Positions 1 through 64,000 of a stretch of 64,000 nt of DNA are shown one piece after another. The stretch lies in contig DAOUJP010000010.1 in the NCBI GenBank assembly GCA_034422515.1, positions 200,123-264,122 on the forward strand. The letters are read 5' to 3'. The translations under genes were made by a program, and so were the position numbers. The notes beneath the pieces are model-generated. The model saw only the letters and a program-made list of their open reading frames with translations. It made no database searches and was not told where the DNA came from. Each line of letters opens with the position of its first letter. The first letter of the stretch is position 1. This stretch comes from Chloroflexota bacterium. GTDB lineage: Bacteria; Chloroflexota; UBA11872; UBA12225; JAJDUF01.

Positions 1-1239
1 ACAGTCGGCCGACGTGCGCGTGCGCGATGGGGTCTTGGGGCAGGGCAAATCGAGTGAGCGCCTGATCCGGGTATTCGAGGCACACATGCTCACGCTGTAC
101 GAGCCGCTGCTGACGCTGGCGGGCAAGCGCCTCGGTATGTATGCCGTGGGTGTGCCGGCACACACGTTGGCGGATGACCGCGAGTCGTTGTTCCGGGTCT
201 TCTTGCCGGTGATCGGCTCCATTGCCTTGGTGGCGATAGCGGTCGGCTATGCGGTCGCAATGCGCCTGACCCACCCGCTGCGCCGGCTGACCAAGGCGGC
301 CGAGCAGATCGGTCAGGGTGACTTGCAGACGCCGGTTGCCGTCACGGGTGATGATGAAGTGGCGCTCCTGGCATCGCGGATGGAGGAGATGCGTCGCAGC
401 TTGCAGCAAACCTACGAAAATCTGACCGAGTTGAACAAGCTCAAGGACGAATACCTCTTCAGCGTGGCGCACGAGGTGCGGACACCGCTGACGGCGCTGC
501 TGGCGACCGTCGAAATCCTGGCAAGCGACTACGAGCTGATGACGCCGGCCGAGCTACGGTCGGCGGTGGAGCGTATCTCGCGTAGCTCGGTGCGGCTGGG
601 GACGCTGGTGGACAACGTGCTGGACGCCGGCAGTATCCGCGCGGGACGGTTCGATATTTACGTCATGCCGACTCGTCTCGACGTGGTGTGCGGACAGGCG
701 ATAGCGACGGTACGTTCGCTGCTCGAAGAGCGTGGGCAGCGCGTCGTGCGCGATCTGCCGGACACGTTACCGCCGTTGCTGGCCGACCGGAATCGTTTGG
801 CCCAAGTGATGACCAACCTGCTCACCAACGCCATCAAATATGCGCCGGCCGGCGACGATATTGTGGTCGAGGCCACCTGGCAAGGCGGGACGACGGCGGC
901 CGGGCAGGTGCGGATTGCCGTCACGGACCATGGCGCCGGTATTCCGCTGCCCGATCAGGCGACGGTGTTCGAGCGCTATTTCCGCTCCGCGACGACGACG
1001 CAGGGATCGCCGGGGACGGGACTGGGACTGTCTATCGCCAAGGCCATCGTCGAGGCGCATGGTGGTCGGATCGGCTTGACGAGCGACGAGGGGGTGGGAA
1101 CGACCGTGTGGTTTACCATCCCCGTCGCCAGCGTGACCACGCCCGGTCTGCACGAGCAAATAGAAAGCGGTGATGCGGACCGGGCGGATCGGCCGGCCGC
1201 AGCGCGGCCCCCGCTGCCTGAACGCGAGGTAGTGGTGCG

Positions 1240-1243
<4 letters not shown>
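1..1243 (+). CDS. Two-component sensor histidine kinase, probably truncated at the 5' end by the window edge
   Basis: Transmembrane segment then HAMP-like linker; HisKA H-box SVAHEVRTPLTA; HATPase_c G-boxes DHGAGIP and GTGLGLSIAKAIVEAHGG. The stop overlaps the regulator start as ATGA. Confidence 0.85.
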
Positions 1244-1938
<695 letters not shown>

Positions 1939-2027
1939 GCAGCGGTGGGCGTCGCAGTGCTTCCGGCCGGTTGGCGTGGCTTGGCCGCGCCAGCAACAGG
2001 GCAGCACTGCCCAGCGTTCTACTCACA

Positions 2028-2106
2028 GGGATAGGCCTCACCCCCAGCCCCCTCTCCATCGCAAAGCGATAGAGAGGGGGGATTCCCGCTGGCGCGGGAA
2101 TGACGA
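2028..2106. repeat. Composite hairpin repeat, family D (CCCCTCTCCATCGC-N-GCGATAGAGAGGGG) followed by family E (GGATTCCCGC-TTTC-GCGGGAATGACG)
   Basis: Near-identical copies at 6387-6437 and 14552-14632 (D) and at 9160, 14600, 39035, 40215 and 55495 reverse (E). Both are perfect inverted repeats. Confidence 0.8.
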
Positions 2107-2139
2107 TTTTTGCAACGGTCTCCAGAGGGGAACAGTGGC

Positions 2140-2436
2140 ATGATTGCGCCAGAGATAGCGCCCCCGGAGCTGGCCCCGGACATCGAGCGCCGGTCGCGCC
2201 TGATTCCGCGATACCGCGTGCTGCTCCACAATGACGACTTCAACGAGATGGGCTACGTGGTGCGCGCGCTGCAGAAGTCGGTACCGTCGTTGAGTAGGGA
2301 AGAGGCGGAGGCCATCATGCTGGAGGCGCACGAGGAGGGTGTGGCCACCGTCATTGTCTGCCCGCTGGAGTTGGCCGAACTGTATCGGGACCGTTTGCAG
2401 ACCTTCAGGTTGACCAGCACGATCGAGCGGGAGTAG
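2140..2436 (+). CDS. clpS: ATP-dependent Clp protease adaptor ClpS
   Basis: YRVLLHNDDFNEMGYVVRALQKSV...AEAIMLEAHEEGVATVIVCPLELAE matches the ClpS core. The ORF-track start at 2110 abuts the repeat; the internal Met (MIAPE) is preferred. Confidence 0.8.
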   Translation: MIAPEIAPPELAPDIERRSRLIPRYRVLLHNDDFNEMGYVVRALQKSVPSLSREEAEAIMLEAHEEGVATVIVCPLELAELYRDRLQTFRLTSTIERE

Positions 2437-2449
2437 CGGGCTGCCGGCT

Positions 2450-3649
2450 ATGCTGCGGCTGTACGGCTCGTTTACTACGCTGCGTCGCTCCACAAAGCTA
2501 CGTCGGCTCTTGGCGCCCCCCACCTACTTCCTGCTGGCGCTGCTGCTGCTCGTAGCCGGCCGAGCACTCCCCCGGGATCCCCTGACGAGCATCAGGTCAG
2601 CACTCTTTGCGCCGGATTTCGAGGCGGTCCACGTGCAGATCGTCCTCGACCAGGAGCAGCATACCCCCGACCACACCGGCAGCACCGCACCCTACGGTAC
2701 TGACGTGCCGCGCCTGATAACGCTGACGAGCGAGGGCGAGGTCTTGGCGCGGAGGGACGAGCTGATCCGTTATATCTGGCATGATGGTGGTTTTCCGCAA
2801 CAAGTACCGACGTTGATTACGGAGAATATCACCGATGCGGACTTTAGCAGCTTGGGTAACCTCCAAAGTATTGATCGAATCACGGTAGAGATGGCCCATG
2901 GTGTCAACTCTATCGTCTATCTCTTCCATCCGGAGCGGGATAATGACAAGCTCATGATCTACCATCAGGGGCATCGGGGCGGGTTTCTCCTGGGCAAGGG
3001 AACGATTGCCTATTTCCTCGGGAAGGGCTACACGGTCGCCGCGTTTGCCATGCCGCTGCTCGGTATGAACAACCGGCCGGTCGTGGAGCTACCACGGTTC
3101 GGCAGACTGCGACTGCATACGCACGACCATCTGCGCTACCTGGATACGGCCACATTCTCGTCGCTGCAGTTCTTCCTGGAGCCGGTGGCGATGCTGTTGA
3201 ATTACGTCGAGCAAGCGCATGACTTTCGGTCGGTCTCGATGATGGGCGTCTCCGGAGGGGGCTGGACCACGACGCTGTATGCAGCCTTGGACCCCCGCGT
3301 GGCCTACAGCTACCCGGTGGCCGGCACGTTACCGCTCTACCTCAGCTCGGAGGTGGAGATTGGGGACTATGAGGAGTCGCTACCGGAGTTCTACCGCATT
3401 GCCAACTACCTGGAGCTGTATCTCCTCGGCTCCTATGGCCAAGACCGGCATCAGGTGCAGATACTGAACTACTCCGACCCGTGCTGCTTTGGCGGCATCG
3501 GCTACCTGAGCTATGAGCCGGCAGTGATCCGGGCGCTGGCAGTGCTGGGGCCGGGCAGCTTTGAGGTCTATTTGGACACCACGCACCACGACCACGCGAT
3601 CTCCGAGACGGCGCGACTGGTGATCTACGGGAAGGACAACGGGCGCTAG
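2450..3649 (+). CDS. Hypothetical membrane-anchored or secreted protein, possibly alpha/beta-hydrolase-like
   Basis: N-terminal hydrophobic segment (YFLLALLLLVAG); GxSxG-like GVSGGG and HQGHRGG motifs. No firm family assignment. Confidence 0.4.
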   Translation: MLRLYGSFTTLRRSTKLRRLLAPPTYFLLALLLLVAGRALPRDPLTSIRSALFAPDFEAVHVQIVLDQEQHTPDHTGSTAPYGTDVPRLITLTSEGEVLARRDELIRYIWHDGGFPQQVPTLITENITDADFSSLGNLQSIDRITVEMAHGVNSIVYLFHPERDNDKLMIYHQGHRGGFLLGKGTIAYFLGKGYTVAAFAMPLLGMNNRPVVELPRFGRLRLHTHDHLRYLDTATFSSLQFFLEPVAMLLNYVEQAHDFRSVSMMGVSGGGWTTTLYAALDPRVAYSYPVAGTLPLYLSSEVEIGDYEESLPEFYRIANYLELYLLGSYGQDRHQVQILNYSDPCCFGGIGYLSYEPAVIRALAVLGPGSFEVYLDTTHHDHAISETARLVIYGKDNGR

Positions 3650-3667
3650 GCTAGGAGGTGGTGCGGG

Positions 3668-3716
3668 AGGCTGGCCCCCCTATGGGTCCCCCCGTCCCGA
3701 CGGGGGGACGGAGGGT
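3668..3716. repeat. Hairpin repeat family B (CCCCCCTATGGTCCCCCCGCTGCGGCGGGGGGACGG)
   Basis: Copies at 9050, 18370, 40182, 43450 (reverse), 45380, 54550 and 62250 (reverse). Confidence 0.8.
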
Positions 3717-4591
3717 GGCTGCGCCTGGATTGCCGATGGTCGCGCCGCCGTGCGGGGGAGCGGCGGGTGCTTGGTGTGCTGGCGCTGGCGGAATATCGCG
3801 TAGAGCACGACGCCCGTCGCTACGGCCAGGTTGAGCGAGTTGACGCGGCCGACCATGGGGAGGCGTAGCAGGTCGTCGCAGGCGGCGGCTTGGTTGGCCG
3901 ATAGTCCTTCGCGCTCGCTGCCCATGAGCAGGACGAGCGGGGCAGCGTAAGAAACGGCGTCGTAGTCGCGGGTGGCGTTGACGGCGGTGCCGACGAGGCG
4001 GTAGCCGTGCGCTTGCTGCCAGGCGCAGAGCGCGGCGAACGTCGTGCGGACCAGGCGTTGGGTGCAGATGGCGCCCATGCTGGCGCGCACGGCCGCCGGG
4101 TGATACGGGTCGGTGGCATCGCCGAGGAGGATTAGTCCGGCGCCGCCAACCGCGTCGAGCGTGCGGAGGATGGTGCCGACGTTGCCGGGGTCCTGCGGAG
4201 CGTCGAGGGCGACCCAGCATAGCTCGTCGCCCGGCTGGACGGTGGCGAGGGAGTGCCAACGCTGGCGCACCACCGCCGCGAGGCCCTGTGGATGCTGGCG
4301 CGTCGAGAGGCTCTGCATCACCGCGGCCGTGACCGCCAGGCGAGGCACGTCGCGGCGCACCTGGCGGGCAAGCAGGTCGTGGGCATAGTCGCTGGTCAGT
4401 AGCTCCGGGGCGACGATCAGGGAGGCGATCTCGCTGCCACTGCGGATGGCTTCGGCTACGAGACGGATGCCTTCAGTGAAGAACAGGCCGCTGCGGCTGC
4501 GCTCCTTGCGCGTGGCGAGCTTGCGGACTTGCATGATCCGCGGATTGCGGGGGCTGGCGATCAGCGTGCGTGTGGGTTGGCTGAGCATTGG
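3680..4591 (-). CDS. TrmH/SpoU-family RNA 2'-O-methyltransferase
   Basis: SPOUT motifs GNVGTILRTLDAVGGAG, LLMGSEREGLS and NSLNLAVATGVVLYAI. The ORF-track N-terminus runs into repeat A/C, so the start was moved to the internal Met (MLSQPTR). Confidence 0.8.
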   Translation of the reverse strand, partial: PMLSQPTRTLIASPRNPRIMQVRKLATRKERSRSGLFFTEGIRLVAEAIRSGSEIASLIVAPELLTSDYAHDLLARQVRRDVPRLAVTAAVMQSLSTRQHPQGLAAVVRQRWHSLATVQPGDELCWVALDAPQDPGNVGTILRTLDAVGGAGLILLGDATDPYHPAAVRASMGAICTQRLVRTTFAALCAWQQAHGYRLVGTAVNATRDYDAVSYAAPLVLLMGSEREGLSANQAAACDDLLRLPMVGRVNSLNLAVATGVVLYAIFRQRQHTKHPPLPRTAARPSAIQAQPPSVPPSGRGDP

Positions 4592-4603
4592 TGGTTCCTG
4601 GTG

Positions 4604-4712
4604 GTGGGCTGGACCTAACCCCCGGCCCCTTCCCTTCAGGGAAGGGGGGTCAGGACGGCGACCGGTGGCCCCCACCCCAGCCCTCCCCCGTCCCGACGGG
4701 GGAGGGTGTACG
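4604..4712. repeat. Hairpin repeat family A (GACCTAACCCCCGGCCCCTTCCC-TGCA-GGGAAGGGG) plus family C (CCCTCCCCCGTCCCGACGGGGGAGGG)
   Basis: A copies at 10575, 12110, 21310 and a degenerate one at 18300. C copies at 45470, 54590, 60650 and 62160. Confidence 0.8.
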
Positions 4713-4745
4713 CCGTCTCCCGCTGGGAGGAGGGCTAGACCGCGG

Positions 4746-5732
4746 CTACCGTTGCTGGCGGGGGTGGTGGAGGGCGTCGGGGTTGACGACGTGCTGGGGC
4801 TGGCCAGCGATGTAGGCTAGGACGTTGTCCACGGGTAGGCGGACTTGATTGGCCGAGCCTACGTCAGTGACCCAGGCGATGTGGGGGGCGAGGATCGCGT
4901 TGTCGCGGGTGAGTAGGGGATGGTTGGGTGGGAGCGGCTCTTGCCAGTACACGTCGAGGCCGGCGACGGCCAGCGGACCGTGGTCGAGGGCGTCGAGGAG
5001 CGCCTGCTCGTCAATCAGGGCGGCGCGGGCCGTGTTCACGAGCAGGGCGCCGGGGCGTAGCAGCGACAACTCGCGGGCGCCGATGATGTTGGCGGTGCGC
5101 TCGGTGGCGCGGAGGTGCAGGGACAGGACGTGGGCCGTGCTAAGTAGCTCGTCGAATGGCACAAGCTCGGCGCCGCAGGCGGCAGCCCGGTCGGGATCGT
5201 GGGTGAGGCTCCAAGCGATGACCTTCATGCCGAGGGCGGCGCCCATGCGGGCCACTTGCTGACCGATCAGGCCGAGGCCGACGAGTCCGAGCGTCTTGCC
5301 GCGCAGCTCCCAGCCTTGCTCGTGGTACCAGGTGCCGCCGCGGACCTTGCGGTCGGTGAGCGGCAGGCGGCGGGCGGCGGCGAACATGAGGGCAATGGTC
5401 AGCTCGGCGACGGATTGTGTGGTGGCGCCGGGGGCGTTGCAGGCGAGGACACCGTGCTCGGTCGCGGCCGGTAGGTCCACCTGGTCGGTGCCGGTGCCGA
5501 CGATGGCGATCAGCTTGAGCTTGGGCAGGCGGGCGAGCAAGTCGGCATCGAATACGGTGTAGGCGCGCACGGTGACGGCGACGTCGGCGTCCGCCAGGCG
5601 GGCGACCAACTCATCGAGGTCGGCGGCGCGGGTATCGTAGAGCGCCACGTCGCCGGCGGCTTGTAGCCGGGCCACTTCGTCGGGATAGTCGGCGTAGGCG
5701 GGGGGATAGTCGTCGGGGATGACAATTTTCAT
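4746..5732 (-). CDS. D-isomer-specific 2-hydroxyacid dehydrogenase (PGDH/glyoxylate reductase family)
   Basis: NAD-binding GLVGLGLIGQQVA; catalytic R...E...H region LAPHIAW; overall D-2-HADH architecture. Confidence 0.9.
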   Translation of the reverse strand: MKIVIPDDYPPAYADYPDEVARLQAAGDVALYDTRAADLDELVARLADADVAVTVRAYTVFDADLLARLPKLKLIAIVGTGTDQVDLPAATEHGVLACNAPGATTQSVAELTIALMFAAARRLPLTDRKVRGGTWYHEQGWELRGKTLGLVGLGLIGQQVARMGAALGMKVIAWSLTHDPDRAAACGAELVPFDELLSTAHVLSLHLRATERTANIIGARELSLLRPGALLVNTARAALIDEQALLDALDHGPLAVAGLDVYWQEPLPPNHPLLTRDNAILAPHIAWVTDVGSANQVRLPVDNVLAYIAGQPQHVVNPDALHHPRQQR

Positions 5733-5921
5733 GGGGTTGCTCCTCCTCTCGGTGTGGTCGTATTATAGCGGCTGGGGAATAGTTGATAGTAATACCATCA
5801 GAACTCTTGACAATCTCCGCATAAGGTGATAGGATAGGAGTGTCACCGGAATGGTCGGTGACGAGAGTGGATAGGTCGGCCAGTGACGGCCGGCACTACG
5901 AGCCGTAGGAGGTAAAGGACG

Positions 5922-6374
5922 ATGGAGAACATCACGCGACACAATCCGTTTGGGACGGGGCGGCCGTTGAGCGAGATGGTGGACAAGCTGTTCCGCGAGA
6001 GCGTCGTGTTTCCGCGGTTTGCGGAGGGCGACGAGCGGATGGTGGCGGCCGGGGTGCCGAGCCTGTACGAGACAGAGGAGGGCTACGAGCTGTATGTGGC
6101 CGTGCCCGGCGCACAGGCCGACAATCTGGACATCTCGCTGCAGGGCGACGTGATCTCGATCAGCGGCAAGAGCGCGTGGGAGGTACCGGAGAAGGCGGCG
6201 GCCATCTGGCAGGGTATCCAGCCGCGCGAGTTCCGTTTTGCCTGGCGTTTGCCCGGCGAGGTGGAGGGGAGCGAGGTGAAGGCCAAGCTGGAGCAGGGCA
6301 TCTTGCAGCTGACGCTGCCGAAGGCGCGTGCCCAGCGACCGCGGCGCATTACTATCGAGACGAACGGGAGTTGA
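5922..6374 (+). CDS. Hsp20/alpha-crystallin small heat-shock protein
   Basis: Alpha-crystallin domain: YELYVAVPG...DISLQGDVISISG...FRFAWRLPGEVE...AKLEQGILQLTLPK. Confidence 0.9.
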   Translation: MENITRHNPFGTGRPLSEMVDKLFRESVVFPRFAEGDERMVAAGVPSLYETEEGYELYVAVPGAQADNLDISLQGDVISISGKSAWEVPEKAAAIWQGIQPREFRFAWRLPGEVEGSEVKAKLEQGILQLTLPKARAQRPRRITIETNGS

Positions 6375-6386
6375 GGCGCAGGCGCA

Positions 6387-6437
6387 GGCCTCACCCCCTG
6401 GCCCCCTCTCCATCGCGGAGCGATAGAGAGGGGGTTT
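6387..6437 (+). terminator. Family-D hairpin repeat followed by TTTT; probable intrinsic terminator for hsp20
   Basis: CCCCTCTCCATCGCGGAGCGATAGAGAGGGGG then TTTTGCC directly after the hsp20 stop. Confidence 0.5.
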
Positions 6438-6487
6438 TGCCGCTTGTCGTTGCTGCGTGTGGGGGGCCATGCCCTCGGGTGGCGGGC

Positions 6488-6516
6488 TTGACTTCCTCGT
6501 GTGATTTATTTATGAT
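6488..6516 (+). promoter_or_regulatory. Sigma-70-like promoter: TTGACT, 17-nt spacer, TATGAT
   Basis: TTGACTtcctcgtgtgatttattTATGAT. It lies about 200 nt upstream of the 6714 CDS, which implies a long 5' leader. Confidence 0.45.
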
Positions 6517-6713
6517 GGTGCTCTTGGATACCGTGTAGCGGTATTCACGACACAGTGTTGGGCGCACAGACCAATGAGTGACCGCACGCCGATACCCAGC
6601 GACGCGCCGCCTGACGGGATTGTGGCCTCACGCTGCCTTGCGGCACGTTGCTGGGATGGTGCGGTTCATTGGTAGTGAGCCACAGTCCCCAACTGCAAGG
6701 GAGACACCTCGCT

Positions 6714-7376
6714 ATGTGGCCCAGACGCACTCTGCTGGCTGGCGGCATTTCCGTGCTGGCTCTTTCTCGCTCTGCTAAGGCGCAGAGTGCATTGAAGCAT
6801 GGCACAGTAGTACAACTCGATACGACACCACACATATGGGTTGCCGATTGGCAAGGTGTCCTTCATTGGGCAGGCGATACACGCGCTCTTCAAGGACGAC
6901 ATGTTGATTGGAGCAGGCACCGCCATGTATGGCTCCATACGCTAGAAGGTAACTACTTGCAGCGTGGATACGGCTACCAGGTTGGCGACCCTTGGCTTTC
7001 TCTTGGCTTGCTGAAGGACGGTGATCCTATTTACCTTCCCAAGTGGGAAACCAATTGGGCAGTACCAAAGCTGTACCACATACTCAACATCAGAGATGTT
7101 GAACTGTTTGGCATCAATGAGACGAACTACGGAAAGTTCGTTATAGATAGGACAGAGTGGGAACGACGCCATGGATTTGACGTGAACATATTGGAGCGCC
7201 ATTCTTTACCGTCTACAGTGCCAGATGTCTTTGCGGACTGCCATCAAGCTAGGGTACTATCTATCGGAAGGAGAGTTGATTTTGATGATGGCAGAGTGCG
7301 CTTTGCCTTTTGGCACAGTAGATTACCCTCTGTGCCTGACCATGACGGCGACGGTTGGGTATTGTGTGACGGGTAG
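6714..7376 (+). CDS. Hypothetical secreted protein in a low-GC island
   Basis: Signal-peptide-like N-terminus MWPRRTLLAGGISVLALSRSAKAQSA; no recognisable domain. Region GC is clearly below the genome background. Confidence 0.5.
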   Translation: MWPRRTLLAGGISVLALSRSAKAQSALKHGTVVQLDTTPHIWVADWQGVLHWAGDTRALQGRHVDWSRHRHVWLHTLEGNYLQRGYGYQVGDPWLSLGLLKDGDPIYLPKWETNWAVPKLYHILNIRDVELFGINETNYGKFVIDRTEWERRHGFDVNILERHSLPSTVPDVFADCHQARVLSIGRRVDFDDGRVRFAFWHSRLPSVPDHDGDGWVLCDG

Positions 7377-7524
7377 TATGGAGAAGAAAGGCTGTTGCGG
7401 TCGAGTGTTTCTAGCCTTTGGGCGGGCCAGGAATCTGCCTAGTGGGGAAAGGTGACGTGGCCAGTATACAACATCTTACTTGCTAAGGATGTTGAAGAGG
7501 TGAAAAACTAGAAAGGTAAGTAGA

Positions 7525-8310
7525 GTGAGCACGATTGTCGTCGGCAGAGTAAGTCTAGCGAATGGTGCAGTAGCTCCGGTGCAGTGGAATGATAGCGGGG
7601 AATTTAGTAGCTTTGATGAAGGAAATAGACGTGTCTTCATAAAATACAGTTGCATCGCTAAAGGCGGTGTCGTAATAGTGGAGTTTTTGTACGACCGTTC
7701 TTATGAGGTAGGCAGTACGTTCGAGGCAGCACGCCATATCATCAACAACGCAGTCCTAACCATCGTAGGAGAAAAAGGCATTGGCTTGTTTCCCACCATC
7801 GAATACTGCAAGACTGCCGACAACCAGATAGTGAGCGCAAGTCCGGCCAGAATTGATGAGCAGGCCCCTTTCGACTCCGATGCCTTTCGACAATATTTGG
7901 GTTCTACACCTGACCTGCGAAACGCTTTGGCAGACTATAATTACGGATTGCTACATCCGTATGACAGTCCATTATTCTTCTACAGAGCTATAGAAACACT
8001 AGCACATGCTGTGCGTAGCACCGTCAACAAGGAAAAGAGCAGCGAGAAGTTGACAAGCTCCGACTGGGACATCTTTCACAGCAAGCTAGGCACCAAAAGC
8101 TCAGACCTCAATCTCTTGCTAGAGTTCTCGAAGAAACACCGACATGGACACCGAGAACTATTTAGCGATGAGGAGCACACTAGCATGATGAAAACAACAC
8201 GTTCCTTCATCGTGGCAGGGATACAGTTTCTGATACGAGAAGGCACGCAGCCTATCGATGTTTACCGTCAACAGAGAGAGGAAGCCGAAGGTGGAATGGC
8301 AGTTCAATAA
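7525..8310 (+). CDS. Hypothetical protein in a low-GC island
   Basis: 261-aa ORF with AT-rich codon usage; no recognised motif. Confidence 0.45.
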   Translation: MSTIVVGRVSLANGAVAPVQWNDSGEFSSFDEGNRRVFIKYSCIAKGGVVIVEFLYDRSYEVGSTFEAARHIINNAVLTIVGEKGIGLFPTIEYCKTADNQIVSASPARIDEQAPFDSDAFRQYLGSTPDLRNALADYNYGLLHPYDSPLFFYRAIETLAHAVRSTVNKEKSSEKLTSSDWDIFHSKLGTKSSDLNLLLEFSKKHRHGHRELFSDEEHTSMMKTTRSFIVAGIQFLIREGTQPIDVYRQQREEAEGGMAVQ

Positions 8311-8422
8311 GAACGCCATCCCCATTGGCAGATCGCTCTGCATCTACTGCAAGCACGTGTATCCTACAATCTGACACATTGACCGTTCTTTCTTAGTTTG
8401 GGTGAGGTGAAGGGAGAGAACG

Positions 8423-8938
8423 ATGGCAGGTACGGTGAGCACTTTGCCAAAACGTGAGTATCGCCTACCTCATAACCGACCTGCCGTGCGCCAGCGTGCT
8501 CGCCTGCGGGCTGCTCGCCTGCGGAATGGCTGCCCCCGGCCCCTTCGTGCAAACTTTACCAACGTCCGCTCTTACGACTTTGATCCTAGACATCACAGGT
8601 GGTCGTGGGATGATGAGCACTACCTACCGCTGGCGCAGGCGGCACTGCAGGCCTTCCAAGAAAAGCCTTATGCTCCTGTCGAAGTGAGCCAGCCCGCACT
8701 GGACAACATAATGACGGGTAGCACAGAGGGCACTCGACAGAAACGACGTGCTGAGAAAGCTATCCTGGATTTGCTTAGGGAGCATGAAGTGACAGTGTGG
8801 TTCTCTGCCAAGTCCGAAGGCTTGTCCGTGCCGATCTCATGGTTAGAGCCGATAGTGGGCTGGGTGGGCAGAGACAGGCGCGGTCAGCGGATTGACCTTG
8901 TGACGGCAACTATTGAGCTATCTCCACGTCTAGCCTGA
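8423..8938 (+). CDS. Hypothetical protein with an Arg-rich N-terminus, in a low-GC island
   Basis: 171-aa ORF; N-terminal RQRARLRAARLRNG with the short direct DNA repeat CTCGCCTGCGG present twice; no recognised domain. Confidence 0.4.
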   Translation: MAGTVSTLPKREYRLPHNRPAVRQRARLRAARLRNGCPRPLRANFTNVRSYDFDPRHHRWSWDDEHYLPLAQAALQAFQEKPYAPVEVSQPALDNIMTGSTEGTRQKRRAEKAILDLLREHEVTVWFSAKSEGLSVPISWLEPIVGWVGRDRRGQRIDLVTATIELSPRLA

Positions 8939-9043
8939 CCGTACAATGAGGTAGGGGATGGGGCCATGGGAAGCTATCGGTCCTGCTTATCCTCTAGTCC
9001 GGGGAATCCTGATGCTGACAATCCCCTCACCCTGGCTCTCGCC

Positions 9044-9186
9044 CGCGGGGCCAGCCCCCCTATGGTCCCCCCGCTGCGACGGGGGGACGGGAGTGGCGTG
9101 CTGCGCGTCTATGGCGGTGGGATTAGCGGGGAAGCGGGAGGCCTGGGTGCTGCGGCAACTGGATTGCGGCTTTCGCCGCAATGACG
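9044..9186. repeat. Repeat cluster: family B, then G-rich filler, then family E (GGATTGCGGCTTTCGCCGCAATGACGG)
   Basis: Same B-then-E arrangement as at 40182-40242. Confidence 0.75.
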
Positions 9187-9299
9187 GGCTGAGGAGGGCT
9201 GAGGGTAGAATGAGGCGGGGGTTGAAACCTTTTGGGGCGGGGGCGGTCTAAGGGGCAGAGACCGGAGCGGCCGCGGGGGCCGCTGGCAGTGAAGCCGAG

Positions 9300-10031
9300 G
9301 TGGAGAGAGCGGTGGGTCAGCAAGGCGGAGGCTCGGACCGGGTAGCGGCGATTGCGCCGGGGGCGGATGAGGCCGACCTGGTCCGGCGCAGTCAGGGCGG
9401 GGACCAGCAAGCCTTTGCGGTGCTGGTGCAGGCCTATCAGGGGACGGCCTACGCGCTGGCCTTGCGCCTGTTGCGGAATCCTGACGACGCCGCCGATATG
9501 GCCCAAGAGGCGTTCATCCGCGCGTGGCAGGCGCTGCCACGGTTTCGCGGACGGTCGCGCTTCGGTACTTGGCTGTACCGGATTGTCTACAACCTCAGTC
9601 TGAACCGGCAGGACGCGCTGCGGCGGCAGGGGCCGCAGGTGGCGGACGGTGAAGCGGTGGCGGCGGCGCTGCCGGCGCGGGAAGGCGATCCGGTCCGCAC
9701 GGCCGAGGCGGGGGAGCTGCGGGAGTGGCTCTGGCACCAAGTGGACCTGCTGCCGGAACGCTACCGGGCGGTGTTGGTGTTGTATTATTTGCGCGAGCTG
9801 ACGTATGATGAGATTGCGGAGATACTTGATCTGCCGCTGGGGACGGTGAAGACGCATCTGTACCGAGCCAAGGCGGAATTGAAGCAGCGGCTCGAACAGC
9901 AGTGGCCGGGGCGGCCAGCGGTTGATGTACCGACCGGTTCCGAGGACGAACCGCCCGCGCGGGCACACGTCCGGCTGGACCGACCAGCGATGCTAGACGG
10001 GAGCAGGATGCGATGCGCTTGGGCGCCTTGA
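9300..10031 (+). CDS. ECF (sigma-24/sigma-E family) RNA polymerase sigma factor
   Basis: Region 2 (AFAVLVQAYQGTAYALALRLLRNPDDAADMAQEAFIRAWQALPRF...WLYRIVYN) and region 4 (LPERYRAVLVLYYLRELTYDEIAEILDLPLGTVKTHLYRAKAELKQRL). The 3' end overlaps the downstream anti-sigma start. Confidence 0.85.
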   Translation: MERAVGQQGGGSDRVAAIAPGADEADLVRRSQGGDQQAFAVLVQAYQGTAYALALRLLRNPDDAADMAQEAFIRAWQALPRFRGRSRFGTWLYRIVYNLSLNRQDALRRQGPQVADGEAVAAALPAREGDPVRTAEAGELREWLWHQVDLLPERYRAVLVLYYLRELTYDEIAEILDLPLGTVKTHLYRAKAELKQRLEQQWPGRPAVDVPTGSEDEPPARAHVRLDRPAMLDGSRMRCAWAP

Positions 10032-10576
10032 TCTGTGCGTTCACCCGCCGACGCTTGCCGGGCCTGGCCGCGCGGGCGGCCGCGGCCGGGGAGACGGCGC
10101 CGCCGCGCCACGTGCGGCAGTGCGCGGAGTGCAAGCGGGAGTGGGCACGCTGGCTGGACATCGAGCAGGCGTTGTGGGCCGGCCCGGAGCAGCTGCCGAC
10201 ACCGAACCTGCTGCCGGGGATTATCGGCGCGCTGCCGGCGCAGGAGGCGCCGCTACCGGCGGCACAGCACAACGGGGTGGCGCAGTGGTGGCCGTTGGCG
10301 GCGGGGCTGGCGGTGCTGCCGGCGTTGTTCATTGGCAGTGGGGACCCGGCGGTGCTGCTGGTAGTGGCGGTGGATTGGCTGGTCAGCGCCGCCGGCTCGG
10401 CGTGGGCCGCGCCGTTCTTGGCCCTGCTGGAGCCGCTCGGTGGCCAGACGGCGTTGCTGGACTGGCTGATCCCGCTCCTCGAACACAGCGCGCGGTCGGC
10501 CGAGATGCTCGTGCCGGCGTTGATCGCGCTGATCGTGCTCAAGCCGCTGCTGCAACGGCCGGTCGCGGCGCGGTAG
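10013..10576 (+). CDS. Anti-sigma factor with zf-HC2 motif and membrane-spanning C-terminus
   Basis: HVRQCAECKREWARWLD (H-x3-C-x2-C) right after the start; hydrophobic helices downstream; coupled to the ECF sigma gene. Confidence 0.7.
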   Translation: MRLGALICAFTRRRLPGLAARAAAAGETAPPRHVRQCAECKREWARWLDIEQALWAGPEQLPTPNLLPGIIGALPAQEAPLPAAQHNGVAQWWPLAAGLAVLPALFIGSGDPAVLLVVAVDWLVSAAGSAWAAPFLALLEPLGGQTALLDWLIPLLEHSARSAEMLVPALIALIVLKPLLQRPVAAR

Positions 10577-10638
10577 GGGGCTGGACCTACCCCCCGGCCC
10601 CTTCCCTGCCAGGGAAGGGGGGTCATGGCGGCGCACGC

Positions 10639-12048
10639 TTATTCCTCGGATACTTCTTCTTCCTGTAACTGGGCTATTGCTGCCGCGATGTCCTCGTCGG
10701 TGGCGGCGTGCCATTCGCTGCTGCGACTTTCTAGCGCGGCGAGGACTTGCCGGTTGGTCTGCCTTTGCGCGTGGAGTTGCCGTGCGGCCGTGGTGACGCG
10801 CTCGCGGTGGCTGGCCGCCAGCGAGCCGTGTTTGCGGCGCACGATACCGGCAAACTCGCCGGTTTCGACCGCCAAGCCGGCTTGCTCGGCGCGGCGGAGC
10901 CAGGCGCGGAAGCCGACGGGACAGCGCAAGACTTCCTTTTCGCGTGCCCATTGTGGGCGGCGCTGCTCGACGACGCGGGCCAGCGCGCTGAGGAGCGCCG
11001 CGGCGTTGGCCGGCCGCACGCGGCGCACGAGTCGCTTGAGCGCCGGCGTGGCGTCCCAAGCGGCCGGGAGCTGGGCGAGGACCGGCCGGTAGAAGGTCCG
11101 CAGGGCACCATGGAGGCCGGCGCCCAGCCGCCAGTACCGCTCGGCCAGCGTCAGCTCTGCCGTGGCCAAGCGGCGGCCATCGAGCGCCGCTAGCCGCCCG
11201 GCCTCGGACCAGCCTTCGAGCGTGCCCAACATGGTTGCCGGCGCTACCGGTTCGAGGTGCGCCAACAGTTGAAAGCCATCGCCACGGGAGCGCGTGGCCG
11301 GGGCACCGCGCGGCAGCCGAGGCAGCCGGACACCGGGGCGGACGTTGGCGAGCAGCTTGTGAAGCCAGCGATTGAAGGCGCTGTCCGGGGCGATGAAGAT
11401 GCCTTCCGGGACGATAGTGCTACCCACGTTCCCGGCCATGAGCGCGGTCAGGGCCGCGTGGTAGGCCGGGGAGGGGGCCTGGGTGAGGATGGCCGCGGCG
11501 ACCTCCGGCACTTCATTGGCGATGCGCGGCAGGTTGCCGGCGAGGCGTGCCGCCGACACCTGCACCGGGTTGGCCGTATCGAGCGACGCCTTGAAATCGG
11601 CAGCCTGGACAACCAGCCGGTCGCTGCGTCCCAGGGTGCCGAGCAGCAAGAGGTCCGGGGCCGATACGCCGGCGGCGTGGAGGGCGGGGCCGGCGTCGGG
11701 ACCGGAATCGACGCTGATGAGGTGAGTGATGGTGGCGGTGCGGCCGGCGCCGAGCGGGACTGACCAGGGCAGGCGCTTTTCCAGGAGGGAGAGGCCAAGC
11801 TCTTCCCAGCGGCGGCCGATTAGGGCAGAGGCCTCGCCCCAGGCGCCGATGAGGCGCGAATACTCCTCAGCCTGGACGCTGGTGCCTGGGAATTCGGCAA
11901 TAGTGAGGAAGCGAGGCGGTAGGGGCAGGGTCGGCTTGGAGGGGCTAGGACCGCGTGCTTTGCCGGATGGTGACGGTCTCTGTCGCACAACAATTCCCAG
12001 GGTAGCGGTACGGATCGGCGTGCCGGCAGAGCGCGGCTGGCCGGGCAC
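10639..12048 (-). CDS. Hypothetical protein with acidic C-terminal tail; the start is uncertain
   Basis: 469-aa ORF with consistent codon usage. The only Met is at the ORF start, and the N-terminal region overlaps repeat A, so the true start may be an internal GTG or TTG. No recognised domain. Confidence 0.45.
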   Translation of the reverse strand: MPGQPRSAGTPIRTATLGIVVRQRPSPSGKARGPSPSKPTLPLPPRFLTIAEFPGTSVQAEEYSRLIGAWGEASALIGRRWEELGLSLLEKRLPWSVPLGAGRTATITHLISVDSGPDAGPALHAAGVSAPDLLLLGTLGRSDRLVVQAADFKASLDTANPVQVSAARLAGNLPRIANEVPEVAAAILTQAPSPAYHAALTALMAGNVGSTIVPEGIFIAPDSAFNRWLHKLLANVRPGVRLPRLPRGAPATRSRGDGFQLLAHLEPVAPATMLGTLEGWSEAGRLAALDGRRLATAELTLAERYWRLGAGLHGALRTFYRPVLAQLPAAWDATPALKRLVRRVRPANAAALLSALARVVEQRRPQWAREKEVLRCPVGFRAWLRRAEQAGLAVETGEFAGIVRRKHGSLAASHRERVTTAARQLHAQRQTNRQVLAALESRSSEWHAATDEDIAAAIAQLQEEEVSEE

Positions 12049-12218
12049 GTGCAGGGTGAGGATACCATTGGGTGTGCCTGGACAGGTGCTGGCGGTGCGG
12101 TTAGCATGGGCGCTGACCTAACCCCCGGCCCCTTCCCTCGCAGGGAAGGGGAGTCCGGTGGGGTACCGGCCCCCCTACAGGTTGGGCCACAGCGGCCAGG
12201 GTCGGGGATGAGGAGTGG

Positions 12219-13268
12219 TTGATGGTGAAGCGCGTGCGAGTGGGGTTGATTGGGTGTGGGACGGTGGCGACGGAGCGGGTGGAACACGCCTATCCGGCCT
12301 TGCGGGAGCTTGGGGAGGTCGTGGCGACGTGCGATCCGGTGCCGGAGCGAGCGGAGACGCTGGCCGGCCACGCCCGGCGGTCCGGCGCCGACTGTCGCGT
12401 CTATACGGCGCTCGACGACCTGCTGGCCGATCCGCGGGTGGAGGCGGTAGATATCTGCACGCCGCACCCGTATCACGCGGAGCCGGCCATCGCGGCCGCT
12501 GGTGCCGGTAAGCACGTGCTGGTCGAGAAGCCGATGGCGACGACGCTCGACGACGGGCGGCGGATGCTGGCCGCGGCCGAGCGTGCCGGGGTGATCCTGT
12601 GTGTCAACGAGCAGTTGCGAGTACAGGAGCCGGTGGTGCGGGCGCGCGACATGATCGCGGCTGGCGAGATCGGCACGCCGGCCGTGGTGCGGGCGCATCG
12701 GATCGGGTATTTGGAGGAGCGCTGGATGGTGCGGGGCTGGCGCCAAGACGCGGCGCAGGCCGGTGGGGGGATGCTGCTGGACCAGGGGCCGCACTATTTC
12801 GCCATGCTGCGCGTGCTGGCGGGTCCGGTGGCCGGCGAGGTGACGCACGTATCGGCGCTGGCCGGGACGGTGCGGGAGGATTGGCAGGCTGAGGATACGG
12901 CCGTGGTGGTGCTGCGCTTCGAGTCCGGGCTGTTGGGTGAGGCGCTATATTGCTGGGCCACGCGGACGCCGGATCGGGGGGCGGTCGGCGCCGCCTACGG
13001 CACGCGAGGCAGTCTGGACATTATCTCGGCGGAGGGTGGCCTGATCCTGCACCGCAGCGACCTGCCCGGGGGGCGGCAGGTGGTGATCTCCGATGACGGC
13101 TATGACCATAGCTATAACATGAGCATTGCCGACTTCCTGCACGCGGTGCGTGGCGAGGCAGCGGCTGTCAGCACGGGCACAGAGGGACTGCGGGACCTGG
13201 CGGTGGTCGAGGCGTGCTATCGCTCGTGGCGGTCGGGGCAGGTTGAGCGGGTCGAGGTTGTCGAGTAG
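12219..13268 (+). CDS. Gfo/Idh/MocA-family NAD(P)-dependent oxidoreductase
   Basis: N-terminal Rossmann fold VGLIGCGTVA...; EKPMATTLDDGRRMLAAAERAGVIL; C-terminal GFO_IDH_MocA_C-like domain. Confidence 0.9.
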   Translation: MMVKRVRVGLIGCGTVATERVEHAYPALRELGEVVATCDPVPERAETLAGHARRSGADCRVYTALDDLLADPRVEAVDICTPHPYHAEPAIAAAGAGKHVLVEKPMATTLDDGRRMLAAAERAGVILCVNEQLRVQEPVVRARDMIAAGEIGTPAVVRAHRIGYLEERWMVRGWRQDAAQAGGGMLLDQGPHYFAMLRVLAGPVAGEVTHVSALAGTVREDWQAEDTAVVVLRFESGLLGEALYCWATRTPDRGAVGAAYGTRGSLDIISAEGGLILHRSDLPGGRQVVISDDGYDHSYNMSIADFLHAVRGEAAAVSTGTEGLRDLAVVEACYRSWRSGQVERVEVVE

Positions 13269-13313
13269 GAAGGACCGGCCGGTCGGGGGTCGTAGGGAAG
13301 GATGGGGTGACGG

Positions 13314-14477
13314 ATGAGTCGGGCCTGGATTTGGAACGTATTCGACAAATTGGAGTGGTGCCGGCGGACGCGGTCGGATCTGACGGCGGCAGAGCAGGAG
13401 TTTGTCGAGGCGACGGCGCTGGACAAGGACGGGAACTGGGGGCAGGACCTCGGGCGGATGAAAGCACTCTTGGACGAGCACCCCTCCATCATCGAGCGGG
13501 CCGGTGCGATGGCCCTGTCTACTGCGATCCGCTCCAGGGAGCCTGATGAGGTGAGTGCCGAGGTGGTCCGGTTCTTGGTTGAGAACGGCGCGCGGTTCGA
13601 GTACCCCAAGGACTGCTTTAGCCCCGTGCATGAAGGGGCTTGGAGCACGGCGCACGGGCAGTTGGGCATCGAAAGGTTTCGCATTATCTTCGAGGCCGGT
13701 CTGGCCGATGCTGCACAGGTCGGTATCGAGCCGCCACACAACGGCCTGACATCCGGGCACCGGTCGCTGCTGCACATCGTGGCCATGTTCGGGCACCCGG
13801 CGCTGACCGAGCTGCTGCTCGCGCATGGAGCAGCCAAGGCCATGGAGGTTCGGCTGAACGGAAACGCCGATACGGCGCTCCAGCGGGCCGTACACGCGGG
13901 CCTCTGGCGGGACCGGCGGCGGAAGGTCGCCGAGATACTGCTCACGCACGGGGCCTACTACGACATCTTTTCGGCCTGTGCTCTCGACGACGAGGCGCGG
14001 CTGCGGGCCTTGCTGGCGGAGGACCCGGCTGCCGTGGGCACCCGGCATTCCGACCGGACAACGCCGCTCCACTGGGCCGCGGCCGCCGGCGCCGGAACAT
14101 GTGCCGAGGTGCTCTTGGCCGGCGGCGCGGAAATCGGGGCGCTCAACTCCGGCAAGAAGACCCCGCTGCATAAGGCCGCCGAGCCGCACGGCGCTACACC
14201 CGCCGATTGGACGTTCCCGCCTATTGAGCGGGTGATCGCGCTGCTGGTGCAGAACGGCGCCAACGTCAACGCGCAGGACATCAAGGGGCGGACACCGCTG
14301 CACCTCGCTACCTACGGGGGATCGGCCGCGGCCGCCGAGCAGCTGATGGCACTCGGTGCCGACACGACGATCACAAACAAGCGGGGCAAGACGGCGTTCG
14401 AGGTCGCTAGGATGGACTGCCTGTACCTCAAACCGGGACGACCCAAAGCCAAGCGGCGGACCGCAGGGCGGCGGTAG
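13314..14477 (+). CDS. Ankyrin-repeat protein
   Basis: At least four ANK repeats: TPLHWAAAAGAGTCAEVLLAGGAEIGALNSGKKTPLHKAA...NGANVNAQDIKGRTPLHLATYGG...LGADTTITNKRGKTAFEVA. Confidence 0.85.
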   Translation: MSRAWIWNVFDKLEWCRRTRSDLTAAEQEFVEATALDKDGNWGQDLGRMKALLDEHPSIIERAGAMALSTAIRSREPDEVSAEVVRFLVENGARFEYPKDCFSPVHEGAWSTAHGQLGIERFRIIFEAGLADAAQVGIEPPHNGLTSGHRSLLHIVAMFGHPALTELLLAHGAAKAMEVRLNGNADTALQRAVHAGLWRDRRRKVAEILLTHGAYYDIFSACALDDEARLRALLAEDPAAVGTRHSDRTTPLHWAAAAGAGTCAEVLLAGGAEIGALNSGKKTPLHKAAEPHGATPADWTFPPIERVIALLVQNGANVNAQDIKGRTPLHLATYGGSAAAAEQLMALGADTTITNKRGKTAFEVARMDCLYLKPGRPKAKRRTAGRR

Positions 14478-14551
14478 GGGAGGGTTGACCTCACAAGGGT
14501 AGGTTTTTGTCTGCATCAGGATTTTCAGGATGGAATGATGAACAGGATGGG

Positions 14552-14632
14552 CCTCACCCCCCGGCCCCCTCTCCATCGCCGAGCGATAGAGAGGGGGAGT
14601 GGATTCCCGCTTTCGCGGGAATGACGGAGGGG
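14552..14632. repeat. Composite D plus E hairpin repeat
   Basis: GGCCTCACCCCCCGGCCCCCTCTCCATCGCCGAGCGATAGAGAGGGGG then GGATTCCCGCTTTCGCGGGAATGACGG. Confidence 0.8.
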
Positions 14633-14754
14633 AAGCGGGAATGAGGGGGGCTAGGCGCGATGAATTGCGTCCCTACACAAAACATCTACCCTGGTGAGGA
14701 GGGTTGATGGGAGAGCGGCAGCCTACACGTGGTGCCGGTGCCGGGAGGAACAGG

Positions 14755-16137
14755 ATGGCAGAGGTAACACAGCTATACGCCGGGATCGCGCCGGTGACGA
14801 TCACGCCGGACCGGCCGCTGCTGCTGGAGGGTTATGGCTCGCGGCAGGGGCCGGCGACGGGCACGCTCGACGAGGTAGAGGCGCAGGCGCTCGTCCTGGA
14901 CGACGGGAATACGCGCGCGGCCGTTGTCGCCGCGGACCTGTGCGGCTTTGAGTCGGAATCGGCCGAGCGGATACGAGTGGCGGCGCAGGCCAGCGGCGTG
15001 CCCGGCGAGAACATCATGATTACGTACTCGCACTCGCACTCGGCGCCGCTGGTGACGCCGTTTGCGGCGGAGGTGGTTGACGGCGAGTACCTGGCGTGGA
15101 TGGAGCGGACTATTGCGGAGGCGATCATCACGGCGAGCCGGCGGCTGGCGCCGGTCACGCTCGGCGTCGGCACGGGCGAGGTCAACTTCACGGTCAACCG
15201 GCGGGTGCGGACCGCTGCGGGCACGGTGATGCGCGCAAACCCGGAGGGGCTGGCGGATCGCCGCGTGCGGGTGCTGCGCCTGGACCCAGCGGACGCGCCG
15301 GCGGCGCCGGGCACGCTCGGCGATACGCCGTTACCGGTGGCTGATCCGGTCGCTATTTTGTTTGCCTACGCAACCCATCCCGGCGTGCTGCGCGACGAGA
15401 GCTATCTCTATAGCGGCGAGTATCCGGGGGCGGCGCGGCGCGCGGCTGCGGCGATGTATAGCGCGAACGGAGGGGGCGCCGGCCCGCCGGCGATGTTCCT
15501 GCCGGCGTGCTTCGGCAATCTGCGGCCGCACTTGCTGGCGCCCGACGGCGGCTTTCGCTCCGGTACGCAGCACGAACTGACCGTGTTGGGGCGGATGCTC
15601 GGCAGCGAGGTCGTGCAGGTTGCAGAGCGTATTGTCGCAGCGCCGGTGAGCAGCATCGCCATGGGGCAGCGGATGGTACGTCTGCCATACAGCCACGTCC
15701 CCGACGCGGCCGAGCTGCGAGCGGCCCTCTCCGGGCCAAAGGCATTCTGGGCACAACACCTGCTCGATTGTCTTGCGCGCGGCGAGCCGCTGCCGGAGTC
15801 CGAGATGGCAGAGGTGCAGGTGCTGCGCGTGGGGCGGCACTGGCTTGTGGCGCTGCCCGGAGAAACGACGCTGGAGATCGGCCTTTCGATAGAGCGCGGG
15901 CTGGTCGAGCGGGGGCTGGCCGACCCGGCGCGGGGTGATATGACGCTGGCGGTGGGCTATGCCAACGGGTACGTGGGCTATCTGTGCGCTGCCAGTATCA
16001 TCACGGAGGGCGGCTACGAGCCGGCGACTTCATTCTACGAGTACCTGCGGCCGGGACCGTTCGGCCCGGAGGTCGAGCCGGCGCTGGTCAACGGCGCTTT
16101 AGAGGTGGCAGAGGAGCTTGGTCCGGCGGAGGGGTAG
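14755..16137 (+). CDS. Neutral/alkaline ceramidase-like hydrolase (N-terminal ceramidase domain family)
   Basis: LLEGYGSRQGPATGTLDEVEAQALVLDDGNTRAAVVAADLC and YSHSHSAPL resemble the neutral-ceramidase N-domain motifs (GYA...R...G.HD.L.ARA.VLDDG and HTHSGP). Start chosen at MAEVTQLYAG. Confidence 0.6.
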   Translation: MAEVTQLYAGIAPVTITPDRPLLLEGYGSRQGPATGTLDEVEAQALVLDDGNTRAAVVAADLCGFESESAERIRVAAQASGVPGENIMITYSHSHSAPLVTPFAAEVVDGEYLAWMERTIAEAIITASRRLAPVTLGVGTGEVNFTVNRRVRTAAGTVMRANPEGLADRRVRVLRLDPADAPAAPGTLGDTPLPVADPVAILFAYATHPGVLRDESYLYSGEYPGAARRAAAAMYSANGGGAGPPAMFLPACFGNLRPHLLAPDGGFRSGTQHELTVLGRMLGSEVVQVAERIVAAPVSSIAMGQRMVRLPYSHVPDAAELRAALSGPKAFWAQHLLDCLARGEPLPESEMAEVQVLRVGRHWLVALPGETTLEIGLSIERGLVERGLADPARGDMTLAVGYANGYVGYLCAASIITEGGYEPATSFYEYLRPGPFGPEVEPALVNGALEVAEELGPAEG

Positions 16138-16157
16138 CCGTATAGCAGGAGGAGATC

Positions 16158-17465
16158 ATGCCGAAGATTGCGCTTATCGGTGCCGGTAGTGTCGTCTTTG
16201 CCCGGCGGCTCACCATAGATATTCTGTCGTGGCCGGAGCTGGCCGACGGCACGATTGCGCTGATGGACATTGACGCCGAGAGCCTCGACGTGATGGGGCA
16301 GCTGGCGCAGCGCATGGTTCGGGAGCAGGGTCTGCCGACGCAGATCGAAGTGACCGAGGACCGCCGGCAGGCGCTCGACGGGGCCGACTACGTGATCACC
16401 TCGATTGACGTTGGCGGTCGGGAGCTACGGGAGCGCGACGTCGCAATTCCGCAGCAGTACGGCGTCTACCAAACCGTTGCCGATACGATTGGGCCGGGCG
16501 GCGTCTTCCGCGCCCTGCGGACCACGCCGGTTTTGGTGGATATTGCCCGCGACATGGAGGAACTGTGCCCACAGGCGCTGCTGCTGAACTACACCAACCC
16601 GATGAACATCAATATGTGGGCGATTGGCGCGGCGACGAGCGTGCCAGCGGTTGGGCTGTGCCACAGCGTCCAAGGTACGGCCGGGCAACTGGCGCGGTAC
16701 ATGGGCGTGCCGTATGAGGATCTGGCCTATTGGGTGGCCGGGATCAATCATCAGGCCTGGTTTCTGGAACTGCGCCGCGGCACCTATCGGGGCGAGGACC
16801 TGTATCCGTTGCTGCGCGAGAAGCTAGAGGACGCGGCGGTGTATGCCCAGGACCGGGTGCGTTTCGAAGTCTTCCGGCACTTCGCGTACTTCGTCACCGA
16901 GTCGAGCCGGCACATGTCCGAGTACACGCCCTGGTTCCGGCGCACCGCCGAGTTGCGGGACCGCTTTACGCCGGCCGATGGCGGCGGCAAGGCGGTGGAA
17001 GTGCCCGGCGGTGACGCGGCGCGTCGAGCGGAGCACTTCGAGGACATTCGGGAGGAGCTACGCAGCGGCGAGCCGCTGCCGTTCGAGCGCACGCACGAAT
17101 ACTGCTCGTTCATCCTGCACGCCATCGAGACGAACACGCCGTTCCGGTTCAATGGCAACGTGCCGAACGAGGGGCTGATTGCCAACCTGCCGGCCGGCTG
17201 TAACGTGGAGGTGCCGATTCTCGCGGACAACGCCGGCTTGCATCCCTGTGCCATCGGTGATCTGCCGGAGCAGTGTGCGGCGATCAATCGAACGAACGTC
17301 AACGTACAGGAGCGAGCGGTCACTGCGATCCTGAACCGTGATCGGGAGGCGGTACACCAGGCGATTGCGCTCGACCCGCTGACGACGACGCAGTGCAGCC
17401 TGGACGAGGCGCGGCGGATGACGGACGAGCTGTTCGCAGCCTCAGCCGATTACCTGCGGCTGTAG
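16158..17465 (+). CDS. Glycoside hydrolase family 4 enzyme (NAD+/Mn2+-dependent alpha-glucosidase or alpha-galactosidase type)
   Basis: MPKIALIGAGSVVFARRL Rossmann start; LNYTNPMNI; CHSVQGT (catalytic Cys-His region typical of GH4). Confidence 0.85.
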   Translation: MPKIALIGAGSVVFARRLTIDILSWPELADGTIALMDIDAESLDVMGQLAQRMVREQGLPTQIEVTEDRRQALDGADYVITSIDVGGRELRERDVAIPQQYGVYQTVADTIGPGGVFRALRTTPVLVDIARDMEELCPQALLLNYTNPMNINMWAIGAATSVPAVGLCHSVQGTAGQLARYMGVPYEDLAYWVAGINHQAWFLELRRGTYRGEDLYPLLREKLEDAAVYAQDRVRFEVFRHFAYFVTESSRHMSEYTPWFRRTAELRDRFTPADGGGKAVEVPGGDAARRAEHFEDIREELRSGEPLPFERTHEYCSFILHAIETNTPFRFNGNVPNEGLIANLPAGCNVEVPILADNAGLHPCAIGDLPEQCAAINRTNVNVQERAVTAILNRDREAVHQAIALDPLTTTQCSLDEARRMTDELFAASADYLRL

Positions 17466-17480
17466 GGCCGGATTGGCAAC

Positions 17481-18269
17481 GTGGAGGTGAACGGGATGAA
17501 CCAGCGGGTGCCGATACTGGTCTACCATCATGTGTATCCCGACGGCCATGACGCGCTGGGAGCGCCGTCGGGGGAGCGGGCGACCGGGATCATCGGGGCG
17601 GCGGCGCTGCGGCGGCAGCTCGACTACCTGGTTGCCGAGGGCTGGGAGGTGATCTCGACGACGCGCCTGGTGGATTGGCTGGAGCAGGGCGTCAGCATCC
17701 CGCAGCGGGCCGTCGTGCTCCACTTCGACAACGGCTGGCTGGATACGTATACGGTGGCCTGGCCGATCCTGCGTGATTACGGGCTGACGGCTACGTGCTA
17801 CCTGATTAGCGCCGTGGCGGCGGCCACAGACGGGCAGCCGGTGGCGGTGGCCACCTCGACCGAGGGCGCGGTGGCCAAGCCCGGCCTCAGTTGGCGGCAG
17901 GCGGCCGAGCTGGTAGCGGACGGGTGGGAGATCGGCGCGCACACCGCGACGCATCCGCGGCTGGCCGAGGTGCAGGCGGCGACGGGTGACGCCGGGGTCG
18001 TGGCCGAGATAGAGCGCTCCCATGCGATGTATCGTGAGGGGATGGGTGCGGTGCCGACGCACTTTGCCTATCCGAGCGGCTCGCGCAATGCCCGGACCGA
18101 CGCGCTGCTCGCGCCGTATTATAGTTCCCTGCGGCGCTGGCACTTCACCTCCCCGCCGCGGTGGACGTACACCGACCGCAGCACGTCGCCGCTGGCGTTG
18201 GAGTGCCAGAATGTGGATAACACCGTGTCCTTTCGGGACTTCGTCCGGCTGTTCGAGGGGGTGGGATAG
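17481..18269 (+). CDS. Polysaccharide deacetylase (CE4/NodB-homology)
   Basis: VPILVYHHV...VLHFDNGWLDTYTVAWPILRDYGLTATCYLI...THPRL; NodB motifs. Confidence 0.8.
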   Translation: MEVNGMNQRVPILVYHHVYPDGHDALGAPSGERATGIIGAAALRRQLDYLVAEGWEVISTTRLVDWLEQGVSIPQRAVVLHFDNGWLDTYTVAWPILRDYGLTATCYLISAVAAATDGQPVAVATSTEGAVAKPGLSWRQAAELVADGWEIGAHTATHPRLAEVQAATGDAGVVAEIERSHAMYREGMGAVPTHFAYPSGSRNARTDALLAPYYSSLRRWHFTSPPRWTYTDRSTSPLALECQNVDNTVSFRDFVRLFEGVG

Positions 18270-18437
18270 GGGGTATTGGCTCTCACCAGGCTAGGTTTCT
18301 CGGCAGCAGGCGGGGTGGACCTACTCCCCGCTCCTTCCCTGGATGAAAGTTGACAACTTAATCGGGTAGTGGGATGTAGCCCCCCTATGACCCCCCGCTG
18401 CGGCGGGGAGACGGGAGCGGAGGTAAGGAGGTTGGTG

Positions 18438-19439
18438 ATGGAATATCGGACGTTCGGTGCGACGGGCTTGCGGGTGTCGGCCATTGGGCTGGGCGCTTTT
18501 CCGCTCTCCGGGATGCGCCAGCAGCCCGACGGGCGGATGCTCGGTTGGACGGGGACGGATGACCGCGAGGCGGTGGCGCTGATCCATCGCGGCGAGGAAT
18601 TGGGCGTCAACCTGATTGATACGGCGGAGTCCTATGGAGCCGGCCACAGCGAGATCGTCACCGGCAAGGCGCTGGCCGGGCGGCGCAACCGCTGGATCGT
18701 GGCGACGAAAGTGAGTCCGTTCACGCGGCCGGCGCCCAATATGGGATCGGCCGGCAGTCCGCTGATCGCCGCTACGGCGCGGCAGCGGATCATCGAGGCG
18801 TGTGAGGGGAGCTTGCGCCGCCTGGGGATGGACCACATAGACTTGTATCAGCTCCATGCGGTTCCCGCCACGCCGGCGATGCCGGCCGTGATGGAGGCGC
18901 TGGCGACGCTGCGCGAGCAGGGCAAGGTCCGTTGGTACGGCATTTCCACGAATGACCACGCAGCGATCAAGCAGCTTCGCACGCTCGGCCCGATTGACGT
19001 GCTCCAGATCGGCTACAACCTGCTGGAGCGCGAGGCCGATGGCTTGTTGCACTGGTGTCGGGAAGAGCGGATCGGGACGCTCATTCGCGTGCCGTTGGCC
19101 AAGGGGATGCTCACCGGGAAGTACGTCGGAGCACGGGCGGCGGCGGTGCCGGAGGAGGACGTGCGCTACGACCGGTTCCAGTTGCCGGAGTCGGTGGATG
19201 CGCTACAGAAGTTGCCGCAGCTCGATTTCCTGGCCGCCGGGACGGGGCGGACGATGGCACAGGCAGCACTACGCTTCGTGCTGGATCACCCCGGCGTGTC
19301 GTGCGTGATTGCCGGGGCCAAGAACCGGGGGCAGATCAAGGCGAACGCCGCCGCAGTGGAAGTACCCTCATTGTCGGCGGCGGAAACGCGACGGGCAGTG
19401 GCGATTGCAGACACGATCCGCACACCGGGGTGGACCTAG
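18438..19439 (+). CDS. Aldo/keto reductase
   Basis: MEYRTFGATGLRVSAIGLGAF...INLIDTAESYG...HIDLYQLHA...IGISTND; AKR signature. The ORF-track upstream extension reads through repeat B and was trimmed. Confidence 0.85.
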   Translation: MEYRTFGATGLRVSAIGLGAFPLSGMRQQPDGRMLGWTGTDDREAVALIHRGEELGVNLIDTAESYGAGHSEIVTGKALAGRRNRWIVATKVSPFTRPAPNMGSAGSPLIAATARQRIIEACEGSLRRLGMDHIDLYQLHAVPATPAMPAVMEALATLREQGKVRWYGISTNDHAAIKQLRTLGPIDVLQIGYNLLEREADGLLHWCREERIGTLIRVPLAKGMLTGKYVGARAAAVPEEDVRYDRFQLPESVDALQKLPQLDFLAAGTGRTMAQAALRFVLDHPGVSCVIAGAKNRGQIKANAAAVEVPSLSAAETRRAVAIADTIRTPGWT

Positions 19440-19654
19440 CGGTGGTGGCGGACGGTTGCTGGGCCGGTCTGGCGGGTGCCGCAGCCCTGGACTTGCCAGC
19501 AACCCAATCCGCACTGTATCCTATGCGCGTTACCCTTGCAGCCTGGAGGAGCGCAGCAAGGGTGGGGCGCCTGATCGCTCGCCGGGCGTCGTGTCACACT
19601 GGGCGAGCATACACGCCGCTCCCTGCGGGGAGCGAGTATCTAGGAGGTACGCCG

Positions 19655-21202
19655 ATGGCAGGTGTAATCCGCAGACGGTATCTGGGAGGCGCGGCAGCGG
19701 CAATTGGGGGGCTACTCGCCGCGGCCTGTGGTGAGATCGAGGTCCGCTACGTGCAAGGGCCGGCCGGACCAGCCGGACCAGCCGGCCCGCAAGGCGCCAC
19801 GGGAGCGCAAGGCGCCGCGGGGGCGCAAGGTGCCACCGGGCAAGCCGGGGAGACGCAAGTCGTCGTCCAGGAGAAGGTCGTCACCGTCGAGAAGCAGGTG
19901 GTGGTCGAGGCGCAGGCGAAGGCGCCAATCAAGCTCACGTATCTGAACAAGCACTTCCCCGGGACGGTGAACTACGAGTGGGACAACCTCATGTACGAGC
20001 GGGTGGCAGAGGAGTTCCCGCATATCGTGTTCGAGCACAGCCCGATCCAGACCTCGCGCAAGGAAGCGTTCATCGTGCGCGCCTCGGCCGGTGTGCCGGC
20101 ACACATGGTGCAGAACGACTGGGGCGTGTGGCTGGACCTGGCGCGCGGTGGCAGCATCATGGAGTTGACGGACAACTTCAAGCGGGACAAGATCGTCCCG
20201 ACGGAGACCTTCCTGCGCTGGTCGGTGGAGCAGTACAGCTACGCTGGCCGGATGTTCGGGTTCCCGTTGTCGCAGTCGTCCGACTCGTTCCCGTACAACA
20301 AGGGCCTCTTCGACTCGGCCGGGTTGCCGCACCCGCCGACGGACGTGACGGACCAGTCTTGGACGATGGAGTCGTTCCTGGAGACGCTGCAGAAGCTGCA
20401 GCAGGCGCTGGGCGATGACGCCGCCGCGATGGGCAACGGCCATGGCTACCACTGGAACCGGGGTACCTGGTACGGCCACTCCTCGTGGGATGACGTTGCC
20501 ATCAAGCCGACGATGGATCACGAACTGTTCATCAGGGGCAACCAGTTCTGGCAGGACCTCCGGCACAAGCACCGCCTGATCATGGATTCGGAGTTCTCGA
20601 AGGCGATTGGTGGTATCGGCAAGGGCTTCCCGGCAGGGAAAGTCGCGATGTACTACACCTGCTGCCCGCACAACGTGCTGCGTGACGCGAAGGCAACCGG
20701 TGTGGAAGCCGGCCTGGCGACGCTACCGTTCTCCGGCTGGGACACGAACGGCAACACCATCTTCCCCGGTCAGAACATCTCGGGGCGGGTGTGGCCGCAC
20801 AACATGCACGTCGCCAAGGAGATTACGACGGAGGAGCAGGAGGCAGCCTGGACGTTCTTCATGTGGCTGGTGAAGGACCCGAAGAACGGCGGCCTGATGC
20901 CACCGTCGAACCAGCACATCGTGGCGCCGTACCTCGACGAGACGTACTCCGAAGCCGCCCAGCGCGACTTCGAGAGCATCACCGGGGTGGACAGCGTTGC
21001 CAGCAGCGCGCCGCTGCAGAACGCCTTGACCGAGTATCCGAGCTTCTGCGGGATGCTGAAGTACGAGGAATACTCGGATGCGTGGAACGCGATCAAGGAC
21101 GACTGGAGCAAGCACGAGGCCAACGAGATGTCCTCGGGCGACTTCTCGCGCCGTGCTCAAGAGGTGTTCACGAACGCCAAGCTGGGCACGAACACCCTGT
21201 AG
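19655..21202 (+). CDS. ABC-transporter sugar-binding lipoprotein (family-1 SBP) with Tat-like signal, lipobox Cys and a collagen-like Gly-X-Y linker
   Basis: AGGAGG SD 8 nt upstream; MAGVIRRRYLGGAAAAIGGLLAAACG (RR motif then lipobox); GPAGPAGPAGPQGATGAQGAAGAQGATGQAG (10 GXY triplets) followed by the SBP_bac_1-like body. The 600 nt upstream in the ORF track is not coding. Confidence 0.8.
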   Translation: MAGVIRRRYLGGAAAAIGGLLAAACGEIEVRYVQGPAGPAGPAGPQGATGAQGAAGAQGATGQAGETQVVVQEKVVTVEKQVVVEAQAKAPIKLTYLNKHFPGTVNYEWDNLMYERVAEEFPHIVFEHSPIQTSRKEAFIVRASAGVPAHMVQNDWGVWLDLARGGSIMELTDNFKRDKIVPTETFLRWSVEQYSYAGRMFGFPLSQSSDSFPYNKGLFDSAGLPHPPTDVTDQSWTMESFLETLQKLQQALGDDAAAMGNGHGYHWNRGTWYGHSSWDDVAIKPTMDHELFIRGNQFWQDLRHKHRLIMDSEFSKAIGGIGKGFPAGKVAMYYTCCPHNVLRDAKATGVEAGLATLPFSGWDTNGNTIFPGQNISGRVWPHNMHVAKEITTEEQEAAWTFFMWLVKDPKNGGLMPPSNQHIVAPYLDETYSEAAQRDFESITGVDSVASSAPLQNALTEYPSFCGMLKYEEYSDAWNAIKDDWSKHEANEMSSGDFSRRAQEVFTNAKLGTNTL

Positions 21203-21257
21203 CAAGAGGCCGCTGCACCTCTTCCGGGGTGCGGCCGCTTGCCAAGCACGCAACTGC

Positions 21258-21297
21258 GGCAGGTATCGGCGATCTCGCCGGTACCTGCCTGTTTTTA
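21258..21297 (+). terminator. Rho-independent terminator after the SBP gene
   Basis: GGCAGGTATCGGCGA-TC-TCGCCGGTACCTGCC (15-bp stem with one mismatch) followed by TGTTTTT. Confidence 0.7.
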
Positions 21298-21423
21298 AGG
21301 CTCGGCTCCCGGGGTGGGACCTAACCCCCCGGCCCCTTCCCTAAAGGGAAGAGGGTAGGTCCGCCGCAATGACGAGCATCTGGACGCGATGAATCGCGCC
21401 CCTACGGCGTGCTGTGCCGTCCG

Positions 21424-22245
21424 TCAGGATGAGGGGGCGAGGTTGGCGCCTAACGCTGCGCGCAGGGGGGTGAGGAAATCGTCGTCACCGACGTGGACGG
21501 GACAAGCCGCCCGGCGCGCCGCGGCGAGGGGATCGAAGTAGCCTAGCGTGCGGGCCATGTCGGCCGCGCGCTCCGGGTAGGTCCGCAGGTAGTCGTTGAA
21601 TTCTGCGAGTGGGTAGTCGTTGGTCGTGGGGAGCACATCGGCCAGACGGTAGAACAACGATGGCGCGGCGCGCACGCCGGCAACCTCCCGGCCACGCAGG
21701 GCGGCCACAAAGAGGGCCAGGTCGTTGCCCGCGACCGTGATGGCGCTGTGGTCCACTTCGTCCGATGGGCGGCTCAGGAGAAAGTCCACGGCGCGGCAGG
21801 CGTCGGCCACGATGCCGCGATAAGCATAGGCTTCCGGCGAATCGATGCCGTCGGTGAGCAGGCCGGGGTAGGCTGCGGCGTAGGGCCGGTCGCTGAGACG
21901 TTGGCCGCGATGACACAGGGTCAGCACGGCGCGCTGCTCCGGCCAGCGGTGGTCTAGGTCGCCCACGGGCACATGCACTACACTGCCGTAGCCGGGTAGC
22001 TGCACTTCCACGCCACGTGGCTCCGCGCCGGCCGCAGGCGGCGGCTGGACGTAGTACGCAAACAGGCGGTAGGGGCCGATACTGGTGAAGCGCGCGCCGT
22101 ACACGAGCGCCTCCGCCGATGACCGCAGCGGCAGTAGCTCGACTTCGGGCGCCACCTCCGTGTGCGCCAGCTCGGTCGCTACCGTGCCCCAGAAAGCATC
22201 GAAATCCGCCGGCTCCGGTTGGTGAGGCAGCGTCGGTGTCTGCAT
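21424..22245 (-). CDS. Acetyl-xylan esterase/cephalosporin-C deacetylase (CE7/AXE1) paralogue with substituted nucleophile; probably catalytically inactive
   Basis: Alignable with the downstream CE7 gene throughout, but the GGSQGG nucleophile elbow is replaced by VAGNDLA (Ser to Asn) and the C-terminal GHG region is altered. Start trimmed to MQTPTLP. Confidence 0.65.
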   Translation of the reverse strand: MQTPTLPHQPEPADFDAFWGTVATELAHTEVAPEVELLPLRSSAEALVYGARFTSIGPYRLFAYYVQPPPAAGAEPRGVEVQLPGYGSVVHVPVGDLDHRWPEQRAVLTLCHRGQRLSDRPYAAAYPGLLTDGIDSPEAYAYRGIVADACRAVDFLLSRPSDEVDHSAITVAGNDLALFVAALRGREVAGVRAAPSLFYRLADVLPTTNDYPLAEFNDYLRTYPERAADMARTLGYFDPLAAARRAACPVHVGDDDFLTPLRAALGANLAPSS

Positions 22246-22306
22246 TGGATCCCCTTCGAGTCCTTGCTTGTCGCCGATGCGCGAGCGTAGGGCGGGCAGT
22301 CGGGCG

Positions 22307-23299
22307 TTAGGCGGCGACCTGAAGATGGTGGCGCATCCACGCCTGGACGTGCGGGGCGTGTTTGGCGCCGCCGGCACCGTGCCCCTCGCCCGGATAGGCG
22401 CGTAGCTCCTTGACCGCCGCGCCAACCGCCGCGAAGACGGCGTAGCCCGTTTCCGGTGGGCAGACGGGGTCGGCCAGCCCGATGTTCATGAGCGTCGGGC
22501 AGCTGATGCGCGGTGCCATATTGATGCCGTCGTAGAAATCGAGCGTCCGCAGGACCGCCGCGCGGCGGTCCGGATAGATGCGGAGGTAGTCGTTAAGCTC
22601 TTCATAGGGATAGGTGTGGGTGAGGTCAATGGCCTCGCGCATCCCGCAGAGGTAGGGCGCGCCGGGGCAGGCCGCGCGGATGGCGGGATGCCAGGCCGAT
22701 GTGACGATGGTCAGGGCACCGCCTTGGCTGCCGCCGGTCACGGCGACACGCTCCGGGTCCACTTCGGGGCGGCTGAGGAGCAAGTCAATCGCGCGCCAGG
22801 CATCGCAGTAGAAGCCGCGGTAGCCGTAGGTTTGGTAGTCGGTCAGGTTATGTGTGAGCAGGCCGGGATAGCCGGGGTTGAAGACGCCGTTTGACCGCAG
22901 CTTGCCGCGCGGGGCCACTACCACGCTGGCATAGCCTTCGCGTGCCCACTGCTTGCCTGTTGCGAGCGACGGCTCACTGACGTAGCCCGGCATGATGGCG
23001 ATGGTCGGGTTGGGCTGGCCGGCGCTATGGCGCGGCACGCAGTACCAGCAGGCGATCCGCAGCCGCTCCCAGCTTGTGTAGAAGACCTCGTAGACGAGAA
23101 CCTCATCGTCAGAGCGTAGCGGCACGAGCCGCACTTCCGGCTCCAGCGGAATATCCTGGAGCCGATCCCAGGTCTCCTGCCAGAAGGCATCGTAGCCCGC
23201 CGGCTTGGTGACGGACGTGCCGTAGCCGGCCGGGTCGCTCCGGTCATACGGCTGCCCATCACGGTCTACGGCGCCTACGCGGCTGGGCTGAAGGTCCAT
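22307..23299 (-). CDS. Acetyl-xylan esterase/cephalosporin-C deacetylase (CE7/AXE1 family)
   Basis: AXE1 N-domain; RVAVTGGSQGGALT nucleophile elbow; YPGEGHG C-terminal His motif. Confidence 0.85.
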   Translation of the reverse strand: MDLQPSRVGAVDRDGQPYDRSDPAGYGTSVTKPAGYDAFWQETWDRLQDIPLEPEVRLVPLRSDDEVLVYEVFYTSWERLRIACWYCVPRHSAGQPNPTIAIMPGYVSEPSLATGKQWAREGYASVVVAPRGKLRSNGVFNPGYPGLLTHNLTDYQTYGYRGFYCDAWRAIDLLLSRPEVDPERVAVTGGSQGGALTIVTSAWHPAIRAACPGAPYLCGMREAIDLTHTYPYEELNDYLRIYPDRRAAVLRTLDFYDGINMAPRISCPTLMNIGLADPVCPPETGYAVFAAVGAAVKELRAYPGEGHGAGGAKHAPHVQAWMRHHLQVAA

Positions 23300-23435
23300 G
23301 GTTGTGGCCTACTCCTTGGTTCCTAGTCGCCGGTGCAAAGGCCGCCGCACGCCGGCTGGCTCTAAGCCTAACTGGACGATGGCACTCGGTCAATGAGGCG
23401 TAGAGCCGAACGCACCGTATCTGCGTGTCGGAACC

Positions 23436-24122
23436 TCAGGTTGTTATGCCCAGCGCAGACAGCTTTTCCTCCCGGTAGAGGGATAGGACATCATTCAGTG
23501 CCGTGAGGTCACCGCCGAGATAAGCCTGAAGCCAACTCTGTAAGGCATCCAGGAAGTCTATATCAAGCACTACGGGACGCGGTACGAGCCAACGCTCGTG
23601 AACCACTTGCAGCCGGTCAAACCGCACGAAGCTCTCCCGAATACCATACTGGGTATCCGGAGGCATGTAGAAGAGTTGATTATAGGCATAGGCCTTTACT
23701 CGATCAATGAAGGTTTGTGAGTAGGGACGTTTCGTGCCTCTTGCCTGGAAGCCATACAGTGGGGCAACGACAAAGCCTTCATCGTGCTGGCGTGGGTGAT
23801 CCTGCCAGGAATCGCATGGTGAGGACACGACGACGGCCGGTCGCCACTTATGACGGCGGACAACGTCTACCTCGTCGGAACGCTGACCGATCTCATAGAC
23901 CGGGTAGCTTCCTTGGCGATCACGGAAATGCTGAGTTCCCACTTGTCTAATAATGTAGCTCTGCACCATCCTGGCATTGATGTCTCCGGCCTCCAGAACC
24001 GGAATTCGTGCTGCGTCAAGCAGATAAACGGCGGCGGTGTCGCAGATGCGGCCCGGTTCACATTGAGAATGCGCCAGTGGTTTTGGCTGCCGCATGTAGT
24101 AGCGGTCCAAAAGCTCGATCAT
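23436..24122 (-). CDS. Hypothetical protein, candidate toxin partner of the upstream Panacea-domain gene
   Basis: 228-aa ORF 9 nt downstream of the Panacea-domain gene on the same strand; lower GC than its surroundings; no recognisable toxin motif. Confidence 0.45.
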   Translation of the reverse strand: MIELLDRYYMRQPKPLAHSQCEPGRICDTAAVYLLDAARIPVLEAGDINARMVQSYIIRQVGTQHFRDRQGSYPVYEIGQRSDEVDVVRRHKWRPAVVVSSPCDSWQDHPRQHDEGFVVAPLYGFQARGTKRPYSQTFIDRVKAYAYNQLFYMPPDTQYGIRESFVRFDRLQVVHERWLVPRPVVLDIDFLDALQSWLQAYLGGDLTALNDVLSLYREEKLSALGITT

Positions 24123-24131
24123 GTTTCCGCC

Positions 24132-24866
24132 CTACTCGGCCTGCTCACGAATCGTGTTCGCTGCCTCCGGCGTGATCTGTACTGCTCGGCCGTCGAGGCG
24201 GCGGCGAGTCTGCGGCACCTGATCTTCGGCGTTGAGCAGCCGCATACCCTCCTCGTATACAGCGTCACGCGGAGCACGCGCTGGTCTAGTTCCGGCCCGG
24301 CGTGCTTCGCGCCGGCGAGCGAGCCGGCGTCGTAAGTCCGCGAGCACCTCATCCGACAGGCGGTGCGGCTCCCGTTGCGGCTGCGGATATTTTGGTGTGG
24401 CTCTCACTACTCGCGAGAAATCCAGCACCTCGCCCCGCGCCACGTTCTCCATCGGCTCTGTCCCAAAGTACACGTAATCGAGCAGCACCGGCAGGTCCTC
24501 CAGTCCCCATTGCTGCACAATGCGGTCTAGGATCACGCGATCAGGTAGAGTAAGGATGTCATCTACCGACACGTCCTCATAGCTCCCTAGCGCCACGTAA
24601 GCTCTGTGGCCGGAGGTCGTCGTGGCTTCATCGCTACCAAGATATGGCTCCAGAGCAGTGTCGTATGGTCCGTAGTGCAGAAACCGCCATTGGAGGCGCG
24701 TGAAGGGGTGACCGTGAACTCGATAATATTCGATGTCAAATAAATACAGCAGCTTTGCCAAGCGGGTACGGGCAGCGGTGCCTTCATGATCGCTCAACTT
24801 CTGGACGATATAGTCCACGAGCCGCTGAAGGTGAGGATGTAGTCGGCTAGACGCGGTGGTTGTCAT
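24132..24866 (-). CDS. Panacea-domain (DUF4065, SocA/PanA-like) putative antitoxin
   Basis: LAKLLYLFDIEYYRVHGHPFTRLQWRFLHYGPYDTALEPYL fits the DUF4065 core (KLLYfaD...G.P.T...w....yGPv...l). Arg-rich unstructured C-terminal tail. Confidence 0.6.
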   Translation of the reverse strand: MTTTASSRLHPHLQRLVDYIVQKLSDHEGTAARTRLAKLLYLFDIEYYRVHGHPFTRLQWRFLHYGPYDTALEPYLGSDEATTTSGHRAYVALGSYEDVSVDDILTLPDRVILDRIVQQWGLEDLPVLLDYVYFGTEPMENVARGEVLDFSRVVRATPKYPQPQREPHRLSDEVLADLRRRLARRREARRAGTRPARAPRDAVYEEGMRLLNAEDQVPQTRRRLDGRAVQITPEAANTIREQAE

Positions 24867-25130
24867 GGTACATGAACTCCACTCAGGCTAATGATTCTAG
24901 CGTTACCTGGGAACTAGAGGCCAGCCCCGCCAAGTGGACCCACAGTCCGATGCCGTGCCAGTGCTCGGAGCGCCAAGGCCAAGCAGCACTCCTCGCGCTT
25001 CGCGCCGCCGTTTGCGCCCTGCTGTGGAAAGGTACACGACGTTCCGGCCTGTCGTGCCCGGCCATAGCCGGTGGGGTGGGCCGCTTGACGAGGCGGCGCG
25101 GCTGTGTTACGATGCCTTCAGCCGGCCTGT

Positions 25131-25206
25131 GCGGGCATGGTGTAGTTGGTAACACGCGACCTTCCCAAGGTTGAGATCGAGGGTTCGAGTCCCTTTGCCC
25201 GCTCCC
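25131..25206 (+). tRNA. tRNA-Gly (anticodon CCC)
   Basis: GCGGGCA acceptor; D-loop AGTTGGTAA; anticodon stem CGACC/GGTTG with loop TTCCCAA; T-arm GGGTTCGAGTCCC; 3' TGCCCGC. CCA is not exactly encoded. Confidence 0.85.
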
Positions 25207-25424
25207 AACGGTGACTTGGTTGCCACTTCGGTCTGCCGCTCGGCAGGCCCTTTTTTGTGTGTGCGGCGGTTGCCGGTTGTCCTCGCCGGCGCGGCACGCA
25301 GAGATGCACGGGCTAACTATCGGCCGGCTCCGCGTCTCCTTGGCGCGGATGATGGCCCACGGAGCAACGCTCGACACGCGCCGGATACGCCGACCAGGAC
25401 AGAAACACGGAGGGATGACGCGGT

Positions 25425-26072
25425 ATGACGCACCTCATGGAGCAGGTAGGGGGCTGGATCGAGGAGCTGATCGCCACCATCGGCTATCCCGGTATTGTCC
25501 TCGTGATGGCAATCGAAAACATCTTCCCACCCATTCCCTCCGAGATGGTGCTGCCGTTCGCCGGGGCGCTATCGGTCAAGGGAGAGCTGAACTTTTGGGG
25601 CGCCGTGGCGGCGGGTACCGCCGGCTCGCTGATCGGGGCAGTGGTGCTCTACGCGATTGGGTACGTGGCGCGCGAGGCCGGCGTGCGGCGGCTGGTCGCA
25701 GCCTACGGGAAATACGTCTTTATCTCCGAAAAGGACCTCGACCGCGGGGCGGCGTGGTTCGAGCGGTACGGTGAGGCGGTCATCTTTTTCGGGCGGCTCA
25801 TCCCGATCATTCGCAGTATCATCTCCGTGCCGGCGGGCTATACGCGGATGCGCGTTGATCGATTCCTGCTGTATACCACTCTCGGCACGGCGCTGTGGAG
25901 CCTGTTTCTGACCTACGTCGGCCGCGTCCTCGGCGAGAACTGGGCAGACCTCCGGGACTATATGAAACCCTACGAAAACGGCACCCTGGTCGTGCTGGTG
26001 CTGGTCGTGCTGGTGTTCGTCGGCTGGCGGGCGCTGCGCTGGCGCCGGCAGCCGCCGGACACCGAGGCTTGA
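25425..26072 (+). CDS. DedA/SNARE-associated (VTT-domain) membrane protein
   Basis: GYPGIVLVMAIENIFPPIPSEMVLPFAG, FFGRLIPIIRSIISVPAG; canonical DedA motifs. Confidence 0.9.
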   Translation: MTHLMEQVGGWIEELIATIGYPGIVLVMAIENIFPPIPSEMVLPFAGALSVKGELNFWGAVAAGTAGSLIGAVVLYAIGYVAREAGVRRLVAAYGKYVFISEKDLDRGAAWFERYGEAVIFFGRLIPIIRSIISVPAGYTRMRVDRFLLYTTLGTALWSLFLTYVGRVLGENWADLRDYMKPYENGTLVVLVLVVLVFVGWRALRWRRQPPDTEA

Positions 26073-26103
26073 TTCACCGAGGGGACCGGCTGCCGGGCCG
26101 GCG

Positions 26104-28176
26104 CTAACCACCCTGGGCTGCCGATGTCTCGACGGGTGTGAGCGTTACGGTCGGGCCGCCTTCGGCGGGGAGGACGTACTCGCTCAATCGCTGCTCCGTG
26201 AGTACGAAAATGCGGTCACCGGCCTCGTCAACCCACACGTCGCGGATTTCTTCGCCCGGGTTGGCGACTCCGACTAACTCGCGCTCGAACTGCCCGCTCT
26301 TGGCGAGCTGCACGATGCGACTATTGCCCGTGTCCACCACGTAGAGCGAGTTGATGGACACGCCGGTCGTGATCGCCTGGGGGTTTTGCAGTGGACGCTC
26401 CAGGCCCTGCAGGGTGAAGGGCCGTGGCTCGCCGCTCCGGTACCGCGTGATGCCACCATCAGCAGCGAGCACGAAGATGTCCCCGTCTATGGCAAGGTCG
26501 AGCGCCGTCGCGATCTCAGCGGGTACCGACGTGCCAAACCACTCATCGGGCGGCAGGGCATAGGTCCCGAGCGCCGTCGGCCGCCAGCGCAGGAGTTGGT
26601 TGGTACCCGTATCCACTGCATAGAGGCGGTCTTGGTACGTTTCGAAACCGAGGACCCGCTGCCACCCGGCCGCGCCGGGCAAACGCCCAGCGCGCATCGT
26701 ATCGTCAGCGGTGAGGAACCAGTAGTGTCCCGTACTGTCAATAGATACGACTCCGTCAGTCGTGGTGACCAGATAGGCCAGATCACCGACGGTTTGCCCG
26801 GCCTTGTTGCCCCCGCGCTCCAGCAGCAGTTCGGGCCCTTGGCCGGGGCGCACGGCCAGCACGGCGCGCGGCCCATCGAGGACAAAGAGGCGTTCACCGA
26901 AGCGGGTGACTGCGGAGAACTGGGTGGGACGGTTGATCTGTTCGGCGGAGAGGACGGACGGCACGAGCGGTGGCGGTGGTTCCAGCCCGGCGATGCGGGT
27001 GCTCTGCGCCTCGACGGCCGACCGTAGCTCGGCAGCGCGCTCCTCGGAACGCGCGTCGAGGGCGCTAATCTTAGCCAGGGCCTCGACGACGGCGTTCTGT
27101 CCTTGCTCCCGGTCGGTCACGCTGGCCAGGTCGGCAACGGCCCGCTCGGCCGCCGCCAGAGCTTGGGGGTTCGGTGTGGGTGAAGTGGCCACTTCCTGAG
27201 TCGGCCCCGCGCCGCTCAAGCGGCTGAGGATAAAGATCAGCAAGATGACCGCAAGCAGGCCGACCAGAATGATACGCAGACGTCCCTGGAGTACCGCGTC
27301 CAAGCGCTGCCAAGCACCGGCGACCATCCCCGAAAAACCGGCCGCCGGCGCCGCCGACCGGGGCCGGCCGTAGCCGGCTCGCGCCGGTCTGGGTCTCACC
27401 GGCGGCGCATCACTGCCAGTTGCTTCGTCCCACTCCGGCCCCAGGTCTTCCTGTCCATCCGCCCAGCCCGCTTCGCTCGTAGACGCCGGAGCCGTGCGGA
27501 CGACCAAGGCTTCGAAGTGGGGTGCTCCGCGCGCCAAGTGGTTACACAGCCAGGTTGCAGCTTGCTCGGCGCTGTCCTGATCCAGGGCGCGCCGCACGTG
27601 GGCAGGACGCAGGCGAGCGGCAAGCTCCGAGGTGCTGATAAGCAACGTCGCGCCTTGGCGCAGTGTGGCCCGCGCGTGCTCGATCTCTAGGTCCCAGCGC
27701 CTGGCCTGACCGCGCCGCAACGACTCGCCCTGCGGTGCCGCAACCGGCGTGTCCGGCCACATCCGCAGGGAACCCTGTCCCTGTTGGAGGAGGTAGATCT
27801 GTGCCGGCAACAGTTGGGCGAGCACCATGCCATGCTCTTGGATCAGCACCGCACTGGCGCCCAGCGCGATAAGCTCACGCGCTGGGGCGAGGGCATGGGT
27901 TTCGAGGCGGACGCACGCCGCACGCAAGGCGCGGCTCAAGGCTGAGGCCGGGGGGGACTCCGGCTCCTCGAGCAGTGCTTGGACGAGGGTCTCGCCAAAC
28001 AGGAGGCATGAGTCGTCACCAACCCCCTCAATCACGAGGAAGAGGTCGCTCGTACCCCGGCCAACCGCCTCGTCTGCCGGGAGGTGATGATGCTGGGCCT
28101 GAGGGGACTCTGCACGACGCTTGCCGCCCCAGACCGATGCGGCGGCCCACTCGATAACGCCGCTTTCTCTACTCAT
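26104..28176 (-). CDS. Single-pass membrane protein with degenerate PP2C-like cytoplasmic domain and extracellular beta-propeller-like repeats
   Basis: The N-terminal approximately 250 aa has PP2C-like spacing, but the metal-binding DG(x)GG is replaced by IEGVGDD. TM helix LRIILVGLLAVILLIFIL. C-terminal repeated YAVDTGTNQLLRW / YVVDTGNSRIVQL / IFVLTEQRL blades. Confidence 0.5.
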   Translation of the reverse strand: MSRESGVIEWAAASVWGGKRRAESPQAQHHHLPADEAVGRGTSDLFLVIEGVGDDSCLLFGETLVQALLEEPESPPASALSRALRAACVRLETHALAPARELIALGASAVLIQEHGMVLAQLLPAQIYLLQQGQGSLRMWPDTPVAAPQGESLRRGQARRWDLEIEHARATLRQGATLLISTSELAARLRPAHVRRALDQDSAEQAATWLCNHLARGAPHFEALVVRTAPASTSEAGWADGQEDLGPEWDEATGSDAPPVRPRPARAGYGRPRSAAPAAGFSGMVAGAWQRLDAVLQGRLRIILVGLLAVILLIFILSRLSGAGPTQEVATSPTPNPQALAAAERAVADLASVTDREQGQNAVVEALAKISALDARSEERAAELRSAVEAQSTRIAGLEPPPPLVPSVLSAEQINRPTQFSAVTRFGERLFVLDGPRAVLAVRPGQGPELLLERGGNKAGQTVGDLAYLVTTTDGVVSIDSTGHYWFLTADDTMRAGRLPGAAGWQRVLGFETYQDRLYAVDTGTNQLLRWRPTALGTYALPPDEWFGTSVPAEIATALDLAIDGDIFVLAADGGITRYRSGEPRPFTLQGLERPLQNPQAITTGVSINSLYVVDTGNSRIVQLAKSGQFERELVGVANPGEEIRDVWVDEAGDRIFVLTEQRLSEYVLPAEGGPTVTLTPVETSAAQGG

Positions 28177-28244
28177 CGTGCCTGATACTACTTGTCTTCT
28201 CTTGTGGTTGACAACTGCCCGGTCACTCCCGTATATTGTTCATA

Positions 28245-28256
28245 GAACAGGCGTTC
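28245..28256 (+). promoter_or_regulatory. Cheo-type LexA box GAAC-N4-GTTC upstream of lexA
   Basis: GAACAGGCGTTC about 90 nt upstream of the lexA start, overlapping a second palindrome TGTTCATAGAACA (28238-28250). Confidence 0.6.
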
Positions 28257-28346
28257 CCCGCGTCAGGCGTTGTGTAGCGCCTAGTACACCGCCACTCCTG
28301 CTTGAGGTGGCGTGCCGGCAGATCGAACGAGGAGAAAGGCAAGCCG

Positions 28347-28976
28347 ATGCAAACTCTTAGCGAGCGGCAACAGGGTATCCTGCGCTTCATCGAGCAATAC
28401 ATCGAGGAACAGGGGCGACCGCCGACGAACCGGGAAATCGGCGCAGCGGCCGGTATCGGGTCGACAAGCCACGTTGATTACCACCTCACGGTCCTGGCCA
28501 AGAAAGGCTACATTATCCGCGAACGCCATACCAGCCGGGGGCTACGGCTGGTGCATGGCCCGGCGGCACCGCGGCCGCGCCTCCGCACCGTGCCCGTGAT
28601 TGGGCAGATCGCCGCCGGTCAGCCGATTGACGCGATCAGTGACCGGAGCGATGTCCTCCAGCTCAGTGCCGACCAGGTACCGCCGGACACGTATGCGCTG
28701 CGCGTGCGCGGCAAGTCCATGATCGAAGACCTGATTGACGACGGAGACCTGGTGGTGGTCGAGCCGGCACAAACCGCGCGAGACGGCGAGATTGTAGTGG
28801 CACTCTTGACCGATGGTCCCAATGCTGAGGGTACCGCCACGCTGAAGCGATTCTATCACGAGGGCGACCGCATTCGCTTACAACCGGCGCATCCGACGAT
28901 GGAGCCGATCTATGCCGACCCGCAGCACGTGCTCGTGCAGGGACGCGCGGTCAGCATTATCCGCCACCTACACTAA
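28347..28976 (+). CDS. lexA: LexA repressor (S24 peptidase)
   Basis: N-terminal wHTH LSERQQGILRFIEQYIEEQGRPPTNREIGAA; cleavage site and catalytic Ser/Lys: VIGQIAAGQPI...RVRGKSMIEDLIDDGDLVVV. Confidence 0.95.
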   Translation: MQTLSERQQGILRFIEQYIEEQGRPPTNREIGAAAGIGSTSHVDYHLTVLAKKGYIIRERHTSRGLRLVHGPAAPRPRLRTVPVIGQIAAGQPIDAISDRSDVLQLSADQVPPDTYALRVRGKSMIEDLIDDGDLVVVEPAQTARDGEIVVALLTDGPNAEGTATLKRFYHEGDRIRLQPAHPTMEPIYADPQHVLVQGRAVSIIRHLH

Positions 28977-29020
28977 GAGGGTGGCGGCGCCCGGGTATTG
29001 CGACCGTGGAGCAGCGAAAG

Positions 29021-29050
29021 TTGACGGAATCGCCGCTCCCTTGCTAGACT
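29021..29050 (+). promoter_or_regulatory. Putative promoter (TTGACG, 18-nt spacer, TAGACT) with an approximately 145-nt structured leader before rplU
   Basis: aagTTGACGgaatcgccgctcccttgcTAGACT; the leader contains the hairpin GCTGCC-tttatccccgca-GGCAGC. Confidence 0.4.
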
Positions 29051-29194
29051 GCGAGGCTGTGCGGAGGTGGCCTTGAGTGCTGCCTTTATCCCCGCAGGCA
29101 GCGAGCGGCTCGCACGCCGGCTTGACGGTATAGGGCTTGTGTGAGCGCGGGCGACGCGGCGCAGCCGGCGCCCAATGCCAGAGCAGAAGGAAGT

Positions 29195-29545
29195 ATGGGC
29201 GTGTATGCCATTGTAGAGGATCACGGGCAGCAATACTCCTTACGCGAGGGTGAGGTGCTGGACCTTGCCCGGCGGGCGGCCACGCCCGGCGAACGGCTGG
29301 AGTTGGATCGGGTACTCCTGGTGCGCGACGGCGACCACGTCGCGGTCGGCCGGCCGACGGTACCCGGTGCCCGTGTGATCGCGGAAGTGCTCGATGAAGT
29401 GAAGGGTCGCAAGGTCACGGTCTTCAAGTACAAGTCGAGCGTGCGGTATCGTCGGCTGACCGGCCATCGGCAACGCTACTGCCGGGTGAAGATCACCTCC
29501 ATTGTCCCGGGCGGTAGCGCCGGCACCGAGGCCGCGGCGAGTTGA
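29195..29545 (+). CDS. rplU: 50S ribosomal protein L21
   Basis: [24 protein letters not shown]...[28 protein letters not shown] matches L21. Confidence 0.9.
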
Positions 29546-29597
29546 GGCGAGTGCTGGGGCAGCAGGGTCCTTGGCGGTAGCGAGAGAGGAAGAACGG

Positions 29598-29855
29598 ATG
29601 TCCTCCAAAAAGGGTGTCGGGAGTACCAAGAACGGCCGCGATAGTATCGGCAAGCGCCTCGGCGCAAAGCGGTTCGACGGGCAGTTGGTCCATGCCGGTG
29701 AGGTCCTGGCGCGGCAGCGTGGCACCCGTTACTATCCCGGCAACAACGTCGGGCTAGGGCGAGACTACACCCTCTTCGCGCTCGTGTCCGGGCGCGTGAA
29801 GTGGGAGTACCGGCGACGCAACCAGCGCCAAGTCAGTGTCTACGCGGACTCGTGA
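29598..29855 (+). CDS. rpmA: 50S ribosomal protein L27
   Basis: [61 protein letters not shown] is the canonical L27 sequence. Confidence 0.95.
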
Positions 29856-30136
29856 GCGGCAGTCGATGAGCCGGGTCAGCGGGTAGGAATATCCGCTAGG
29901 GAGCTTCGCTGTGCTGGGGGCACGGCGAGCTACGGTATCCGTTGCTACTCGTACCTGACAGCGGTACACCTCGCGTGTTGCCGGGGCAGTTGCGTCCCCG
30001 GACCAAGGCAGTTGTTGGTCGCCATTTCGGTTGCCGCGCCACTCCATATGGCACCCCGATAGGCTATGCTATACTCGGCAGCCTAACGGGAAGTGCAGCC
30101 ACACGGGAACGCGAGTTGGGCTGAGAAGAGGCGAAC

Positions 30137-31390
30137 ATGGCGGAAACCGAGCGTCGCCGCGTAGTAGTCACCGGCATGGGGGCGGTTACCCCGCTGGGCT
30201 TGGATGTGGCTAGTAGCTGGGAGGGGGTCATCGCGGGGGATTCCGGCGTCGTGCCGATCTCCACGTTCGACACCACCGGCTACCCCTGCCGGATTGCCGG
30301 TGAGGTCCGGGGGTTTAATCCGACCGACTATTTCGATGCCAAGGACGTGCGTCGTACCGACCGCTTCGTCCAGTTCAGTCTGGTCGCAACCCAGGAAGCA
30401 CTGCACGATGCCGACCTGGAAGTCACGGAGGAACGGGCGGACCACACGGGCGTCTATATCGGCACCGGCATCGGTGGCCTGATTACGTTGACCGAGCAGA
30501 TCAAGGTGCTCGACGAGCGGGGTGTGCGGCGGGTAAGCCCGTTTCTGGTGCCGATGATGATTGCCGACATGGCCTCCGGCCAGGTCAGCATAGACGTGGG
30601 GGCACGCGGACCGAATATGGGCATCGTGAGTGCCTGCTCCAGTGGAGCACACGCCATCGGGGAAGCCTACGAGGTAATTCGCCGGGGCGATGCCGAGGCG
30701 ATGATAACCGGCGGCACGGAAGGCTCCATCGTGCCCATCGGTCTGGCCGGCTTTTGTGCTTCGCGGGCACTCACCAGGCAGAACGGCGAGCCGGAACGGG
30801 CCTCGCGGCCTTTTGACGCCAAGCGCGACGGATTCGTGCCGGCCGAGGGCGCCGGCATCGTCATCCTGGAAAGCCTCGAACATGCCGAAGCCAGAGGCGC
30901 GCGGATTCACGCCGAACTGGTCGGCTACGGCGCCACGGCCGATGCCTTCCACATCACGCTGCCGGCAAAGGAAGGCGCCGGGGCGCGTCGCGCGATGGAG
31001 CGAGCGCTGCAAAAGGCCGACCTCGACGTAGGCGAGGTGGACTACATCAATGCCCACGGCACGAGCACCGAGGCCAACGACCGCTTGGAAACGCACGCCG
31101 TCAAGACCTTGTTCGGGGAGCACGCGGACCGGCTACCGATAAGCTCCACGAAGTCTATGATCGGCCACGCCCTGGGGGCGGCGGGTGGTATCGAAGCGGT
31201 CTTCACGATCAAGGCATTGCTGGACGACACGCTCCCGCCCACCATCAACTACGAGTATCCGGACCCGGCGTGTGACCTGAACTACGTCCCCAACGAGGCC
31301 CGGCCGGCGCGGGTGGACGTAGCCATGTCCAATAGCTTCGGGTTCGGTGGTCATAACGCCAGTCTCGTCTTCCGGGCTTATGCCCCCTGA
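30137..31390 (+). CDS. fabF: 3-oxoacyl-ACP synthase II
   Basis: VVVTGMGAVTPLG; active-site IVSACSSGAH; HGTSTEANDRLE; GHALGAAGGIEAV; FGFGGHNASLVF. Confidence 0.95.
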   Translation: MAETERRRVVVTGMGAVTPLGLDVASSWEGVIAGDSGVVPISTFDTTGYPCRIAGEVRGFNPTDYFDAKDVRRTDRFVQFSLVATQEALHDADLEVTEERADHTGVYIGTGIGGLITLTEQIKVLDERGVRRVSPFLVPMMIADMASGQVSIDVGARGPNMGIVSACSSGAHAIGEAYEVIRRGDAEAMITGGTEGSIVPIGLAGFCASRALTRQNGEPERASRPFDAKRDGFVPAEGAGIVILESLEHAEARGARIHAELVGYGATADAFHITLPAKEGAGARRAMERALQKADLDVGEVDYINAHGTSTEANDRLETHAVKTLFGEHADRLPISSTKSMIGHALGAAGGIEAVFTIKALLDDTLPPTINYEYPDPACDLNYVPNEARPARVDVAMSNSFGFGGHNASLVFRAYAP

Positions 31391-31910
31391 CACCGCCCGG
31401 CCGCTCCCCGAACGCCTCCACTGGCTGCGGGACCTGCTCGCCGCCGTCGAAGCCGCGGACCTCGCGGGGCTGGAGCTAAGTACCGGCGGGCTGCGCGTGT
31501 ACGTGCGCCGCCGGGTGACAGCCGTTGATGCACCGGTTATCGTCGCGGCGCCTCCCGCCGCAGCGCGTCCTGCGGCCGAGAGAACCGCTGCGGCGACCGC
31601 TCCCGCGACCACTGAGGTCGCCGATCAGGACCTGCTCGCCGTGCGGACCCCGCTGACCGGCATGTTCTACACGTCGCCAACGCCGCAAGACCCGCCGTAT
31701 GTCCAGGTTGGCGATCCGGTCGAGGCGGATCAGGTGGTGGCGCTCGTAGAAGCAATGAAAGTCTTCAACGAGATTCGCTCCGAGCACCGTGGGGTGGTGG
31801 AGCGCGTCGTCGCGGAGAACGGCCAACTGGTCCACACCGACCAGCCGCTGCTGCTGCTGCGGCCCATCGAGGGCGGGCCGGAGGGCACATCACCGGCGGC
31901 GGCGATGTAG
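31380..31910 (+). CDS. accB: Biotin carboxyl carrier protein of acetyl-CoA carboxylase
   Basis: Ala/Pro-rich linker then biotinyl domain VRTPLTGMFY...GDPVEADQVVALVEAMKVFNEIRSEHRGVV (EAMK biotin-attachment motif). Start overlaps the fabF stop by 11 nt. Confidence 0.8.
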   Translation: MPPDTARPLPERLHWLRDLLAAVEAADLAGLELSTGGLRVYVRRRVTAVDAPVIVAAPPAAARPAAERTAAATAPATTEVADQDLLAVRTPLTGMFYTSPTPQDPPYVQVGDPVEADQVVALVEAMKVFNEIRSEHRGVVERVVAENGQLVHTDQPLLLLRPIEGGPEGTSPAAAM

Positions 31911-31953
31911 GGCCACTCGCGGCCGGTCCTGCCGCGGGAGCGGGAGGAGTGGG

Positions 31954-32304
31954 ATGATTGAGCGCCTGGACTTGCAGCCGAGGCACCGCAAGCAGATCGA
32001 GGCGATGTTGCGCGAGCAACTGCCGGGCGTTGAAGTGTGGGCCTACGGCAGCCGCGTCAACGGCAGAGGCCATGGTGGCAGCGACCTTGACTTGGTGCTG
32101 CGCGGCCCGGACTTGCAGCGGCTGCCCATCGGCAAGCTCTCCGACTTGACGGAAGCCTTTCGGGAATCCAACATTCCCTTTCTCATCGAGGCGCGTGAGT
32201 GGGCGAGGCTGCCAGAGAGCTTCCATCGCGAGATCGAGCGAGACTACGTGGTGCTGGTGAGGGGCGTGGAGCGAACAACTGGGAGGGTATCCGATGCTGA
32301 CTAA
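31954..32304 (+). CDS. Minimal nucleotidyltransferase (MNT/Pol-beta superfamily; MntA-like)
   Basis: hG[GS]-x9-13-DhD signature: VWAYGSRVNGRGHGGSDLDLVL; 116 aa; the stop overlaps the downstream ATPase start (GATGCTGACTAA). Confidence 0.7.
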   Translation: MIERLDLQPRHRKQIEAMLREQLPGVEVWAYGSRVNGRGHGGSDLDLVLRGPDLQRLPIGKLSDLTEAFRESNIPFLIEAREWARLPESFHREIERDYVVLVRGVERTTGRVSDAD

Positions 32305-34039
32305 GCTCATCATCCGCCATTTTAAGCGTTTTGGCGCGGAAGTCGAGATCGAGTTGGGCAATCCCGTCGTGTTCATCGGCCCGAACAACTCGGGCAAAAC
32401 CTCGGCGATGCAAGCCTTAGCGCTCTGGGATATCGGCCTGAATCGCTGGAACGAGAAGCGCTCGGGGAGAAGTACACCAGAGAGGCGTCCGGGTGTCACC
32501 GTTAACCGAAGGGACCTCGTCTCCATACCTGTCCCAAGTGCGCGTCTGTTGTGGCATAGGCGCCATGTACGCGACGTGCAGCAGGTCGGAGGTCGCCCAC
32601 AGACCAGCAACGTCCGGATTGATGTCATTGTCAATGGCATCACCCAAGGCAGTGAATGGACCTGCGGGCTGGAGTTCGACTTTGCGAACGAGGAGTCGTT
32701 CTACTGCCGCCCGCTGCGGCGAGGCGAGGGTAAGACACCGGAGCGAATGTCAATTCCGCCGGAGGCCGGGGCAACGCAGATAGCCTTCCTTCCCCCGATG
32801 TCCGGCCTCGCGGCGACAGAGACACGCCTCGATCACGGTGCCGTGAATGTGCGTGTGGGAGAAGGCCGCACGGCCGAGGTCCTACGCAATCTCTGCTTCC
32901 GCATTTACCAAGAGCATCCGGGTGACTGGGAGAAGCTCGTTGCACAGATCGAGGGGTTGTTCGGGGCGGTACTCGAACCTCCGCACTACATCGAGGAGCG
33001 CGGCGAGATCGCCATGAGCTACCAGGAGCAAGGGGTGACGCTTGACCTCGCTTCCAGCGGCCGGGGCCTTCAGCAGACACTCCTCATCCTGGCGTACATG
33101 TACGCCAACCCTGGCGCCTTGCTCTTGCTCGACGAGCCGGACGCGCACCTCGAGATTCTGCGCCAGCGCCAGATATATCGGCTGCTCACGGAGGCGGCAG
33201 CCGGGAGCGGCAGCCAGATCATCGCGGCGAGCCACTCCGAGGTGCTCCTGAATGAAGCCGCGGGCAGAGACATGGTGATCGCTTTTGTCGGCCCGCCGCA
33301 TCGGATTGAAGACCGCGGCAGCCAGGTCCGCAAGGCGCTCACGGAGATCGGATTCGAGCACTACTACCAGGCCGAGCAGACGGGCTGGGTGCTCTATCTG
33401 GAAGGCTCCACGGACCTTTCCATCTTGCAGGCTTTTGCCCGGCGCCTCGGTCACGGCGAGGCGGCCCAAGTGCTGGAGCGCCCTTTCGTGCATTACGTTG
33501 GGAACCAGCCGGCCGCGGTAAAACGTCACCACTACGGTCTCGGGGAGGCGCTGCCGCACCTGCGAGGCGCGGCGCTCTTTGACCGCCGCGAATCTGGCGT
33601 CCCGACAATTGATCCGGTCGAATGTCTGATGTGGGAGCGACGGGAGATCGAGAACTACGTCTGCTCCCAGGCGACTCTGGAGAGGTATGCGCGGGCAGTA
33701 GGAGAAGGAGACACCCTCGGACCCCTGTTTGCGCCCGCAGAGGCCGACCGGCGGGTACACATCATGCGCGAGGCCATCGAGGAGGTTCAGAGGGCGATGC
33801 GGACTTTGGGCAAAGGCTCACCATGGAGCAGCGAGGTCAAGGTGAGCGATGACTTCCTGACTCCGCTGTTCCAGAACTACTTCCAGAAGCTCGGCTTGCC
33901 TAACCTGATGAACAAGAAGGACTTCTACGAGCTTGCCGAATACGTCCCTGAAGACGAGATTGACGCGGAGATTCGCGCCAAGCTGGACGCTATCGTGCGG
34001 GTCGCTGCGAGCGCCACTCCCGGGACGCGCGAACAGTAG
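32294..34039 (+). CDS. OLD/GajA/PARIS-like ABC-type ATPase (AAA_21-like) with C-terminal Toprim-like region
   Basis: N-terminus MLTKLIIRHFKRFGAEVEIELGNPVVFIGPNNSGKTSAMQAL (OLD-family start plus Walker A); signature-like LASSGRGLQQ; Walker B LLLLDEPDAHLE; H-loop AASHSE; C-terminal WVLYLEGSTDLSIL (Toprim-type EG) followed by FVHYVG...AALFDRRE. Confidence 0.65.
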   Translation: MLTKLIIRHFKRFGAEVEIELGNPVVFIGPNNSGKTSAMQALALWDIGLNRWNEKRSGRSTPERRPGVTVNRRDLVSIPVPSARLLWHRRHVRDVQQVGGRPQTSNVRIDVIVNGITQGSEWTCGLEFDFANEESFYCRPLRRGEGKTPERMSIPPEAGATQIAFLPPMSGLAATETRLDHGAVNVRVGEGRTAEVLRNLCFRIYQEHPGDWEKLVAQIEGLFGAVLEPPHYIEERGEIAMSYQEQGVTLDLASSGRGLQQTLLILAYMYANPGALLLLDEPDAHLEILRQRQIYRLLTEAAAGSGSQIIAASHSEVLLNEAAGRDMVIAFVGPPHRIEDRGSQVRKALTEIGFEHYYQAEQTGWVLYLEGSTDLSILQAFARRLGHGEAAQVLERPFVHYVGNQPAAVKRHHYGLGEALPHLRGAALFDRRESGVPTIDPVECLMWERREIENYVCSQATLERYARAVGEGDTLGPLFAPAEADRRVHIMREAIEEVQRAMRTLGKGSPWSSEVKVSDDFLTPLFQNYFQKLGLPNLMNKKDFYELAEYVPEDEIDAEIRAKLDAIVRVAASATPGTREQ

Positions 34040-34077
34040 GCCTGTCCGCACCGGCCGTCACGCTTAGTGAGCCGGTG

Positions 34078-35454
34078 CTACTCCACGCTGCCGGAGGCTA
34101 CTTCGTAGGCGCCTTGCACACCCTTGACCGCCGCGACGGGGGCACCGCTGCGGTAGTAGAGCGAGCCGAACGAGCGGGCCAAGGCGGTGGCGATCTCCGG
34201 GTGGGCGTCAATGAGGTTGCGGCGCTCGCCGCGGTCGGCGGTGAGGTCGTATAGCTCATCCGGCTCGTCGGGTGGCCGCAGCACTAGGCTCCACCGGTCA
34301 TCGCGGATGCAGCGCTCGTAGCCGGCGTGGTAGCCCGTAATCATGTGGTCGCGGTGCGCGGCGGTCTGCCCGCGTACCACGCGGTCAAAGCTGTGACCGT
34401 GCATGTCGGCGGTGAGGTTGGACCGGCCCATCATGGTGAGCAGGGTGGGTAACACGTCGTGGAACTGGGCCAGCGCGCTGATGCGTTGGCCGCCGCCACG
34501 ACCGCCGGGCAGCCGGAGTAGGAACGGCACCTTGAGCAGCTCGTTGTACAGGCGGTCGGTGCCCTTGAGGAACTTGCCGTGGTCGGCGAGGGGATGGCCG
34601 TGGTCCGCAACGAGCAGGATGATGGAATCGTCGTAGTAACCGAGATCGCGAAGGGTGGCGAACAGTTGACCGAGGCAGTGGTCCACGAAGGCCACCTCGC
34701 CCGCATATAGGCCGCGAATGTGGCGGATTTGCTCCGGCGAGGCCCACTCGGCGGCCGGGCCGCCCATCGGCAGGATGAGACGCGGCCCCCGGTACGCCGG
34801 GTCGGTGTAGGTATCCCAGTGCGATGGCGGGTCCCACGGCTCGTGGGGGTCGAAGCTATCAATCCAGAGGAAGAGCCGGTCGTGGGAGCGGTTGCGCTGG
34901 AGCCAAGTGCGGGCCTCGTCCACGACCTGCGCCGGGAACCAACGCTGCTCCTCGGTGAAGGCATCGGTATTGGCGAGGAACTGATGTATCCGTTCGCGCC
35001 AGAGCGGCGGGTAGTGCGCGTTGACGTAATCGTCCAGGTTGCGCTGCGCCGGGCCGGAGTCGTAGGGGTCGTACTCCTGGCCGCGGATCCAGCGATAGGA
35101 GTGGAAGTTGCGGTGAAAGTTCATGCCCGGCGCCCGGTAATGGTAGGTATCGGAGATCAGCCCGCAGACGTAGCCCTCGCCGCGCAGTAGCTCGGTGGCG
35201 GTTACGTCCTCCGCGGTCAGCGGCTGCCAGGGGCGGTAGGGGAGGGTGCGTTGGCCGGTGAGTAGCGCGGTGCGGACCGGTATCGTCGGGAACGCCTCCG
35301 GGTAGACGTTCTCGAAGATCAGGCTCTCTTGCCCAAAGGCATCAATGTTGGGCGTTTGACAGGGCGCAACATCAGCGAATGGCGCTTGTCCCTGGTGGTA
35401 GAGGCTGACGTGGTCCTGCCGTAGGCTGTCCAGCATGATGACGATGAGGTTCAC
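34078..35454 (-). CDS. Sulfatase-family (alkaline-phosphatase superfamily) protein with Thr at the FGly position
   Basis: LIVIMLDSLRQDH; TIPVRTALLTGQR aligns to the sulfatase C/S-x-P-x-R-AALLTG signature with Thr in place of Cys/Ser; ADHGHPLADHG metal-site region. Confidence 0.75.
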   Translation of the reverse strand: MNLIVIMLDSLRQDHVSLYHQGQAPFADVAPCQTPNIDAFGQESLIFENVYPEAFPTIPVRTALLTGQRTLPYRPWQPLTAEDVTATELLRGEGYVCGLISDTYHYRAPGMNFHRNFHSYRWIRGQEYDPYDSGPAQRNLDDYVNAHYPPLWRERIHQFLANTDAFTEEQRWFPAQVVDEARTWLQRNRSHDRLFLWIDSFDPHEPWDPPSHWDTYTDPAYRGPRLILPMGGPAAEWASPEQIRHIRGLYAGEVAFVDHCLGQLFATLRDLGYYDDSIILLVADHGHPLADHGKFLKGTDRLYNELLKVPFLLRLPGGRGGGQRISALAQFHDVLPTLLTMMGRSNLTADMHGHSFDRVVRGQTAAHRDHMITGYHAGYERCIRDDRWSLVLRPPDEPDELYDLTADRGERRNLIDAHPEIATALARSFGSLYYRSGAPVAAVKGVQGAYEVASGSVE

Positions 35455-35547
35455 TGGCTCAATCCTCCCGGAGACATAGCGTATCTAGCGGTACGCCGAT
35501 GAAGGTTGAGCACTCCTGTAACACATTTCACGTGAAACGACAAGCTC

Positions 35548-35600
35548 CACTCCTCACCCCCCGGCCCCCTCTCCACCAAGTGGAGAGGGGGAGTCGGCCG
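35548..35600. repeat. Family-D-like hairpin repeat (CCCCCTCTCCAC-CAAG-TGGAGAGGGGG)
   Basis: Variant of repeat D, between purC and the sulfatase gene. Confidence 0.7.
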
Positions 35601-35740
35601 AGGGCGGAGTCGTACTTCGTGGTCAGTTGGCGGGGAGAAAGGTCTGGTTTACCGTGAGCGTTGCCATTGAACTTGCTGCTCAGTGCTCGTGTCCGCTTGG
35701 CCTCATGCCTCTATTGAGTAGGCAGAGGCCGGATATGCTT

Positions 35741-36625
35741 TTACGCGACCTCGCGGCCGGTCAGGCGGCGGAGCGCGTCGGTGTACTTCTCTTGGGTCCG
35801 CGCGACCACCTCGGGCGGTAGCGGCGGGGCCGGCGGCGCTTTGTTCCAGCCAGTGGCGCTGAGGTAGTCGCGGACGTACTGTTTGTCGTAGCTGGGCGGG
35901 TTGCTGCCCGGCTCGTAGGTCTCCGTATCCCAGAAGCGCGACGAGTCCGGCGTCAGCAACTCATCAATCAAGATCAACTGACCCTCGGCGCTACCGTTGT
36001 CCTCGATGATGCCGAACTCCATCTTCGTATCGGCGATGATGATGCCGCGCTCCCGCGCTTGCTCCGCTGCGGCCGAGTAGACCGCGAGCGTCGCGTCGCG
36101 TAGCTGGGCCGCGAGCGGCCGGCCGACCATCGTTTCCACCTCCTCGAAGGTCAACGGCTCATCATGCCCGGTTTCGGCCTTGGTCGTTGGCGTGAAGATC
36201 GGCTCCGGGAGCTGCTGCGCCTCGATCAACCCCGCCGGCAGCCGAATGCCGCAGACGGTCCCCGACTTCTGGTACTCGGCCCAGCCCGAGCCGGTGATGT
36301 AGCCGCGCGCGACGCACTCGACGTCAATCCGCTCGGCCCGTCGCACCACCATGCTGCGACCGGTGAGCTGGGCGGCGTGTGCCTGTAGCTCCGCCGGATA
36401 CTCGTCCACGTCCGTTGTCAGCACGTGGTTGGGCAAGAGGTCTTGGGTCTGCTCGAACCAGTAGGCGGAGAGTTGGTTGAGCACCTTACCCTTCCCGGGG
36501 ATCGCCGTCGGCAGCACCACGTCGAACGCGGAGATGCGATCACTGACGACGATCAGTAGTTGGTCGCCCAGATCGTACACATCGCGTACCTTGTAGCGGA
36601 TAGCCAACTCCTCAAGCTGTGCCAT
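35741..36625 (-). CDS. purC: Phosphoribosylaminoimidazole-succinocarboxamide (SAICAR) synthase
   Basis: MAQLEELAIRYKVRDVYDLGDQLLIVVSDRISAFD...; own RBS AAGGAG 6 nt before the ATG; SAICAR_synt fold features throughout. Confidence 0.85.
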   Translation of the reverse strand: MAQLEELAIRYKVRDVYDLGDQLLIVVSDRISAFDVVLPTAIPGKGKVLNQLSAYWFEQTQDLLPNHVLTTDVDEYPAELQAHAAQLTGRSMVVRRAERIDVECVARGYITGSGWAEYQKSGTVCGIRLPAGLIEAQQLPEPIFTPTTKAETGHDEPLTFEEVETMVGRPLAAQLRDATLAVYSAAAEQARERGIIIADTKMEFGIIEDNGSAEGQLILIDELLTPDSSRFWDTETYEPGSNPPSYDKQYVRDYLSATGWNKAPPAPPLPPEVVARTQEKYTDALRRLTGREVA

Positions 36626-37252
36626 GACCTGCTCCTTTACTGCGGCTCTTGACTGCTGCTCGGCGATAGTGGGTTGCCGGGGAGCAAACCTCCTTTCATA
36701 CGTAGGTCCGAGGATGCGCCGCAGACGCTTGCGACCTTCCTGTATACGCCCCTTCACCGTAGTGATCGGTAGCTCCACAACCTCGGCGATCTTGCGGTAG
36801 CGCAGCCCGGCCACGTAGTACAGCGTGAGGGCCAGGCGCTGTGGTCGCGGCAAGGCCAGCAGGGCACGATTGAGGTCCTGGTGTAGCTCGCCGTGCTCGG
36901 CTGCACGCTCCGGGGACACTGCCCGCCCATCCTGCAGATCGCCCAAGGCGGGTGTATCGAGCGAGAGTGCCGGACGCCGCCGGCGACGCCAACGCAAACA
37001 CTCGTTGGCCACAATGCGGGCGAGCCAGCCGCCGAAGCGAGCCGGGTCGGCCAGGCTGTCGAGGTGCAGATACGCGGCGAGGAATGCCTGTTGGGCAACA
37101 TCCAAGGCATCTTCGCGGTGACCTAGATGGTAGTAAGCGAGTCCATAGGCCTCCGCCTGAAACCGCTCGACCAACTGCCCGAACGCGCCCTTATCCCCAG
37201 TCTGGCCGCGGCGGACTAGGTCGGCAGTGGATGAAGTCACTACGTCACTCAC
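36626..37252 (-). CDS. ECF sigma factor, in frame with and reading without a stop into purC
   Basis: Region 2 FLAAYLHLDSLADPARFGGWLARIVANECLRWRR; region 4 LPRPQRLALTLYYVAGLRYRKIAEVVELPITTVKGRIQEGRKRLRRIL. No stop codon before the purC ATG in the same frame. Confidence 0.6.
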
Positions 37253-37568
37253 GGGCGGCCTCCGTACTGGGCGCTGGCGAGGCGGCGGACTGGAAAGCGT
37301 CAGTGCGCCGCTGCGCCCCTCACAAGATACGATGCCGCGAGTCGGCGTTTGGGAAGAGGCCAGTTGCGGGGACGGGGTAGGTCCACTCCAGCGCGCCGAG
37401 CATCGTGATCCTCTACAAGTGATTCATCGTGAGCATCGGGGTTACACTCATGGTATAGTACGCGCGGCGACTACCAAGCAAGGAGACGGTGAGGTCGGCT
37501 GCGTTCGAGGAGCGCGCCGCGTTGGCGCGTGGCATGGTCTCGCCATCCGAATCAGGGGATGAGTCGTT

Positions 37569-38165
37569 ATGGTGAGCCGGAAGGATGGTTTCAGCGGGGA
37601 TTCCCAGGAGGCACATACTATAGATGATGTATATGCGAAGGTAAGGAGAGCGCTCTGTGGTTTCTTTAAATCGGATCGCGATTTGCTTGAAAAATGTGCA
37701 AACGAAAGGTCTATCACTCATAAACTAGCCGAGCATTTGCAGTGCCAGTTTAGGCATTTGAATGTGGATTGCGAATACAATAGACATGGTCTTAATGCCA
37801 AGATACTGCCTCGCTTTGCGGAGTGTATTGGTGAAGATGATTCAAGAGATAGGATGGTCTACCCGGATATTATCGTTCATCGGCGCGGAGAGGATAGATC
37901 CAACCTATTGGTGATTGAAGCTAAGAAGACTACCATGGAGGATATGGTATCGAAAAGCATGAAAAGAGGATTGAAGAGAGACAGGTGCAAATTGCGTGAA
38001 TTTACAAGAACACGCGGTTGCTACGAATACAAGTTTGGACTGTTGTTGGTATTTGACGTTGGTGAAGGTGGGAAGAAAATCTGTCGCGTCGAGTGTTTCA
38101 TCAAGGGGAAAAAGCGTAACAACACTGTCTGGGACTGTCTACGAGGCTTTCGCGGTGGTGGGTAA
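37569..38165 (+). CDS. PD-(D/E)xK-superfamily nuclease-like protein (low-GC island)
   Basis: CEYNRHG...YPDIIVHRRGEDRSNLLVIEAKK gives E...PD...(E)xK spacing; AT-rich codon usage; 198 aa. Confidence 0.55.
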   Translation: MVSRKDGFSGDSQEAHTIDDVYAKVRRALCGFFKSDRDLLEKCANERSITHKLAEHLQCQFRHLNVDCEYNRHGLNAKILPRFAECIGEDDSRDRMVYPDIIVHRRGEDRSNLLVIEAKKTTMEDMVSKSMKRGLKRDRCKLREFTRTRGCYEYKFGLLLVFDVGEGGKKICRVECFIKGKKRNNTVWDCLRGFRGGG

Positions 38166-38186
38166 TCGGGTAAGTGAGGGTGGACT

Positions 38187-38825
38187 ATGCGCCTACTGAT
38201 TGCTATATTTCTACTGCTACTTTCCTTGACTGTGCCAACTTCAAAGATTTTCGCTACGGATAGTGAACCTCGTCAGTGCGATTTTATACTTGGATTTGCT
38301 ACGCTCAAGGACTTGATTGATAGAGCAGAAGGCACAGAAAAAGTTGGCGATTGTCTTGAAGATCAACGCTTCAACCCAGAGAACGGTGATGCACTCCAAT
38401 AGACTACGGGTGGGCTATTGGTATGGCGTAAGGCTGATAACTGGACAGCATTTACGGATGGCTACCGTACCTGGATAAACGGACCGTATGGTCTACAGTC
38501 ACGTCTCAACACAGAATCATTTACTTGGGAAATGGGGGACACAGATGTACCCCTATTCAAGATGGATACAATTGAATATGATCGTTTTAACGCCTACAAG
38601 AATCATGTAGGTCAGACTGTCCGCATTATGGGCAGGGTAGCTAGAGGGGTATTGTTTGGATGGGGAAGCGATGGAGTGACACATTACTATGACAATATTG
38701 GGATAACATTTCTGGATGTAGGAGTATTTACGCCAGGGGGGGTGCTCACTATAGAGTGCCACACAACTTTATGGAAAGAGTCTCTTGTTACTATCGCAGT
38801 GATAGTGACAGGGACAAGTTTCTGA
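38187..38825 (+). pseudogene. Paralogue of the N-terminal domain of the SodC-like protein (45557-46336), interrupted by an in-frame TAG
   Basis: Signal peptide, then CDFILGFATLKDLIDRAEGTEKVGDCLEDQRFNPENGDALQ-stop-TTGGLLVWRKADNWTAFTDGYRTWING, collinear with CTFILGFKTLKGLIAAAEGPATVGECLENQRFDAHGNAAQRTAGGLMVWRKADNWTAFSDGYRTWVNQ. Both ORF segments (38187-38402 and 38418-38825) are in one frame. Confidence 0.6.
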
Positions 38826-39032
38826 CTGTGGAATATGGGGATGCCGTAGTAGTGGAAGGTGTAGTGACACCAGTAGGATCACCATCTACCAGCGTTGATC
38901 TAAGGAGATGCCGCCTTATCAGTAAAGTGGTAGGATTACCGTCTATAGAGCGTTAGTCTACGACCTGGCTCGCTCAGTGCTGATCTCGCCTGATTCTAAC
39001 GTTCAGAATCACTGCGGTCCGCTCTCCGCTGG

Positions 39033-39072
39033 GAGAGGAGGCCTGGATTCTCGCTTTCGCGGGGATGACGGG
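39033..39072. repeat. Family-E-like hairpin (GGATTCTCGCTTTCGCGGGGATGACGGGG)
   Basis: Marks the right edge of the low-GC island. Confidence 0.65.
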
Positions 39073-39091
39073 GCCGGGGCTGTTTAGGGGG

Positions 39092-40165
39092 TCAGGCGCT
39101 GGTGGTGGAGGTCCAGTCGAAGAGGACGCCGAGGTAGCGGTCCTGCTGATTGGCTAGTCCGGCGTAGGCTGCGGCGCACTGCGCCGGCGGCAGGACGTGG
39201 GTCCGCAGGGGATCAACGATCAGGCGGTCCGCGGCCATCCACTCCAGCAACTGGCGGTAGTTGCGAGTGATGGAGTGCTTCAGGCCCGGTGTGTCGGGGA
39301 TGGGGTAGAGCCACTCCAGGGCGCCGCGCAGCGTGATGCCTTGCAAGTGAATGCGGGTGAGCATCGGGGTGACGTTCATGGTGTGGTGGGCGCGGGGGCT
39401 GCCGAGCAGGATCAACTCGCCGTGGCGGCGGGTCAGCTCGACGGCCTCGGCGATCAGCTCGGAGCGTCCGATGGCTTCTACGGCGATGTCCACGCCATGA
39501 CCGGCGGTCCAATCGAGCACGGCGGCTGCGAGGTCGTCGGTCATCGGGTTGACGGTACGCGCGATGCCGCACTGGGCGGCGATGGCGCGGCGCTCGGCTA
39601 TCGGATCACTCGCCAGCACCTCGGCGCCAGCGAGTTGGAAGAGCTGCGCGGCGAAGTTGCCTACCAGTCCCAGGCCAACCACCAGTACTTTGTCGCCGGG
39701 AGAGACGTTGGCACTACGGACGGCTGTGATGGCGACGCCGGCCATCCGTACAAAGACGGCGCGCCGGTCGTCGAGGCCGAGGGCGGCGGGGACCGGTAGG
39801 CAGAAGTGGCCGGTGTCTACCTTGGCGAGGGAGGCGTGGTTGGCGAAGCTCGTGACCGTATCGCCAGCCTGTATGCCCTCGACTGCGCTGCCGACGGCGA
39901 GCACTTCGCCCAAGTGCCCATAGCCGGTAGGCCGGGGATACGGTTCCGGGCGGGAATCACCGGCCGGGCGATGCTCGCGCATGGTGGCCATCTGCTGCAC
40001 CAGGCCGGTATAGCTGGCTCCCTCCGTCCCCGGGCTGATGACACTGTATTTGCCGCGCACGAGCGCTTCGCGGGGGCCGAGCGCCGCATCGAGGGTGAAG
40101 TCCTCCAGCTCTACCTGCCGTTCGCTGGTGAAGACGACGCGCTTGCCGTGCAATTGTTTGGTCAT
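39092..40165 (-). CDS. Medium-chain dehydrogenase/reductase (zinc-type alcohol dehydrogenase-like)
   Basis: GroES-like N-domain; Rossmann motif VLVVGLGLVGNFAAQL; about 350 aa. Confidence 0.8.
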   Translation of the reverse strand: MTKQLHGKRVVFTSERQVELEDFTLDAALGPREALVRGKYSVISPGTEGASYTGLVQQMATMREHRPAGDSRPEPYPRPTGYGHLGEVLAVGSAVEGIQAGDTVTSFANHASLAKVDTGHFCLPVPAALGLDDRRAVFVRMAGVAITAVRSANVSPGDKVLVVGLGLVGNFAAQLFQLAGAEVLASDPIAERRAIAAQCGIARTVNPMTDDLAAAVLDWTAGHGVDIAVEAIGRSELIAEAVELTRRHGELILLGSPRAHHTMNVTPMLTRIHLQGITLRGALEWLYPIPDTPGLKHSITRNYRQLLEWMAADRLIVDPLRTHVLPPAQCAAAYAGLANQQDRYLGVLFDWTSTTSA

Positions 40166-40181
40166 TGATGTTGCTCCTTTG

Positions 40182-40242
40182 CCCCCCTATGGTCCCCCCG
40201 TTGCGGCGGGGGACATGGATTGCGGCTTCCGCCGCAATGACG
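40182..40242. repeat. Composite B plus E hairpin repeat
   Basis: CCCCCCTATGGTCCCCCCGTTGCGGCGGGGGAC then GGATTGCGGCTTCCGCCGCAATGACGG. Confidence 0.8.
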
Positions 40243-40294
40243 GATGGGGCCGCTGTGACGGGTGGGTGTTGTTTTCGTGCGACTGACCAGCGCG

Positions 40295-42478
40295 CTAGGC
40301 GGTGAGCTGTGCTTGGAGCGCGCTCGGATCCGTGACCGGCAGTTTACAGGTAAACCGTTGGCAGACGTAGGCGGTGGGGCTGCCGCTGATCGTTTCACGC
40401 CCGGCCAGCAGCGGCACGAGGTCGGCGGCTGCCGTGTCGTCCTCCGAGCGGAACGCCAGGACGCAGTTGGGCAGGTAGTCCTCCAGCACGAGCCGGAGGA
40501 GGCCGTCGGCCGCAGTCGTGCCGGGTGGCGCGACGATGGCTACCTCTTTGGGCGGTGCGAGGAAGAGGTCGAGGGCGCTCAACAGGCGCCCAAAGGCGCT
40601 GGGATGCTGGGCCATCGTATTGCCGAGGGCGCGGAAGAGCGCCAGCGCCGGCTCGGCGGCGTCCCAATCGCCGGTGAGCGCCGCGAGGCGGATCAGGACC
40701 TCGGCGGCTACGGAGTTGCCGGCCGGCGTGGCGTTGTCGAGCATGTCTTTGGGCCGGGCGATCAGCTCTTCGTGGTCGCTGGCGGTGTCGAAAAAGCCGC
40801 CACCGGGGCTATCGAGGAACAGCGCGTGCATGGTGTCGGTGAGTGCCTTGGCGCGGGTGATCCAGACGGGATCGAAGGTTGCCTCATACAGCGCCAGATA
40901 CCCGTCGGCGAGGTAGGCGTAGTCCTCCAGATAGCCGTTGAGCGTCGCGCGTCCTTCCTTCCAGGAGTGGAACAGCCGTACCCGGCCGGCATCGTCGGTG
41001 TGCCGTAGCTGCTCCCAGAGGAATTCGCCGTTCGCTACCGCGCGTTGGCGATAGTCGTCCCGGTCAAGCACGGCGCCGGCCTCGGCAAACGCCCGCAGCA
41101 TCAGACCGTTCCAGGAGGTCAGGACTTTCTCGTCGCGGTCGGGCTTTATCCGCTGCTCGCGCACCGCCCATAGGCGTTGACGGGCACGCGCAAGCGTCTC
41201 GCGTAGTTGCTCGACGGAAACCCCGGCCAAGTGGGCTACCACGTCTTCATCGCGGGGCACGTGGAGGATGTTCTTGCCCTCGAAATTTCCGTCGGGCGTG
41301 ACGTCGTAGTACAACTCCAAGAGCCGCGCCTCATCGCCGGTGCCGGACCCCGATCCGGTAGACGGAAGTGCCTGCCGGATTTCTTCAGGTGTCCAGACGA
41401 AGAACAGGCCCTCTTCACCCTCGCTGTCGGCGTCCTGCGTGGAGTAGAACCCGCCGGCCGGGTCGGTCATCTCGCGCTCGACGTAGGCCAGCACGTCCTC
41501 GACAACCTGCCGGTATAGCTCCTTGCCGGTGAGCTGATGGGCGTGGAGGTAGACGCAGACGAGCTGGGCGTTGTCGTAGAGCATCTTCTCGAAGTGCGGG
41601 ACGAGCCACTGCGCGTCGGTGGAGTAGCGATGGAAGCCGCCGCCGAGATGGTCGTAGATACCGCCGCGGGCCATACTCTCCAGCGTCTTCTCTACCAGCG
41701 GTAAGAGGGCGGCGTTGGCGGGGTGGTGCGAGCGGCGCAACAGGAGTTCCAGGTTCATCGGCTGGGGAAACTTGGGCGCGCTGCCGAAACCGCCGTAGCG
41801 GGTATCGAACGCGGCGCCGAGCGTCTGGGTGGCCTGGTTCAGGGTGGTAGCCGTCGGGAGGGCGGCGTCATCGTCCGGCGGGCGTACCTCCACCGCGGAC
41901 CGCCGGAGCAGGCTCGTGAGTTGCTGGGCGGTGCGGTCAACGGCGTCCCGCCGCTGGCGATAGGCGTCGGCCACGCTTTGCAGCACGCGCTGAAAGCTCG
42001 GCATTCCGTAGCGGTCAACGGGCGGGAAATAGGTGCCGCCGTAGAACGGCTCGCCATCGGGTGTCAGGAAGACGGTCATCGGCCAGCCGCCGTGCTGCGT
42101 GAGTGCCTGCACCGCCTGCATGTAGATCGAGTCGAGATCGGGGCGCTCCTCGCGGTCCACTTTGATGTTGACGAACAGGTCGTTCATTAGACGCGCCGTC
42201 GCCTCGTCCTCGAACGACTCGCGCTCCATCACGTGGCACCAATGGCAGGCGGAGTAGCCAATCGAGAGCAGGATTGGCTTATCCAACTCCCGTGCTTGCC
42301 GTAGTGCCTCCGGTCCCCAGGCGTACCAGTCCACGGGGTTGTAGGCGTGCTGCAAGAGATACGGGCTGGTCTCGTTAATCAGGCGGTTGGGCCGGTGCTG
42401 CGTGTGTGGCGGGTTGTCGGACACGGGACGCTCCCCCCTTGGGCAGTGGCTAGTAGTCAGTGGGTCGGTGCCGGGCAC
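40295..42478 (-). CDS. Thioredoxin-domain protein of the YyaL/SSP411 (DUF255) family with six-hairpin glycosidase-like domain
   Basis: [61 protein letters not shown] is the DUF255 hallmark; long alpha/alpha-toroid C-terminal region. Confidence 0.85.
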
Positions 42479-42493
42479 TGGTCACTGGTCACT

Positions 42494-43330
42494 CTATATG
42501 GAGCCTAGCAGGCTCCGGAGATAGGTGTACGCGCGGACGGCTTCGCGGTTGACGGTTTCAATCGTGTCTTGGCCTTCGCCGGCATCGCCGGAGGCGCGAC
42601 TGCCGCCGGCCCCCAGGGTCTCGACAATGCTGGGGCCGGCGTAGCCGTGGTCGCTGAGGATGCGGAAGATGGTCGGGAAGTCCACGTCGCCATCGCCGGG
42701 CGAGACCGTCACCGAGCCGCCCTGCCCGCCGACTTCATCCTTGATGCACATGGCAGCGACGTAGGGTGCGAAGCTCCGTAGCGCCTGGACGGGGTCCTCG
42801 CCGGCGTAGTAGAGCAAGTTACCGGGGTCGTAGCAGAGGCGGTAGCCCGGATGATTGACCCGCTGGACGGCCGCCAGGCAATCGGCGCCGGTCGTAGTGA
42901 GGCCGCCGTGTGGCTTGACGGCAATAGTGACGCCGTGCTCGGCGGCGTAGGGGGCGGCTGCACCCATGAGATCGAAGTAGCGGTCGTAGTTCTCTGGCCG
43001 ACCGTGCCCCTGCTCCAGGATGACGCGCACGTTGAAGCGAACGGCCTGGTCCACCAAGCCATGCAGGCGAGCCAAGCCCGCCTCCCGCGGCGCGTCGAGG
43101 AGGACCGTGCTTACGAGGATGGCCGGAGCGAGGCCGTGCCGCTCCAGTTGCGCGAGAACGGCAGATTCCGTCTCCGGGATGGCCGCGCCGTCGTCATTGA
43201 GCGGGGGCTGGTCGTGATTGAGGCCGAGGAAGCCGAAGTGGTCGAACCCGGCGGCGGCGATCCCGGCCAGGGTTTCATCGAAGTCGAAGGCGGCCCAGGG
43301 ACGGCTAAAGCAGCCGAGGGGAATATCCAT
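42494..43330 (-). CDS. Sugar-phosphate isomerase/epimerase (xylose-isomerase-like TIM barrel)
   Basis: AP_endonuc_2-like motifs; 278 aa TIM-barrel pattern. Confidence 0.75.
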   Translation of the reverse strand: MDIPLGCFSRPWAAFDFDETLAGIAAAGFDHFGFLGLNHDQPPLNDDGAAIPETESAVLAQLERHGLAPAILVSTVLLDAPREAGLARLHGLVDQAVRFNVRVILEQGHGRPENYDRYFDLMGAAAPYAAEHGVTIAVKPHGGLTTTGADCLAAVQRVNHPGYRLCYDPGNLLYYAGEDPVQALRSFAPYVAAMCIKDEVGGQGGSVTVSPGDGDVDFPTIFRILSDHGYAGPSIVETLGAGGSRASGDAGEGQDTIETVNREAVRAYTYLRSLLGSI

Positions 43331-43553
43331 AGTATGCTCCTTACCATCAGGGCTACACCGAACGGACTGAGGCGATGGTGCAGAGTAGCCCTGGCGTGTT
43401 ATTTCTGCCGTTGGTGTTGGGGGAGTCTAGCAGTCGTGTCCTGCGCCGGCCCCGCTATGCGGGGGGACCATAGGGGGGCCGGCGCAGCCTATGCCTGCCG
43501 CGGCGAGGTGTTAGAGTTCAGGAGCAACTATGCCAGCTATCGGGGAGGAATGG

Positions 43554-45365
43554 ATGCCGAAGACGAACGATGCGGTGGCCCAAGGGATCACCTGGGACCT
43601 CTCGGACCTGTACGGTGCGTATGACGACCCGCGGATTGCTGCCGACGTAGAGCGGCTGCGGAGTGAGGCGGCGGCGTTTGCGGACACCTATCGCGGCACG
43701 GTGGACGTGGAGGGCGGACCGGCGGCCGCGCTGCTGCTGGCGGCGGTCACGGCACTGGAGGAACTGCATGAGCGGAGCGGCCGGCTCCAGGCATATGCCG
43801 GGCTGCTGTACAGCGCGGATACCGGCCGGGACGAGCACCGCGACCTGGAGCAGCGGACGGAGCAGCAGCTGACCGAAATCCAAAACCTGGTGTTGTTCTT
43901 CGATCTGGAGTGGTCCCGCGTAGACGATGTGACCGCCCAGGCGCTCTTGGACGATCCGCAGTTGGCTACCCATCGCCACTATCTGGAACAGGTGCGGAAG
44001 TACCGGCCGCACCTGTTGAGCGAGCCGGAAGAGCAGATCGTCAACGAGAAGGACCTGACCGGTCCGCTGGCCTGGGCGAGGCTGCACACCGAGATCACGT
44101 CGTCGCTGACGTTCTCGGTGGAGCGCGATGGGACGCCGCGCGATCACACGCTCGATGAGGTGTTGGCGCTATTCCACCACCCGGACCGCGATCTGCGCCG
44201 CCGTGCCCACGACGCGCTCTATGCCATCTTACAGGAACAAGGCGCGGTGTTGACGTATGTCTACGATACGTTGATCCAAGATCACCTCAACATGGACCGG
44301 CTGCGTGACTACCCGGACGCGATGGCGCAGCGGCACCTGTCCAACGAGGTGGACCCGGCGGCCGTCGCAGCGATGATGGAGGTGACGGAGGCGAACTACG
44401 GCCTGGCACAGGCGTATTTCGAGCTAAAGCGCCGGCTCCTACAACTCCCGGAGCTGCGGCTCTACGATCAATACGCGCCGGTCGGCAACGTGGATCGTGA
44501 GTACCCGTTCAGCGATGCGCGGGAGATGGTGCTGGAGTCCTACGAGGCTTTCGATCCGCAGTTCCGGGACATTGCGCTGCGGTTCTTCGACGGGCGGTGG
44601 ATTGACGCCGACCCGCGACCGGGCAAGCGCGGCGGGGCCTTCTGCTGGTCGCCGTCGCCCCAAACGCATCCGTATGTGCTGTGCAACTACACCGGCACGT
44701 TCCGGGACGTGATGACCGTGGCCCACGAGCTTGGTCACGGGGTTCACGGCTGGCTGGCACGGGAGCAAACGCTACTCAACTATCATCCCACGCTGCCGCT
44801 GGCCGAAACGGCGTCGGTGTTCGGTGAAATCGCCGTCTTCGACCGGCTGGTGGCGTCGGAGCAAGACCCGGCGACGGCGTTGGCACTGACCTGCGCGAAG
44901 GTCGAGGACATCTTTGCCACCGTTTTCCGGCAAAACGTGCTCACCCGCTTCGAGCAATCCGCTTACGAGGCGCGCGGCGACGGCCGCCTCACGTCCGACC
45001 GCCTCTCGGACCTGTGGATTGAGGCCAACGGTAAGTATTACGGCGATGCGGTGCAGTTGACGGAGGGGTATCGCTGGGGCTGGTCGTACATTCCGCACTT
45101 CATCCACACGCGCTTCTACTGCTACGCCTACACCTTTGCAGAGCTGCTGGTGCTGGCACTGTATAGCCTGTATCGGGAGCAGGGCCGCGCGTTCGTGCCA
45201 CGCTTTCTCGATCTCCTGCGGTCGGGTGGATGCGACAGTCCGGCTGCGCTGCTGGCACCGCTCGGCGTGGACTACCGCGACCCGGCCTTCTGGGAGCACG
45301 GCTTCGCGGAGCTGCGGCGCCTCATTACCCGCGCGGAAGAGCTGGCGGACACAGCCGGGGGCTAG
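43554..45365 (+). CDS. pepF: Oligoendopeptidase F (M3B family)
   Basis: HEXXH zinc motif TVAHELGHGVH; M3B-typical length and flanking helices. Confidence 0.85.
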   Translation: MPKTNDAVAQGITWDLSDLYGAYDDPRIAADVERLRSEAAAFADTYRGTVDVEGGPAAALLLAAVTALEELHERSGRLQAYAGLLYSADTGRDEHRDLEQRTEQQLTEIQNLVLFFDLEWSRVDDVTAQALLDDPQLATHRHYLEQVRKYRPHLLSEPEEQIVNEKDLTGPLAWARLHTEITSSLTFSVERDGTPRDHTLDEVLALFHHPDRDLRRRAHDALYAILQEQGAVLTYVYDTLIQDHLNMDRLRDYPDAMAQRHLSNEVDPAAVAAMMEVTEANYGLAQAYFELKRRLLQLPELRLYDQYAPVGNVDREYPFSDAREMVLESYEAFDPQFRDIALRFFDGRWIDADPRPGKRGGAFCWSPSPQTHPYVLCNYTGTFRDVMTVAHELGHGVHGWLAREQTLLNYHPTLPLAETASVFGEIAVFDRLVASEQDPATALALTCAKVEDIFATVFRQNVLTRFEQSAYEARGDGRLTSDRLSDLWIEANGKYYGDAVQLTEGYRWGWSYIPHFIHTRFYCYAYTFAELLVLALYSLYREQGRAFVPRFLDLLRSGGCDSPAALLAPLGVDYRDPAFWEHGFAELRRLITRAEELADTAGG

Positions 45366-45375
45366 GGGCAAGCTC

Positions 45376-45515
45376 CAAGCCCCCCTATGGTCCCCCCGCT
45401 GCGAGCGGCCCTGGGCGAGTATGAAGCGGGGGGACGGCAGCACGGCCACCGCGGCTGCCACCAGCTGTCAGGTTCCCTCCCCCGTCCCGTCGGGGGAGGG
45501 TGAGGGTGGGGGCCA
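45376..45515. repeat. Repeat cluster B plus C
   Basis: CCCCCCTATGGTCCCCCCGCTGCGAGCGG..., then CCCTCCCCCGTCCCGTCGGGGGAGGGTGAGGGTGGGGGCC. Confidence 0.8.
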
Positions 45516-45556
45516 GTAGTTCCCGCTCCCCCCTGGGAGAGCAGGAGCGCTACTTG

Positions 45557-46336
45557 CTATCCAATGGGGTTGCGTTGGATCACGCCGCAGGCAACACGGG
45601 CACCGGCGCCAGGGTCCGCACCGTAGGTGTCGGGCTTCTCGTGGACGATGATCGCGGAGCCGTCGGCGTCGAAGATCGAATGGGCGGCGTCCGTCTCCAG
45701 CGTCACGGCAGCGGTGAATATATCGGCGCGGGCCGTTCCGTCGGCTGCAGCGTAGACATTCGGCGTGTCACCGGCGTGGACCCCGCCTTCATCCAGGAAG
45801 CCGTGCCCGGTGCCGCCGGGGTTGAAGTGCCCACCGGCTGCTGCGAAGCTCGGTGAGCAGGTGCCGAACTCGTGGATGTGGAAGCCGTGCCCGCCGGGCG
45901 TCAATCCCATCAAGTCTGCTGCGATCAGGACGCCGAATGGTCCTTGCGTCAGCGTGACCGTGCCCATCGCGGTGCCGTCCGGCCCGGCCAGCATTGCTGC
46001 GGCGCCATTGATGTGGACTGCCAATCCGTCTTCCCCTTGATTGACCCACGTGCGGTAGCCGTCAGAGAACGCCGTCCAGTTGTCAGCCTTGCGCCAGACC
46101 ATCAGTCCGCCGGCTGTGCGCTGCGCGGCGTTGCCGTGGGCATCGAACCGCTGATTCTCCAGACACTCGCCGACGGTCGCCGGCCCTTCCGCCGCAGCAA
46201 TCAGGCCTTTGAGCGTCTTGAAGCCCAAAATGAACGTGCAGTCAGCCGCCGTTGGCTGACCGGCCAGCACCGGCGAGGCTGCGATTGCCGTGCCAATGAG
46301 GACGATGACGGCAAACCAGGGTAGTCGGTAGCGCAT
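45557..46336 (-). CDS. sodC: Secreted Cu/Zn superoxide dismutase with an approximately 90-aa N-terminal extension domain
   Basis: Signal peptide; C-terminal SodC motifs GFHIHEFGTC, AGGHFNP, HAGDTPN, ACGVI; N-terminal CTFILGF...VWRKADNW domain shared with pseudogene 38187-38825. Confidence 0.85.
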   Translation of the reverse strand: MRYRLPWFAVIVLIGTAIAASPVLAGQPTAADCTFILGFKTLKGLIAAAEGPATVGECLENQRFDAHGNAAQRTAGGLMVWRKADNWTAFSDGYRTWVNQGEDGLAVHINGAAAMLAGPDGTAMGTVTLTQGPFGVLIAADLMGLTPGGHGFHIHEFGTCSPSFAAAGGHFNPGGTGHGFLDEGGVHAGDTPNVYAAADGTARADIFTAAVTLETDAAHSIFDADGSAIIVHEKPDTYGADPGAGARVACGVIQRNPIG

Positions 46337-46583
46337 AGTACATCTCCTTGTGGTGAACGTTGGCCCGAGTATGTCGGACCCTCAACGTGATCCGCAAAGG
46401 GACACGGAATCCGCACCTCGGCAGGGTTCGCGCTTGCCGAATGCGGCGTGTGTGCGTTCGGGTACTACTCGGATGAGGAAGTGTATCGGATATTCATAAC
46501 AGGCTGCAAGCAGCAGGGGTACTAGGCGCGGCCGCGGCTGGTGGTCAGGTTCCGGTCGGATACCGGGGAGGGCGAGAGGGCTG

Positions 46584-46592
46584 TGATATAAT
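46584..46592 (+). promoter_or_regulatory. Extended -10 element (TGaTATAAT) about 17 nt upstream of the metallophosphoesterase ATG
   Basis: ctgTGaTATAATcgcgctctgagcgccaATG; implies a very short (about 9 nt) 5' UTR. Confidence 0.45.
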
Positions 46593-46608
46593 CGCGCTCT
46601 GAGCGCCA

Positions 46609-47349
46609 ATGCTGATTGCAATTCTCTCGGACATCCACGGGAACTTGGAGGCCCTCGATGAGGTGCTGCGCGACATGGGGACCGTGGATGCGATCTGGTG
46701 TCTGGGTGACCTCGTAGGATATGGGCCGGACCCGGCGGCCTGTATCCGGCGGGCACGCGAGGGCAAGTTCAGCTGCATCGCCGGCAACCACGACCTCGCG
46801 GCCGGCGGGAAGATGGACTCTTCCGAGGCGTTCAACAGCGAGGCCGATATGGCCGTGCAGTGGACGGCGCAGCAGCTCAACATGGCGGACCGGGCGTTCC
46901 TGGCCAGCCTGCCGACTGAGGAGCAGCACGGGGACTTTACCCTGGTGCATGGCAGTCCCCTGGACCCGGTCTGGGAGTATCTGACCAACGTGCGGCTGGC
47001 GCAGTTGAACTTCGATTACTTTGCGAGCCGCTATTGCCTGGTGGGGCACACCCACGTACCGCTGATTTTCCGGCAACCTTCGCCCGAGGCCCGCGCTCAG
47101 ACCTACGAGACCATCGTGCCGCAGCCCGATGAGCCGTTGTGTCTCGACGACCGGCGGCTGATTATCAACCCCGGGGCCGTGGGTCAGCCCCGCGACGGCC
47201 ATCCCGAGGCCGCCTACATGCTCCTCGATATGGATGTTGCCACTATCACCTTGCGGCGGGTGCCCTACCCGGTAGAGCGCGTGCAGCAGAAGATGCTGCA
47301 GGCCGGATTGCCGGAGCGGCTGGCTCGCCGGCTCGCCTACGGCTGGTAG
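46609..47349 (+). CDS. Metallophosphoesterase (calcineurin-like, YfcE/MJ0936-type)
   Basis: LSDIHGN, GDLVGYGPDP, GNHD, GHTH motifs. Confidence 0.9.
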   Translation: MLIAILSDIHGNLEALDEVLRDMGTVDAIWCLGDLVGYGPDPAACIRRAREGKFSCIAGNHDLAAGGKMDSSEAFNSEADMAVQWTAQQLNMADRAFLASLPTEEQHGDFTLVHGSPLDPVWEYLTNVRLAQLNFDYFASRYCLVGHTHVPLIFRQPSPEARAQTYETIVPQPDEPLCLDDRRLIINPGAVGQPRDGHPEAAYMLLDMDVATITLRRVPYPVERVQQKMLQAGLPERLARRLAYGW

Positions 47350-47533
47350 CGGGCCACCCTTGCTAGGGCGTCTCTGCCAAGTACCAGTCGGCCGGGTGCC
47401 TCCAAGTGGTGTGTGGCCTTCCTCCGGTCTCTCGCTCCGTAAGGGGACATGGATTCCGACCGGCGCGGGAGGCGTCGCGGCGGTGGGCTGTGACGATCTG
47501 CGTCCGCGCGTCATCTACATGGGGTGAGGGACG

Positions 47534-48160
47534 ATGATGGCTGCCGCCAATGCGACCGACGGCCAGCTTGTACGCGCGGCGTGCGCGGGCCAGGCTGCCG
47601 CCGTCGCGGCCTTGATTGACCGGCACTGGCCGCTCGTACACAAGCTCCTGGCGCGGGCTATCGGGAATTGGACGGAGGCGGAAGACCTAGCCCAGGAGAC
47701 GATGTTCCAGGCCGTGACCCGGCTCTCGGAGCTACGCGAGCCGGAACGCTTCCGGCCGTGGCTCTACACCATTGCGCTCAATCGTGCGCGGCTCTGGTGG
47801 CGGCGCGCGCCGGCGCGTCGGTTTACCCAGTCGCTGGACACGCTCCTAGTGGAGACGCCAGTGACCGTCGAGCGCCACCTGGCTGGCGATGGCGTCTCCG
47901 CCGAGGCAGCCTGGGAAGCCAACGATCTGGCGCGGGCCATCGGGCGGGCGATCTCGGCGCTACCGCAAGAGCAACACCGGGCCATCGTGGCGCACTATAT
48001 AGAGGGGCTGACGTATGACGAGATCGCTACGCTGCTCGCGGTGCCGGCGAGCACCATCCGCGGACGGCTCCACCATGCGCGTGGCCGGCTGCGGCGCGAG
48101 TTGGCGCAGCTGACGAGCGAGGGCTACGCCGAGTTCCGACCGGCCACCCTATGCTCCTAG
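47534..48160 (+). CDS. ECF sigma factor
   Basis: Region 2 DLAQETMFQAVTRLSELREPERFRPWLYTIALNRARLWWRR; region 4 LPQEQHRAIVAHYIEGLTYDEIATLLAVPASTIRGRLHHARGRLRREL. Confidence 0.9.
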   Translation: MMAAANATDGQLVRAACAGQAAAVAALIDRHWPLVHKLLARAIGNWTEAEDLAQETMFQAVTRLSELREPERFRPWLYTIALNRARLWWRRAPARRFTQSLDTLLVETPVTVERHLAGDGVSAEAAWEANDLARAIGRAISALPQEQHRAIVAHYIEGLTYDEIATLLAVPASTIRGRLHHARGRLRRELAQLTSEGYAEFRPATLCS

Positions 48161-48182
48161 CGGACGCAAGCGACCGAGGAGG

Positions 48183-48725
48183 TTGGCGATGACGTATGTC
48201 GAGATGATCGTGGACAGCATCCGCATGAACATTGATGACAGGTCCCGTGCGGCCCTGCGCGAGGGGGCGGATAGTTATCACATTGGCGAGGAACACATCA
48301 GGTCCTGGGTGGTCGTACTCAAGGAGCCGGATAGCGACCGGAGTCTGCCCATCATTATCGGCTCGGCCGAGGCCGAGGCTATCGTGTTCAAGCTCCAGGA
48401 AACGGCAGTGCCGCGACCGATGAGCCACGATCTCATGTTGGGCCTGGCGACTGCTTTCGGGGCGTCGATTCAGGAGGTGCGCGTCACCAAGATGGAACAA
48501 GAGACGTTTTTCGCGGCGGTTGTTGTCGCACGCGATGGTCAGATCAAAGAGATTGACGCCCGTCCGAGCGATGCCATCGCGCTCGCCCTACGCGCGCAAG
48601 TCCCCATCTACGTCCATACGGTCGTAAAGGAGAAGGCTTTTTCGAAGCGGAACGACGCTACGCCAAACTCAACTACGCAGGTGTTCGTGAAGAACAGCCA
48701 ACCGAGTCGAGGGGACGCAGTGTGA
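48183..48725 (+). CDS. Bifunctional-nuclease-domain (BFN/DUF151) protein
   Basis: ARPSDAIALALRAQVPIYV is the DUF151 hallmark; lies 23 nt downstream of the ECF sigma gene. Confidence 0.65.
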   Translation: MAMTYVEMIVDSIRMNIDDRSRAALREGADSYHIGEEHIRSWVVVLKEPDSDRSLPIIIGSAEAEAIVFKLQETAVPRPMSHDLMLGLATAFGASIQEVRVTKMEQETFFAAVVVARDGQIKEIDARPSDAIALALRAQVPIYVHTVVKEKAFSKRNDATPNSTTQVFVKNSQPSRGDAV

Positions 48726-48778
48726 GTCCGGGAAGCGATGCAATTTACTGAACAGGCTAGGCTATCGGCTCGCAGATG

Positions 48779-49975
48779 CTAGGATGCGGCGGCTCGCTCT
48801 ACCAGGGCGGCGATGCCCATGCCACCACCGACGCAGAGGGCGGCGATACCGCGCGTGGCATCGCGTCGAGTCAGCTCGAAGATCAGCGTTGCCAGCACGC
48901 GCGCGCCGCTCGCTCCCAGCGGATGGCCAATGGCAATTGCACCGCCGTTGACGTTGACCTTGGTGCGATCCCAGCCCAACTCCGCCTCGACGGTGAGCAC
49001 TTGGGCCGCGAAGGCTTCGTTCACTTCGAGCAGGTCAATGTCCGCCAGGGTCAAGCCCGTCCGGTCCAGCACGGTGCGGATGGCCGGCACTGGCCCGATA
49101 CCCATACGCAGCGGCTCGACGCCGACGACCGCTACCGATCTGAGCGTAGCCAGGGGTGCGTGACCATGCCGGGCGGCCCACGTCGGAGACGCGACGATCA
49201 GAGCGGTGGCACCGTCATTGATGCCAGCGGCGTTGCCGGCGGTGATGGTGGAGCCGCCGGCGAAGACCGGCGGCAGCTTGGCGAGCGCCTCCAGCGTTGT
49301 ATCCGGTCGTGGGTGCTCATCGGCCGTCACGCGGCGGGGCGGTCCGCGGCGCTGAGACACCTCGACCGGGACGATCTCATCGGCGAAGTGGCAGGCGGCG
49401 AGTGCCGCGGCGTAGCGGCGCTGGCTTTGTAGGGCGAATTCGTCCTGCGCCGCGCGGATGATGCCGAACTCCGCGGCGAGGCCCTCGGCCGTGGTAGCCA
49501 TGTGGCAGTCGTGGAAGGCATCCCAGAGGCCATCGTGGAGCAGGACATCGAGCTGCCGGGCGTGGCCCAGCCGCGCGCCCCACCGTGCATCGGGCAGCAC
49601 GTAGGGCACCTGGCTCATACTCTCCATACCGCCAGCCAAGGCGACCTCCGCCTCGCCGAGCCGGATAGCCTGGGCGGCCAGCGCGACGGCCTGCAAGCCG
49701 GAGGCACAGACTTGGTTGATCGTCATGGCCGGGACGCGATTGGGCACGCCGACGCCCATCGCCACCTGCCGCGCCGGGTTCATGCCGGCCCCGCCCTGGT
49801 AGATTTGGCCGAATATCGCCGTATCAACATCGTCCGGCGCGATCCGGGCGCGTTCGAGGGCCGCGCGCGCGGCGACGGTGCCTAGCTCGACGGCGGATAG
49901 GTCGCGGAACACGCCGCCAAAGCGGCCGAACGGCGTCCGCGCTGCCGACAGAATGACCGGATCCGTGGTGCTCAC
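48779..49975 (-). CDS. Acetyl-CoA C-acetyltransferase (thiolase II)
   Basis: Thiolase signatures INQVCASGLQAV (active Cys), NVNGGAIAIGHPLGASGAR, CVGGGMGIA. Confidence 0.95.
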   Translation of the reverse strand: MSTTDPVILSAARTPFGRFGGVFRDLSAVELGTVAARAALERARIAPDDVDTAIFGQIYQGGAGMNPARQVAMGVGVPNRVPAMTINQVCASGLQAVALAAQAIRLGEAEVALAGGMESMSQVPYVLPDARWGARLGHARQLDVLLHDGLWDAFHDCHMATTAEGLAAEFGIIRAAQDEFALQSQRRYAAALAACHFADEIVPVEVSQRRGPPRRVTADEHPRPDTTLEALAKLPPVFAGGSTITAGNAAGINDGATALIVASPTWAARHGHAPLATLRSVAVVGVEPLRMGIGPVPAIRTVLDRTGLTLADIDLLEVNEAFAAQVLTVEAELGWDRTKVNVNGGAIAIGHPLGASGARVLATLIFELTRRDATRGIAALCVGGGMGIAALVERAAAS

Positions 49976-50004
49976 TGTTTCGTCTCCCCAAGTCTTGGTG
50001 GGCT

Positions 50005-50229
50005 TCAGCCGTAACGCTCCCGGCCCTCGCGGATGATAGTGACTATCTCCTCGGTGGTCACGCCGAGATCAACACCAGCGACATCGAGGGGCGAGCCACG
50101 GGCCGGCTCGGGCTGCAAGACGAACGACCGACCGTCCCGACGACGAATCCGGACCGCACCGTCCCGCTGGGCAACCTCCAGGAGCGACGCAAGGTTCTGC
50201 CTAGCTTCCGAGTAAGTGTAGACTCTCAT
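50005..50229 (-). CDS. Phd/YefM-like antitoxin-fold protein without an adjacent toxin
   Basis: MRVYTYSEARQNLASLLEVAQRDGAVRIRRRDGRSFVL matches the YefM N-terminus (M-TISYSEARQNLS...); divergent 30-aa C-terminus. 24 nt downstream of the MTase gene; no YoeB/ParE/RelE ORF nearby. Confidence 0.6.
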   Translation of the reverse strand: MRVYTYSEARQNLASLLEVAQRDGAVRIRRRDGRSFVLQPEPARGSPLDVAGVDLGVTTEEIVTIIREGRERYG

Positions 50230-50253
50230 GGGCTGACCTCCAAGACTGGGGCC

Positions 50254-51867
50254 TTACTCCTGGGGCCGTAGTGGCGCCGTGCTCACGGCTGGCGCGGCGC
50301 GTGGCGCCCGCTGATAGGTGACGTTGCCCATGTGAGGATAGGCGATCCCTTGCCCGGCGAACAGGTCGGCAACGGTAAGTAGCTGCAAGCCTGGGTAATC
50401 CTGGTCCCAGCCTGGGGAATGATAAGGGTCGGCGCTGGCGGCTTCCTGCCGCATTGCTCGCGTCGGCTCTTGCAGCGAGATGAATACGCCGATAGCAGCC
50501 TGCTCGCGTTGGACGACGCCCCGGAGGTCGCGGACGTGCGCCACGCCGGTCTTGCCGGCCTTGACCGACAAGATGATCTGCTTGGTGCGGCCCTTGGGAC
50601 CTTCATCGTGGAAGTAGAGCCGGCCGTCAATGCCGCGGTCTGCTCCCTTCTTTTGCTCTAGTGGCCGCGCCCCCACCTTCCCTAGTGCCCACCACTGGAA
50701 CTGATACGGGTCTTGTTGGGCGAGTGCTTGGGCGTCCGGCAGCGCCTTGGGTTCTCCAATCACCTCGTAAGTTTGGGCGATGTCCGGTCCGAACGCATCC
50801 TGGAGCCGATGGCGAATGAGGTTAATGGCGAGATGGGTGATGTCAATGCCGATCCAGCGGCGTCCGAGCTTTTGCGCCGCTGCAATTGCGGTCCCACAGC
50901 CGCAGAACGGATCGAGGACGACCGCGCCTTCATTGGAGGAAGCCAGAATGATGCGCTCCAACAGGGCTTCCGGTTTCTGGGTCGGATAGCCAAGGCGCTC
51001 CTTGGACTGAGCGGACACATTCCCTATGTCGGTCCAGAGATTCGTCGGTGCTCGTCCGCCAGACAAATAGGTCTTGCGGTATGGCCGTCCACTCTTTGAC
51101 CATACTAGGCGCCCTTCATTGTCAAGAGCCTCCAACTTACTGCGTTCCATGCGCCAGCCGAATTCTGGAACATAGCCTTTGTATTCATATGCGAGATTAG
51201 GTCTAGGCCCCATTGATGCCGTGCGTATGATCTCGTGGAGTCGATACTTCCCTCGTTCATCCTCGTAGCGATAAAAGTTAGCTACATACGACTCGTCGTG
51301 GGGAACGTATACGCGATTCCATATACGCTTCTTCGTTTTCGCGTAAAACAGGATCGTATCGGTCACATGAGCGAAACGACTGGCGTCATTGTGCGAACTG
51401 GTCCGCTGCCAGATAACCTCACTCCGAAAGCTCTCCCCACCGAAAATTGCGTCCAGCAATAGTTTGAGGTAGTGGCTGGCGTTCGAATCACAGTGGAGAT
51501 AGAGACTGCCCGTTGGCTTCAAGACGCGATGCAGCTCGACGAGGCGCGGCGCCATCATGGACAGGTACGCCAGCATATCGTTGTCGCCGAGGAAGAGGCG
51601 GAAGGCTTGCAGGACCTCGGAGACTTTGCCGCCGGCTTCCACGACCTCTCGGTACGCGGTTGCTGCTGCCTGGTCCCAGTGCCAGGTGTCCTCGAAGGCC
51701 TTGATCTGTGCTGCCGACTGTGAGCCGTCTCGTTCGGCGAACAGCACGTTATAGCTCTGGTTGCTCTTGAAGGGCGGATCGAGGTAGATGAGGTCTACCG
51801 ACTCGTCGGGGACATGCTCGCGGAGCACTTCGAGGTTGTCACCGTAATACAGCGTGTTGTCTGGCAT
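50254..51867 (-). CDS. Beta-class N6-adenine/N4-cytosine DNA methyltransferase fused to a C-terminal Mrr-like (PD-(D/E)xK) restriction-endonuclease domain
   Basis: Motif IV IYLDPPFKSN precedes motif I VVLDPFCGCGTAIAAAQKLGR (beta permutation). The C-terminal approximately 170 aa contains GADRGIDGRLYF...KQIILSVKAGK...AAIGVFISLQEPT, which resembles the Mrr catalytic-domain pattern (D.GIDG...Q/SxK). Confidence 0.75.
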   Translation of the reverse strand: MPDNTLYYGDNLEVLREHVPDESVDLIYLDPPFKSNQSYNVLFAERDGSQSAAQIKAFEDTWHWDQAAATAYREVVEAGGKVSEVLQAFRLFLGDNDMLAYLSMMAPRLVELHRVLKPTGSLYLHCDSNASHYLKLLLDAIFGGESFRSEVIWQRTSSHNDASRFAHVTDTILFYAKTKKRIWNRVYVPHDESYVANFYRYEDERGKYRLHEIIRTASMGPRPNLAYEYKGYVPEFGWRMERSKLEALDNEGRLVWSKSGRPYRKTYLSGGRAPTNLWTDIGNVSAQSKERLGYPTQKPEALLERIILASSNEGAVVLDPFCGCGTAIAAAQKLGRRWIGIDITHLAINLIRHRLQDAFGPDIAQTYEVIGEPKALPDAQALAQQDPYQFQWWALGKVGARPLEQKKGADRGIDGRLYFHDEGPKGRTKQIILSVKAGKTGVAHVRDLRGVVQREQAAIGVFISLQEPTRAMRQEAASADPYHSPGWDQDYPGLQLLTVADLFAGQGIAYPHMGNVTYQRAPRAAPAVSTAPLRPQE

Positions 51868-51885
51868 GGCTGTCTCACACCTAAT

Positions 51886-52893
51886 CTAAGCCCCGATTCC
51901 CGATCCGTCAGGTGTAGATGGTCTGGGTTTAATATAGAAGCACGAATGAAAATTATCCTTGATCTCATCCGCCATCGGTTCCTCGCTCTCGCGCTCATAG
52001 CTGACCTTAACATAGGCATCGTAGGAAACACGCACTAGGGTGTCCTCGCAGAGGCTCAGGCGCTCTCTGACCTCCTTTTCCGCTGCGGGCGCCGCGGTGG
52101 ACGGTGATCGCTTGCAGAGGCCCAGGTACTCTCTGACCTCCTTTTCGGGATTCCATCGAGTGGAAAACCGAAGCTGTACCGTAGATAGTGGGCCAACTCT
52201 CACATCATGCACATGTATTGCCCTTACCAATTCATAATTTCTGACAAATGTCCCGACACGAAACTGGCCTTCATAGTGGCGAATACGCCAGCTATCCATC
52301 CAACTGTTACGCAAGACGATGCTGGATCGAAATTCAATCTCATCATCGTGCCAAAAGGCGTGCTCCACGGGCCCACTCTCAATACTGAGTCCTTTATGTT
52401 CGTGGTCGGCGATCTCATTATCCTTGACTACCAGTTGCCGGATGCGTTTCGGATCCACCGCTGGGCCTAAGACAGGAATAGGGACAGTACGAATAGGAAA
52501 CTCCCACTCAGACCTAATGAGTCTATTCAATTTCACCTTCAGCACCGCTTCCATGGGCCGGCCCTCTTGTGGCGGCTCCCAGCAATCGACAACGGCTTCA
52601 ACTTCCTCGGGCAGTCCTGACACGGGCAACGGGACAGTTATTTCGGCACTGGTTTGGGCGTTCTTGACGTGCCTCTCGCACTTTGCACGATTCTTGACTT
52701 TCCAAACGAGCTTTACACCATCCACCCGCCCGATGCTGGGGGAGGTACTCGTGAACTTGATGCGGAAGGAACCAGCTTGGCCAGAAGCGACAGGGGGTAA
52801 GATTTCTACTCTGAGGTCCGGCATCACCAGTGAGCGCAAGAATCCGACCACAAACGGCAGCCATCCGGGTGAGGGCGCAGAGATAGGGTCCAT
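51886..52893 (-). CDS. Hypothetical protein (low GC) immediately upstream of the MTase::Mrr gene in the same operon
   Basis: Approximately 335-aa ORF with the internal repeat EKEVRE(Y/R)L(G/S)LC twice; start trimmed to MDPISAP because the ORF-track N-terminus overlaps the CoA-transferase gene; no recognised domain. Confidence 0.45.
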   Translation of the reverse strand: MDPISAPSPGWLPFVVGFLRSLVMPDLRVEILPPVASGQAGSFRIKFTSTSPSIGRVDGVKLVWKVKNRAKCERHVKNAQTSAEITVPLPVSGLPEEVEAVVDCWEPPQEGRPMEAVLKVKLNRLIRSEWEFPIRTVPIPVLGPAVDPKRIRQLVVKDNEIADHEHKGLSIESGPVEHAFWHDDEIEFRSSIVLRNSWMDSWRIRHYEGQFRVGTFVRNYELVRAIHVHDVRVGPLSTVQLRFSTRWNPEKEVREYLGLCKRSPSTAAPAAEKEVRERLSLCEDTLVRVSYDAYVKVSYERESEEPMADEIKDNFHSCFYIKPRPSTPDGSGIGA

Positions 52894-52900
52894 GGGCTTA

Positions 52901-54475
52901 CTATACCGGAGCGAGGCGCATTGGCTCGGGGTGGAAGAGGCGGGGGTCCATCGGGCGGAGGGGGGCTTTGATGCGCGGTTGGAAGGCCATTTGTGCGAGG
53001 ACATCGCGCTCCAGGTCCACGCCGGGGGCCAGCTCGGTCAGGGTCAGGCCCGCGGGGGTGAGAGTGAACACGGCCCGCTCCGTGACGTAGAGGACCGGCC
53101 GGCCGGCGGCCTGGGCCAAGGCGCCGTTGAAGGTGACTTGCTCGACCTGCCCGACGAGCTTCTGCTGCCGGCCTTCCTGCCGGATACGCAGGGCGCCGTC
53201 GTCAATCGTTACGGCGAGGCCGCCGGCCGTAAACGTGCCGCAGAAGACGACCCGCTTGGCGTTCTGGCTGATGTTGACGAAGCCGCCGGCGCCGGGCATC
53301 ACGCGACCGAAACGGCTGACGTTGACGTTGCCCTGCGCGTCAATCTGGGCCGCGCCCAGGCAGGCGATGTCGAGGCCACCGCCGTCGTAGAAGTCGAACA
53401 TATACGGCGCATCTATCAACGCCGTAGGCATATACGAGGCGCCGAACGAGAGGCCGCCAGCGGGCACGCCGCCAATGGCCCCGGTTTCGACGGTCAGGAC
53501 GAGATCGTCCATGATTCCTTCTTCGGCAGCAACCGGCGCGACGGCTTCCGGCAGGCCGATGCCCAGGTTCACGATGTCACCCGGCCGTAGCTCAAGGGCT
53601 GCCCGGCGGGCGATCACCTTGCGGGCGTCCAGAGGATGCCGGGGGAGCGCCGGCAGGTCGGCGCTCATATCGGCCACGTAGGCGGGATTGAACCGTTCAT
53701 CGAACGTCTGCCAATGCTCGTCCGGGTCCGCGACGACGACTGTATCCACAAGGATGCCGGGAATTCTTATGTCGCGCAGTGGGAGGCGGGAGGCGCTCAC
53801 GCGCTCCACTTGTGCAATCACGCGGCCGCCGCAGTTATGCACGGCTTGGGCGATGCTCAACATCTCGCCGTAGACCGCTTCCCGCTCCATGCTGATGTTG
53901 CCGTCGGGATCGGCGGTCGTGCCGCGGATGAGGCCGACATCCAGCTCTAGGCGGGGGTAGAAGAGGTACTCGGCGCCGTTCAAGCGGACCACCTGCACCA
54001 GATCGGTGGGAGTAGCCTGGGGGTTGATGCGCCCACCTTCCAGGCGCGGATCGGCAAAGGTGCGGAGACCGACTTGGGTGATGGTACCGGGTTTGCCGGC
54101 GGCAATGTCGCGGAAGAGGTGTATGATGACGCCTTGCGGGAAGTTGTAGCCTTCGATCTTGCCGGCCAAGGCCAACTCACAGATGTGCGGGGCCAGTCCC
54201 CAGTGACCGCCGATCACGCGGCGCAGCAGGCCCTCGTGACCCAGGTGATTGAGGCCGCGACGCCCCCGGTCACCCTGCCCGGCGCCGTAGATCAAGGTGA
54301 GGCCGCGCGGCCGGCCAGTGCGGAGGAAGCGCGTCTCCAGGCCGGCGGTCAGTGCCTCCGGGTGACCGATTCCGACGAACCCGCCGACCGCCACGGCGTC
54401 GCCGTCTTGCACCGCCGCGACGGCCGCATCAAGCGACGTGACTTTGCCCGCAACTGGCTCGTTTTCCATGCTCAT
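52901..54475 (-). CDS. Acyl-CoA:acetate/3-ketoacid CoA-transferase (fused alpha-beta subunits)
   Basis: CoA_trans family motifs across approximately 520 aa: [10 protein letters not shown], catalytic Glu region ...SENG-like MEREAVY..., C-terminal beta-subunit-like half. Confidence 0.85.
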
Positions 54476-54547
54476 GTGCCGGCAGTTGTCGTTCTCCGGC
54501 GCGGAATTTGTAGCACGAATGGGACGGCATCTGCATAGTGTGGCTTA

Positions 54548-54635
54548 CTGGCCCCCCTATAGTCCCCCCGCTGCGGCGGGGGGACGGACTGTTCCCTCCC
54601 CCGTCGGGACGGGGGAGGGCTAGGGAGGGGGCCAA
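54548..54635. repeat. Repeat cluster B plus C in the divergent intergenic region
   Basis: CCCCCCTATAGTCCCCCCGCTGCGGCGGGGGGACGG then CCCTCCCCCGTCGGGACGGGGGAGGGCTAGGGAGGGGGCC. Confidence 0.8.
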
Positions 54636-54690
54636 GTTCGGCGAGCCTACGCATATACTATCGGGAGCAGAGCGGTGATAGGAGTGAGCG

Positions 54691-55440
54691 ATGCAGCGAT
54701 TTACGGGTCAAGTGGCGCTGGTGACGGGAGCGGCGACTGGGATTGGCTTCGGCATTGCCCGCCGCTTGGGGAGCGAGGGCGCCAAGGTGTTTGTGGTAGA
54801 CATTGACGAGGCCGGGGGACGCCGCGCGGTCAAAGAACTGGTGGCCGAGGGGGTCACGGCGCGGCTGGCGGTGGCCGACGTGGGCGACGAGCCGGCGGTC
54901 GCGGCGGCAGTCGAGGAGTTGATGGCGACTTGGGGCCGGATTGACGTGCTCGTGAATAACGCCGGGATTGTCGGGCCGACGGCGCCGTTGTGGGAGCTAT
55001 CCGGCGAGGACCTGGATCGCGTCTACCGCACCAACCTGCGTGGCGTGTTTGTCTGCTGCCGGTACGTCATTCCGCACATGCTCGCGCAGGACTACGGTCG
55101 CATCGTGAATATCGCCTCGATTGCCGGCAAAGAAGGCAACCCGCGGGTGGTGCCTTACTCGACGACCAAGGCCGCGGTCATCGGGCTGACCAAGGCACTC
55201 GGCAAGGAGCTGGCCGAGACGGAGGTGCGCGTCAACTGCATCACGCCGGCCGTCGTGCGGACGGCCATCCTGGATCAGACGGACGAGGCGATGGTGGAGT
55301 ACATGATTAGCCGCATTCCGATGCAGCGCACGGGCCAGATCGCGGAGATCGCGTCGTTGGTGGCGTGGATCGCCTCGGAAGAGTGCTCGTTCAGCACGGG
55401 CGCGGTCTTCGACATCAGCGGGGGGCGCGCGACGTATTAG
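54691..55440 (+). CDS. Short-chain dehydrogenase/reductase (3-hydroxybutyrate or 3-oxoacyl reductase-like)
   Basis: TGAATGIG cofactor motif; NNAG; catalytic YSTTKAAVIGLTKALGKE (YxxxK). Confidence 0.9.
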   Translation: MQRFTGQVALVTGAATGIGFGIARRLGSEGAKVFVVDIDEAGGRRAVKELVAEGVTARLAVADVGDEPAVAAAVEELMATWGRIDVLVNNAGIVGPTAPLWELSGEDLDRVYRTNLRGVFVCCRYVIPHMLAQDYGRIVNIASIAGKEGNPRVVPYSTTKAAVIGLTKALGKELAETEVRVNCITPAVVRTAILDQTDEAMVEYMISRIPMQRTGQIAEIASLVAWIASEECSFSTGAVFDISGGRATY

Positions 55441-55520
55441 TTGCCAGTTGCCGGTGACTAGTGGTCAGTGGAGCGGGGGTAGGCCGCTGCCCGTCATTCC
55501 GGCTTGCGCCGGAATCGGCC

Positions 55521-55811
55521 TCAGGTGGGCGTGTTGGCGAGCGACTCGCTGACGTTGGTGCCATTTGCGGCGCGAGCACAATCGAGGTCGTACATCTGCT
55601 GGAGATTAAGCCAGAAATCGGGAGTCATCCCCAAGGCTGCTCCAATCCGCAGCGCCGTGTCGACCGTGATCGGCGCTTGATGGTGGATGATTTGGTTGAG
55701 GCGTATTGGGTCCACGCCCATCGTCTGCGCTAGATGGTCCTGGCTGATGTGGAGTTCATCCAGAATCTCTACCAGATGCTCTCCTGGGTGGATCGGGTCA
55801 AGGGTGGTCAT
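55521..55811 (-). CDS. higA: HigA-type antitoxin (XRE-family HTH)
   Basis: IHPGEHLVEILDEL...LAQTMGVDPIRLNQIIHHQAPITVDTALRIGAALGMTPDFWLNLQQMYDL matches the HigA antidote consensus. Confidence 0.85.
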   Translation of the reverse strand: MTTLDPIHPGEHLVEILDELHISQDHLAQTMGVDPIRLNQIIHHQAPITVDTALRIGAALGMTPDFWLNLQQMYDLDCARAANGTNVSESLANTPT

Positions 55812-55825
55812 GGATGTTTTCCTCA

Positions 55826-56092
55826 GTGGTAGTCGGTAACTTCGATCTCCATCGCGCCTTGGGTCGTCCAACGAAAGCATACACGCCACTGGCCGTTGAT
55901 GCGAATGCTGTGTTGGCCCTTCCGGTTACCATTTGGGGGGCTTGAGGTGCAGAGAAGGCGGCGGCTTAAGGGCAGCCAGCCGCTCCCTCTCCACAACCAT
56001 CTTCGGCTCTTTGGGCGCCTGGCGCTTGGTCGGCAGGTAAGGGTACCGTTCCCCTTTGGGTATCCGTACCGTGCGCTTGTTCTTAAATCGTC
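55826..56092 (-). pseudogene. higB: higB toxin (RelE/ParE-fold HigB) disrupted by a frameshift
   Basis: N-terminal frame MKPRRFKNKRTVRIPKG...KPPPSLHLKPPKW-stop. The C-terminal HigB hallmark ...GNRKGQHSIRINGQWRVCFRWTTQGAMEIEVTDYH-stop lies in the +1 frame; it ends 14 nt before the higA ATG. Confidence 0.65.
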
Positions 56093-56990
56093 TCGGTTTC
56101 ATGGTGAGACTCCTTTCTCTGCTCTCGGCGTTCGTACCACAGACACCCCAGCGTTAAAAACACAGGGGCCGGGGAAACCCGGCCCCAATGTGTGTAGGCC
56201 TCCTTGATGTAACAGGAGGTTGTGAAGTTAAACCTCACCGTGTCGGATGGTTTGTTGCTGAAGACGGTGTATCGTTTGGAAGGTTGCCCGCAGTATTCTA
56301 GGACGTTCTAGTATTTCTACGTCAAGCTATCGGAAGATCGTTTGTAGTGCTCTGACCACAAGGGCAAGAGTGATCAGGTAGTAAGCGAATTGAATAAAGT
56401 CGTACTCCATTCAGGTCTCCTTTCCGGTCGACGCTGCGGGCGCCGTCAACCTGTATTTTTTTGGAGCGTACCAAGTAAAAACATCTACTCGGCACGATTC
56501 CATCTCTGGTGCCAGCGGTCGTGACGAGTTCTATTTCAGAAGTTTCCGGCAGTAAATCTGTTGAGATGGAAGTGTGTGATATCAGCGTGAAAAGTAATCC
56601 CGTAGTGACCTATACGGGATTGCACCGTGCTCTCCAGCCGCTAGGCTGTATTTACAGCCACAAAGAATCTTTACCTCAAAGATAACAATTGCTATTATGT
56701 AAGGACATGTAGACGCCAGAACACCTATGCCGGATTTTTCGCGATATCATCTAATTTTTTATTTGCTTACTAGAAAGACTGGAAGGCGCTGTACACCTCC
56801 TGGTAGGGAGCGGAGGTATAGAAGACTGGGAGAATACCTCTCAGTATCCATGGTACCTCCTAGGTCTACAGTAGTCAAGTAGAACGAATGGACTACTGGA
56901 GCTGGCTGGAACCTACACCAGAGCCATCAAGCCCCACAGGACGGGAGTGCCAGCTTGGCAAAGTCATTAGTAGCGACATAGCGTAGCCCC

Positions 56991-59519
56991 TCAGGTTGCG
57001 GGACAGCCCCACTGGCCCTCGACGCTGTGTATGCCCTCAATCCACACCCGGAAGGCGTCGTTAGCTGGCACGCACAGCCCCGTGTTGTGGAAGTGAAAAT
57101 TATGCAGCCTCGTCAACCTCGTCAGACTCTGCGGTAGCGGCCCGGTCAAGTTGTTACTGTAGAACCACAGCGACGTGAGGTTAGTCAGATCGCCCCACTC
57201 AGCCGGTATTGGGCCTGTCAACTCGTTGTTGGTGAGGCTCAACCAAGTGAGGCTAGTCAGATTACCCCACTCAGCCGGTAGCGGCCCGGTCAGGTTGTTG
57301 TCACCGAGGTTCAAATAGGTAAGGCTGGTCAGATTGCCCCACTCGGCCGGTAGCGGCCCGGTCAGGTCGTTGCCGTCGAGGTTCAGTCTCTCAAGTCTGG
57401 TCAGTCTGCCCAGTTCCGCTGGCAGCGGCCCCGCCAGGCTATTACCGAGACCTACAAATCCACTGACTGAACCGAGGTCCAGGCTGGTGACGCGGCCGTT
57501 GCGGTCAGTTTCGACGCCGGCCCAGAGCCTGAGTGGTGCGTCGCTCAACCAGTTCCGTTTGATCCTCCAGTTCGCGCCGTCCGTCGCATTGTAGAGCGCA
57601 ACGAGCACGGCCCGGTCCGAGGCCGGTCCTGGCTCCGGGGTGTTCGTTGGGCTGGGTGTGGGAGATGCCGGCGGCTCCGGCGTAGGTCTGGCGGTAGCCG
57701 CTGGCGCATTGGCCGGAGGCACTGCTGCTGTGTTGCTGCAGAACGGGAGGCCCGCCTCGTCGAAGTCGTTCCTAGCGACACGGCGCAGTGCCGGCGGCAG
57801 GCATCCGGTGAGTGCATTGCCGCCGAGGGACAAGAACCCCAGGTTGGCGAGCGAACCGAGTTGAGGCGGTACGACGCCCGACAGTTGATTGATGTTGAGA
57901 GTCAACGCTCGCAGGTTGACGAGAGAGCCTAGTTGGGGTGGGATAGGCCCGGACAGTTGGTTGGTGTCGAGCCACAACTGCTCCAGGTAGGTGAGGGCGC
58001 CCAGTTCGGGCGGAATGGGGCCGGACAACTGGTTTTCGCTGAGTCCTAATCCCTGCAATTTGGCGATGGCGCCCAACTGAGGCGGGATAGTGCCGGTCAA
58101 CTGGTTGTCGCTGAGATACAACACCTCCAGGTTAGCGATGGCACCCAGTTCCGGCGGGATGGTACCGGTCAGTTGGTTGTGGCCGAGGGACAACTCCCGC
58201 AGTTGCGAAAGGGTGCCCAACTGGGAGGGGGTCGTGCCGGTCAATTGGTTGACGTGGAGCCAGAGGCCCTGTAGCGAGACGAGGGTACCCAATTCGGGCG
58301 GGACGGGGCCGGTCAGTTGGTTGTAGCCGAGGGACAACTCCCGCAGTTGCGAGAGGGTGCCCAATTGCGAGGGGATGGCGCCAGTCAGTCGGTTGTCTCG
58401 GAGGTCCAACGATTGCAAGTGAGTGAGAGCGCCCAACTGAGGGGGAATAGTGCCGGTCAGCTTGCGATCAGACAGGACCAGCATGACTACCCGATGCGGC
58501 GCGCCGCCGATGGTGATGCCGTCCCAGTTGGCAACAGCAAGGTCCGCGCTCCAGTTCAGCGTGGCGCTACCGGCCAGCGTGTCTTTAGCTTGCAGCAGCG
58601 CCGTGCAATCCGCGACTAGGCCGGGGTTGTCCTGTGGTGCGGAAACCGCGATGCCATTGGCGCATGGTGATACGGTGGCCGTGGGAGCGGTGGCCGTGGG
58701 CACACCGGTCGGTGTCAAGGTAGGGGTAGGTACAGTCGTCGGAGTCACTGGGGGAGAGATGGCCGCCGCGGTAACGGTTGATGCACCGGTCGGCGTCAAG
58801 GTAGGGGTAGGTACAGCCGTCGGAGTCGCTGGCGGTGTGGTAGCAGTGGCGGTACGCTCCGTAGTCCCCGCACCCGTCTCACCAAACCAGCGCACTGCCA
58901 CCGCCTTGACTCTGGGAATGGTAATGCTCTGCCCAGAGATGGACTCGTACCGTTCTAACCAGGCTACTGCGCCGACAAACTCTATCCGGTCGTCCTCCAG
59001 CAACCGCCGCCCCGTGTAGTCGGCAAGATAGACAATGGCGCTGCTTAAAGAGTCCGGCTCGACATCGACTCGAAAGTCGTAGGTGTCTTCCCCATGCTCG
59101 ATGACTTGGACAATCTTGCCGCGGAAGTAGAAGTGCTGCCCGATGTACTGCTCGTTGTTTCTGAACAGTTCTCTATAGCCGATAGTCGGAATCTGTGCTC
59201 TGCGCTCCTCCCAGGTGGGCGTAGCGGTAGCTGCTGCCTGGCGGGAAGGCACTTGCTGGACCACCGGTGACGCAGCGGCCTCGGGGCGTGGCTCGGTCTC
59301 CTGGTCGGAGAACGAGACGGCTAAGGCGATCACGACGATGGCGAGGCCAACCAACAAGGATGTCGTTACCCCGAGCAGCCACAGGAGTAGGCGCCGGCAG
59401 CCCCCACTCTGCCGGCCAAGTAGCCGGTCACTGACACGCACTAAGCGACTGTGGAAGAGGGACAGATCCACCTTACCGGCGTCGAATGAATCTACATTTG
59501 GTGGGGACTTCTCGCTCAT
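56991..59519 (-). CDS. Large plant-type leucine-rich-repeat (LRR) protein with N-terminal TM anchor and Pro/Thr-rich linkers
   Basis: TM LLLWLLGVTTSLLVGLAIVVIAL; PT linkers TPTAVPTPTLTPTG twice; more than 12 tandem 24-residue repeats LxxLxxLxLxxNxLTGxIPxxLGx and a second LRR block at the C-terminus (GNLTSLTYLNLGDNNLTGPLPAEWG). Confidence 0.85.
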   Translation of the reverse strand: MSEKSPPNVDSFDAGKVDLSLFHSRLVRVSDRLLGRQSGGCRRLLLWLLGVTTSLLVGLAIVVIALAVSFSDQETEPRPEAAASPVVQQVPSRQAAATATPTWEERRAQIPTIGYRELFRNNEQYIGQHFYFRGKIVQVIEHGEDTYDFRVDVEPDSLSSAIVYLADYTGRRLLEDDRIEFVGAVAWLERYESISGQSITIPRVKAVAVRWFGETGAGTTERTATATTPPATPTAVPTPTLTPTGASTVTAAAISPPVTPTTVPTPTLTPTGVPTATAPTATVSPCANGIAVSAPQDNPGLVADCTALLQAKDTLAGSATLNWSADLAVANWDGITIGGAPHRVVMLVLSDRKLTGTIPPQLGALTHLQSLDLRDNRLTGAIPSQLGTLSQLRELSLGYNQLTGPVPPELGTLVSLQGLWLHVNQLTGTTPSQLGTLSQLRELSLGHNQLTGTIPPELGAIANLEVLYLSDNQLTGTIPPQLGAIAKLQGLGLSENQLSGPIPPELGALTYLEQLWLDTNQLSGPIPPQLGSLVNLRALTLNINQLSGVVPPQLGSLANLGFLSLGGNALTGCLPPALRRVARNDFDEAGLPFCSNTAAVPPANAPAATARPTPEPPASPTPSPTNTPEPGPASDRAVLVALYNATDGANWRIKRNWLSDAPLRLWAGVETDRNGRVTSLDLGSVSGFVGLGNSLAGPLPAELGRLTRLERLNLDGNDLTGPLPAEWGNLTSLTYLNLGDNNLTGPLPAEWGNLTSLTWLSLTNNELTGPIPAEWGDLTNLTSLWFYSNNLTGPLPQSLTRLTRLHNFHFHNTGLCVPANDAFRVWIEGIHSVEGQWGCPAT

Positions 59520-59610
59520 CGCTTATCCACATTGCTACCGGCGCGGGGGAATGTACTTCCTGGCACCGATGGACTCCGGCGAAAGCTGGAGTGACGGGAT
59601 TAGGCGGGGT

Positions 59611-60471
59611 TTATTTGGCTGGCCTTACCATGTCGGGAAAGGCGGCATCCAAGCCGTGCTGCTCGCACCAGGCACGTAGGGGCACGTCTTCGTCTTTGGG
59701 CAGGGAGAAGGCCATGTGGGTGGCCCAGGCACCGAGGAGTTGCCAACGGATCGGGTCGTCCTTGACCTTGGCGATCAGCTCCGGGGGCTGGGTCACGAAG
59801 TCCAGGGGGCGGAGCCAGCGGTAGCTGTAGCCCATGAAAATGGTCTTGCGGGTGATGGTACTGAGATTGGGGCCGACTGCGTGAAAGAGGCGGTTCTCGA
59901 ATAGGACGGCATCGCCGGGGTTGGCGAGGACTTCGATGGCACCGTCGGGGTCAACCGCGCCCTCCTGATGTGAGGGGCGGCCGAGGCGCGCGTGGCTGCC
60001 GGGAATGAAGCGGGTATTGCCGCGACCGGGTTGGCTGAGGTCGCTGAGGACGTAGCAAATCTTCAGGCGCATCCGCGGCAGCGGCTCCGGCAGTTGGCGG
60101 ACGGCAATCCCGCCGTCGCGGTGCCAGCCGATGGCTTTGTAGGCGGCGGCCGTATCCGCCGGCTGTGGCGGCCGGACGATGACGTGCGAGGTGTCGAGCT
60201 GGACGTTCCAGCCGAGGATGTACGGCACCAGGGAGACCGTCTCCGGCCAGTCGAGCAAGGGGAGGAATACATCGTCGTGGGCAATGCAGTTGCGTAGCTC
60301 GAATGCGCCGGCTTGGTTGAGCCGGTCCTCGCGCACGGCCGCTTGATAGAGGCGATCTATCGTTGCGGTCAGGCGTTCGATTATGTCCTGGTCCAGCACA
60401 CCCGGCACGATCAGATAACCGTTCGTCTCCAAGAAGCTCTGCTGCTCATCAGTCATCGCTACGAACTGCAT
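59611..60471 (-). CDS. Phytanoyl-CoA dioxygenase (PhyH)-family Fe(II)/2-oxoglutarate oxygenase
   Basis: N-terminal LTDEQQSFLETNGYLIVPGVL; HxD at GWHRDGG; distal His in LFHAVGPN. Confidence 0.7.
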   Translation of the reverse strand: MQFVAMTDEQQSFLETNGYLIVPGVLDQDIIERLTATIDRLYQAAVREDRLNQAGAFELRNCIAHDDVFLPLLDWPETVSLVPYILGWNVQLDTSHVIVRPPQPADTAAAYKAIGWHRDGGIAVRQLPEPLPRMRLKICYVLSDLSQPGRGNTRFIPGSHARLGRPSHQEGAVDPDGAIEVLANPGDAVLFENRLFHAVGPNLSTITRKTIFMGYSYRWLRPLDFVTQPPELIAKVKDDPIRWQLLGAWATHMAFSLPKDEDVPLRAWCEQHGLDAAFPDMVRPAK

Positions 60472-60574
60472 CGGTGTAGCCTCCTAGGAGCATAGCCGCC
60501 GGATGCGCCGGTCAGACTTCTGGCAAGCATACGGTCTCGGCGGTGTGCGGGCAAGCCCCGGCGTTGCCAACCCT

Positions 60575-60700
60575 GGCCCCCCTACAGCATGTCCCATACC
60601 CACCCCTGTCGGGGACCATAGCGGAGCGCGCCGCCAGCCCACGCCTCATCCCCTCCCCTGTCGGGACGGGGGAGGGCTAGGGTGGGGGCCTGCCCTCCTC
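60575..60700. repeat. Repeat cluster: B-like then C
   Basis: GGCCCCCCTACAGCATGTCCC...GGGGACCATAG then CCCTCCCCTGTCGGGACGGGGGAGGGCTAGGGTGGGGGCC. Confidence 0.7.
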
Positions 60701-62065
60701 CCCCGAATCCGCGCGCCAGCGCCTGATCTGGGTGAGGCGCTCGCGGATGGTCGCTTCCGCGCCGTCGCGACCCGGTTGGTAGAACGGGCCTGACACGCCG
60801 GCAGGGAGATAGTGCTGGCGGTAGCGCCGCGGGTCGTCGCTGGAGAAGTCGTGGCTGTACTCGTAGCCTTGGCCGTAGCCGAGCTGCTGCGCGCCGCTGA
60901 ACGAGGCGTTGCGGAGGTGGAGGGGCACTTCCAGGCTGGCGCCGGACTCGATGGCTGCTTGCGCTTGCCACACGGCCTTGGCGGCGCTCACCGATTTCGG
61001 GGCCGTGGCCAGGTAGACGGTGGCGTGGGCGAGGATGAGACCGGCCTCGGGTAGCCCGACGCGCTCTACGGACTCGTAGGCCGCCGTGGCGACCACAAGG
61101 CCCTGGGAGTCGGCGAGGCCAATGTCTTCCGAGGCGGAGATGACCAGCCGGCGGGCGATGAAGCGTGGGTCTTCGCCGGCTTTGAGCATCTTGGCGAGCC
61201 AAAATACCGCGCCGTCGGGATCGCTGCCGCGAATGCTCTTGATGAAGGCCGAGATGGTCTGATAGTGGTCGTCGCCGGTTTGGTCGTAGCGTACCTGCCG
61301 GCGCTGGATCGCCGTCTCGACGGTCTCAATCGTGACGGGCCGGCGGCCGGTAGTGTCGGTGGGCGCGATGTCTACGGCCGCTTCCAGGCCGTTGAGCGCG
61401 ATGCGTGCGTCGCCGCCGGAGGTAGCGACGAGTAGATCGAGCGCGTCGGCAGCCACCTCCACGTCCTCGCGGCCTAAGCCGCGCTCCTCATCGCGCAGGG
61501 CACGCTGGAGGAGCAGCTTGATCGTCTCGGCGGGAAGCGGCTCCAGCCGGAGGATGCGAACGCGCGAACGGAGCGCCGGGACCAGATCGAAATAGGGATT
61601 CTCACTCGTCAGCCCGATCAGGAGGACCAGGCCGTCCTCGACGGCCGGCAGCAAGACCTCCTGCTGCGTGCGGCTCCACTTGTGGGCCTCGTCGAGCACC
61701 AAGGCCGTCCGGCGGCCTTGGGTGCGGCTGCGACGGGCGGCCGTGAGGACGCGACGAAGGTCGGCGACGCCGGAGGTGACAGCACTGAGCGAATGGGCCT
61801 CAATCGCCAACGCGCGGACGAGGAGTTGGGCGAGGCTGGTCTTGCCAGTGCCGGGCGGTCCCCAGAGAATGACCGAGCCGAGGCGGCGCTGCTCCAGCGC
61901 GCGGCGCAGCGCCTTGCCGGGACCGAGCAAGTGCTCCTGGCCGGCGAACTCGTCCACCGTGCGGGGCCGCATCCGCACGGCGAGCGGCTGGTGTGGGTCG
62001 GGCGGCGGTTCGAAGAGCGCGGGCTGGCCCGGTGCGACCGGCGGCTGGGGCGCATTGCGCGGCAT
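60677..62065 (-). CDS. rarA: Replication-associated recombination protein A (AAA+ ATPase RarA/MgsA)
   Basis: Walker A ILWGPPGTGKTSLA; Walker B ALVLDEAH; sensor-1 and arginine finger; MgsA C-terminal domain. The ORF-track N-terminal 70 aa run through repeats C and B, so the start was set at MPRNAPQ. Confidence 0.85.
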   Translation of the reverse strand: MPRNAPQPPVAPGQPALFEPPPDPHQPLAVRMRPRTVDEFAGQEHLLGPGKALRRALEQRRLGSVILWGPPGTGKTSLAQLLVRALAIEAHSLSAVTSGVADLRRVLTAARRSRTQGRRTALVLDEAHKWSRTQQEVLLPAVEDGLVLLIGLTSENPYFDLVPALRSRVRILRLEPLPAETIKLLLQRALRDEERGLGREDVEVAADALDLLVATSGGDARIALNGLEAAVDIAPTDTTGRRPVTIETVETAIQRRQVRYDQTGDDHYQTISAFIKSIRGSDPDGAVFWLAKMLKAGEDPRFIARRLVISASEDIGLADSQGLVVATAAYESVERVGLPEAGLILAHATVYLATAPKSVSAAKAVWQAQAAIESGASLEVPLHLRNASFSGAQQLGYGQGYEYSHDFSSDDPRRYRQHYLPAGVSGPFYQPGRDGAEATIRERLTQIRRWRADSGEEGRPPP

Positions 62066-62154
62066 TGGCGACCTCCACGACACGCTGCGGCGAGTTGCAC
62101 AGCGAGGCTGAACGCTACGTCCGAGGATGTTAACGGGAAAAAGCGTCCGGGGTG

Positions 62155-62275
62155 CCTGGCCCCCACCCTCGCCCTCCCCCGTCCCGACGGGGGAGGGAAC
62201 ATGTCGTGCCTCCACCGCAGCGGCCCACGCCGCCGTCCCCCTGCCGCAGCGGGGGGACCATAGGGGGGCCAGCAC
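62155..62275. repeat. Repeat cluster: C then reverse-orientation B
   Basis: CCCTCCCCCGTCCCGACGGGGGAGGG ... CGCAGCGGGGGGACCATAGGGGGGCC. Confidence 0.8.
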
Positions 62276-62284
62276 CGGCAGCGT

Positions 62285-63985
<1,701 letters not shown>

Positions 63986-64000
63986 GGTGTGTTGTTCCCT

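Follow-up and report, generated by a model that had tools for sequence, protein, structure and literature searches.

Do the two adjacent minus-strand genes that lie near a tRNA-Gly gene in the window (the whole 64,000-nucleotide stretch of Chloroflexota DNA analysed here) form a toxin-antitoxin module, and if so, what kind of toxin does the second gene encode? The original prediction saw a Panacea-type (DUF4065) gene followed 9 nt downstream by a gene for a 228-residue partner, possibly a new toxin family, at a tRNA that might be an integration hotspot. The pair is, in our judgement, likely to be a PanAT-class toxin-antitoxin cassette of type II, carried on the chromosome, with a PanT of the MazF fold. 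Both predicted open reading frames are present on the minus strand, in the order expected:

24132-24866, minus strand: panA, first gene, 244 aa, coding for the putative Panacea-domain antitoxin
24123-24131, minus strand: intergenic spacer of 9 nt, GGCGGAAAC, with a weak Shine-Dalgarno-like GGCGGA
23436-24122, minus strand: panT, second gene, 228 aa, coding for the candidate toxin

The two genes are co-directional and in a common reading frame, panT starts with a GTG codon, and their translation is probably coupled. Plus-strand open reading frames running across the pair, such as 23850-24335, are unsupported and have the appearance of frame shadows, as occur in GC-rich DNA. The lower GC content that had been noted relative to the flanks is confirmed, for panA as well as for panT: it is 0.55 in panT and 0.60 in panA, against 0.63-0.69 in the neighbouring genes, and the corresponding GC3 values are 0.59 and 0.645, against 0.75-0.84.

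The 24132-24866 product contains the motif KLLYLFDIEYY...HYGPY and matches the Pfam family SocA_Panacea (PF13274) with 28.6 bits (E 3e-6), above the gathering cutoff of 25.7, the match spanning positions 1-44 only of the 113 in the profile. All nine PanA orthologues of related loci match the same family (best E 1.1e-9). Distant homologues align with PanA from end to end, C-terminal motif included, with an hhalign probability of 99.6%; they match PF13274 at positions 1-93 and 1-70, with 22.9 and 22.4 bits, both below threshold. These sequence matches support the identification of the product as a Panacea/PanA-type protein, and two parts can be distinguished in it:

PanA residues ~12-151: Panacea core
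PanA residues ~160-244: C-terminal extension, basic/acidic, with conserved S171, E173, R181, D201 and Y204

The extension follows the conserved pattern LS-E...R...YD-VY-EE; no relative of it was detected, and comparison of the PanA profile with the PDB gave chance matches only and no solved structure of a Panacea protein. PanA has no recognisable DNA-binding domain that would account for autoregulation. The SocA-like domain PF13274 is common to PanA and to SocAB of Caulobacter crescentus, the founding Panacea/DUF4065 system. In that system, SocB reportedly inhibits replication by binding DnaN, and SocA is said to be a proteolytic adaptor for ClpXP and no simple binder. SocB is unrelated to MazF, and nothing in the present pair points to the SocAB adaptor mechanism.

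PanA is encoded directly upstream of PanT in each of the ten loci examined and belongs to the same subfamily in all of them. This constant antitoxin-then-toxin order bears out the proposal that PanT is the coupled partner of PanA, and the adjacency holds down to about 25% toxin identity and in unrelated genomic contexts. The genes are 9 nt apart in four Chloroflexota copies, counting L007 by the start that tblastn implies (36 nt by its gene call), and 13 nt apart in L008, and they overlap by 1-8 nt in five others. Both genes are under purifying selection, with dN/dS values of 0.12-0.34 (0.18-0.34 for panA).

Comparison of related genomes at the tRNA-Gly site, which the original prediction had proposed, delimits the variable segment:

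23320-24987, minus strand: variable cassette of ~1.67 kb, comprising a leader, panA, panT and a tail of ~115 nt

Ten genomes have a common backbone; five of them carry the cassette at this site, four lack it and one has a decayed copy. The flank alignments comprise the occupied sites of the window, L012, L014, L015 and L007, the decayed site of L013 and the empty sites of L010, L011 and L017. In the empty-site genomes, about 55 nt of unrelated filler replace the cassette. In the decayed locus the toxin core (residues ~53-188) is deleted in frame and PanA is intact, and no toxin without PanA was seen among the related loci. The pattern as a whole fits PanT being a real toxin. In the backbone tree, the relative that branches deepest has the cassette, and cassette and backbone have diverged roughly in parallel. 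The cassette appears to have occupied this site ancestrally and to have been lost at least three times, rather than to have been inserted recently, and the low GC3 together with the presence/absence polymorphism supports its being accessory.

Distant loci of the family adjoin defence-type genes, namely SIR2_2 (L027), an OLD-TOPRIM ATPase (L031), an N6_N4 methyltransferase (L008) and a type I restriction-modification S subunit with DUF488 and DuOB (L029), and in L002 Mrr lies a few genes from the family member. These neighbours, and a polymorphism that fits the turnover of defence genes, are consistent with a module devoted mainly to abortive infection, in which the Panacea domain would sense a phage cue and release or activate the MazF-fold toxin. 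Such a reading shares much with the toxin-antitoxin interpretation and differs from it in biological role only. However, in the Chloroflexota clade of the window the cassette is found among housekeeping genes, with no defence island; PADLOC gives no match save a chance-level one to DarG (E 0.018); and no relatives were found in plasmids and phages by tblastn or in IMG/VR by a scan. We regard a mainly anti-phage role as a tentative possibility. We think it improbable that the PanT family consists of MazF-fold effectors with an altered chemistry or target and the PanA subfamily of phage-sensing switches, together making up an unrecognised abortive-infection system and no plain MazEF-like addiction module.

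PanT has no match in Pfam, NCBIfam, PADLOC or PHROGs. Its family, of about 525 clusters at 50% identity, is unnamed, and the sampled members all come from metagenomes or MAGs and have no RefSeq accessions. A word-indexed search with a 100-sequence profile of the family gave 41 metagenomic matches, all nameless. Among PDB sequences, no MazF was found with the single sequence or with 14- and 100-sequence profiles, and the matches that did appear (SV40 T-antigen, ExoY and mS70) were rejected as chance-level. The sole recurrent sub-threshold Pfam match of the family is PemK_toxin (PF02452), matched by 7 of 100 members with a best E-value of 0.0044; PanT itself does not reach its gathering score.

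In the predicted structure, the core of PanT (residues ~72-205) has the MazF/PemK/CcdB fold, an SH3-like barrel superimposable on MazF, Kid and CcdB. The N-terminal region is family-specific, with residues 34-87 poorly modelled (pLDDT <50). By hhalign, the family aligns with MazF/Kid/ChpBK over 88-102 columns with probabilities of 85.0% (E 6.3e-6) and 87.3% (E 3.8e-6), values that fall below the usual bar of 95% and were obtained with a shallow reference profile of eight sequences, which was checked against the PDB. Against a single EndoA sequence the probability is 4%, too weak to count, and among the matches listed in a search for EndoA homologues only orthologues of more than 94% identity appear. 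In the profile alignment, P74, E84 and R94-P95 of PanT are placed on the MazF signature P15, E20 and R25-P26, and ESFVRFDRLQVVH of PanT on DSVILLEQIRTID of MazF; the MazF-specific motifs P-x-x-GSEQ-GG-x-RP and DQ/EQ-IRT-D are both matched. The search for remote homology and structure suggested for the 23436-24122 product has yielded a MazF fold in the model, a profile relationship short of the usual bar and no Pfam match. The family is unnamed and absent from the HMM libraries, but its MazF/PemK/CcdB fold and a suggestive profile-level relationship to MazF place it within a known kind of toxin.

Across 100 diverse members of the family, no alignment columns except those of K92 and R94 are invariant, and R94 is also invariant in an alignment of 37 sequences. 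R94 aligns with the catalytic arginine of MazF (R25 in B. subtilis, R29 in E. coli), for which a role in catalysis has reportedly been established in the case of R25. The catalytic threonine of MazF (T48 in B. subtilis, T52 in E. coli) is not conserved; PanT has Y123 in its place, and tyrosine is found there in at least 90% of the family. In PanT, insertions have remodelled the loop that lies over the active site in MazF, and the loop is modelled with low confidence. This remodelled, poorly modelled loop and the exchange of threonine for Tyr123 mean that the RNase chemistry of PanT is not assured.

PanT also departs in other ways from the toxins of the canonical MazEF, Kis-Kid and PemIK (PF02452) systems. 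These are about 110 residues long, compared to 228 for PanT, which scores below the Pfam threshold and has an N-terminal extension of about 70 residues and additional helices:

PanT residues 136-143: inserted helix
PanT residues 188-223: extra C-terminal helices

The antitoxins differ as well, a Panacea protein here taking the place of the AbrB-type or RHH-type MazE, Kis and PemI. The N-terminal extension, the remodelled loop and the threonine-to-tyrosine exchange would be the evidence for an altered chemistry or target of PanT, the possibility judged improbable above.

Closer counterparts were described by Kurata et al. (2022, PNAS; PMC8832971), who validated Panacea antitoxins with PemK and with cryptic MazF-like toxins visible by HHpred only. 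The PanA/cryptic MazF-like PanT pairs of P. moraviensis and B. ruminantium are toxic, neutralised and translation-inhibiting, and in P. moraviensis PanA (WP_083354365.1) and PanT (WP_083201923.1) were found to form a complex (PMC8832971). As in the present cassette, the antitoxins of their clusters T5, T6 and T25 are Panacea proteins without an HTH N-terminal domain, encoded directly upstream of the toxin, the two genes being barely separated or slightly overlapping, and the cryptic toxins are labelled 'hypothetical protein', lack CDD and Pfam matches and can be placed with EndoA/PemK/MazF only through profile or structure methods. Their set is RefSeq-based, whereas the present family is known from metagenomes and MAGs only, and its likeness to T5 and T6 is one of description.

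Some of the MazF-like PanT candidates of Kurata et al. showed no toxicity in E. coli (PMC8832971 supplement), and the present partner might likewise be a MazF-fold protein without nuclease activity and no toxin, belonging to a regulatory or binding pair that keeps a toxin-antitoxin-like organisation. Tyr123 in the position of the catalytic threonine would agree with this, as would large insertions and a size twice that of MazF. On the other hand, the equivalent of the catalytic arginine is retained in all 100 diverse members, it was the toxin core and not PanA that the sole decayed locus lost, toxin-only loci were not seen, and the antitoxin-first order, the short gap or overlap and the GTG start of the toxin gene are typical of true toxin-antitoxin modules. 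We consider a non-toxic partner unlikely.

The shared fold also brings in CcdB, and PanT could be a CcdB-like poison of DNA gyrase rather than an RNase. This we find very unlikely: every MazF/Kid RNase match equals or exceeds CcdB in score, the motifs matched in the profile alignment are specific to MazF, PemK_toxin is the only Pfam family to recur below threshold, and the validated MazF-like PanTs block translation, not replication (PMC8832971).

The remaining element of the locus is the tRNA gene:

25131-25205, plus strand: tRNA-Gly(CCC), called by ARAGORN (Rfam 65.7 bits), divergent from the cassette and a neighbouring landmark only
25085-25113, plus strand: promoter-like site of the tRNA gene, from a promoter scan

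The tRNA gene and the start codon of panA are 264 nt apart, and the tRNA gene is 100% identical in 11 related loci (L005-L007 and L010-L017), occupied or empty alike; the tRNA-proximal ~145 nt, which include the promoter-like site, are likewise conserved with or without the cassette. Near both junctions there is a weak imperfect repeat, CAGC(C)GGCGTGC, which is unconvincing as an att site in a genome of 65% GC. The prediction was right about the nearby tRNA-Gly(CCC), but an integration hotspot is not supported, and the idea that the pair is the cargo of a genomic island recently integrated into this gene is largely refuted and retains hardly any likelihood: the tRNA is close, the GC3 atypical and the site polymorphic, but the cassette lies beyond the 5' end of the tRNA gene rather than at the 3' end, across the conserved promoter flank, the syntenic neighbourhood contains no integrase or other mobility gene and the variable segment, only ~1.67 kb, holds no genes other than panA and panT, no tRNA-derived direct repeat (attL/attR) was found to flank it, the empty sites contain filler instead of showing clean excision, and the deepest-branching relative carries a cassette whose divergence roughly follows the backbone.

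Upstream of panA, the cassette contains conserved elements that may control its expression:

24867-24930, minus strand: conserved cassette leader, with putative promoter and operator
24906-24924, minus strand: dyad-symmetric element, CTGG-N11-CCAG, preceding the -10-like sequence
24894-24899, minus strand: -10-like TAGAAT within the leader

In relatives, the dyad reads CTGGTG-N6-CACCAG. The elements were read from the sequence and from an alignment of six occupied sites; because the consensus promoter scan made no call in the leader, we infer rather than observe a promoter and operator there.

In the toxin-antitoxin mechanism we favour, panA and panT would be expressed as one operon, panA first. 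PanT would belong to the MazF/PemK/CcdB-fold superfamily, as a highly diverged protein of double size, and would most likely be a sequence-specific endoribonuclease that arrests translation, with Arg94, which is invariant and corresponds to MazF Arg25/Arg29, as its key catalytic residue. PanA would bind PanT directly and hold it inactive; its family-specific C-terminal extension would most likely be the neutralising element, and the Panacea domain may serve as scaffold or sensor. The cassette, accessory and of foreign composition, would have been at its site in the ancestor of the Chloroflexota clade and later have been repeatedly lost or disarmed. A model for such 'linear' neutralisation is the PanA of C. 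doosanense, which neutralises Doc via C-terminal 'Phd-C' helices, demonstrating that a PanA can act through C-terminal add-on helices (Ernits et al., 2023; PMC10440598). Like the present PanA, it joins a Panacea core to a toxin-family-specific C-terminal extension, which is helical; there the toxin is of the Fic/Doc type and the extension Phd-like, whereas the extension described here is without detected relatives and its role is a presumed one.

The pairing of Panacea with a cryptic MazF-like toxin is already published, and the present cassette, which leaves the understanding of toxin-antitoxin biology unchanged, adds another such pair. With it, the Panacea network gains a sizeable, uncharacterised toxin family, essentially confined to uncultured bacteria, that now has an assigned fold and a candidate catalytic residue, R94, and its annotation can be changed from 'hypothetical' to MazF-fold PanT candidate. 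Within the clade, loci with an intact cassette, sites without one and a locus that has lost the toxin core but not the antitoxin form a natural genetic series. In-silico support for toxicity is seldom so direct, and the series illustrates how chromosomal toxin-antitoxin cassettes are lost.

The two open reading frames, the low GC content and the nearby tRNA gene of the original prediction were all found:

24132–24866, minus strand: panA, Panacea-domain (putative antitoxin) gene, 244 aa
23436–24122, minus strand: panT, partner (putative toxin) gene, 228 aa
25131–25205, plus strand: tRNA-Gly(CCC)

The genes panA and panT are co-directional, 9 nt apart and share a reading frame. Their GC content is 0.54–0.58 against 0.63–0.70 on either side, and the contrast is sharper at third codon positions (0.645 for panA and 0.59 for panT, versus 0.75–0.84 for five neighbouring genes). 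The surroundings also contain a 690-aa open reading frame between LexA and a VTT-domain gene (26104–28176, minus strand), without a Pfam domain in precomputed annotations and kept in all related genomes at 79–94% amino acid identity, and two tandem AXE1/acetyl-xylan-esterase-like paralogues (21424–23299, minus strand), diverged to ~35% mutual identity and kept as a pair clade-wide.

Judged by its profile match, the upstream gene product is a Panacea (DUF4065) protein, as proposed. PanA matches Pfam PF13274 (SocA_Panacea) with 28.6 bits, above the gathering score of 25.7, covering profile positions 1–44 of 113 only; nine of nine orthologues from related loci match too (best E 1.1e-9). In the orthologue alignment, residues ~12–151 are strongly conserved (KLLYLFD-EYYR, W-F-HYGPY, YVYF-TEPM). 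The C-terminal ~90 residues, first basic and then acidic, are less conserved than this region, with Ser171, Glu173, Arg181, Asp201 and Tyr204 invariant. No HTH or other DNA-binding domain was detected in PanA.

The partner, PanT, has no match in Pfam, NCBIfam, PADLOC or PHROGs, nor among PDB sequences, family profiles included. A word-indexed search gave 15 relatives, and an exhaustive profile search 525 representatives at 50% clustering (235 with E ≤ 1e-10), nearly all 210–250 aa long. Among 100 diverse members, PemK_toxin is the sole recurring Pfam family, in seven members and below threshold (best E 0.0044). For profile-profile comparison, we used a shallow MazF/Kid/ChpBK/EndoA alignment of eight sequences, of which the EndoA sequence is 100% identical to PDB 4me7_A; this reference matches the solved chains of EndoA, S. 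aureus MazF, Kid and E. coli MazF at E 1e-39 to 1e-54. Aligned to it with hhalign, the partner family scores 85.0% probability (E 6.3e-6), or 87.3% (E 3.8e-6) when settings are permissive, the latter over 102 columns that pair partner residues 72–205 with EndoA 13–114. Pro74 aligns with Pro15 of EndoA/MazF, Glu84 with Glu20, Arg94-Pro95 with Arg25-Pro26, Tyr123 with Thr48 and Asp169-Arg170 with Glu78-Gln79; across the 100 members, only the columns of Lys92 and Arg94 are invariant. In MazF, Arg25/Arg29 is reportedly the key catalytic residue, assisted by Thr48/Thr52. The partner retains the Arg, and the Thr position is a near-invariant Tyr. It is roughly twice as large as MazF, with a family-specific N-terminal part of ~70 residues, an inserted helix (136–143) and additional C-terminal helices. 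The alignments point to a cryptic MazF-fold protein.

At all loci examined, a homologue of the window PanA lies immediately ahead of the toxin homologue. This holds for homologue P0007 (three contigs, 63% identity), for P0013, P0004, P0006, P0011 and P0014, and for P0301, P0288 and P0299 of a ~25%-identity branch. None of the upstream proteins in this branch has a precomputed Pfam match; they align with the window PanA over ~200 columns, C-terminal motif included (99.6% probability, E ~1e-24), and two of three score 22–23 bits on PF13274 (gathering score 25.7). The upstream frame of locus L031 (169 aa) aligns with the C-terminal half of PanA only (positions 106–214, 94%). The genes are separated by 9–13 nt or overlap by 1–8 nt (36 nt apart by the gene call in L007). 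The genes around the pair differ wholly from locus to locus, and include T4SS pilins with a PDDEXK nuclease, an N6_N4 methyltransferase, SIR2_2 with CsrA, a type I R-M S subunit and an OLD-TOPRIM ATPase. Constant adjacency amid such differing neighbourhoods indicates that a dedicated PanA subfamily and the toxin family travel and evolve jointly as one unit. Distant pairs were also seen beside defence-type genes: CsrA with SIR2_2 (L027, 5815–7665), a type I R-M S subunit with DUF488 and DuOB (L029, 1542–6247) and an OLD-like TOPRIM AAA ATPase (L031, 64–2019).

Related GTDB genomes were retrieved via the flanking AXE1-like gene, and both proteins and the tRNA were mapped onto them. The backbone p690-VTT-tRNA-Gly-[site]-AXE1-AXE1 is common to ten species-level genomes of Chloroflexota. 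Five of them carry the cassette (the window, L012, L014, L015, which equals L005, and L007), four lack it (L010, L011, L016 and L017), and it is partly deleted in L013, the closest relative of the window (92.7% backbone identity). In L013 (OY759972.1, 4625–6000, syntenic to window 23300–25130), PanA is intact and toxin residues ~53–188, the entire MazF-like core, are deleted in frame, leaving a ~92-aa remnant with a GTG start: a naturally disarmed allele. In a neighbour-joining tree of backbone genes the deepest branch carries the cassette, and occupied L015 is sister to two empty genomes at 95% identity; this is most simply explained by an ancestral cassette that was lost at least three times and disarmed once. 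Purifying selection acts on both genes (dN/dS 0.18–0.34 for PanA and 0.12–0.25 for the toxin; 0.06–0.15 for flanking genes). Cassette dS is out of step with the flanks, being lower between the window and L012 (0.14–0.17 versus 0.24–0.38) and, for the toxin, higher between the window and L015 (0.57 versus 0.26–0.38), suggesting allelic exchange between lineages by homologous recombination. One Chloroflexota chromosome (OZ244848.1, 4,318,780 bp) carries two diverged copies, one at the tRNA-Gly site (L014; PanA/toxin 87%/83% amino acid identity to the window) and one at ~4.13 Mb between Fe-dependent repressor and aminotransferase genes (L002; 64%/63%). A few kb from this second copy, the near-identical contigs L001 and L002 differ by one insertion (~10.6–12.1 kb) with genes for a PaREP1-family protein and an Mrr_N/Mrr_cat restriction endonuclease.

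The pair is best read as a type II PanAT module, a Panacea antitoxin with its toxin. The analysis shows an operon arrangement, membership in Panacea, a MazF fold, the invariant Arg, strict co-occurrence of the genes, purifying selection and toxin-only loss. On the model of MazF and of the PanTs from P. moraviensis and B. ruminantium, which are MazF-like and validated (PMC8832971), PanT would be an endoribonuclease arresting translation. PanA would neutralise it through direct binding. Neutralisation by a C-terminal segment has a precedent in the MazE C-terminus on MazF. Another comes from C. doosanense PanA with its Phd-C helices (PMC10440598). With these as models, the conserved acidic/aromatic C-terminal segment of PanA (YD-VY-EE) would probably fill the RNA groove of PanT. 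The conserved leader (TAGAAT plus an upstream dyad) is a putative promoter/operator, and the GTG toxin start of four of the five orthologues (L012, L014, L015 and L007; ATG in the window only) would hold toxin translation under that of the antitoxin. A role chiefly in abortive infection against phage, which would fit the type II reading, is possible but tentative. A non-toxic, degenerate MazF-fold protein is improbable, and, set beside the MazF alignment, a CcdB-like gyrase poison more improbable still.

The suggestion that the tRNA serves as an integration hotspot is not supported. The cassette faces the 5′ end of tRNA-Gly, ~145 nt adjoining the tRNA are kept in empty and occupied sites, and neither an integrase in the neighbourhood nor a tRNA-derived direct repeat flanking the pair was found; as far as this evidence goes, tRNA proximity is incidental, and a tRNA-integrated island is very unlikely. 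Within the conserved flank, a TG-extended sigma-70-like match (25085–25113, plus strand; TTGACG-17-TACGAT) oriented towards the tRNA is probably its promoter and sets the inner boundary of the variable cassette. The variable segment of ~1.67 kb (about 23320–24987) consists of the conserved leader, panA, panT and a short tail, and nothing else. Empty sites have ~55 nt of unrelated filler instead, sometimes with REP/MITE-like palindromes (L016, 5379–6000; L017, 5678–6000), which also occur in the occupied L012 leader (~4119–4450). The repeats read GTCATTCCCGCG(A/T)AAGCGGGAA and three tandem copies of GTCATTCTGAGCGGCCAACCTT, and the intergenic site seems to gather small repeats. The cassette is an accessory element with a foreign composition and, on this evidence, not a tRNA-integrated island.

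Kurata et al. (2022) listed 88 clusters of putative toxins adjoining Panacea, PemK (T25) among them; their T5 and T6 have no CDD match and are grouped by HHpred with EndoA/PemK/MazF, and two such MazF-like pairs were validated (PMC8832971). MazF/PemK is among the commonest folds of the toxin-antitoxin network of Ernits et al. (2023; PMC10440598). Given these precedents, the architecture of Panacea plus MazF-like toxin is already known. The proposal of a new toxin family therefore stands in part: the fold is of MazF type and the architecture published; the family itself is new, being unnamed and in none of the four HMM libraries, no look-up giving a RefSeq/UniRef accession or species name for its members. 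It was not found in plasmid, phage or IMG/VR collections at the sensitivity used, and may be a distant part of T5 or T6. Of greatest experimental interest are the natural deletion of the toxin core in L013 and the Thr-to-Tyr change.

Follow-up and report, generated by a model that had tools for sequence, protein, structure and literature searches.

A probable HEPN-MNT toxin-antitoxin pair minus its toxin abuts a gene for a divergent, single-polypeptide, predicted OLD/PARIS-like nuclease in a Chloroflexota genome

Within the window, the whole stretch of 64,000 nucleotides of Chloroflexota DNA that was analysed, a HEPN-MNT toxin-antitoxin (TA) pair that has lost its toxin abuts the gene for a divergent single-polypeptide protein, a predicted OLD/PARIS-like nuclease (Table 1). 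These are probably two unrelated accessory elements lying back to back. The first would be an HI0074/HI0073-type HEPN-MNT pair (type VII-like) whose toxin gene was recently deleted and whose minimal nucleotidyltransferase (NTase, or MNT) gene is still intact, and the second a stand-alone, single-polypeptide ABC ATPase-Toprim of the OLD/PARIS superfamily. The initial annotation had taken the same two genes for a new module joining an MNT to an OLD-like protein, which, if true, would be a notable addition to known defence systems.

The NTase and ATPase genes are flanked upstream by accB and downstream by a sulfatase gene on the minus strand, and no helicase gene was found near the pair, an arrangement that had been described initially and that neighbouring gene calls bear out. 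The ATPase ATG (32294) is placed within the last NTase codons (ATGCTGACTAA, an 11-nt overlap) whose stop is TAA (32302-32304), and the ATPase Shine-Dalgarno sequence, GGGAGGG (32281-32287), lies inside the NTase gene. The same junction is present in seven related genomes (L001, L002, L003, L025, L026, L096 and L097), so that, counting the window, eight clade genomes preserve the overlap and the two reading frames at a dS of ~0.3-0.45, and the overlap is therefore not due to chance. Other long ORFs of this GC-rich region, antisense or in alternative frames (such as 31765-32643, minus strand, and 31789-32304, plus strand), were set aside as spurious, since homology determines both the reading frame and the start of the NTase and ATPase genes. 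After deletion of a HEPN-type gene, the pair begins 44 nt past accB, and read-through from fabF-accB probably accounts for its transcription. Scanning 31300-34400 for promoters and terminators was uninformative, and an Rfam search returned no RNA family around the locus.

Table 1. Features of the NTase/ATPase-Toprim locus, in window coordinates.
Feature	Position	Strand	Basis or remark
Deletion scar	31938..31957	+	Final ~15-18 nt of HEPN-type gene
Minimal nucleotidyltransferase ORF	31954..32304	+	116 aa
NTase catalytic motif G31-S32 ... D44-L-D46	32044..32091	+	Read from translation
NTase/ATPase junction	32281..32304	+	Shine-Dalgarno, ATPase ATG, NTase stop; read from sequence
ABC-type ATPase-Toprim ORF	32294..34039	+	581 aa
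ABC-type (AAA_15/AAA_21, OLD-like) ATPase domain, residues 1-339	32294..33310	+	Pfam
Walker A	32378-32401	+	
Walker B	33122-33142	+	
Predicted Toprim core, residues ~360-460	33371..33673	+	Family-invariant E370, D374, D430, E451, E453
Predicted C-terminal helical bundle, residues ~461-581	33674..34039	+	Model secondary structure

The NTase passes the Pfam cut-offs of both NTP_transf_2 (28.3 bits, cut-off 21) and MTPAP-like_central (32 bits, cut-off 27), and its GS...DLD motif is identical in all eight clade NTases; the earlier call of a minimal Pol-beta NTase was correct. With the NCBIfam model MntA_antitoxin, it scored 17.9 bits, below the 60-bit cut-off. Like the NTases of HI0073/HI0074 and of MntA-HepT (type VII), it is a minimal protein of ~110 aa with a GS...DxD motif, and, as in those systems, its homologues and the NTases of six clade genomes overlap with a PF08780/HepT-like partner that carries an Rx4H motif. 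Homologues ~75% identical to the window NTase are paired with PF08780 (NTase_sub_bind) genes, and in all three that were looked up (P0129, P0138 and P0183), the PF08780 gene overlaps the NTase gene and there is no ATPase partner. Within the clade, an NTase dN/dS of 0.07-0.25 indicates purifying selection, and the window copy has no excess of private non-synonymous changes and no decay. The window NTase is an antitoxin of the HI0073-like type, orphaned of its HEPN partner.

That orphan state had been read as an MNT working without a HEPN partner, a reading that did not hold, the normal HEPN-type partner being intact in six of the eight clade genomes (L002, L003, L025, L026, L096 and L097), among them the two nearest relatives, whose ATPases are 94-96% identical to that of the window. 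In these six, a 140-aa gene matching PF08780 (1.4e-15) and HepT-like (1.1e-4), with an RNDTAH motif, is found directly upstream of the NTase gene and overlaps its start by 4 nt. It ends in ...GCGGAGGA(A/G)TGGGATGA, and just this tail is retained in the window, where synteny with the relatives breaks at 31941/31943 and the scar includes the NTase Shine-Dalgarno GGAGGAG and the ATGA stop/start overlap. A tblastn search for an NTase_sub_bind/HEPN partner across the 64 kb found nothing, and all that is left of the gene is this ~15-18-nt remnant. Given the intact gene in clade relatives and the terminal remnant in the window, the toxin was therefore lost here by deletion, from an ancestral array that in this Chloroflexota clade consisted of HEPN (140 aa), MNT (116 aa) and ATPase/Toprim (581 aa) genes with overlaps of 4 nt and 11 nt. 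Set against HI0073/HI0074 and MntA-HepT, the clade has the gene order HEPN then MNT, and the window has the HEPN gene deleted. It is extremely improbable that the missing gene is an artefact of assembly or binning and that the true genome has the full three-gene array. The intact gene in the two nearest relatives and the absence of decay in the window NTase would fit an artefact. However, the junction is clean, keeps the NTase ribosome-binding site and is joined to the 3' flank of accB with homology on both sides, and a clade genome with a different, internal deletion that leaves a 28-aa in-frame remnant of the HEPN-type gene (L001) shows that such losses occur. Since the HEPN partner is intact in relatives, the pairing of MNT with an OLD-like protein is a product of toxin-gene loss beside a stand-alone gene, not a new module.

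The distribution of the pairing points in the same direction. By tblastn, an NTase gene was found next to the ATPase gene at 5 of 80 species-level loci, all with an ATPase identity of at least 88% and all in a single syntenic Chloroflexota clade (fabF-accB ... sulfatase), so that they represent a single evolutionary event. At the other 75 loci, the ATPase gene is alone with no conserved neighbour (the largest neighbour cluster covers at most 6 loci), and gene calls near P0097 (8 places), P0037, P0010 and P0088 place it solitary among transport and metabolic genes. The co-occurrence survey thus found the proposed pairing largely absent from related genomes, an outcome named beforehand as counting against it, and confined to one clade, so that the new module put forward in the initial annotation is not supported. 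A functional defence or TA-like module of MNT and OLD-like ATPase-Toprim, three-gene with HEPN across the clade, is very unlikely. The conservation of the 11-nt overlap and of a common operon structure in eight genomes, the purifying selection on the NTase, two independent HEPN deletions that spared MNT and ATPase, and an unrelated locus (L023) where a HEPN-MNT pair lies ~4.3 kb upstream of the ATPase gene would all be consistent with it. However, the pairing is missing at 75 of the 80 ATPase-family loci, the three NTase homologues are paired with PF08780 genes and not with an ATPase, every pairing occupies one syntenic site, and an antitoxin that outlasts its toxin is what is expected of a decaying TA pair. 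In variants of this reading, the MNT might nucleotidylate and restrain the nuclease, or the nuclease gene might have in the TA pair its regulator or addiction module. An integrated HEPN-MNT-ATPase/Toprim system, in which the nuclease is controlled or modified (for example, by nucleotidylation) by the TA pair or, once the toxin is lost, by the MNT on its own, is considered highly improbable; if true, it would be a new form of wiring between an ABC-Toprim effector and a type VII TA. As a separate observation, a functional link between MNT and ATPase would also predict both the conserved overlap with its Shine-Dalgarno sequence and the two deletions sparing these genes.

The 581-aa protein encoded by the second gene matches Pfam AAA_21 (2.4e-19), AAA_15 (5.4e-15) and SMC_N, and in its ATPase domain an insertion separates Walker A from the signature motif. 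Residues K35 of Walker A, Q261 of the signature, D280/E281 of Walker B and H314 of the H-loop are invariant or nearly so in the family; together with the Pfam matches, they uphold the earlier assignment to the OLD/GajA/PARIS-like ABC ATPases. Among solved structures, profile search ranks the Thermus scotoductus Class 1 OLD (Ts OLD; 6p74, E 9.6e-16, ATPase domain only) as the best relative. Foldseek with a full-length model, in which the ATPase domain is poorly modelled, returned 6p74, PtuA and GajA as top matches, and many PADLOC GajA models match the ATPase motifs, with coverage limited to short motifs.

The C-terminal domain gave nothing significant against Pfam and PDB sequences, either as a single sequence or as a family profile; there was no match to Pfam OLD-like_TOPRIM (PF20469) on the window protein, nor to DUF4435 (PF14491) or PADLOC AriB/AriAB on its C-terminus. 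The AF2 model of this region (pLDDT 89.5) matches the Toprim domains of AriB and OLD, and Foldseek placed C-terminal regions of Class 2 OLD proteins on top. Among distant family members, C-termini match PADLOC AriAB in 5 of 22 (best 5.2e-7) and AriB in 2 of 22, and matches to GajA and Pfam OLD-like_TOPRIM also occur; the link of the C-terminus to Toprim comes only from structure comparison and such distant members. The model confidently predicts that the C-terminus consists of a Toprim domain of OLD/AriB type and, after it, a helical bundle, in agreement with the Toprim-like region opening with 'EG' (E370) that had first been proposed. A HEPN-like reading of the helical C-terminus was rejected because every stand-alone family member has the domain and its predicted fold matches OLD/AriB, not HEPN. 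No family member departs from the acidic pattern E-x3-D ... D ... E-x-E, which parallels acidic residues of both AriB and Ts OLD, and metal ligands were assigned by this pattern and by secondary structure, without superposition. The degenerate DxD suspected initially was also confirmed: the second acidic position is R431/R432 (D430-R-R), with no acidic residue conserved there family-wide, and the full OLD metal A/B ligand set (E, D-x-D, D, S/T-x-E) is incomplete in the window protein. Because the second DxD acidic residue, present in AriB as D-x-E, is not conserved, the catalytic competence of the Toprim domain is presumed.

Class 1 OLD proteins (P2 Old, Ts OLD; PMC7049728) are likewise single polypeptides of ~520-590 aa with an insertion-bearing ABC ATPase and a C-terminal Toprim, likewise encoded by isolated genes without a conserved partner, and the pattern E-x3-D ... 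D ... x-E is common to Ts OLD (E377/D381/D431/D433/S478/E480; PMC7049728) and the window protein. However, the sequence match between these two proteins stops at the ATPase domain, the DxD of Ts OLD is complete whereas the window protein is without the second Asp, and Ts OLD has no helical bundle after its Toprim core whereas the window protein is predicted to have one. The spacing of acidic residues in the window protein (60 and 21-23) is nearer that of AriB (E26/D30/D88/E90/E122; PMC11464382) than that of Ts OLD (54 and 49), and helical parts after the Toprim core are found in AriB and in Class 2 OLD C-terminal regions as well. The model has an AriB-like Toprim fold as in PARIS (AriA ABC ATPase plus AriB DUF4435/Toprim; PMC11464382), but the window C-terminus is without a DUF4435, AriB or AriAB match, AriA does not figure among the PDB sequences that significantly match the window ATPase domain, and the merged AriAB model has 694 positions against ~580 aa. 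Gabija GajA (Class 2 OLD) combines an ABC ATPase, a Toprim and a helical C-terminal domain, as the window protein is predicted to do; however, Gabija has an adjacent UvrD/PcrA-like GajB helicase gene, and none is found beside the window gene or conserved in the 80 loci.

The ATPase-Toprim family is large, with roughly 8000 homologues and 58-79% identity across many phyla. It is unlikely, if less so than the alternatives above, that its members are chromosomal genome-maintenance or stress nucleases (Rad50/RecF/YbjD-like) in which the OLD architecture is incidental and the MNT unrelated. Such a role would accord with the unusually high conservation between phyla and with neighbours that are transport and metabolic genes, not defence islands. 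Similarity between the flanks of 75 loci is confined to related lineages, within which the flanks are conserved, so the gene is a stable resident; no shared repeats or ends indicative of a mobile cassette were found 350 nt upstream or 250 nt downstream of the ATPase gene at these loci. Moreover, tblastn of PLSDB plasmids gave remote ATPase-domain matches only and no family copy, tblastn of INPHARED phages gave no match, and neither did IMG/VR, searched with the single window protein. Against a maintenance role, the spread is patchy, with 172 relatives among 185,579 species genomes in pattern scans and 776 clusters of the C-terminal domain at 50% identity, and one genome has two copies. On two viral contigs, members adjoin a phage tail gene, a DruA-like fragment and a C5 methylase (L099) or an N6/N4 methylase (L098), and every detectable relative of known role is a defence protein (OLD, GajA, PtuA, AriA/AriB). 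The ATPase-Toprim protein is probably a defence enzyme. As a counterpoint, most members have ordinary chromosomal surroundings, stable within each lineage.

If the locus consists of two unrelated elements, the MNT would once have neutralised a HEPN RNase and would now have no cognate target there. It may persist because the deletion is recent, and perhaps also because the ATPase gene has its ribosome-binding site and start within the 3' end of the MNT gene. The ABC ATPase heads could act as an ATP-dependent sensor or switch gating the Toprim, a putative two-metal nuclease (E370, D374, D430, E451/E453) that would cut nucleic acid, either tRNA like AriB or DNA like OLD, and stop phage growth, as P2 Old and PARIS do. 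MNT and ATPase-Toprim would be co-transcribed and functionally independent. The pattern observed, a TA pair in the course of losing its toxin beside an unrelated stand-alone gene, is a common one. The clade offers a natural series, from an intact TA pair through internal toxin deletion to full toxin deletion with the antitoxin retained. The ATPase-Toprim proteins form a large, uncharacterised and unusually conserved single-polypeptide OLD/PARIS-like lineage of uncultured soil and sediment bacteria, and because Pfam and PADLOC recognise the Toprim part in few distant members only, surveys of defence systems probably miss this family.

Both same-strand open reading frames (ORFs) of the initial annotation, encoding a minimal nucleotidyltransferase (MNT, or NTase) and an ATPase-Toprim protein, are present in the window exactly as described. 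The ATG of the ATPase-Toprim gene lies inside the final codons of the NTase ORF (ATGCTGACTAA), and the pair is flanked upstream by fabF-accB and downstream by an opposite-strand sulfatase gene.

Coordinates of the gene pair, of other features in the window and of related fusions at loci of NTase homologues
Feature	Position	Strand	Description
NTase ORF	31954-32304	+	116 aa; G31-S32, D44-L-D46; Pfam NTP_transf_2 and MTPAP-like_central above cut-offs
Ribosome-binding site of ATPase-Toprim gene	32281-32287		GGGAGGG
ATPase-Toprim ORF	32294-34039	+	581 aa; AAA_21 (2.4e-19), AAA_15 (5.4e-15) and SMC_N matches
Sigma factor/PurC frame	35741-37252	-	503 aa; ECF-type sigma factor (Sigma70_r2, r4) and complete SAICAR synthetase (PurC) in a single frame
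Low-GC island	37500-39000		GC 0.46-0.47 vs ~0.65 around
ORFs in low-GC island	37569-38165, 38187-38402, 38418-38825		No Pfam match
Polbeta + Methylase_S fusion, locus L082	3599-5143		Type I R-M specificity subunit adjoining HEPN-MNT pair
Polbeta + Methylase_S fusion, locus L083	3797-5443		Type I R-M specificity subunit adjoining HEPN-MNT pair

The pair had been proposed as a novel defence or toxin-antitoxin (TA)-like module joining an MNT to an OLD-like ATPase. The domain calls hold, but the new module is not supported: adjacency is limited to one lineage and a HEPN gene has been lost. Of 80 ATPase-Toprim loci retrieved from one-genome-per-species contigs (58-91% identity to the window protein), only five (L001, L002, L003, L025 and L026) gave a tblastn match to the NTase directly upstream of the ATPase gene. 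These five are from Chloroflexota MAGs with a common fabF-accB ... sulfatase synteny, and in each the ATPase is at least 88% identical. Thus, the NTase-ATPase pairing is no module beyond one lineage.

The usual partner of the NTase lies elsewhere. A homologue search returned 2244 matches, many ~70-80% identical and 105-112 aa long, and all three homologues looked up overlap a PF08780 NTase_sub_bind/HepT-like gene, as is classic for HI0074/HI0073 HEPN-MNT pairs. Of these three, two lie within type I restriction-modification loci in which HsdS is fused to an NTase; the odd PADLOC 'Specificity_I' match of the window NTase arises because HsdS subunits carry a fused Pol-beta NTase domain. By Pfam the window NTase belongs to the MNT family; it falls short of the NCBIfam MntA equivalog cut-off, and the defining partner gene is missing from the window.

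A search of the 80 loci with these HEPN partners as queries revealed an intact HEPN homologue of 140 aa (63-68% identical) in L002, L003, L025 and L026. It sits immediately upstream of the NTase, has a PF08780 match (1.4e-15) and an RNDTAH motif (Rx4H), and its stop codon overlaps the NTase start as ATGA. The window's two closest relatives (ATPase identity 96% and 94%) likewise have called genes for NTase_sub_bind (140 aa), for the NTase (116 aa) and for the ATPase (581 aa), and L001 retains a 28-aa HEPN remnant after an in-frame internal deletion. Homology of the window to its relatives covers accB and its 3' flank up to 31941 and begins again from 31943, ~12 nt ahead of the NTase start; of the HEPN gene only the last ~15-18 nt are left, including the NTase ribosome-binding site, and no HEPN homologue was found elsewhere in the 64-kb window. 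The ancestral array is thus a HEPN-MNT pair followed by the ATPase-Toprim gene, and the toxin gene was recently lost from the window genome. Across the Chloroflexota clade the NTase is under purifying selection (dN/dS 0.07-0.25), and the private changes in the window copy (two non-synonymous vs three synonymous) show no non-synonymous excess, which fits a recent deletion. Since that deletion the pair has been positioned 44 nt behind accB, and both genes are probably expressed by read-through from upstream.

The accB-to-HEPN segment, 0.5 to 2.3 kb long among the close relatives L001-L003, L025, L026, L096 and L097, seems to be an insertion/deletion hot spot. L096 has a Crp-like regulator there, with a similar ORF on the minus strand in L001, L002, L003 and L025, and L097 has a Uma2 gene. 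The NTase start codon of L003 (4661-4663) is ATA rather than ATG, the remaining NTase and the upstream HEPN gene being intact.

Altogether, the proposed module is best accounted for by a TA pair reduced to a remnant without its toxin and lying against a stand-alone gene, the MNT being presumably the former antitoxin of a HEPN RNase and now an orphan. That NTase and ATPase are functionally linked within the Chloroflexota clade is very improbable. In favour of such a link, the 11-nt overlap is conserved and the MNT was spared by both of two independent toxin deletions; TA decay and operon constraints account equally well for both features.

For the ATPase-Toprim protein, PADLOC matches (NsnB, AriA, mad3, GajA, AbiLi and Old models) cover ATPase portions only, as does the best solved relative found via the family profile, the Class 1 OLD of Thermus scotoductus (Ts OLD; E 9.6e-16). 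For residues ~335 to 581, sequence searches of Pfam, NCBIfam and PDB gave no match. The predicted structure of residues 340-581 is confident (pLDDT 89.5, pTM 0.84), with a helical bundle placed after a beta-alpha-beta-alpha-beta-beta core, and Foldseek ranks C-terminal regions of Class 2 OLD proteins first (6njx, probability 1.00) and AriB next. Ts OLD (6p74) is the best Foldseek match of the full-length model, in which the ATPase part is poor. Among 22 distant C-termini, PADLOC matched AriAB (merged PARIS) in five (best 5.2e-7), AriB in two and GajA in one; one distant member has a sub-threshold Pfam OLD-like_TOPRIM match. At the sequence level, such distant members tie the C-terminus to known Toprim models. 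The family-invariant acids E370 and D374 (an E-x3-D pattern behind strand one), D430 (behind strand three) and E451/E453 (behind strand four) parallel E26/D30/D88/E90/E122 of AriB (PMC11464382) and E377/D381/D431/D433/S478/E480 of Ts OLD (PMC7049728). The fold matches, distant-member profile matches and acidic pattern therefore support the annotation of an OLD/GajA/PARIS-like ATPase with a Toprim-like tail. Its suspicion of a degenerate DxD was also borne out, the second acidic position after D430 being unconserved in the family.

Class 1 OLD nucleases are closest by genomic context and ATPase sequence, AriB and the merged AriAB forms of PARIS by Toprim domain, and the window protein has its helical tail in common with Class 2 OLD. 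Strict PARIS tests failed (no DUF4435, AriB or AriAB match on the window protein's own C-terminus), the Pfam OLD Toprim model does not match the window protein and the OLD metal ligands are not all present; therefore no named class is assigned. Within the ABC ATPase-Toprim (OLD/PARIS) superfamily, the protein is placed as a new and divergent member outside every named class.

More than 8000 database clusters match this protein, the best 120 being 72-96% identical over the full length, and the 80 loci come from Chloroflexota, Dehalococcoidia, Acidobacteriota, Gemmatimonadota/Longimicrobiales, Desulfobacterota, Acidimicrobiales, Binatia, Nitrospinota and others. The C-terminal domain was found in 776 clusters among 1.84 billion representative proteins searched, invariably C-terminal in proteins of ~550-630 aa; shorter matches look like fragments. 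Clustering of ORFs within 3 kb across the 80 loci gave no family common to more than six. Around four other homologues, gene calls and Pfam labels show the gene standing alone, with intergenic spacers of its own and with transporters and metabolic genes as its surroundings. Flanking DNA is alike only within related lineages; the gene is therefore a stable chromosomal singleton, not a cassette with recognisable ends. Two copies, each ~69% identical to the window protein, occupy separate sites in OX639991.1 (Longimicrobiales; L032, L035), and in L092 (1-3987) 14 nt separate the gene from the end of a preceding >1500-aa protein that Pfam does not match.

Elsewhere in the window, the low-GC island looks like recently acquired foreign DNA. 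The sigma factor/PurC frame is either a fusion or two in-frame genes without an intervening stop; a 474-aa sigma-domain gene is called at the equivalent place in L096.

By analogy with P2 Old, Gabija GajA and PARIS, the ABC ATPase dimer may control a two-metal Toprim nuclease as a sensor or switch that depends on ATP, the protein acting as an autonomous nuclease; its most likely role would be anti-phage defence by DNA or tRNA cleavage. A non-defence role in genome maintenance is unlikely, but it would fit the very strong conservation between phyla, the ordinary chromosomal surroundings usual for the family and its absence from the plasmid and phage collections searched. Two IMG/VR viral contigs carry family members. 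On L099 (94-10389), a member (54% identity) comes right behind a phage tail gene (Phage-tail_3, Rcc01698_C), with a DruA-like fragment and a C5 DNA methylase close by; on L098 (2130-8653), an 827-aa N6/N4 DNA methylase is found in the vicinity of another (63% identity). These contexts lend some support to a defence role. The Toprim domain is recognised by current profile libraries in few distant members only, and the interest of the finding rests mainly on this uncharacterised, highly conserved OLD/PARIS-like family.

What the first reader, a model, noticed from the sequence alone, without database searches (positions are those of the whole stretch)
35741..37252. ECF sigma factor ORF reads in frame, with no stop, into purC
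A complete ECF sigma (regions 2 and 4) continues through a 28-aa linker directly into the purC Met, which has its own AAGGAG SD 6 nt upstream. The sigma gene has therefore lost its stop, giving a sigma::PurC fusion, or is a sequencing artefact, or there is programmed coupling. No anti-sigma gene is adjacent. A sigma factor covalently fused to a purine-biosynthesis enzyme would be unprecedented.
Basis: seen in the sequence. Interest (0 to 1): 0.55.

Follow-up and report, generated by a model that had tools for sequence, protein, structure and literature searches.

The report
Real sigma factor–PurC chimeric gene
A soil Chloroflexota lineage carries a real, inherited gene in which an alternative sigma factor lost its own tail domain to a spare copy of the purine enzyme PurC; this is not a lost stop codon or a sequencing error, and its function is untested.

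Summary
The 503-codon ORF (35741-37252, minus strand) is real. It encodes ECF sigma regions 2 and 4, a roughly 35-residue linker, and SAICAR synthetase.

- No stop codon was lost.
- Met210 and its AAGGAG are not the purC start.

In close relatives the same locus holds a 474-479-aa sigma gene that shares the linker up to MAQLEELAIRY and then continues into a ~260-aa C-terminal domain. In the window that domain was replaced by a 955-bp piece of a pur operon: purC from codon 16 to its stop, the spacer, and the first 10 codons of a hicB-like gene. The old sigma gene's last four codons and stop survive as a relic.

The identical junction (AIRY|KVRD) occurs in at least six further genomes or contigs, from both long-read and Illumina assemblies. 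One complete chromosome also keeps a normal purC in its pur operon.

Both halves are under purifying selection. The only conserved PurC residue lost is the Gly of the ATP-binding GK motif.

Two unrelated ECF-PurC fusions and several MerR-PurC fusions also exist in public data.

Verdict: a genuine new variant of ECF sigma factor with a C-terminal extension; function unproven.

The parts
37327..37351 (-). ECF-type promoter-like motif CAAAC-N15-CGTAT, about 75-100 nt upstream of the start codon. Candidate autoregulated promoter.
   Evidence: The block TTCCCAAACG...GGCATCGTATCT is conserved in all eight fusion and sigma-CTD loci aligned. It is the only match in the 64-kb window, against 0.11 expected by chance. 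The function is inferred.
37259..37263 (-). Shine-Dalgarno GGAGG, 6 nt upstream of the GTG start codon (37250-37252).
   Evidence: Read directly from the sequence. L004 has ATG at the same position.
36698..37252 (-). ECF sigma core, codons 1-185 (sigma region 2 aa 27-93, region 4.2 aa 125-177).
   Evidence: Pfam and NCBIfam hits. 84% nucleotide identity to the sigma-CTD gene of L001 at the syntenic locus. dN/dS 0.08-0.21 among six fusion orthologues.
36593..36697 (-). Linker, codons 186-220, inherited from the ancestral sigma-CTD gene. It contains AAGGAG (36632-36637), Met210 (36623-36625) and MAQLEELAIRY.
   Evidence: Shared with all sigma-CTD relatives and with L087. AlphaFold2 gives pLDDT below 50 for aa 186-206. 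Residues 216-219 (LAIR) are predicted to form the first beta strand of the PurC fold.
36592..36593 (-). Left recombination junction (Y220 | K221), with only 1-2 nt of microhomology.
   Evidence: Homology to L001 (sigma-CTD) ends at 36592, and homology to L002/L009 (purC codon 16) begins at 36592/36593. The junction sequence is identical in L003-L007.
35741..36592 (-). PurC (SAICAR synthetase) moiety, codons 221-503 plus the stop. It corresponds to native purC codons 16-298.
   Evidence: NF010568 at 414 bits. 88-93% nucleotide identity to native purC of relatives. 80 of 81 near-invariant PurC positions are kept, the exception being G->Y220. AlphaFold2 model pLDDT 91, TM-score 0.90 to yeast SAICAR synthase 2cnq. 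dN/dS 0.07.
35638..35740 (-). Pur-operon 3' flank carried along with purC: a 73-nt spacer plus the first 10 codons (MATLTVNQTF, 35638-35667) of a hicB-like antitoxin gene.
   Evidence: Matches the hicB-like genes of L002 (MATLTGGQTF) and L090 (95% over 74 nt). The same flank is present in L004.
35623..35637 (-). Relic of the last four codons and stop (LPAN*) of the ancestral sigma-CTD gene. This is the right-hand junction.
   Evidence: CTCCCCGCCAACTGA is identical to the 3' end of the sigma-CTD genes of L001 and L012. Synteny with L001 resumes at 35638.
35552..35594 (.). Perfect GC-rich hairpin between the chimeric gene and the downstream sulfatase gene. Possibly a terminator or a REP-like element.
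   Evidence: Read from the sequence. Similar copies lie downstream of the sigma-CTD genes and in L003. The terminator scan did not call it because it has no T tract.

Best explanation
This is a genuine, vertically inherited chimeric gene.

Shown:
- An ECF sigma gene of a narrow clade of uncultured soil Chloroflexota originally carried its own ~260-aa C-terminal domain (weakly BFN-like) and has no neighbouring anti-sigma gene.
- Two illegitimate recombination junctions replaced codons 221 to about 474 of that gene with a 955-bp piece of a pur operon. The piece runs from purC codon 16 to its stop, through the spacer, and into the first 10 codons of a hicB-like gene.
- The donor purC was a spare copy. 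A sister genome with the fusion still has a normal purC in its pur operon.
- The resulting ORF is translated from the sigma start. It encodes sigma2-sigma4, a ~30-aa linker predicted to be disordered, and a nearly complete SAICAR synthetase.
- The missing first beta strand of that enzyme is predicted to be supplied by the sigma-derived residues LAIR.

Inferred:
- Both halves stay intact and constrained, and the enzyme sits where ECF sigma factors carry cis-acting regulatory extensions. The protein therefore most likely acts as an ECF sigma factor whose regulatory extension is now a ligand-binding, possibly still catalytic, PurC domain.
- That would couple sigma activity or stability to purine-pathway ligands (ATP, CAIR, aspartate, SAICAR), in the manner of a trigger enzyme.
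- It is transcribed from its own ECF-type promoter.
For: Anatomy of the replacement:
- Window 38149-36592 matches the sigma-CTD locus L001.
- Window 36592-35711 matches native purC of L002.
- Window 35638-33000 matches L001 again.
- The left junction has 1-2 nt of microhomology.
- The hicB start and the LPAN* relic mark the right junction.

Reality and inheritance:
- The same junction is in L004, L005 and L007 at the syntenic locus, in L006 and L003 at a second locus, and in P0278, P0280 and P0282.
- L005 comes from an Illumina/MEGAHIT assembly (contig names prefixed k141). The others appear to be long-read assemblies (complete or megabase-scale contigs; the assembly method was not checked).

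Paralogy:
- OZ243944.1 holds both the fusion (L004) and a native purC in purD-purE-purB-purC-purS-purQ-purL (L002).

Constraint:
- dN/dS is 0.08-0.21 for the sigma part and 0.01-0.12 for the PurC part, at dS 0.16-0.42.
- PurC dN/dS is 0.074 in fusions against 0.089 in native copies.
- I found no gene-conversion tracts between fusion and native copies.
- 80 of 81 conserved PurC positions are kept.
- The AlphaFold2 model has pLDDT 91 and TM-score 0.90 to 2cnq, with LAIR as strand 1.

Context:
- No Pfam-recognisable anti-sigma gene nearby.
- C-terminal extensions are the second most common mode of ECF regulation and correlate with the absence of an anti-sigma factor (PMC7826278).
- A conserved CAAAC-N15-CGTAT motif lies upstream.

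Recurrence:
- Two other ECF-PurC fusions exist with unrelated sigma parts (27-41% identity) and different junctions. One of them is conserved in two organisms.
- MerR-PurC fusions occur in at least three distant clusters.
Against: - No expression, proteomic or biochemical data exist. The regulatory role is pure inference.
- The C-terminal partner is not fixed. Close relatives keep the old domain (L001, L012), and one genome has both alleles (L006 and L012). At the syntenic locus the old domain also decays into three ORFs (L088).
- Decayed copies of the fusion exist: L090 has a 715-bp internal deletion and a frameshift, and L003 has a +1 G. It is therefore dispensable in some lineages.
- The Gly of the ATP-site G-K-x-K/R motif is replaced by Tyr. 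Gly16-Lys19 are named as ATP-site residues in human PAICS (PMC9376930).
- PurC is found fused to many unrelated partners in metagenome protein sets, including an AI-2E transporter, TyrRS, MnmA and EF-hand domains. Chance fusions therefore form a real background.
- The junction was not found in JGI metagenome contigs.
Confidence: 0.55

Rival explanations
1. Tolerated evolutionary accident. The chimera is real, but no new function was selected. The sigma part works or idles without its old tail, and the PurC part is a redundant isozyme or inert passenger. The allele drifts and spreads by homologous recombination among related strains.
For: - The old and new alleles alternate at one locus among close relatives. 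Sigma and PurC trees are star-like, with the allele types interleaved.
- Decayed copies exist (L090, possibly L003) and the ancestral gene has decayed in L088.
- A native purC is retained in the sister genome.
- The ATP-motif Gly is lost.
- Miscellaneous PurC fusions are common in databases.
Against: - The ORF is intact in seven of nine versions seen (L090 carries an internal deletion and a frameshift, L003 a +1 G), despite dS around 0.3.
- dN/dS of the PurC part is as low as in native purC, and this holds without detectable gene-conversion tracts.
- An extra copy is kept at a second locus in a genome that still has the ancestral gene.
- Transcription-factor fusions to PurC recur independently.
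Confidence: 0.3
2. Two products from one ORF. The inherited AAGGAG-N6-ATG at Met210 acts as an internal start, so a free 294-aa PurC isozyme (MAQLEELAIRYKVRD...) is made under control of the ECF promoter. The covalent fusion would be a by-product.
For: - A good SD with 6-nt spacing lies before ATG 36623-36625.
- The motif is conserved in all relatives and in a 51%-identical homologue.
- The product would be 294 aa against 298 aa for native PurC.
Against: - The motif also encodes the conserved residues K-E-x-[VI]-M, and AAG and GAG are the expected codons at 65% GC. Its conservation therefore need not reflect initiation.
- Ribosomes starting at the sigma start still read through, because no stop exists.
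- In the ancestor the same motif precedes the unrelated C-terminal domain.
Confidence: 0.12
3. One reading: adjacent sigma and purC genes were joined by loss of the sigma stop codon. Or the join is a sequencing or assembly artefact.
For: Only the bare fact that the ORF has no stop. Spurious read-through ORFs do occur in this GC-rich clade, for example the 887-aa ADH-sigma ORF P0288.
Against: - In relatives purC lies in the pur operon, about 1.5 Mb from the sigma locus.
- The ancestral sigma ORF continues past this point into its own domain.
- PurC lacks its first 15 codons.
- The junction is identical in at least six independent assemblies that differ by 7-11% in nucleotide sequence.
Confidence: 0.02

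Closest known systems
ECF sigma factors with fused C-terminal regulatory extensions: ECF41/56 SnoaL-like, ECF42 TPR, ECF238 Cys-rich (Casas-Pastor et al. 2021, PMC7826278; Wecke et al. 2012, PMC3426412)
   Same: - A sigma2-sigma4 core followed by an extension of more than 50 aa.
- No anti-sigma gene nearby.
- An ECF-like promoter upstream of its own gene.
   Different: - The extension is a full-size, nearly intact central-metabolism enzyme, a type not listed among the described extensions.
- It is not fixed within the sigma clade. It replaced a different, older extension and coexists with it in one genome.
- Co-evolution of core and extension has not been shown.
Trigger enzymes, meaning enzyme-regulator fusions such as BirA, NadR and PutA (from my own knowledge of the field)
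   Same: One polypeptide combines a transcription module with a catalytic domain whose conserved residues are kept. This suggests metabolite-coupled control of transcription.
   Different: - Those proteins are repressors with HTH or RHH domains, not RNA polymerase sigma subunits.
- Their dual function has been shown experimentally.
- Here one ATP-motif residue is altered and nothing has been tested.
The ancestral sigma-CTD gene of the same clade (P0019, P0011, P0013, P0018, P0022, P0024; loci L001 and L012)
   Same: - Same locus and same promoter block.
- Sigma core 88-92% identical in nucleotides.
- Same linker up to MAQLEELAIRY.
   Different: It ends in a ~260-aa domain with only a weak BFN_dom hit (E = 0.018) instead of PurC. 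The family is very narrow, with 15 hits.
Other PurC fusions: animal PAICS (PurC-PurE), and the PurE-PurC, PurD-PurC and PurC-PurS fusions seen here
   Same: PurC tolerates covalent partners at either end.
   Different: Those partners are enzymes of the same pathway, which suggests substrate channelling. Here the partner is a transcription initiation factor.
Uncharacterised ECF-PurC fusions (P0009; P0017/P0122) and MerR-PurC fusions (P0003, P0049, P0124, P0175, P0199) in public metagenomes
   Same: - An N-terminal transcription module followed by a C-terminal PurC with an intact catalytic signature.
- They stand alone, outside pur operons.
   Different: - Independent origins: the sigma parts are 25-41% identical and the linkers are unrelated.
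- They keep the native RGKVRD N-terminus, whereas the window's fusion lost it.

Membership tests
ECF (group 4) sigma-70 family | Only regions sigma2 and sigma4 are present, and family models score above threshold. | tested here: met
   Sigma70_r2 at 49.7 bits, Sigma70_r4_2 at 44.3 bits, TIGR02937 at 86.8 bits against a cutoff of 42.9. No region 3 or 1.1.
ECF sigma with C-terminal regulatory extension | An extension longer than 50 aa fused after sigma4. | tested here: met
   About 320 aa follow region 4.2.
ECF sigma with C-terminal regulatory extension | No cognate anti-sigma factor encoded nearby. | tested here: met
   The seven flanking ORFs scanned give sulfatase, AAA ATPase, ADH, thioredoxin-like, or no Pfam hit. 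There is no zf-HC2 or RskA-type domain. This test is limited to Pfam-detectable anti-sigma factors.
ECF sigma with C-terminal regulatory extension | The extension type is conserved across the ECF group and co-evolves with the core. | tested here: not met
   The closest relatives carry a different extension at the same locus (L001, L012). The sigma-core tree interleaves the two allele types.
ECF sigma with C-terminal regulatory extension | The extension modulates sigma activity. | not testable with these tools
   Needs in vitro transcription or genetics.
SAICAR synthetase (PurC, EC 6.3.2.6) | The family model scores above its curated cutoff, and the fold matches. | tested here: met
   NF010568 at 414 bits against 251. 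PF01259 at 241.6 bits. AlphaFold2 model TM-score 0.90 to 2cnq and 0.85 to 3r9r.
SAICAR synthetase (PurC, EC 6.3.2.6) | N-terminal ATP-site motif G-K-x-K/R. | tested here: not met
   The motif reads Y220-K-V-R. Gly is present in all 65 stand-alone relatives aligned and in every one of the ~40 diverse 50%-cluster representatives whose sequences I read. The Gly-Lys-Thr-Lys motif is described as ATP-site residues in PAICS (PMC9376930). Lys, Val and Arg are kept.
SAICAR synthetase (PurC, EC 6.3.2.6) | The remaining conserved or catalytic positions. | tested here: met
   80 of 81 positions conserved in at least 64 of 65 stand-alone PurCs are retained.
SAICAR synthetase (PurC, EC 6.3.2.6) | Catalytic activity, and a role as the cell's PurC. 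| not testable with these tools
   A sister genome has a separate purC in its pur operon. No other pur gene lies in the window.
   purC lies in the pur operon about 1.5 Mb away in OZ243944.1. The relatives' sigma ORF has no stop at this position.

The most novel reading that the evidence does not exclude
PurC may be a recurrently recruited metabolite-sensing or trigger-enzyme module for transcription factors. It has been fused at least three times independently to ECF sigma factors and several times to MerR DNA-binding domains. Such fusions would wire the status of purine intermediates (ATP, CAIR, aspartate, SAICAR) directly to promoter selection by RNA polymerase. The window's gene would be the first sigma factor regulated in cis by a central-metabolism enzyme domain.
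Probability: 0.2. Interest if true: 0.8.

Novelty: new variant of a known kind. Interest (0 to 1): 0.5.

Why it matters
If the fusion protein is functional, it extends the known ECF regulatory extensions (SnoaL-like, TPR, Cys-rich and others) to a full metabolic enzyme. It would also give a simple system for asking whether a sigma factor can be controlled directly by a purine-pathway ligand.

The locus is also an unusually clear record of how a chimeric gene forms:
- Both illegitimate junctions are preserved.
- The donor operon can be identified from a 10-codon hicB stub.
- A 15-nt relic of the replaced gene remains.
- Ancestral, derived, duplicated and decayed alleles are all available in related genomes.

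If the fusion turns out to be neutral, it remains a caution. A continuous two-domain ORF, and even low dN/dS, do not by themselves establish a new function.

Tried and rejected
1. Exact-protein look-up of the 503-aa product: not on record. The source genome is not in the collections; the best match is 95% identical.
2. Idea that this sigma carries a swappable set of C-terminal cassettes (cluster members of 358, 368 and 887 aa): rejected. The 358-aa proteins are the upstream ADH, linked into the cluster by an 887-aa read-through ORF. The 368-aa protein is a truncated sigma-CTD.
3. Idea that the old C-terminal domain is a separate gene in a distant relative (P0300): rejected. The contig starts 24 nt upstream and the frame is open.
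4. Gene conversion from native purC as the source of the low dN/dS: a sliding-window comparison shows no identical tracts, including the same-genome pair L004/L002.
5. Junction search in JGI metagenome contigs, first exact and then fully degenerate: 0 hits.
6. Rfam scan of the window: only one tRNA and no purine or ZTP riboswitch.
7. Sigma-70 promoter and terminator scans around the gene: nothing found.
8. Literature searches for ECF + SAICAR and for MerR + SAICAR synthetase + fusion: nothing relevant.
9. Mixed alignments of sigma-only, PurC-only and fusion proteins (A1, A2) were misaligned by MAFFT. I did not use them for modelling, so only the linker + PurC part was folded. No full-length model was made, so nothing can be said about sigma-PurC contacts.
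10. Locus B (L006) was checked for transposase or integrase genes: none seen.
Full report
**Observation**

The minus-strand ORF 35741..37252 is continuous for 503 codons. It starts at GTG 37250-37252, which is preceded by GGAGG. Pfam places Sigma70_r2 at aa 27-93, Sigma70_r4_2 at aa 125-177 and SAICAR_synt at aa 221-473. NCBIfam gives the PurC equivalog NF010568 at 414 bits (cutoff 251) and the ECF superfamily model at 86.8 bits (cutoff 42.9). The bare observation therefore holds: an ECF sigma factor reads in frame into a PurC.

**What the 'linker' and the 'purC Met' really are**

A search of 5.8 billion protein clusters returned, besides ordinary ~298-aa PurCs, a set of 474-479-aa proteins (P0011, P0013, P0018, P0019, P0022, P0024).
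- They are 91-94% identical to the window protein over its first ~220 residues.
- They share the whole linker, including ...AVKEQ[VI]MAQLEELAIRY.
- They then continue as TSAGERAGIVLLK... into a ~260-aa domain with no Pfam family above threshold. The only hit is weak, to BFN_dom at E = 0.018.

Native PurC of the closest complete genome (P0002) starts MQESSLPGVSLLTRGKVRD. The window reads ...MAQLEELAIRY|KVRDVYDLGD. So Met210 and the AAGGAG before it belong to the sigma gene, not to purC. The PurC part has lost its own first 15 codons.

**How the chimera arose**

The relative L001 (a 5.18-Mb contig) has thioredoxin-like, ADH, sigma-CTD, sulfatase and AAA ATPase genes in the same order as the window. 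BLASTN comparison shows:

| Window coordinates | Matches | Identity |
|---|---|---|
| 38149-36592 | L001 up to sigma codon 220 | 84% |
| 36592-35711 | purC of L002, from codon 16 to 31 nt past the stop | 88% |
| 35638-33000 | L001 again | 89% |

- The left junction shares only 1-2 nt.
- Downstream of the purC stop the window carries a 73-nt spacer. After it come ATGGCAACGCTCACGGTAAACCAGACCTTT (MATLTVNQTF), the start of the hicB-like gene that follows purC in the L002 pur operon (MATLTGGQTF).
- That stub is joined directly to CTCCCCGCCAACTGA, the last four codons and stop (LPAN*) of the ancestral sigma-CTD gene.
- Together, a 955-bp pur-operon fragment replaced about 760 bp of the sigma gene by two illegitimate joins. 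No stop codon was lost.

**Is it real?**

A scan of one genome per species, together with cluster members, found the identical junction in these places:
- OZ243944.1 (L004), OY759972.1 (L007, same as P0280) and JAJDZR01 (L005, Illumina/MEGAHIT), all at the syntenic locus.
- OZ242293.1 (L006) and an ENA contig (L003), at a second locus between GH32 and an oxidoreductase gene.
- P0278 and P0282.

Nucleotide identity to the window is 89-93%. The junction 25-mer is invariant apart from one wobble base. An artefact is excluded.

Other points bearing on inheritance:
- OZ242293.1 keeps the ancestral sigma-CTD at the syntenic locus (L012) as well as the fusion at the second locus.
- OZ243944.1 holds both the fusion and a normal purC inside purD-purE-purB-purC-hicB-purS-purQ-purL, about 1.5 Mb away.
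- The window itself has no other pur gene.

**Constraint**

- Among six fusion orthologues, dN/dS is 0.08-0.21 for the sigma core and 0.01-0.12 for PurC, at dS 0.16-0.42. The short linker is less constrained.
- PurC dN/dS is 0.074 in fusions and 0.089 among native copies.
- Fusion and native sequences interleave in star-like trees, for PurC and for the sigma core.
- Sliding windows show no conversion tracts, including in the same-genome pair. The constraint is therefore probably direct.
- Of 81 positions conserved in at least 64 of 65 stand-alone PurCs, the window deviates only at the junction residue, where Gly becomes Tyr220.
- That Gly opens the G-K-x-K/R motif, which is invariant in every one of the ~40 diverse cluster representatives whose sequences I read. 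It is listed among the ATP-site residues of human PAICS (PMC9376930).
- An AlphaFold2 model of residues 186-503 has pLDDT 91 and pTM 0.88. Residues 186-206 are disordered, and the sigma-derived L216-R219 form the first strand in place of native LLTR. The model superposes on yeast and Mycobacterium abscessus SAICAR synthetases with TM-scores of 0.85-0.90 (sequence matches).

**Signs of dispensability**

- L090 holds a copy at a third locus with a 715-bp internal deletion and a frameshift.
- L003 has one extra G in a G run, which may be a sequencing error.
- The ancestral sigma-CTD gene is split into three ORFs in GCA_022826725.1.
- The sigma-CTD family is very narrow, with 15 hits.
- The junction is absent from JGI metagenome contigs.

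**Regulatory context**

- A block TTCCCAAACG-N13-GGCATCGTATCT lies about 75-100 nt upstream and is conserved in all eight loci. Its core, CAAAC-N15-CGTAT, occurs once in the window against 0.11 expected.
- It resembles ECF promoters of the SigW type, AAAC-N16-CGTA. That comparison rests on my own knowledge and the function is inferred.
- No Pfam-recognisable anti-sigma gene flanks the locus.
[quoted passage not shown] The passages I retrieved list SnoaL-like, TPR, Cys-rich, DUF1835 and transmembrane extensions, and a term search of the main text for 'enzymatic' found nothing (PMC7826278).

**Recurrence elsewhere**

- P0009 (505 aa) and P0017/P0122 (489 aa; 91-94% identical to each other) are ECF-PurC fusions. 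Their sigma parts are only 25-41% identical to the window's and to each other, their linkers are unrelated, and RGKVRD is intact. They stand alone, outside pur operons. These are independent events.
- MerR-PurC fusions occur in at least three distant 50%-identity clusters and in several Chloroflexota contigs. Their PurC positions are almost fully conserved.
- Against over-reading this: the same survey shows PurC fused to PurE, PurD, PurS, an AI-2E transporter, PdxT-like, EF-hand, MnmA, TyrRS and ASCH domains. Incidental or mis-called fusions are a real background.
- I found no paper on either sigma-PurC or MerR-PurC fusions.

**Interpretation**

The origin and reality of the chimera are shown. 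Its function is inferred.

- *Most likely reading (about 0.55):* the product is an ECF sigma factor carrying a near-intact PurC in the position of a cis-regulatory extension. It would be a trigger-enzyme-like arrangement that may link sigma activity to purine-pathway ligands.
- *Main rival (about 0.3):* a tolerated accident with no selected new function.
- *Further possibility (about 0.12):* internal initiation at Met210, giving a free PurC isozyme under ECF control. This is compatible with either reading.

**Verdict**

This is a genuine, clade-restricted sigma::PurC chimeric gene, and a new variant of the known class of ECF sigma factors with C-terminal extensions. Interest is moderate (0.5). 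It would be high only if the regulatory coupling is shown experimentally.

Noticed in passing
L008 3779-8448 (OZ244848.1): The pur operon reads purB, a purC 5' fragment (~57 codons), a MerR::purC fusion (P0003; a divergent purC copy with a truncated C-terminus), a full native purC, then purS. This looks like an insertion or duplication that used purC as the recombination site.
   Followed up: partly
Proteins P0003, P0040, P0049 (locus L086), P0064, P0085, P0124, P0175, P0199: MerR DNA-binding domain fused to a full-length PurC, in at least three distant 50%-identity clusters. Their composition ranges from Firmicutes-like to actinobacteria-like to Chloroflexota. Catalytic positions are intact. 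I found no literature on them.
   Followed up: partly
Window 37400-39000: A low-GC island (46-56% against ~65%) lies directly upstream of the sigma promoter. It has three plus-strand ORFs (37569-38165, 38187-38402, 38418-38825) with no Pfam hit. It is partly shared with L001 and L007 and absent from L004, L005 and L012.
   Followed up: partly
Window 7000-9000, 51000-53000, 56000-57000: Further low-GC stretches (48-56%) in an otherwise 62-72% GC window. They may be acquired islands.
   Followed up: no
Window 35552-35594; L003 4463-4505; downstream of sigma-CTD in L001 and L012: A perfect GC-rich hairpin, CCCCCTCTCCAC-loop-GTGGAGAGGGGG, recurs at several intergenic sites. It may be a REP-like element or a terminator without a T tract.
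   Followed up: no
L002 9079-11745: Toxin-antitoxin-like small genes (hicB-like, HEPN-like) are interspersed between purC, purS, purQ and purL in the pur operon of the sister genome. The hicB stub in the window comes from an arrangement of this kind.
   Followed up: partly
L090 5001-5858 (ERZ23495173 scaffold_663): A third genomic location holds a decayed copy of the fusion: sigma region 2 is joined to the C-terminal half of PurC by a 715-bp deletion, and there is also a frameshift. A full hicB-like gene lies 1.4 kb away on the other strand.
   Followed up: partly
Protein P0288 (887 aa, 23-kb ENA contig): The upstream ADH gene reads in frame through the intergenic region into the sigma-CTD gene. 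This is an example of spurious or frameshift-driven read-through ORFs in this GC-rich clade.
   Followed up: no
L088 4001-5423 (GCA_022826725.1) and L089: The ancestral sigma-CTD gene is split into three ORFs (204 + 81 + 200 aa) at the syntenic locus. The same split is seen in two assemblies, which suggests pseudogenisation.
   Followed up: partly
L087 1-30, and all sigma-CTD and fusion loci: An in-frame AAGGAG-N6-ATG (K-E-x-[VI]-M) at the start of the C-terminal part is conserved even in a 51%-identical homologue. A conserved internal translation start cannot be excluded.
   Followed up: partly
Protein P0121 (507 aa): A PurC with an internal duplication of about 190 residues. This is either a tandem partial duplication or an assembly artefact.
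   Followed up: no
Window 25131-25203: A single tRNA gene. It is the only Rfam match in the window.
   Followed up: no

What the first reader, a model, noticed from the sequence alone, without database searches (positions are those of the whole stretch)
37400..39080. Low-GC island with a PD-(D/E)xK nuclease-like gene beside a gene interrupted by an in-frame TAG
GC falls to about 42-45% between the ECF-sigma/purC locus and the MDR dehydrogenase. The island encodes a 198-aa protein with a PD...E-x-K motif (YPDIIV...LLVIEAKK). Immediately after it is a signal-peptide protein whose reading frame is interrupted by a single TAG and then continues in the same frame (38187-38402, TAG, 38418-38825). 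A family-E hairpin repeat marks the right edge.
Basis: seen in the sequence. Interest (0 to 1): 0.55.

Follow-up and report, generated by a model that had tools for sequence, protein, structure and literature searches.

The report
Orphan defence-type nuclease gene plus pseudogene
A 1.4-kb AT-rich patch in a GC-rich Chloroflexota chromosome carries an intact small nuclease-like gene of the family of component A of the E. coli anti-phage system PD-λ-3, followed by a dead secreted-protein gene; this is an ordinary defence-gene remnant.

Summary
GC falls from about 0.65 to 0.43-0.47 over about 37,570-38,960.

**Gene A (37569-38165, 198 aa)**
- It matches the PADLOC model PD-Lambda-3_A (E = 5e-27).
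- It has an invariant E…D…PD…ExK signature and a confident model (pLDDT 91). The model's fold hits are weak but are nearly all restriction-endonuclease or RecB-like proteins.
- E. coli PD-λ-3 also has a HEPN protein and an Mrr-propeller protein. Neither lies beside A here.
- In 77 loci from other genomes, family members often sit inside type I restriction-modification operons.

**Age of the locus**
- Orthologues of A occupy the same site in six other Chloroflexota contigs, all low-GC.
- dN/dS is about 0.3, and dS is close to that of the flanking dehydrogenase.
- So this is an old, maintained locus, not a recent insertion.

**Gene B**
- B is a pseudogene. Its TAG replaces a conserved Gln codon (CAG/CAA) in a highly conserved secretion module.
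- TAG is the commonest stop codon in the window.
- The closest relative has deleted B, and more distant relatives carry a different gene there.

**Hairpin:** it is a generic intergenic repeat.

Novelty is modest.

The parts
37362..37481 (-). Relic of the 3' part of the neighbouring MDR dehydrogenase. It corresponds to dehydrogenase residues 253-292 and contains an in-frame stop. It lies in the divergent intergenic region upstream of A.
   Evidence: Direct repeat D1, 114 nt, 77% identical, 37367-37480 versus 39295-39408. tblastn gives 68% aa identity with a stop. The relic is present upstream of A in L001-L005 and L008.
37253..37568 (.). Intergenic region between the divergent sigma/purC ORF and gene A. 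It is still GC-rich and presumably holds both promoters. No sigma-70-like promoter match was reported in it.
   Evidence: GC is 0.64 up to about 37560. The last 41 nt before the A start are 100% identical in L001. 37299-37468 is 92% identical in L003-L005, more than the flanking genes. No promoter-like site inside it.
37569..38165 (+). Gene A: intact 198-aa PD-(D/E)xK-fold protein of the PD-Lambda-3_A family. Predicted catalytic set: E46/E55 (helix), D67/E69, D100, E117, K119.
   Evidence: PADLOC PD-Lambda-3_A at E = 5e-27. More than 1500 homologues. Invariant residues. AF2 pLDDT 91.3 with an alpha-beta-beta-beta-alpha-beta core. Foldseek hits to REase-like, RecE, HincII, SfiI, NucC and Cas4. 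dN/dS 0.24-0.36.
38187..38825 (+). Gene B, a pseudogene. It has a signal peptide and a conserved ~85-aa Chloroflexota secretion-associated N-terminal module, broken by TAG at 38403-38405, followed by an orphan C-terminal part.
   Evidence: Translation. 2169 homologues covering only the N-terminal 33-58%. Gln in 11 and His in 2 of 13 homologues at the TAG column. Homologous codons are CAG/CAA. The C-terminal 96 aa have no hit among 1.84 billion representatives. Mostly deleted in L001.
38756..38956 (+). ORF in the +2 frame overlapping the end of B (…DKFLTVEYGDAVVVEGVV…). It may be the frame-shifted tail of B, which would be a second lesion.
   Evidence: No family or homologue support, so this is unverified.
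38985..39075 (+). Cluster of three short hairpins. The last one (39045-39071) is a copy of the genome-wide repeat GGATT-N14-RATGACGG.
   Evidence: Fold (z = -1.1, so not unusually stable). Repeat family: 10 matches against 2.07 expected, and no shuffle reached 10. Retained in L001.
39092..40165 (-). Resident MDR/zinc-type dehydrogenase that bounds the patch on the right. It is the syntenic anchor in all related contigs.
   Evidence: Pfam ADH_zinc_N 8.7e-20. 89-93% nt identity in L001-L005.
35741..37252 (-). Left anchor: a single 503-aa ORF with an ECF sigma part (regions 2 and 4) and SAICAR synthetase (PurC).
   Evidence: Pfam. The same fused ORF is found in L008.

Best explanation
The low-GC patch is an old, vertically kept accessory locus of an uncultured GC-rich Chloroflexota lineage, not a freshly inserted mobile element.

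Its one functional gene, A, encodes a small stand-alone PD-(D/E)xK-fold protein. It belongs to the same protein family as component A of the E. coli abortive-infection system PD-λ-3.

Inferred mechanism: A is a metal-dependent nuclease. D100, E117 and K119, helped by the invariant acidic residues E46/E55 and D67/E69, would form the active site. It would act as a defence or conflict effector against invading nucleic acid. Family members are usually found in operons with other defence genes, most often between hsdM and hsdS of type I restriction-modification systems. Here A stands alone. The HEPN (B) and Mrr-propeller (C) partners of PD-λ-3 are not next to it, and no type I R-M genes are either.

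The gene downstream, B, is a xenologous copy of a Chloroflexota secreted-protein family. It replaced an OB-fold lipoprotein gene at this position and has since died through CAG/CAA→TAG, and possibly a frameshift as well. It has no functional link to A.

Shown: composition, family membership, fold class, conservation of motif residues, synteny, purifying selection on A, and the pseudogene status of B. Inferred: nuclease activity, a defence role, and autonomy of A without partners.
For: **Composition**
-.

**Family and fold of A**
- PADLOC PD-Lambda-3_A at 5e-27 over profile positions 19-150 of 159.
- 46% identity to E. coli A over residues 24-122.
- The E. coli locus L006 reproduces the published 2,759-bp three-gene system.
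- Invariant E46, H51, K52, E55, D67, E69, D100, H104, R106, E117 and K119 in 45 homologues.
- AF2 pLDDT 91.3, pTM 0.87. D100 lies just before strand 101-105, and E117/K119 lie in strand 114-121.
- Foldseek PDB: 3ijm restriction-endonuclease-like fold (E 8.7e-4, probability 1.0), then RecE, MGME1, HincII, SfiI, NucC and AddAB.
- BFVD: Cas4/RecB and PD-(D/E)xK phage proteins.

**Defence context of the family**
- Among 77 loci, an HsdS-type neighbour occurs in 25, HsdM in 19 and HsdR in 12.
- Confirmed by Pfam.
- Other neighbours include SMODS, AAA_21/AbiEii-like, Fic/RhuM, HigB and GmrSD_N.
- PD-λ-3 is reported as an abortive-infection system (PMC13190303; PMC9519451 supplement).
- Defence genes embedded in type I R-M clusters are an established pattern (10.1101/2024.04.04.588119).

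**Old resident locus**
- A lies next to the same dehydrogenase/DsbH-like genes in L001-L005 and L008.
- A dS is 0.17-0.84 against dehydrogenase dS of 0.10-0.42, with the same grouping of the loci.
- dN/dS is 0.24-0.36.

**B is dead**
-.
Against: - No nuclease activity or phage phenotype is known for any solo A-like protein. In E. coli the system has three genes, and which one is the effector is not established in the texts I could read.
- Foldseek TM-scores are low (0.36-0.46), and only two PDB hits pass E = 0.001. One of those, human Rep15, is not a nuclease.
- Profile searches against PDB sequences and against an Mrr_cat domain gave nothing significant.
- Catalytic-residue superposition was not possible.
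- The persistence of low GC3 (about 0.5 against 0.83) across orthologues at dS up to about 0.8 is not explained by simple vertical descent. It could mean repeated allele replacement from a low-GC pool.
- The window's immediate neighbours are housekeeping genes, not a defence island.
Confidence: 0.68

Rival explanations
1. The patch is a recently acquired mobile genomic island (phage, plasmid or integrative-element remnant) that integrated into or next to the dehydrogenase gene. The duplicated dehydrogenase segment would be its attachment-site scar.
For: Strong compositional contrast. A 114-nt direct repeat of dehydrogenase sequence brackets A, B and the 3' end of the dehydrogenase. A-family genes are on 48 plasmids, 38 of them conjugative. 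They are lower in GC than their flanks in 97% of 73 loci.
Against: No integrase, transposase or nearby tRNA: the only tRNA is at 25131. No DNA match in phage or plasmid collections. The dehydrogenase relic and A are present at the same site in all seven related loci, including a different species (L008, A 57% identical). Synonymous divergence is comparable to the flanks and the grouping of the loci is the same. The acquisition is therefore ancient. Only the B slot has turned over recently.
Confidence: 0.12
2. The in-frame TAG in gene B is decoded (pyrrolysine, suppressor tRNA or programmed read-through), so B makes a full-length secreted protein, perhaps working with A.
For: The reading frame stays open for 140 codons after the TAG. 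The flanking residues are still 76-87% identical to homologues, so the lesion is young. B follows A by 21 nt on the same strand.
Against: TAG terminates 30 of 45 high-GC3 ORFs in the window, so it is the main stop codon. Homologues have Gln (11 of 13) or His at this column, with CAG or CAA codons. The nearest relative L001 has deleted about 715 bp of B and kept only the signal peptide. L002-L005 and L008 carry an unrelated minus-strand OB-fold gene instead. The part of B after the conserved module has no homologue anywhere.
Confidence: 0.03
3. A is a catalytically silent or purely regulatory/structural PD-(D/E)xK-fold protein, for example a DNA-binding adaptor or sensor that normally serves partner enzymes such as HsdMS or the HEPN/Mrr proteins. 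In this genome it is a functionless leftover.
For: In PD-λ-3 two other proteins carry recognised nuclease/RNase domains (Mrr_cat, HEPN), so A need not be the effector. Many family members are embedded in multi-subunit R-M operons. No partner is adjacent here. Fold matches to active nucleases are weak.
Against: All canonical catalytic positions are invariant across bacterial and archaeal homologues. That is unusual for inactivated PD-(D/E)xK domains. A is under purifying selection as a solo gene across this Chloroflexota clade (dN/dS about 0.3), so it is not a decaying leftover. Other solo copies exist, for example on a Photobacterium plasmid.
Confidence: 0.17

Closest known systems
PD-λ-3 component A (E. 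coli ECOR28, RCP74640-42; PADLOC PDLC03986), from Vassallo et al. 2022
   Same: Same protein family: hmmscan E = 5e-27, 46% identity over the core (residues 24-122). The NERSITHKLAE helix, VDCEYN, PDIIVH and LVIEAKK motifs are shared.
   Different: E. coli A is 159 aa and is co-operonic with a Hypoth_Ymh/HEPN protein and an Mrr_cat+β-propeller protein. The window has neither. The window protein is 198 aa with a divergent C-terminal third. The host is Chloroflexota, whereas complete PD-λ-3 was reported only from Proteobacteria (10.1101/2024.10.26.620412).
Defence genes embedded in type I restriction-modification operons (e.g. TgvAB in Vibrio cholerae VPI-2)
   Same: Many A-family members lie between hsdM and hsdS/hsdR on the same strand with short gaps, e.g. 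L012: hsdM 4342-5916, A 6001-6501, hsdS 6512-7819, hsdR 8532-11678. This is the 'embedded' layout described for TgvAB.
   Different: TgvAB are GmrSD-like type IV enzymes, unrelated in sequence. The window copy is not embedded in any R-M operon.
PDB 3ijm, restriction-endonuclease-like fold protein from Spirosoma linguale, and minimal PD-(D/E)xK nucleases generally (RecE, HincII, SfiI, NucC, Cas4/RecB)
   Same: Best structural matches of the AF2 model. Same core order: helix, three strands, helix, strand, with D before strand 2 and ExK on strand 3.
   Different: Sequence identity is 8-15% and TM 0.2-0.46. There is no sequence-level link to any solved structure. 3ijm itself has no assigned function in its title.
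Chloroflexota secreted proteins with the 'C-F-LGFATLK…NWTAFTDGYRTWINGP' N-terminal module (for gene B)
   Same: B's residues 31-115 are 76-87% identical to this module, which precedes LRR, LDL-receptor-class-B/SGL, META, SBP_bac_5 or Sod_Cu domains in homologues. There is a native paralogue at window 45557-46336.
   Different: B is low-GC (GC3 about 0.4 against 0.62-0.77 in two homologues). It carries a nonsense codon, and its C-terminal part matches nothing.

Membership tests
PD-λ-3 anti-phage system (three genes) | Component A homologue present | tested here: met
   PADLOC PD-Lambda-3_A at E = 5e-27, profile positions 19-150 of 159. BLASTP to E. coli A at 7e-25.
PD-λ-3 anti-phage system (three genes) | Adjacent component B (Hypoth_Ymh / HEPN) | tested here: not met
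   In E. coli, B hits PD-Lambda-3_B at 1e-179 and PF09509. The window's neighbours are sigma/purC, pseudogene B and a dehydrogenase, and none hits PADLOC or HEPN families. PD-Lambda-3_B is not among the 25 families shown when all 53 window ORFs were scanned.
PD-λ-3 anti-phage system (three genes) | Adjacent component C (Mrr_cat nuclease + β-propeller) | tested here: not met
   In E. coli, C has PF04471 and DUF5074. Nothing comparable lies next to A. The only Mrr_cat in the window is a methylase fusion 12 kb away at 50254-51867.
PD-λ-3 anti-phage system (three genes) | Abortive-infection protection against phage | not testable with these tools
   The phenotype is reported for the E. coli system only.
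PD-(D/E)xK nuclease superfamily | α-βββ-α-β core fold | tested here: met
   AF2 model, pLDDT 91.3: H46-60, E65-68, E101-105, E114-121, H129-145, E156-163. The fold hits are mostly restriction endonucleases and RecB/Cas4-like nucleases.
PD-(D/E)xK nuclease superfamily | Conserved D … (D/E)-x-K on strands 2 and 3, plus an acidic residue on helix 1 | tested here: met
   D100, E117, K119, E46 and E55 are invariant in 45 homologues. They are positioned at the expected secondary-structure elements.
PD-(D/E)xK nuclease superfamily | Motif residues superimpose on a solved nuclease active site | tested here: inconclusive
PD-(D/E)xK nuclease superfamily | Metal-dependent nuclease activity | not testable with these tools
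   Needs biochemistry.
Recently integrated genomic island / mobile element | Atypical base composition and codon usage | tested here: met
   GC 0.43-0.47 against 0.65. GC3 0.36-0.48 against 0.80-0.84.
Recently integrated genomic island / mobile element | Mobility genes (integrase, transposase) or a tRNA target | tested here: not met
   No such ORFs between 37250 and 39090. The only tRNA is at 25131.
Recently integrated genomic island / mobile element | Presence/absence polymorphism among close relatives | tested here: not met
   A and the dehydrogenase relic are present in all seven syntenic loci. Only the B slot varies.
Programmed TAG recoding | TAG rarely used as a terminator in the genome | tested here: not met
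   30 of 45 long high-GC3 ORFs end in TAG.
Programmed TAG recoding | TAG conserved at the site in homologues | tested here: not met
   Gln in 11 and His in 2 of 13 homologues. Codons are CAG or CAA. The gene is deleted in L001.
Type I R-M-embedded accessory gene | Flanked by hsdM and hsdS/hsdR in one operon | tested here: not met
   True for about a quarter to a third of family members, but the window copy lies between sigma/purC and a dehydrogenase.

The most novel reading that the evidence does not exclude
Solo PD-λ-3A-like proteins may be an unrecognised, autonomous single-gene nuclease defence module. The module is spread across most bacterial and archaeal phyla. It plugs into type I R-M operons, into PD-λ-3, or stands alone. 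In this Chloroflexota clade it has been fixed at one chromosomal site and kept AT-rich through speciation. Current defence-finding tools, which require the three-gene system, would miss all of these.
Probability: 0.25. Interest if true: 0.55.

Novelty: new member of a known kind. Interest (0 to 1): 0.3.

Why it matters
For this window it matters little: one orphan defence-type gene and one pseudogene.

The wider points may be useful to people cataloguing anti-phage systems:
- The A component of PD-λ-3 belongs to a very large family: more than 1500 protein clusters and at least 535 loci in species-representative genomes, including archaea.
- The family is far more widespread than the three-gene system itself.
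- It is frequently wedged between hsdM and hsdS of type I R-M operons.
- It can persist alone under purifying selection.

This suggests A is a portable nuclease module in its own right. It also gives a concrete set of loci in which to test what the component does.

The locus is also a clean small example of an AT-rich gene that has not drifted towards host composition over substantial divergence.

Tried and rejected
- Pfam and NCBIfam scans of A and B found nothing. Only PADLOC recognised A.
- A profile search of A against all PDB sequences gave one chance hit, E 0.98.
- hhalign of the A profile against the Mrr_cat domain of PD-λ-3 C was not significant. A two-sequence Mrr_cat alignment I built for this was poor, because I chose the wrong window coordinates, and was dropped.
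- DNA-level BLAST of the island against phages and plasmids found no match. Protein-level search gave one weak phage hit (30%).
- I tested whether B is related to the OB-fold lipoprotein gene that occupies the same slot in L002-L005. It is not (BLASTP E = 27), nor does either hit PD-Lambda-3_B.
- The C-terminal half of B had no hit by blastx against 120 retrieved homologues or by an exhaustive phmmer search. The suspected frameshift therefore remains unproven.
- Rfam found nothing in 36500-40500.
- The promoter/terminator scan gave no more than chance.
- The hairpin cluster is not unusually stable (z = -1.1).
- I considered an attachment-site origin for the dehydrogenase repeat. I rejected it as a recent event because the relic is shared by all relatives.
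Full report

Yes.
- In 400-nt windows, GC drops from 0.64-0.69 to 0.43-0.47 between about 37,600 and 38,999, then returns to 0.67 by 39,000-39,400.
- The window as a whole is 64.3% GC.
- The contrast is stronger at third codon positions. GC3 is 0.48 for ORF A and 0.36-0.42 for the pieces of gene B. It is 0.80-0.84 for the sigma/purC ORF, the dehydrogenase and the DsbH-like gene.
- ORF A is 37569..38165 (+), 198 aa, and contains YPDIIVH and LLVIEAKK.
- Gene B starts at 38187 with a signal-peptide-like N-terminus, meets TAG at 38403-38405, and continues in the same frame to 38825.
- A hairpin repeat lies at 39045-39071.

**2. Gene A: family and fold**

- Pfam and NCBIfam do not recognise A.
- The PADLOC model PD-Lambda-3_A matches at E = 5e-27 over 132 of its 159 positions.
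- A has more than 1500 homologous protein clusters, nearly all unnamed and 150-200 aa long.
- In an alignment of 45 of them, the invariant residues are E46, S48, H51, K52, E55, Q58, D67, C68, E69, Y70, N71, P99, D100, H104, R106, N112, E117, K119 and D138.
- AlphaFold2 on that alignment gives a confident model (pLDDT 91.3, pTM 0.87). Its order is helix 46-60, strand 65-68, strand 101-105, strand 114-121, helix 129-145, strand 156-163.
- D100 immediately precedes the second core strand, and E117-x-K119 lie on the third. That is the canonical PD-(D/E)xK layout (established knowledge of the superfamily).
- Foldseek against the PDB returns 3ijm, a restriction-endonuclease-like fold protein (E 8.7e-4, probability 1.0). 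Below it are RecE, MGME1, HincII, SfiI, NucC and AddAB.
- Against viral models the top hits are Cas4/RecB-family and 'PD-(D/E)XK nuclease superfamily' proteins.
- The scores are weak (TM 0.2-0.46), but the lists point mainly in one direction.

**3. What PD-λ-3 is, and whether this is one**

- The supplement of Vassallo et al. 2022 lists PD-λ-3 as three proteins (RCP74640-42) spanning 2,759 bp in ECOR28, annotated 'Nuclease, HEPN'.
- A later paper uses it as an abortive-infection control (PMC13190303).
- An E. coli IncHI1B plasmid found by tblastn carries the same 2,759-bp unit next to BREX. Its three genes are:
  - a 159-aa protein (PD-Lambda-3_A, 331 bits);
  - a 267-aa Hypoth_Ymh/HEPN protein (PD-Lambda-3_B);
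  - a 477-aa Mrr_cat plus propeller protein.
- The window's A is 46% identical to E. coli A over residues 24-122.
- The window has no B or C equivalent next to A.
- So A is a member of the A protein family, but the locus is not a PD-λ-3 system.

**4. Where the family lives**

- A scan of one genome per species found at least 535 loci. They span Chloroflexota, Nitrospirota, Deltaproteobacteria, Patescibacteria, Planctomycetota, Actinomycetota, Alphaproteobacteria and several archaeal lineages.
- I called genes crudely in the 80 best loci and clustered the three neighbours on each side. The largest clusters are HsdS-like (25 of 77 loci), HsdM-like (19) and HsdR-like (12).
- Pfam confirms N6_Mtase+HsdM_N, Methylase_S and HSDR_N/SWI2_SNF2/T1RH-like_C for the representatives.
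- Among 140 immediate neighbours, Methylase_S (18) and N6_Mtase (13) are by far the commonest families.
- A typical layout is L012: hsdM 4342-5916, A 6001-6501, hsdS 6512-7819, hsdR 8532-11678.
- Other neighbours include SMODS, AAA_21/AAA_15, Fic+RhuM, HigB, GmrSD_N and YhcG nuclease.
- Embedding of independent defence genes inside type I R-M clusters is documented for TgvAB.
- A-family genes have lower GC than their flanks in 97% of 73 loci, with a median difference of -0.073. AT-richness is therefore a family trait.

**5. History of this particular locus**

- The closest homologues of A lie at the same chromosomal site in metagenomic contigs:
  - L001: A 92% aa identity.
  - L002: 70%.
  - L003-L005: 62%.
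  - L008: 57%, a named Chloroflexota MAG chromosome.
- In each, the same dehydrogenase, DsbH-like thioredoxin, AP_endonuc_2 and M3 peptidase genes lie to the right.
- A short dehydrogenase relic lies upstream of A in all of them. It corresponds to residues 253-292, is 68% identical and contains a stop.
- Nucleotide identity to the window is 88-93% for the flanking genes but 90%, 76% and 71% for A.
- Nei-Gojobori estimates give A dN/dS of 0.24-0.36 with dS of 0.17-0.84. The dehydrogenase has dS of 0.10-0.42 and dN/dS of 0.04-0.18. The grouping of the loci is the same for both genes.
- All five orthologues whose GC3 I computed (the window, L001, L002, L004, L005) have GC3 of 0.48-0.53. L008's copy is 0.44 GC overall.
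- The simplest reading is an ancient acquisition, followed by vertical descent under purifying but relaxed selection.
- There is no integrase, transposase or nearby tRNA, and no DNA similarity to phages or plasmids.
- Why the gene has stayed AT-rich is unexplained.

**6. Gene B**

- The reconstructed product has 2169 homologues, but they cover only its first 33-58%.
- That part is a signal peptide followed by an ~85-aa module: C-F-LGFATLK…GDCLE…NPENGDALQQTTGGLLVWRKADNWTAFTDGYRTWINGPYGLQ-RLNTE.
- In homologues this module precedes LRR, LDL-receptor-class-B/SGL, META, SBP_bac_5 and other domains.
- A native high-GC paralogue in the window (45557-46336) joins it to a Cu/Zn superoxide dismutase domain.
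- At the TAG column, 11 of 13 homologues have Gln and 2 have His. The homologous codons in two loci are CAG and CAA. A single C→T change explains the TAG.
- TAG is the most used stop codon here: 30 of 45 high-GC3 ORFs.
- In L001 about 715 bp of B (window about 38262-38975) are deleted. Only the signal peptide is left, fused to the hairpin region.
- In L002-L005 and L008 the slot holds an unrelated minus-strand, low-GC, tRNA_anti-like lipoprotein gene.
- The 96 residues after the conserved module match nothing among 1.84 billion representatives.
- A +2-frame ORF (38756-38956) hints at a further frameshift, but this is unverified.
- Conclusion: B is a young pseudogene in a slot that turns over, and it is not a partner of A.

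**7. The hairpin**

GGATT-N14-RATGACGG gave 10 matches in the window against about 2 expected by chance. About 7 of them are convincing copies: 2080, 9161, 14601, 39045, 40217, 55491 and 59571. It is a generic intergenic repeat and is retained in L001.

**8. Verdict**

The patch is best explained as follows:
- an orphan, still-maintained member of the PD-λ-3A family of small PD-(D/E)xK-fold proteins, most likely a nuclease with a defence-type role;
- plus a dead secreted-protein gene;
- at an old accessory locus of an uncultured Chloroflexota lineage.

This is a new member of a known kind, of modest interest. The family-level observations (very wide distribution, frequent embedding in type I R-M operons, solo persistence) are the part worth following up.

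Noticed in passing
window 35741-37252 (-); L008 4030-5706 (-): ECF sigma factor (regions 2 and 4) and SAICAR synthetase (PurC) lie in one uninterrupted ORF: 503 aa here and 558 aa in another Chloroflexota species. Either it is a real sigma-PurC fusion or there are two genes in one frame with no stop between them. L003-L005 lack this ORF between the sulfatase and A.
   Followed up: partly
whole window: TAG is the dominant stop codon. 30 of 45 ORFs of at least 200 aa with GC3 above 0.72 end in TAG, 8 in TGA and 7 in TAA. The ORF set is crude.
   Followed up: partly
window 38277-38531 (+) and 46007-46240 (-); proteins P0121-P0240: A very conserved ~85-aa post-signal-peptide module with two Cys and the motif NWTAFTDGYRTWINGP has no Pfam family. 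It has more than 2000 homologues, apparently all Chloroflexota-type. It is fused to many different extracytoplasmic domains (LRR, LDL-receptor B/SGL, META, SBP_bac_5, Sod_Cu).
   Followed up: partly
loci L008-L087 (e.g. L012 4342-11678): PD-λ-3A-like genes sit between hsdM and hsdS/hsdR of type I R-M operons in roughly a quarter to a third of the sampled genomes. They are AT-richer than their flanks in 97% of loci.
   Followed up: yes
alignment A1, positions 68, 176, 185, 188 of the window protein: About half of the A family has four Cys: C68 invariant, C176 in 73%, and a CxxC at 185/188 in about 50%. The arrangement is one Cys before the core and three after it, which recalls from memory the Fe-S/Zn staple of Cas4/AddB-type nucleases. 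The window clade has N185 and W188 instead.
   Followed up: no
window 6648-8310 (+): A second low-GC patch (0.46-0.51) holds two ORFs (242 and 261 aa; GC3 about 0.5). Neither has a Pfam or PADLOC match.
   Followed up: partly
window 50254-53004 (-): A 537-aa fusion of an N6_N4 DNA methylase with an Mrr_cat/NA-iREase1 domain (GC3 0.70). Next to it is a 372-aa ORF with no family hit (GC3 0.60). This may be a restriction-modification-like module.
   Followed up: partly
window 23436-24866 (-), tRNA-Gly at 25131-25205: Two lower-GC3 ORFs (0.59, 0.64) lie beside the only tRNA gene. One has a SocA/Panacea antitoxin domain, which suggests a small toxin-antitoxin islet at a tRNA.
   Followed up: no
window 2080, 9161, 14601, 39045, 40217, 55491, 59571: A family of 27-nt hairpin repeats, GGATT-N14-RATGACGG, in intergenic spaces (REP-like).
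   Followed up: partly
L003/L004 1713-4213: In relatives that lack sigma/purC at this site, the region beyond the sulfatase carries an NTase_sub_bind (HEPN-type) / NTP_transf_2 pair and a 580-aa AAA_15/AAA_21 ATPase. That neighbourhood is defence-like.
   Followed up: no
window 37569-38165 and orthologues in L001, L002, L004, L005, L008: Unexplained: A stays at GC3 of about 0.5 (L008: 0.44 GC overall) in a GC3 of about 0.83 background, across orthologues that differ by dS up to about 0.8. It shows no sign of drifting towards host composition.
   Followed up: partly
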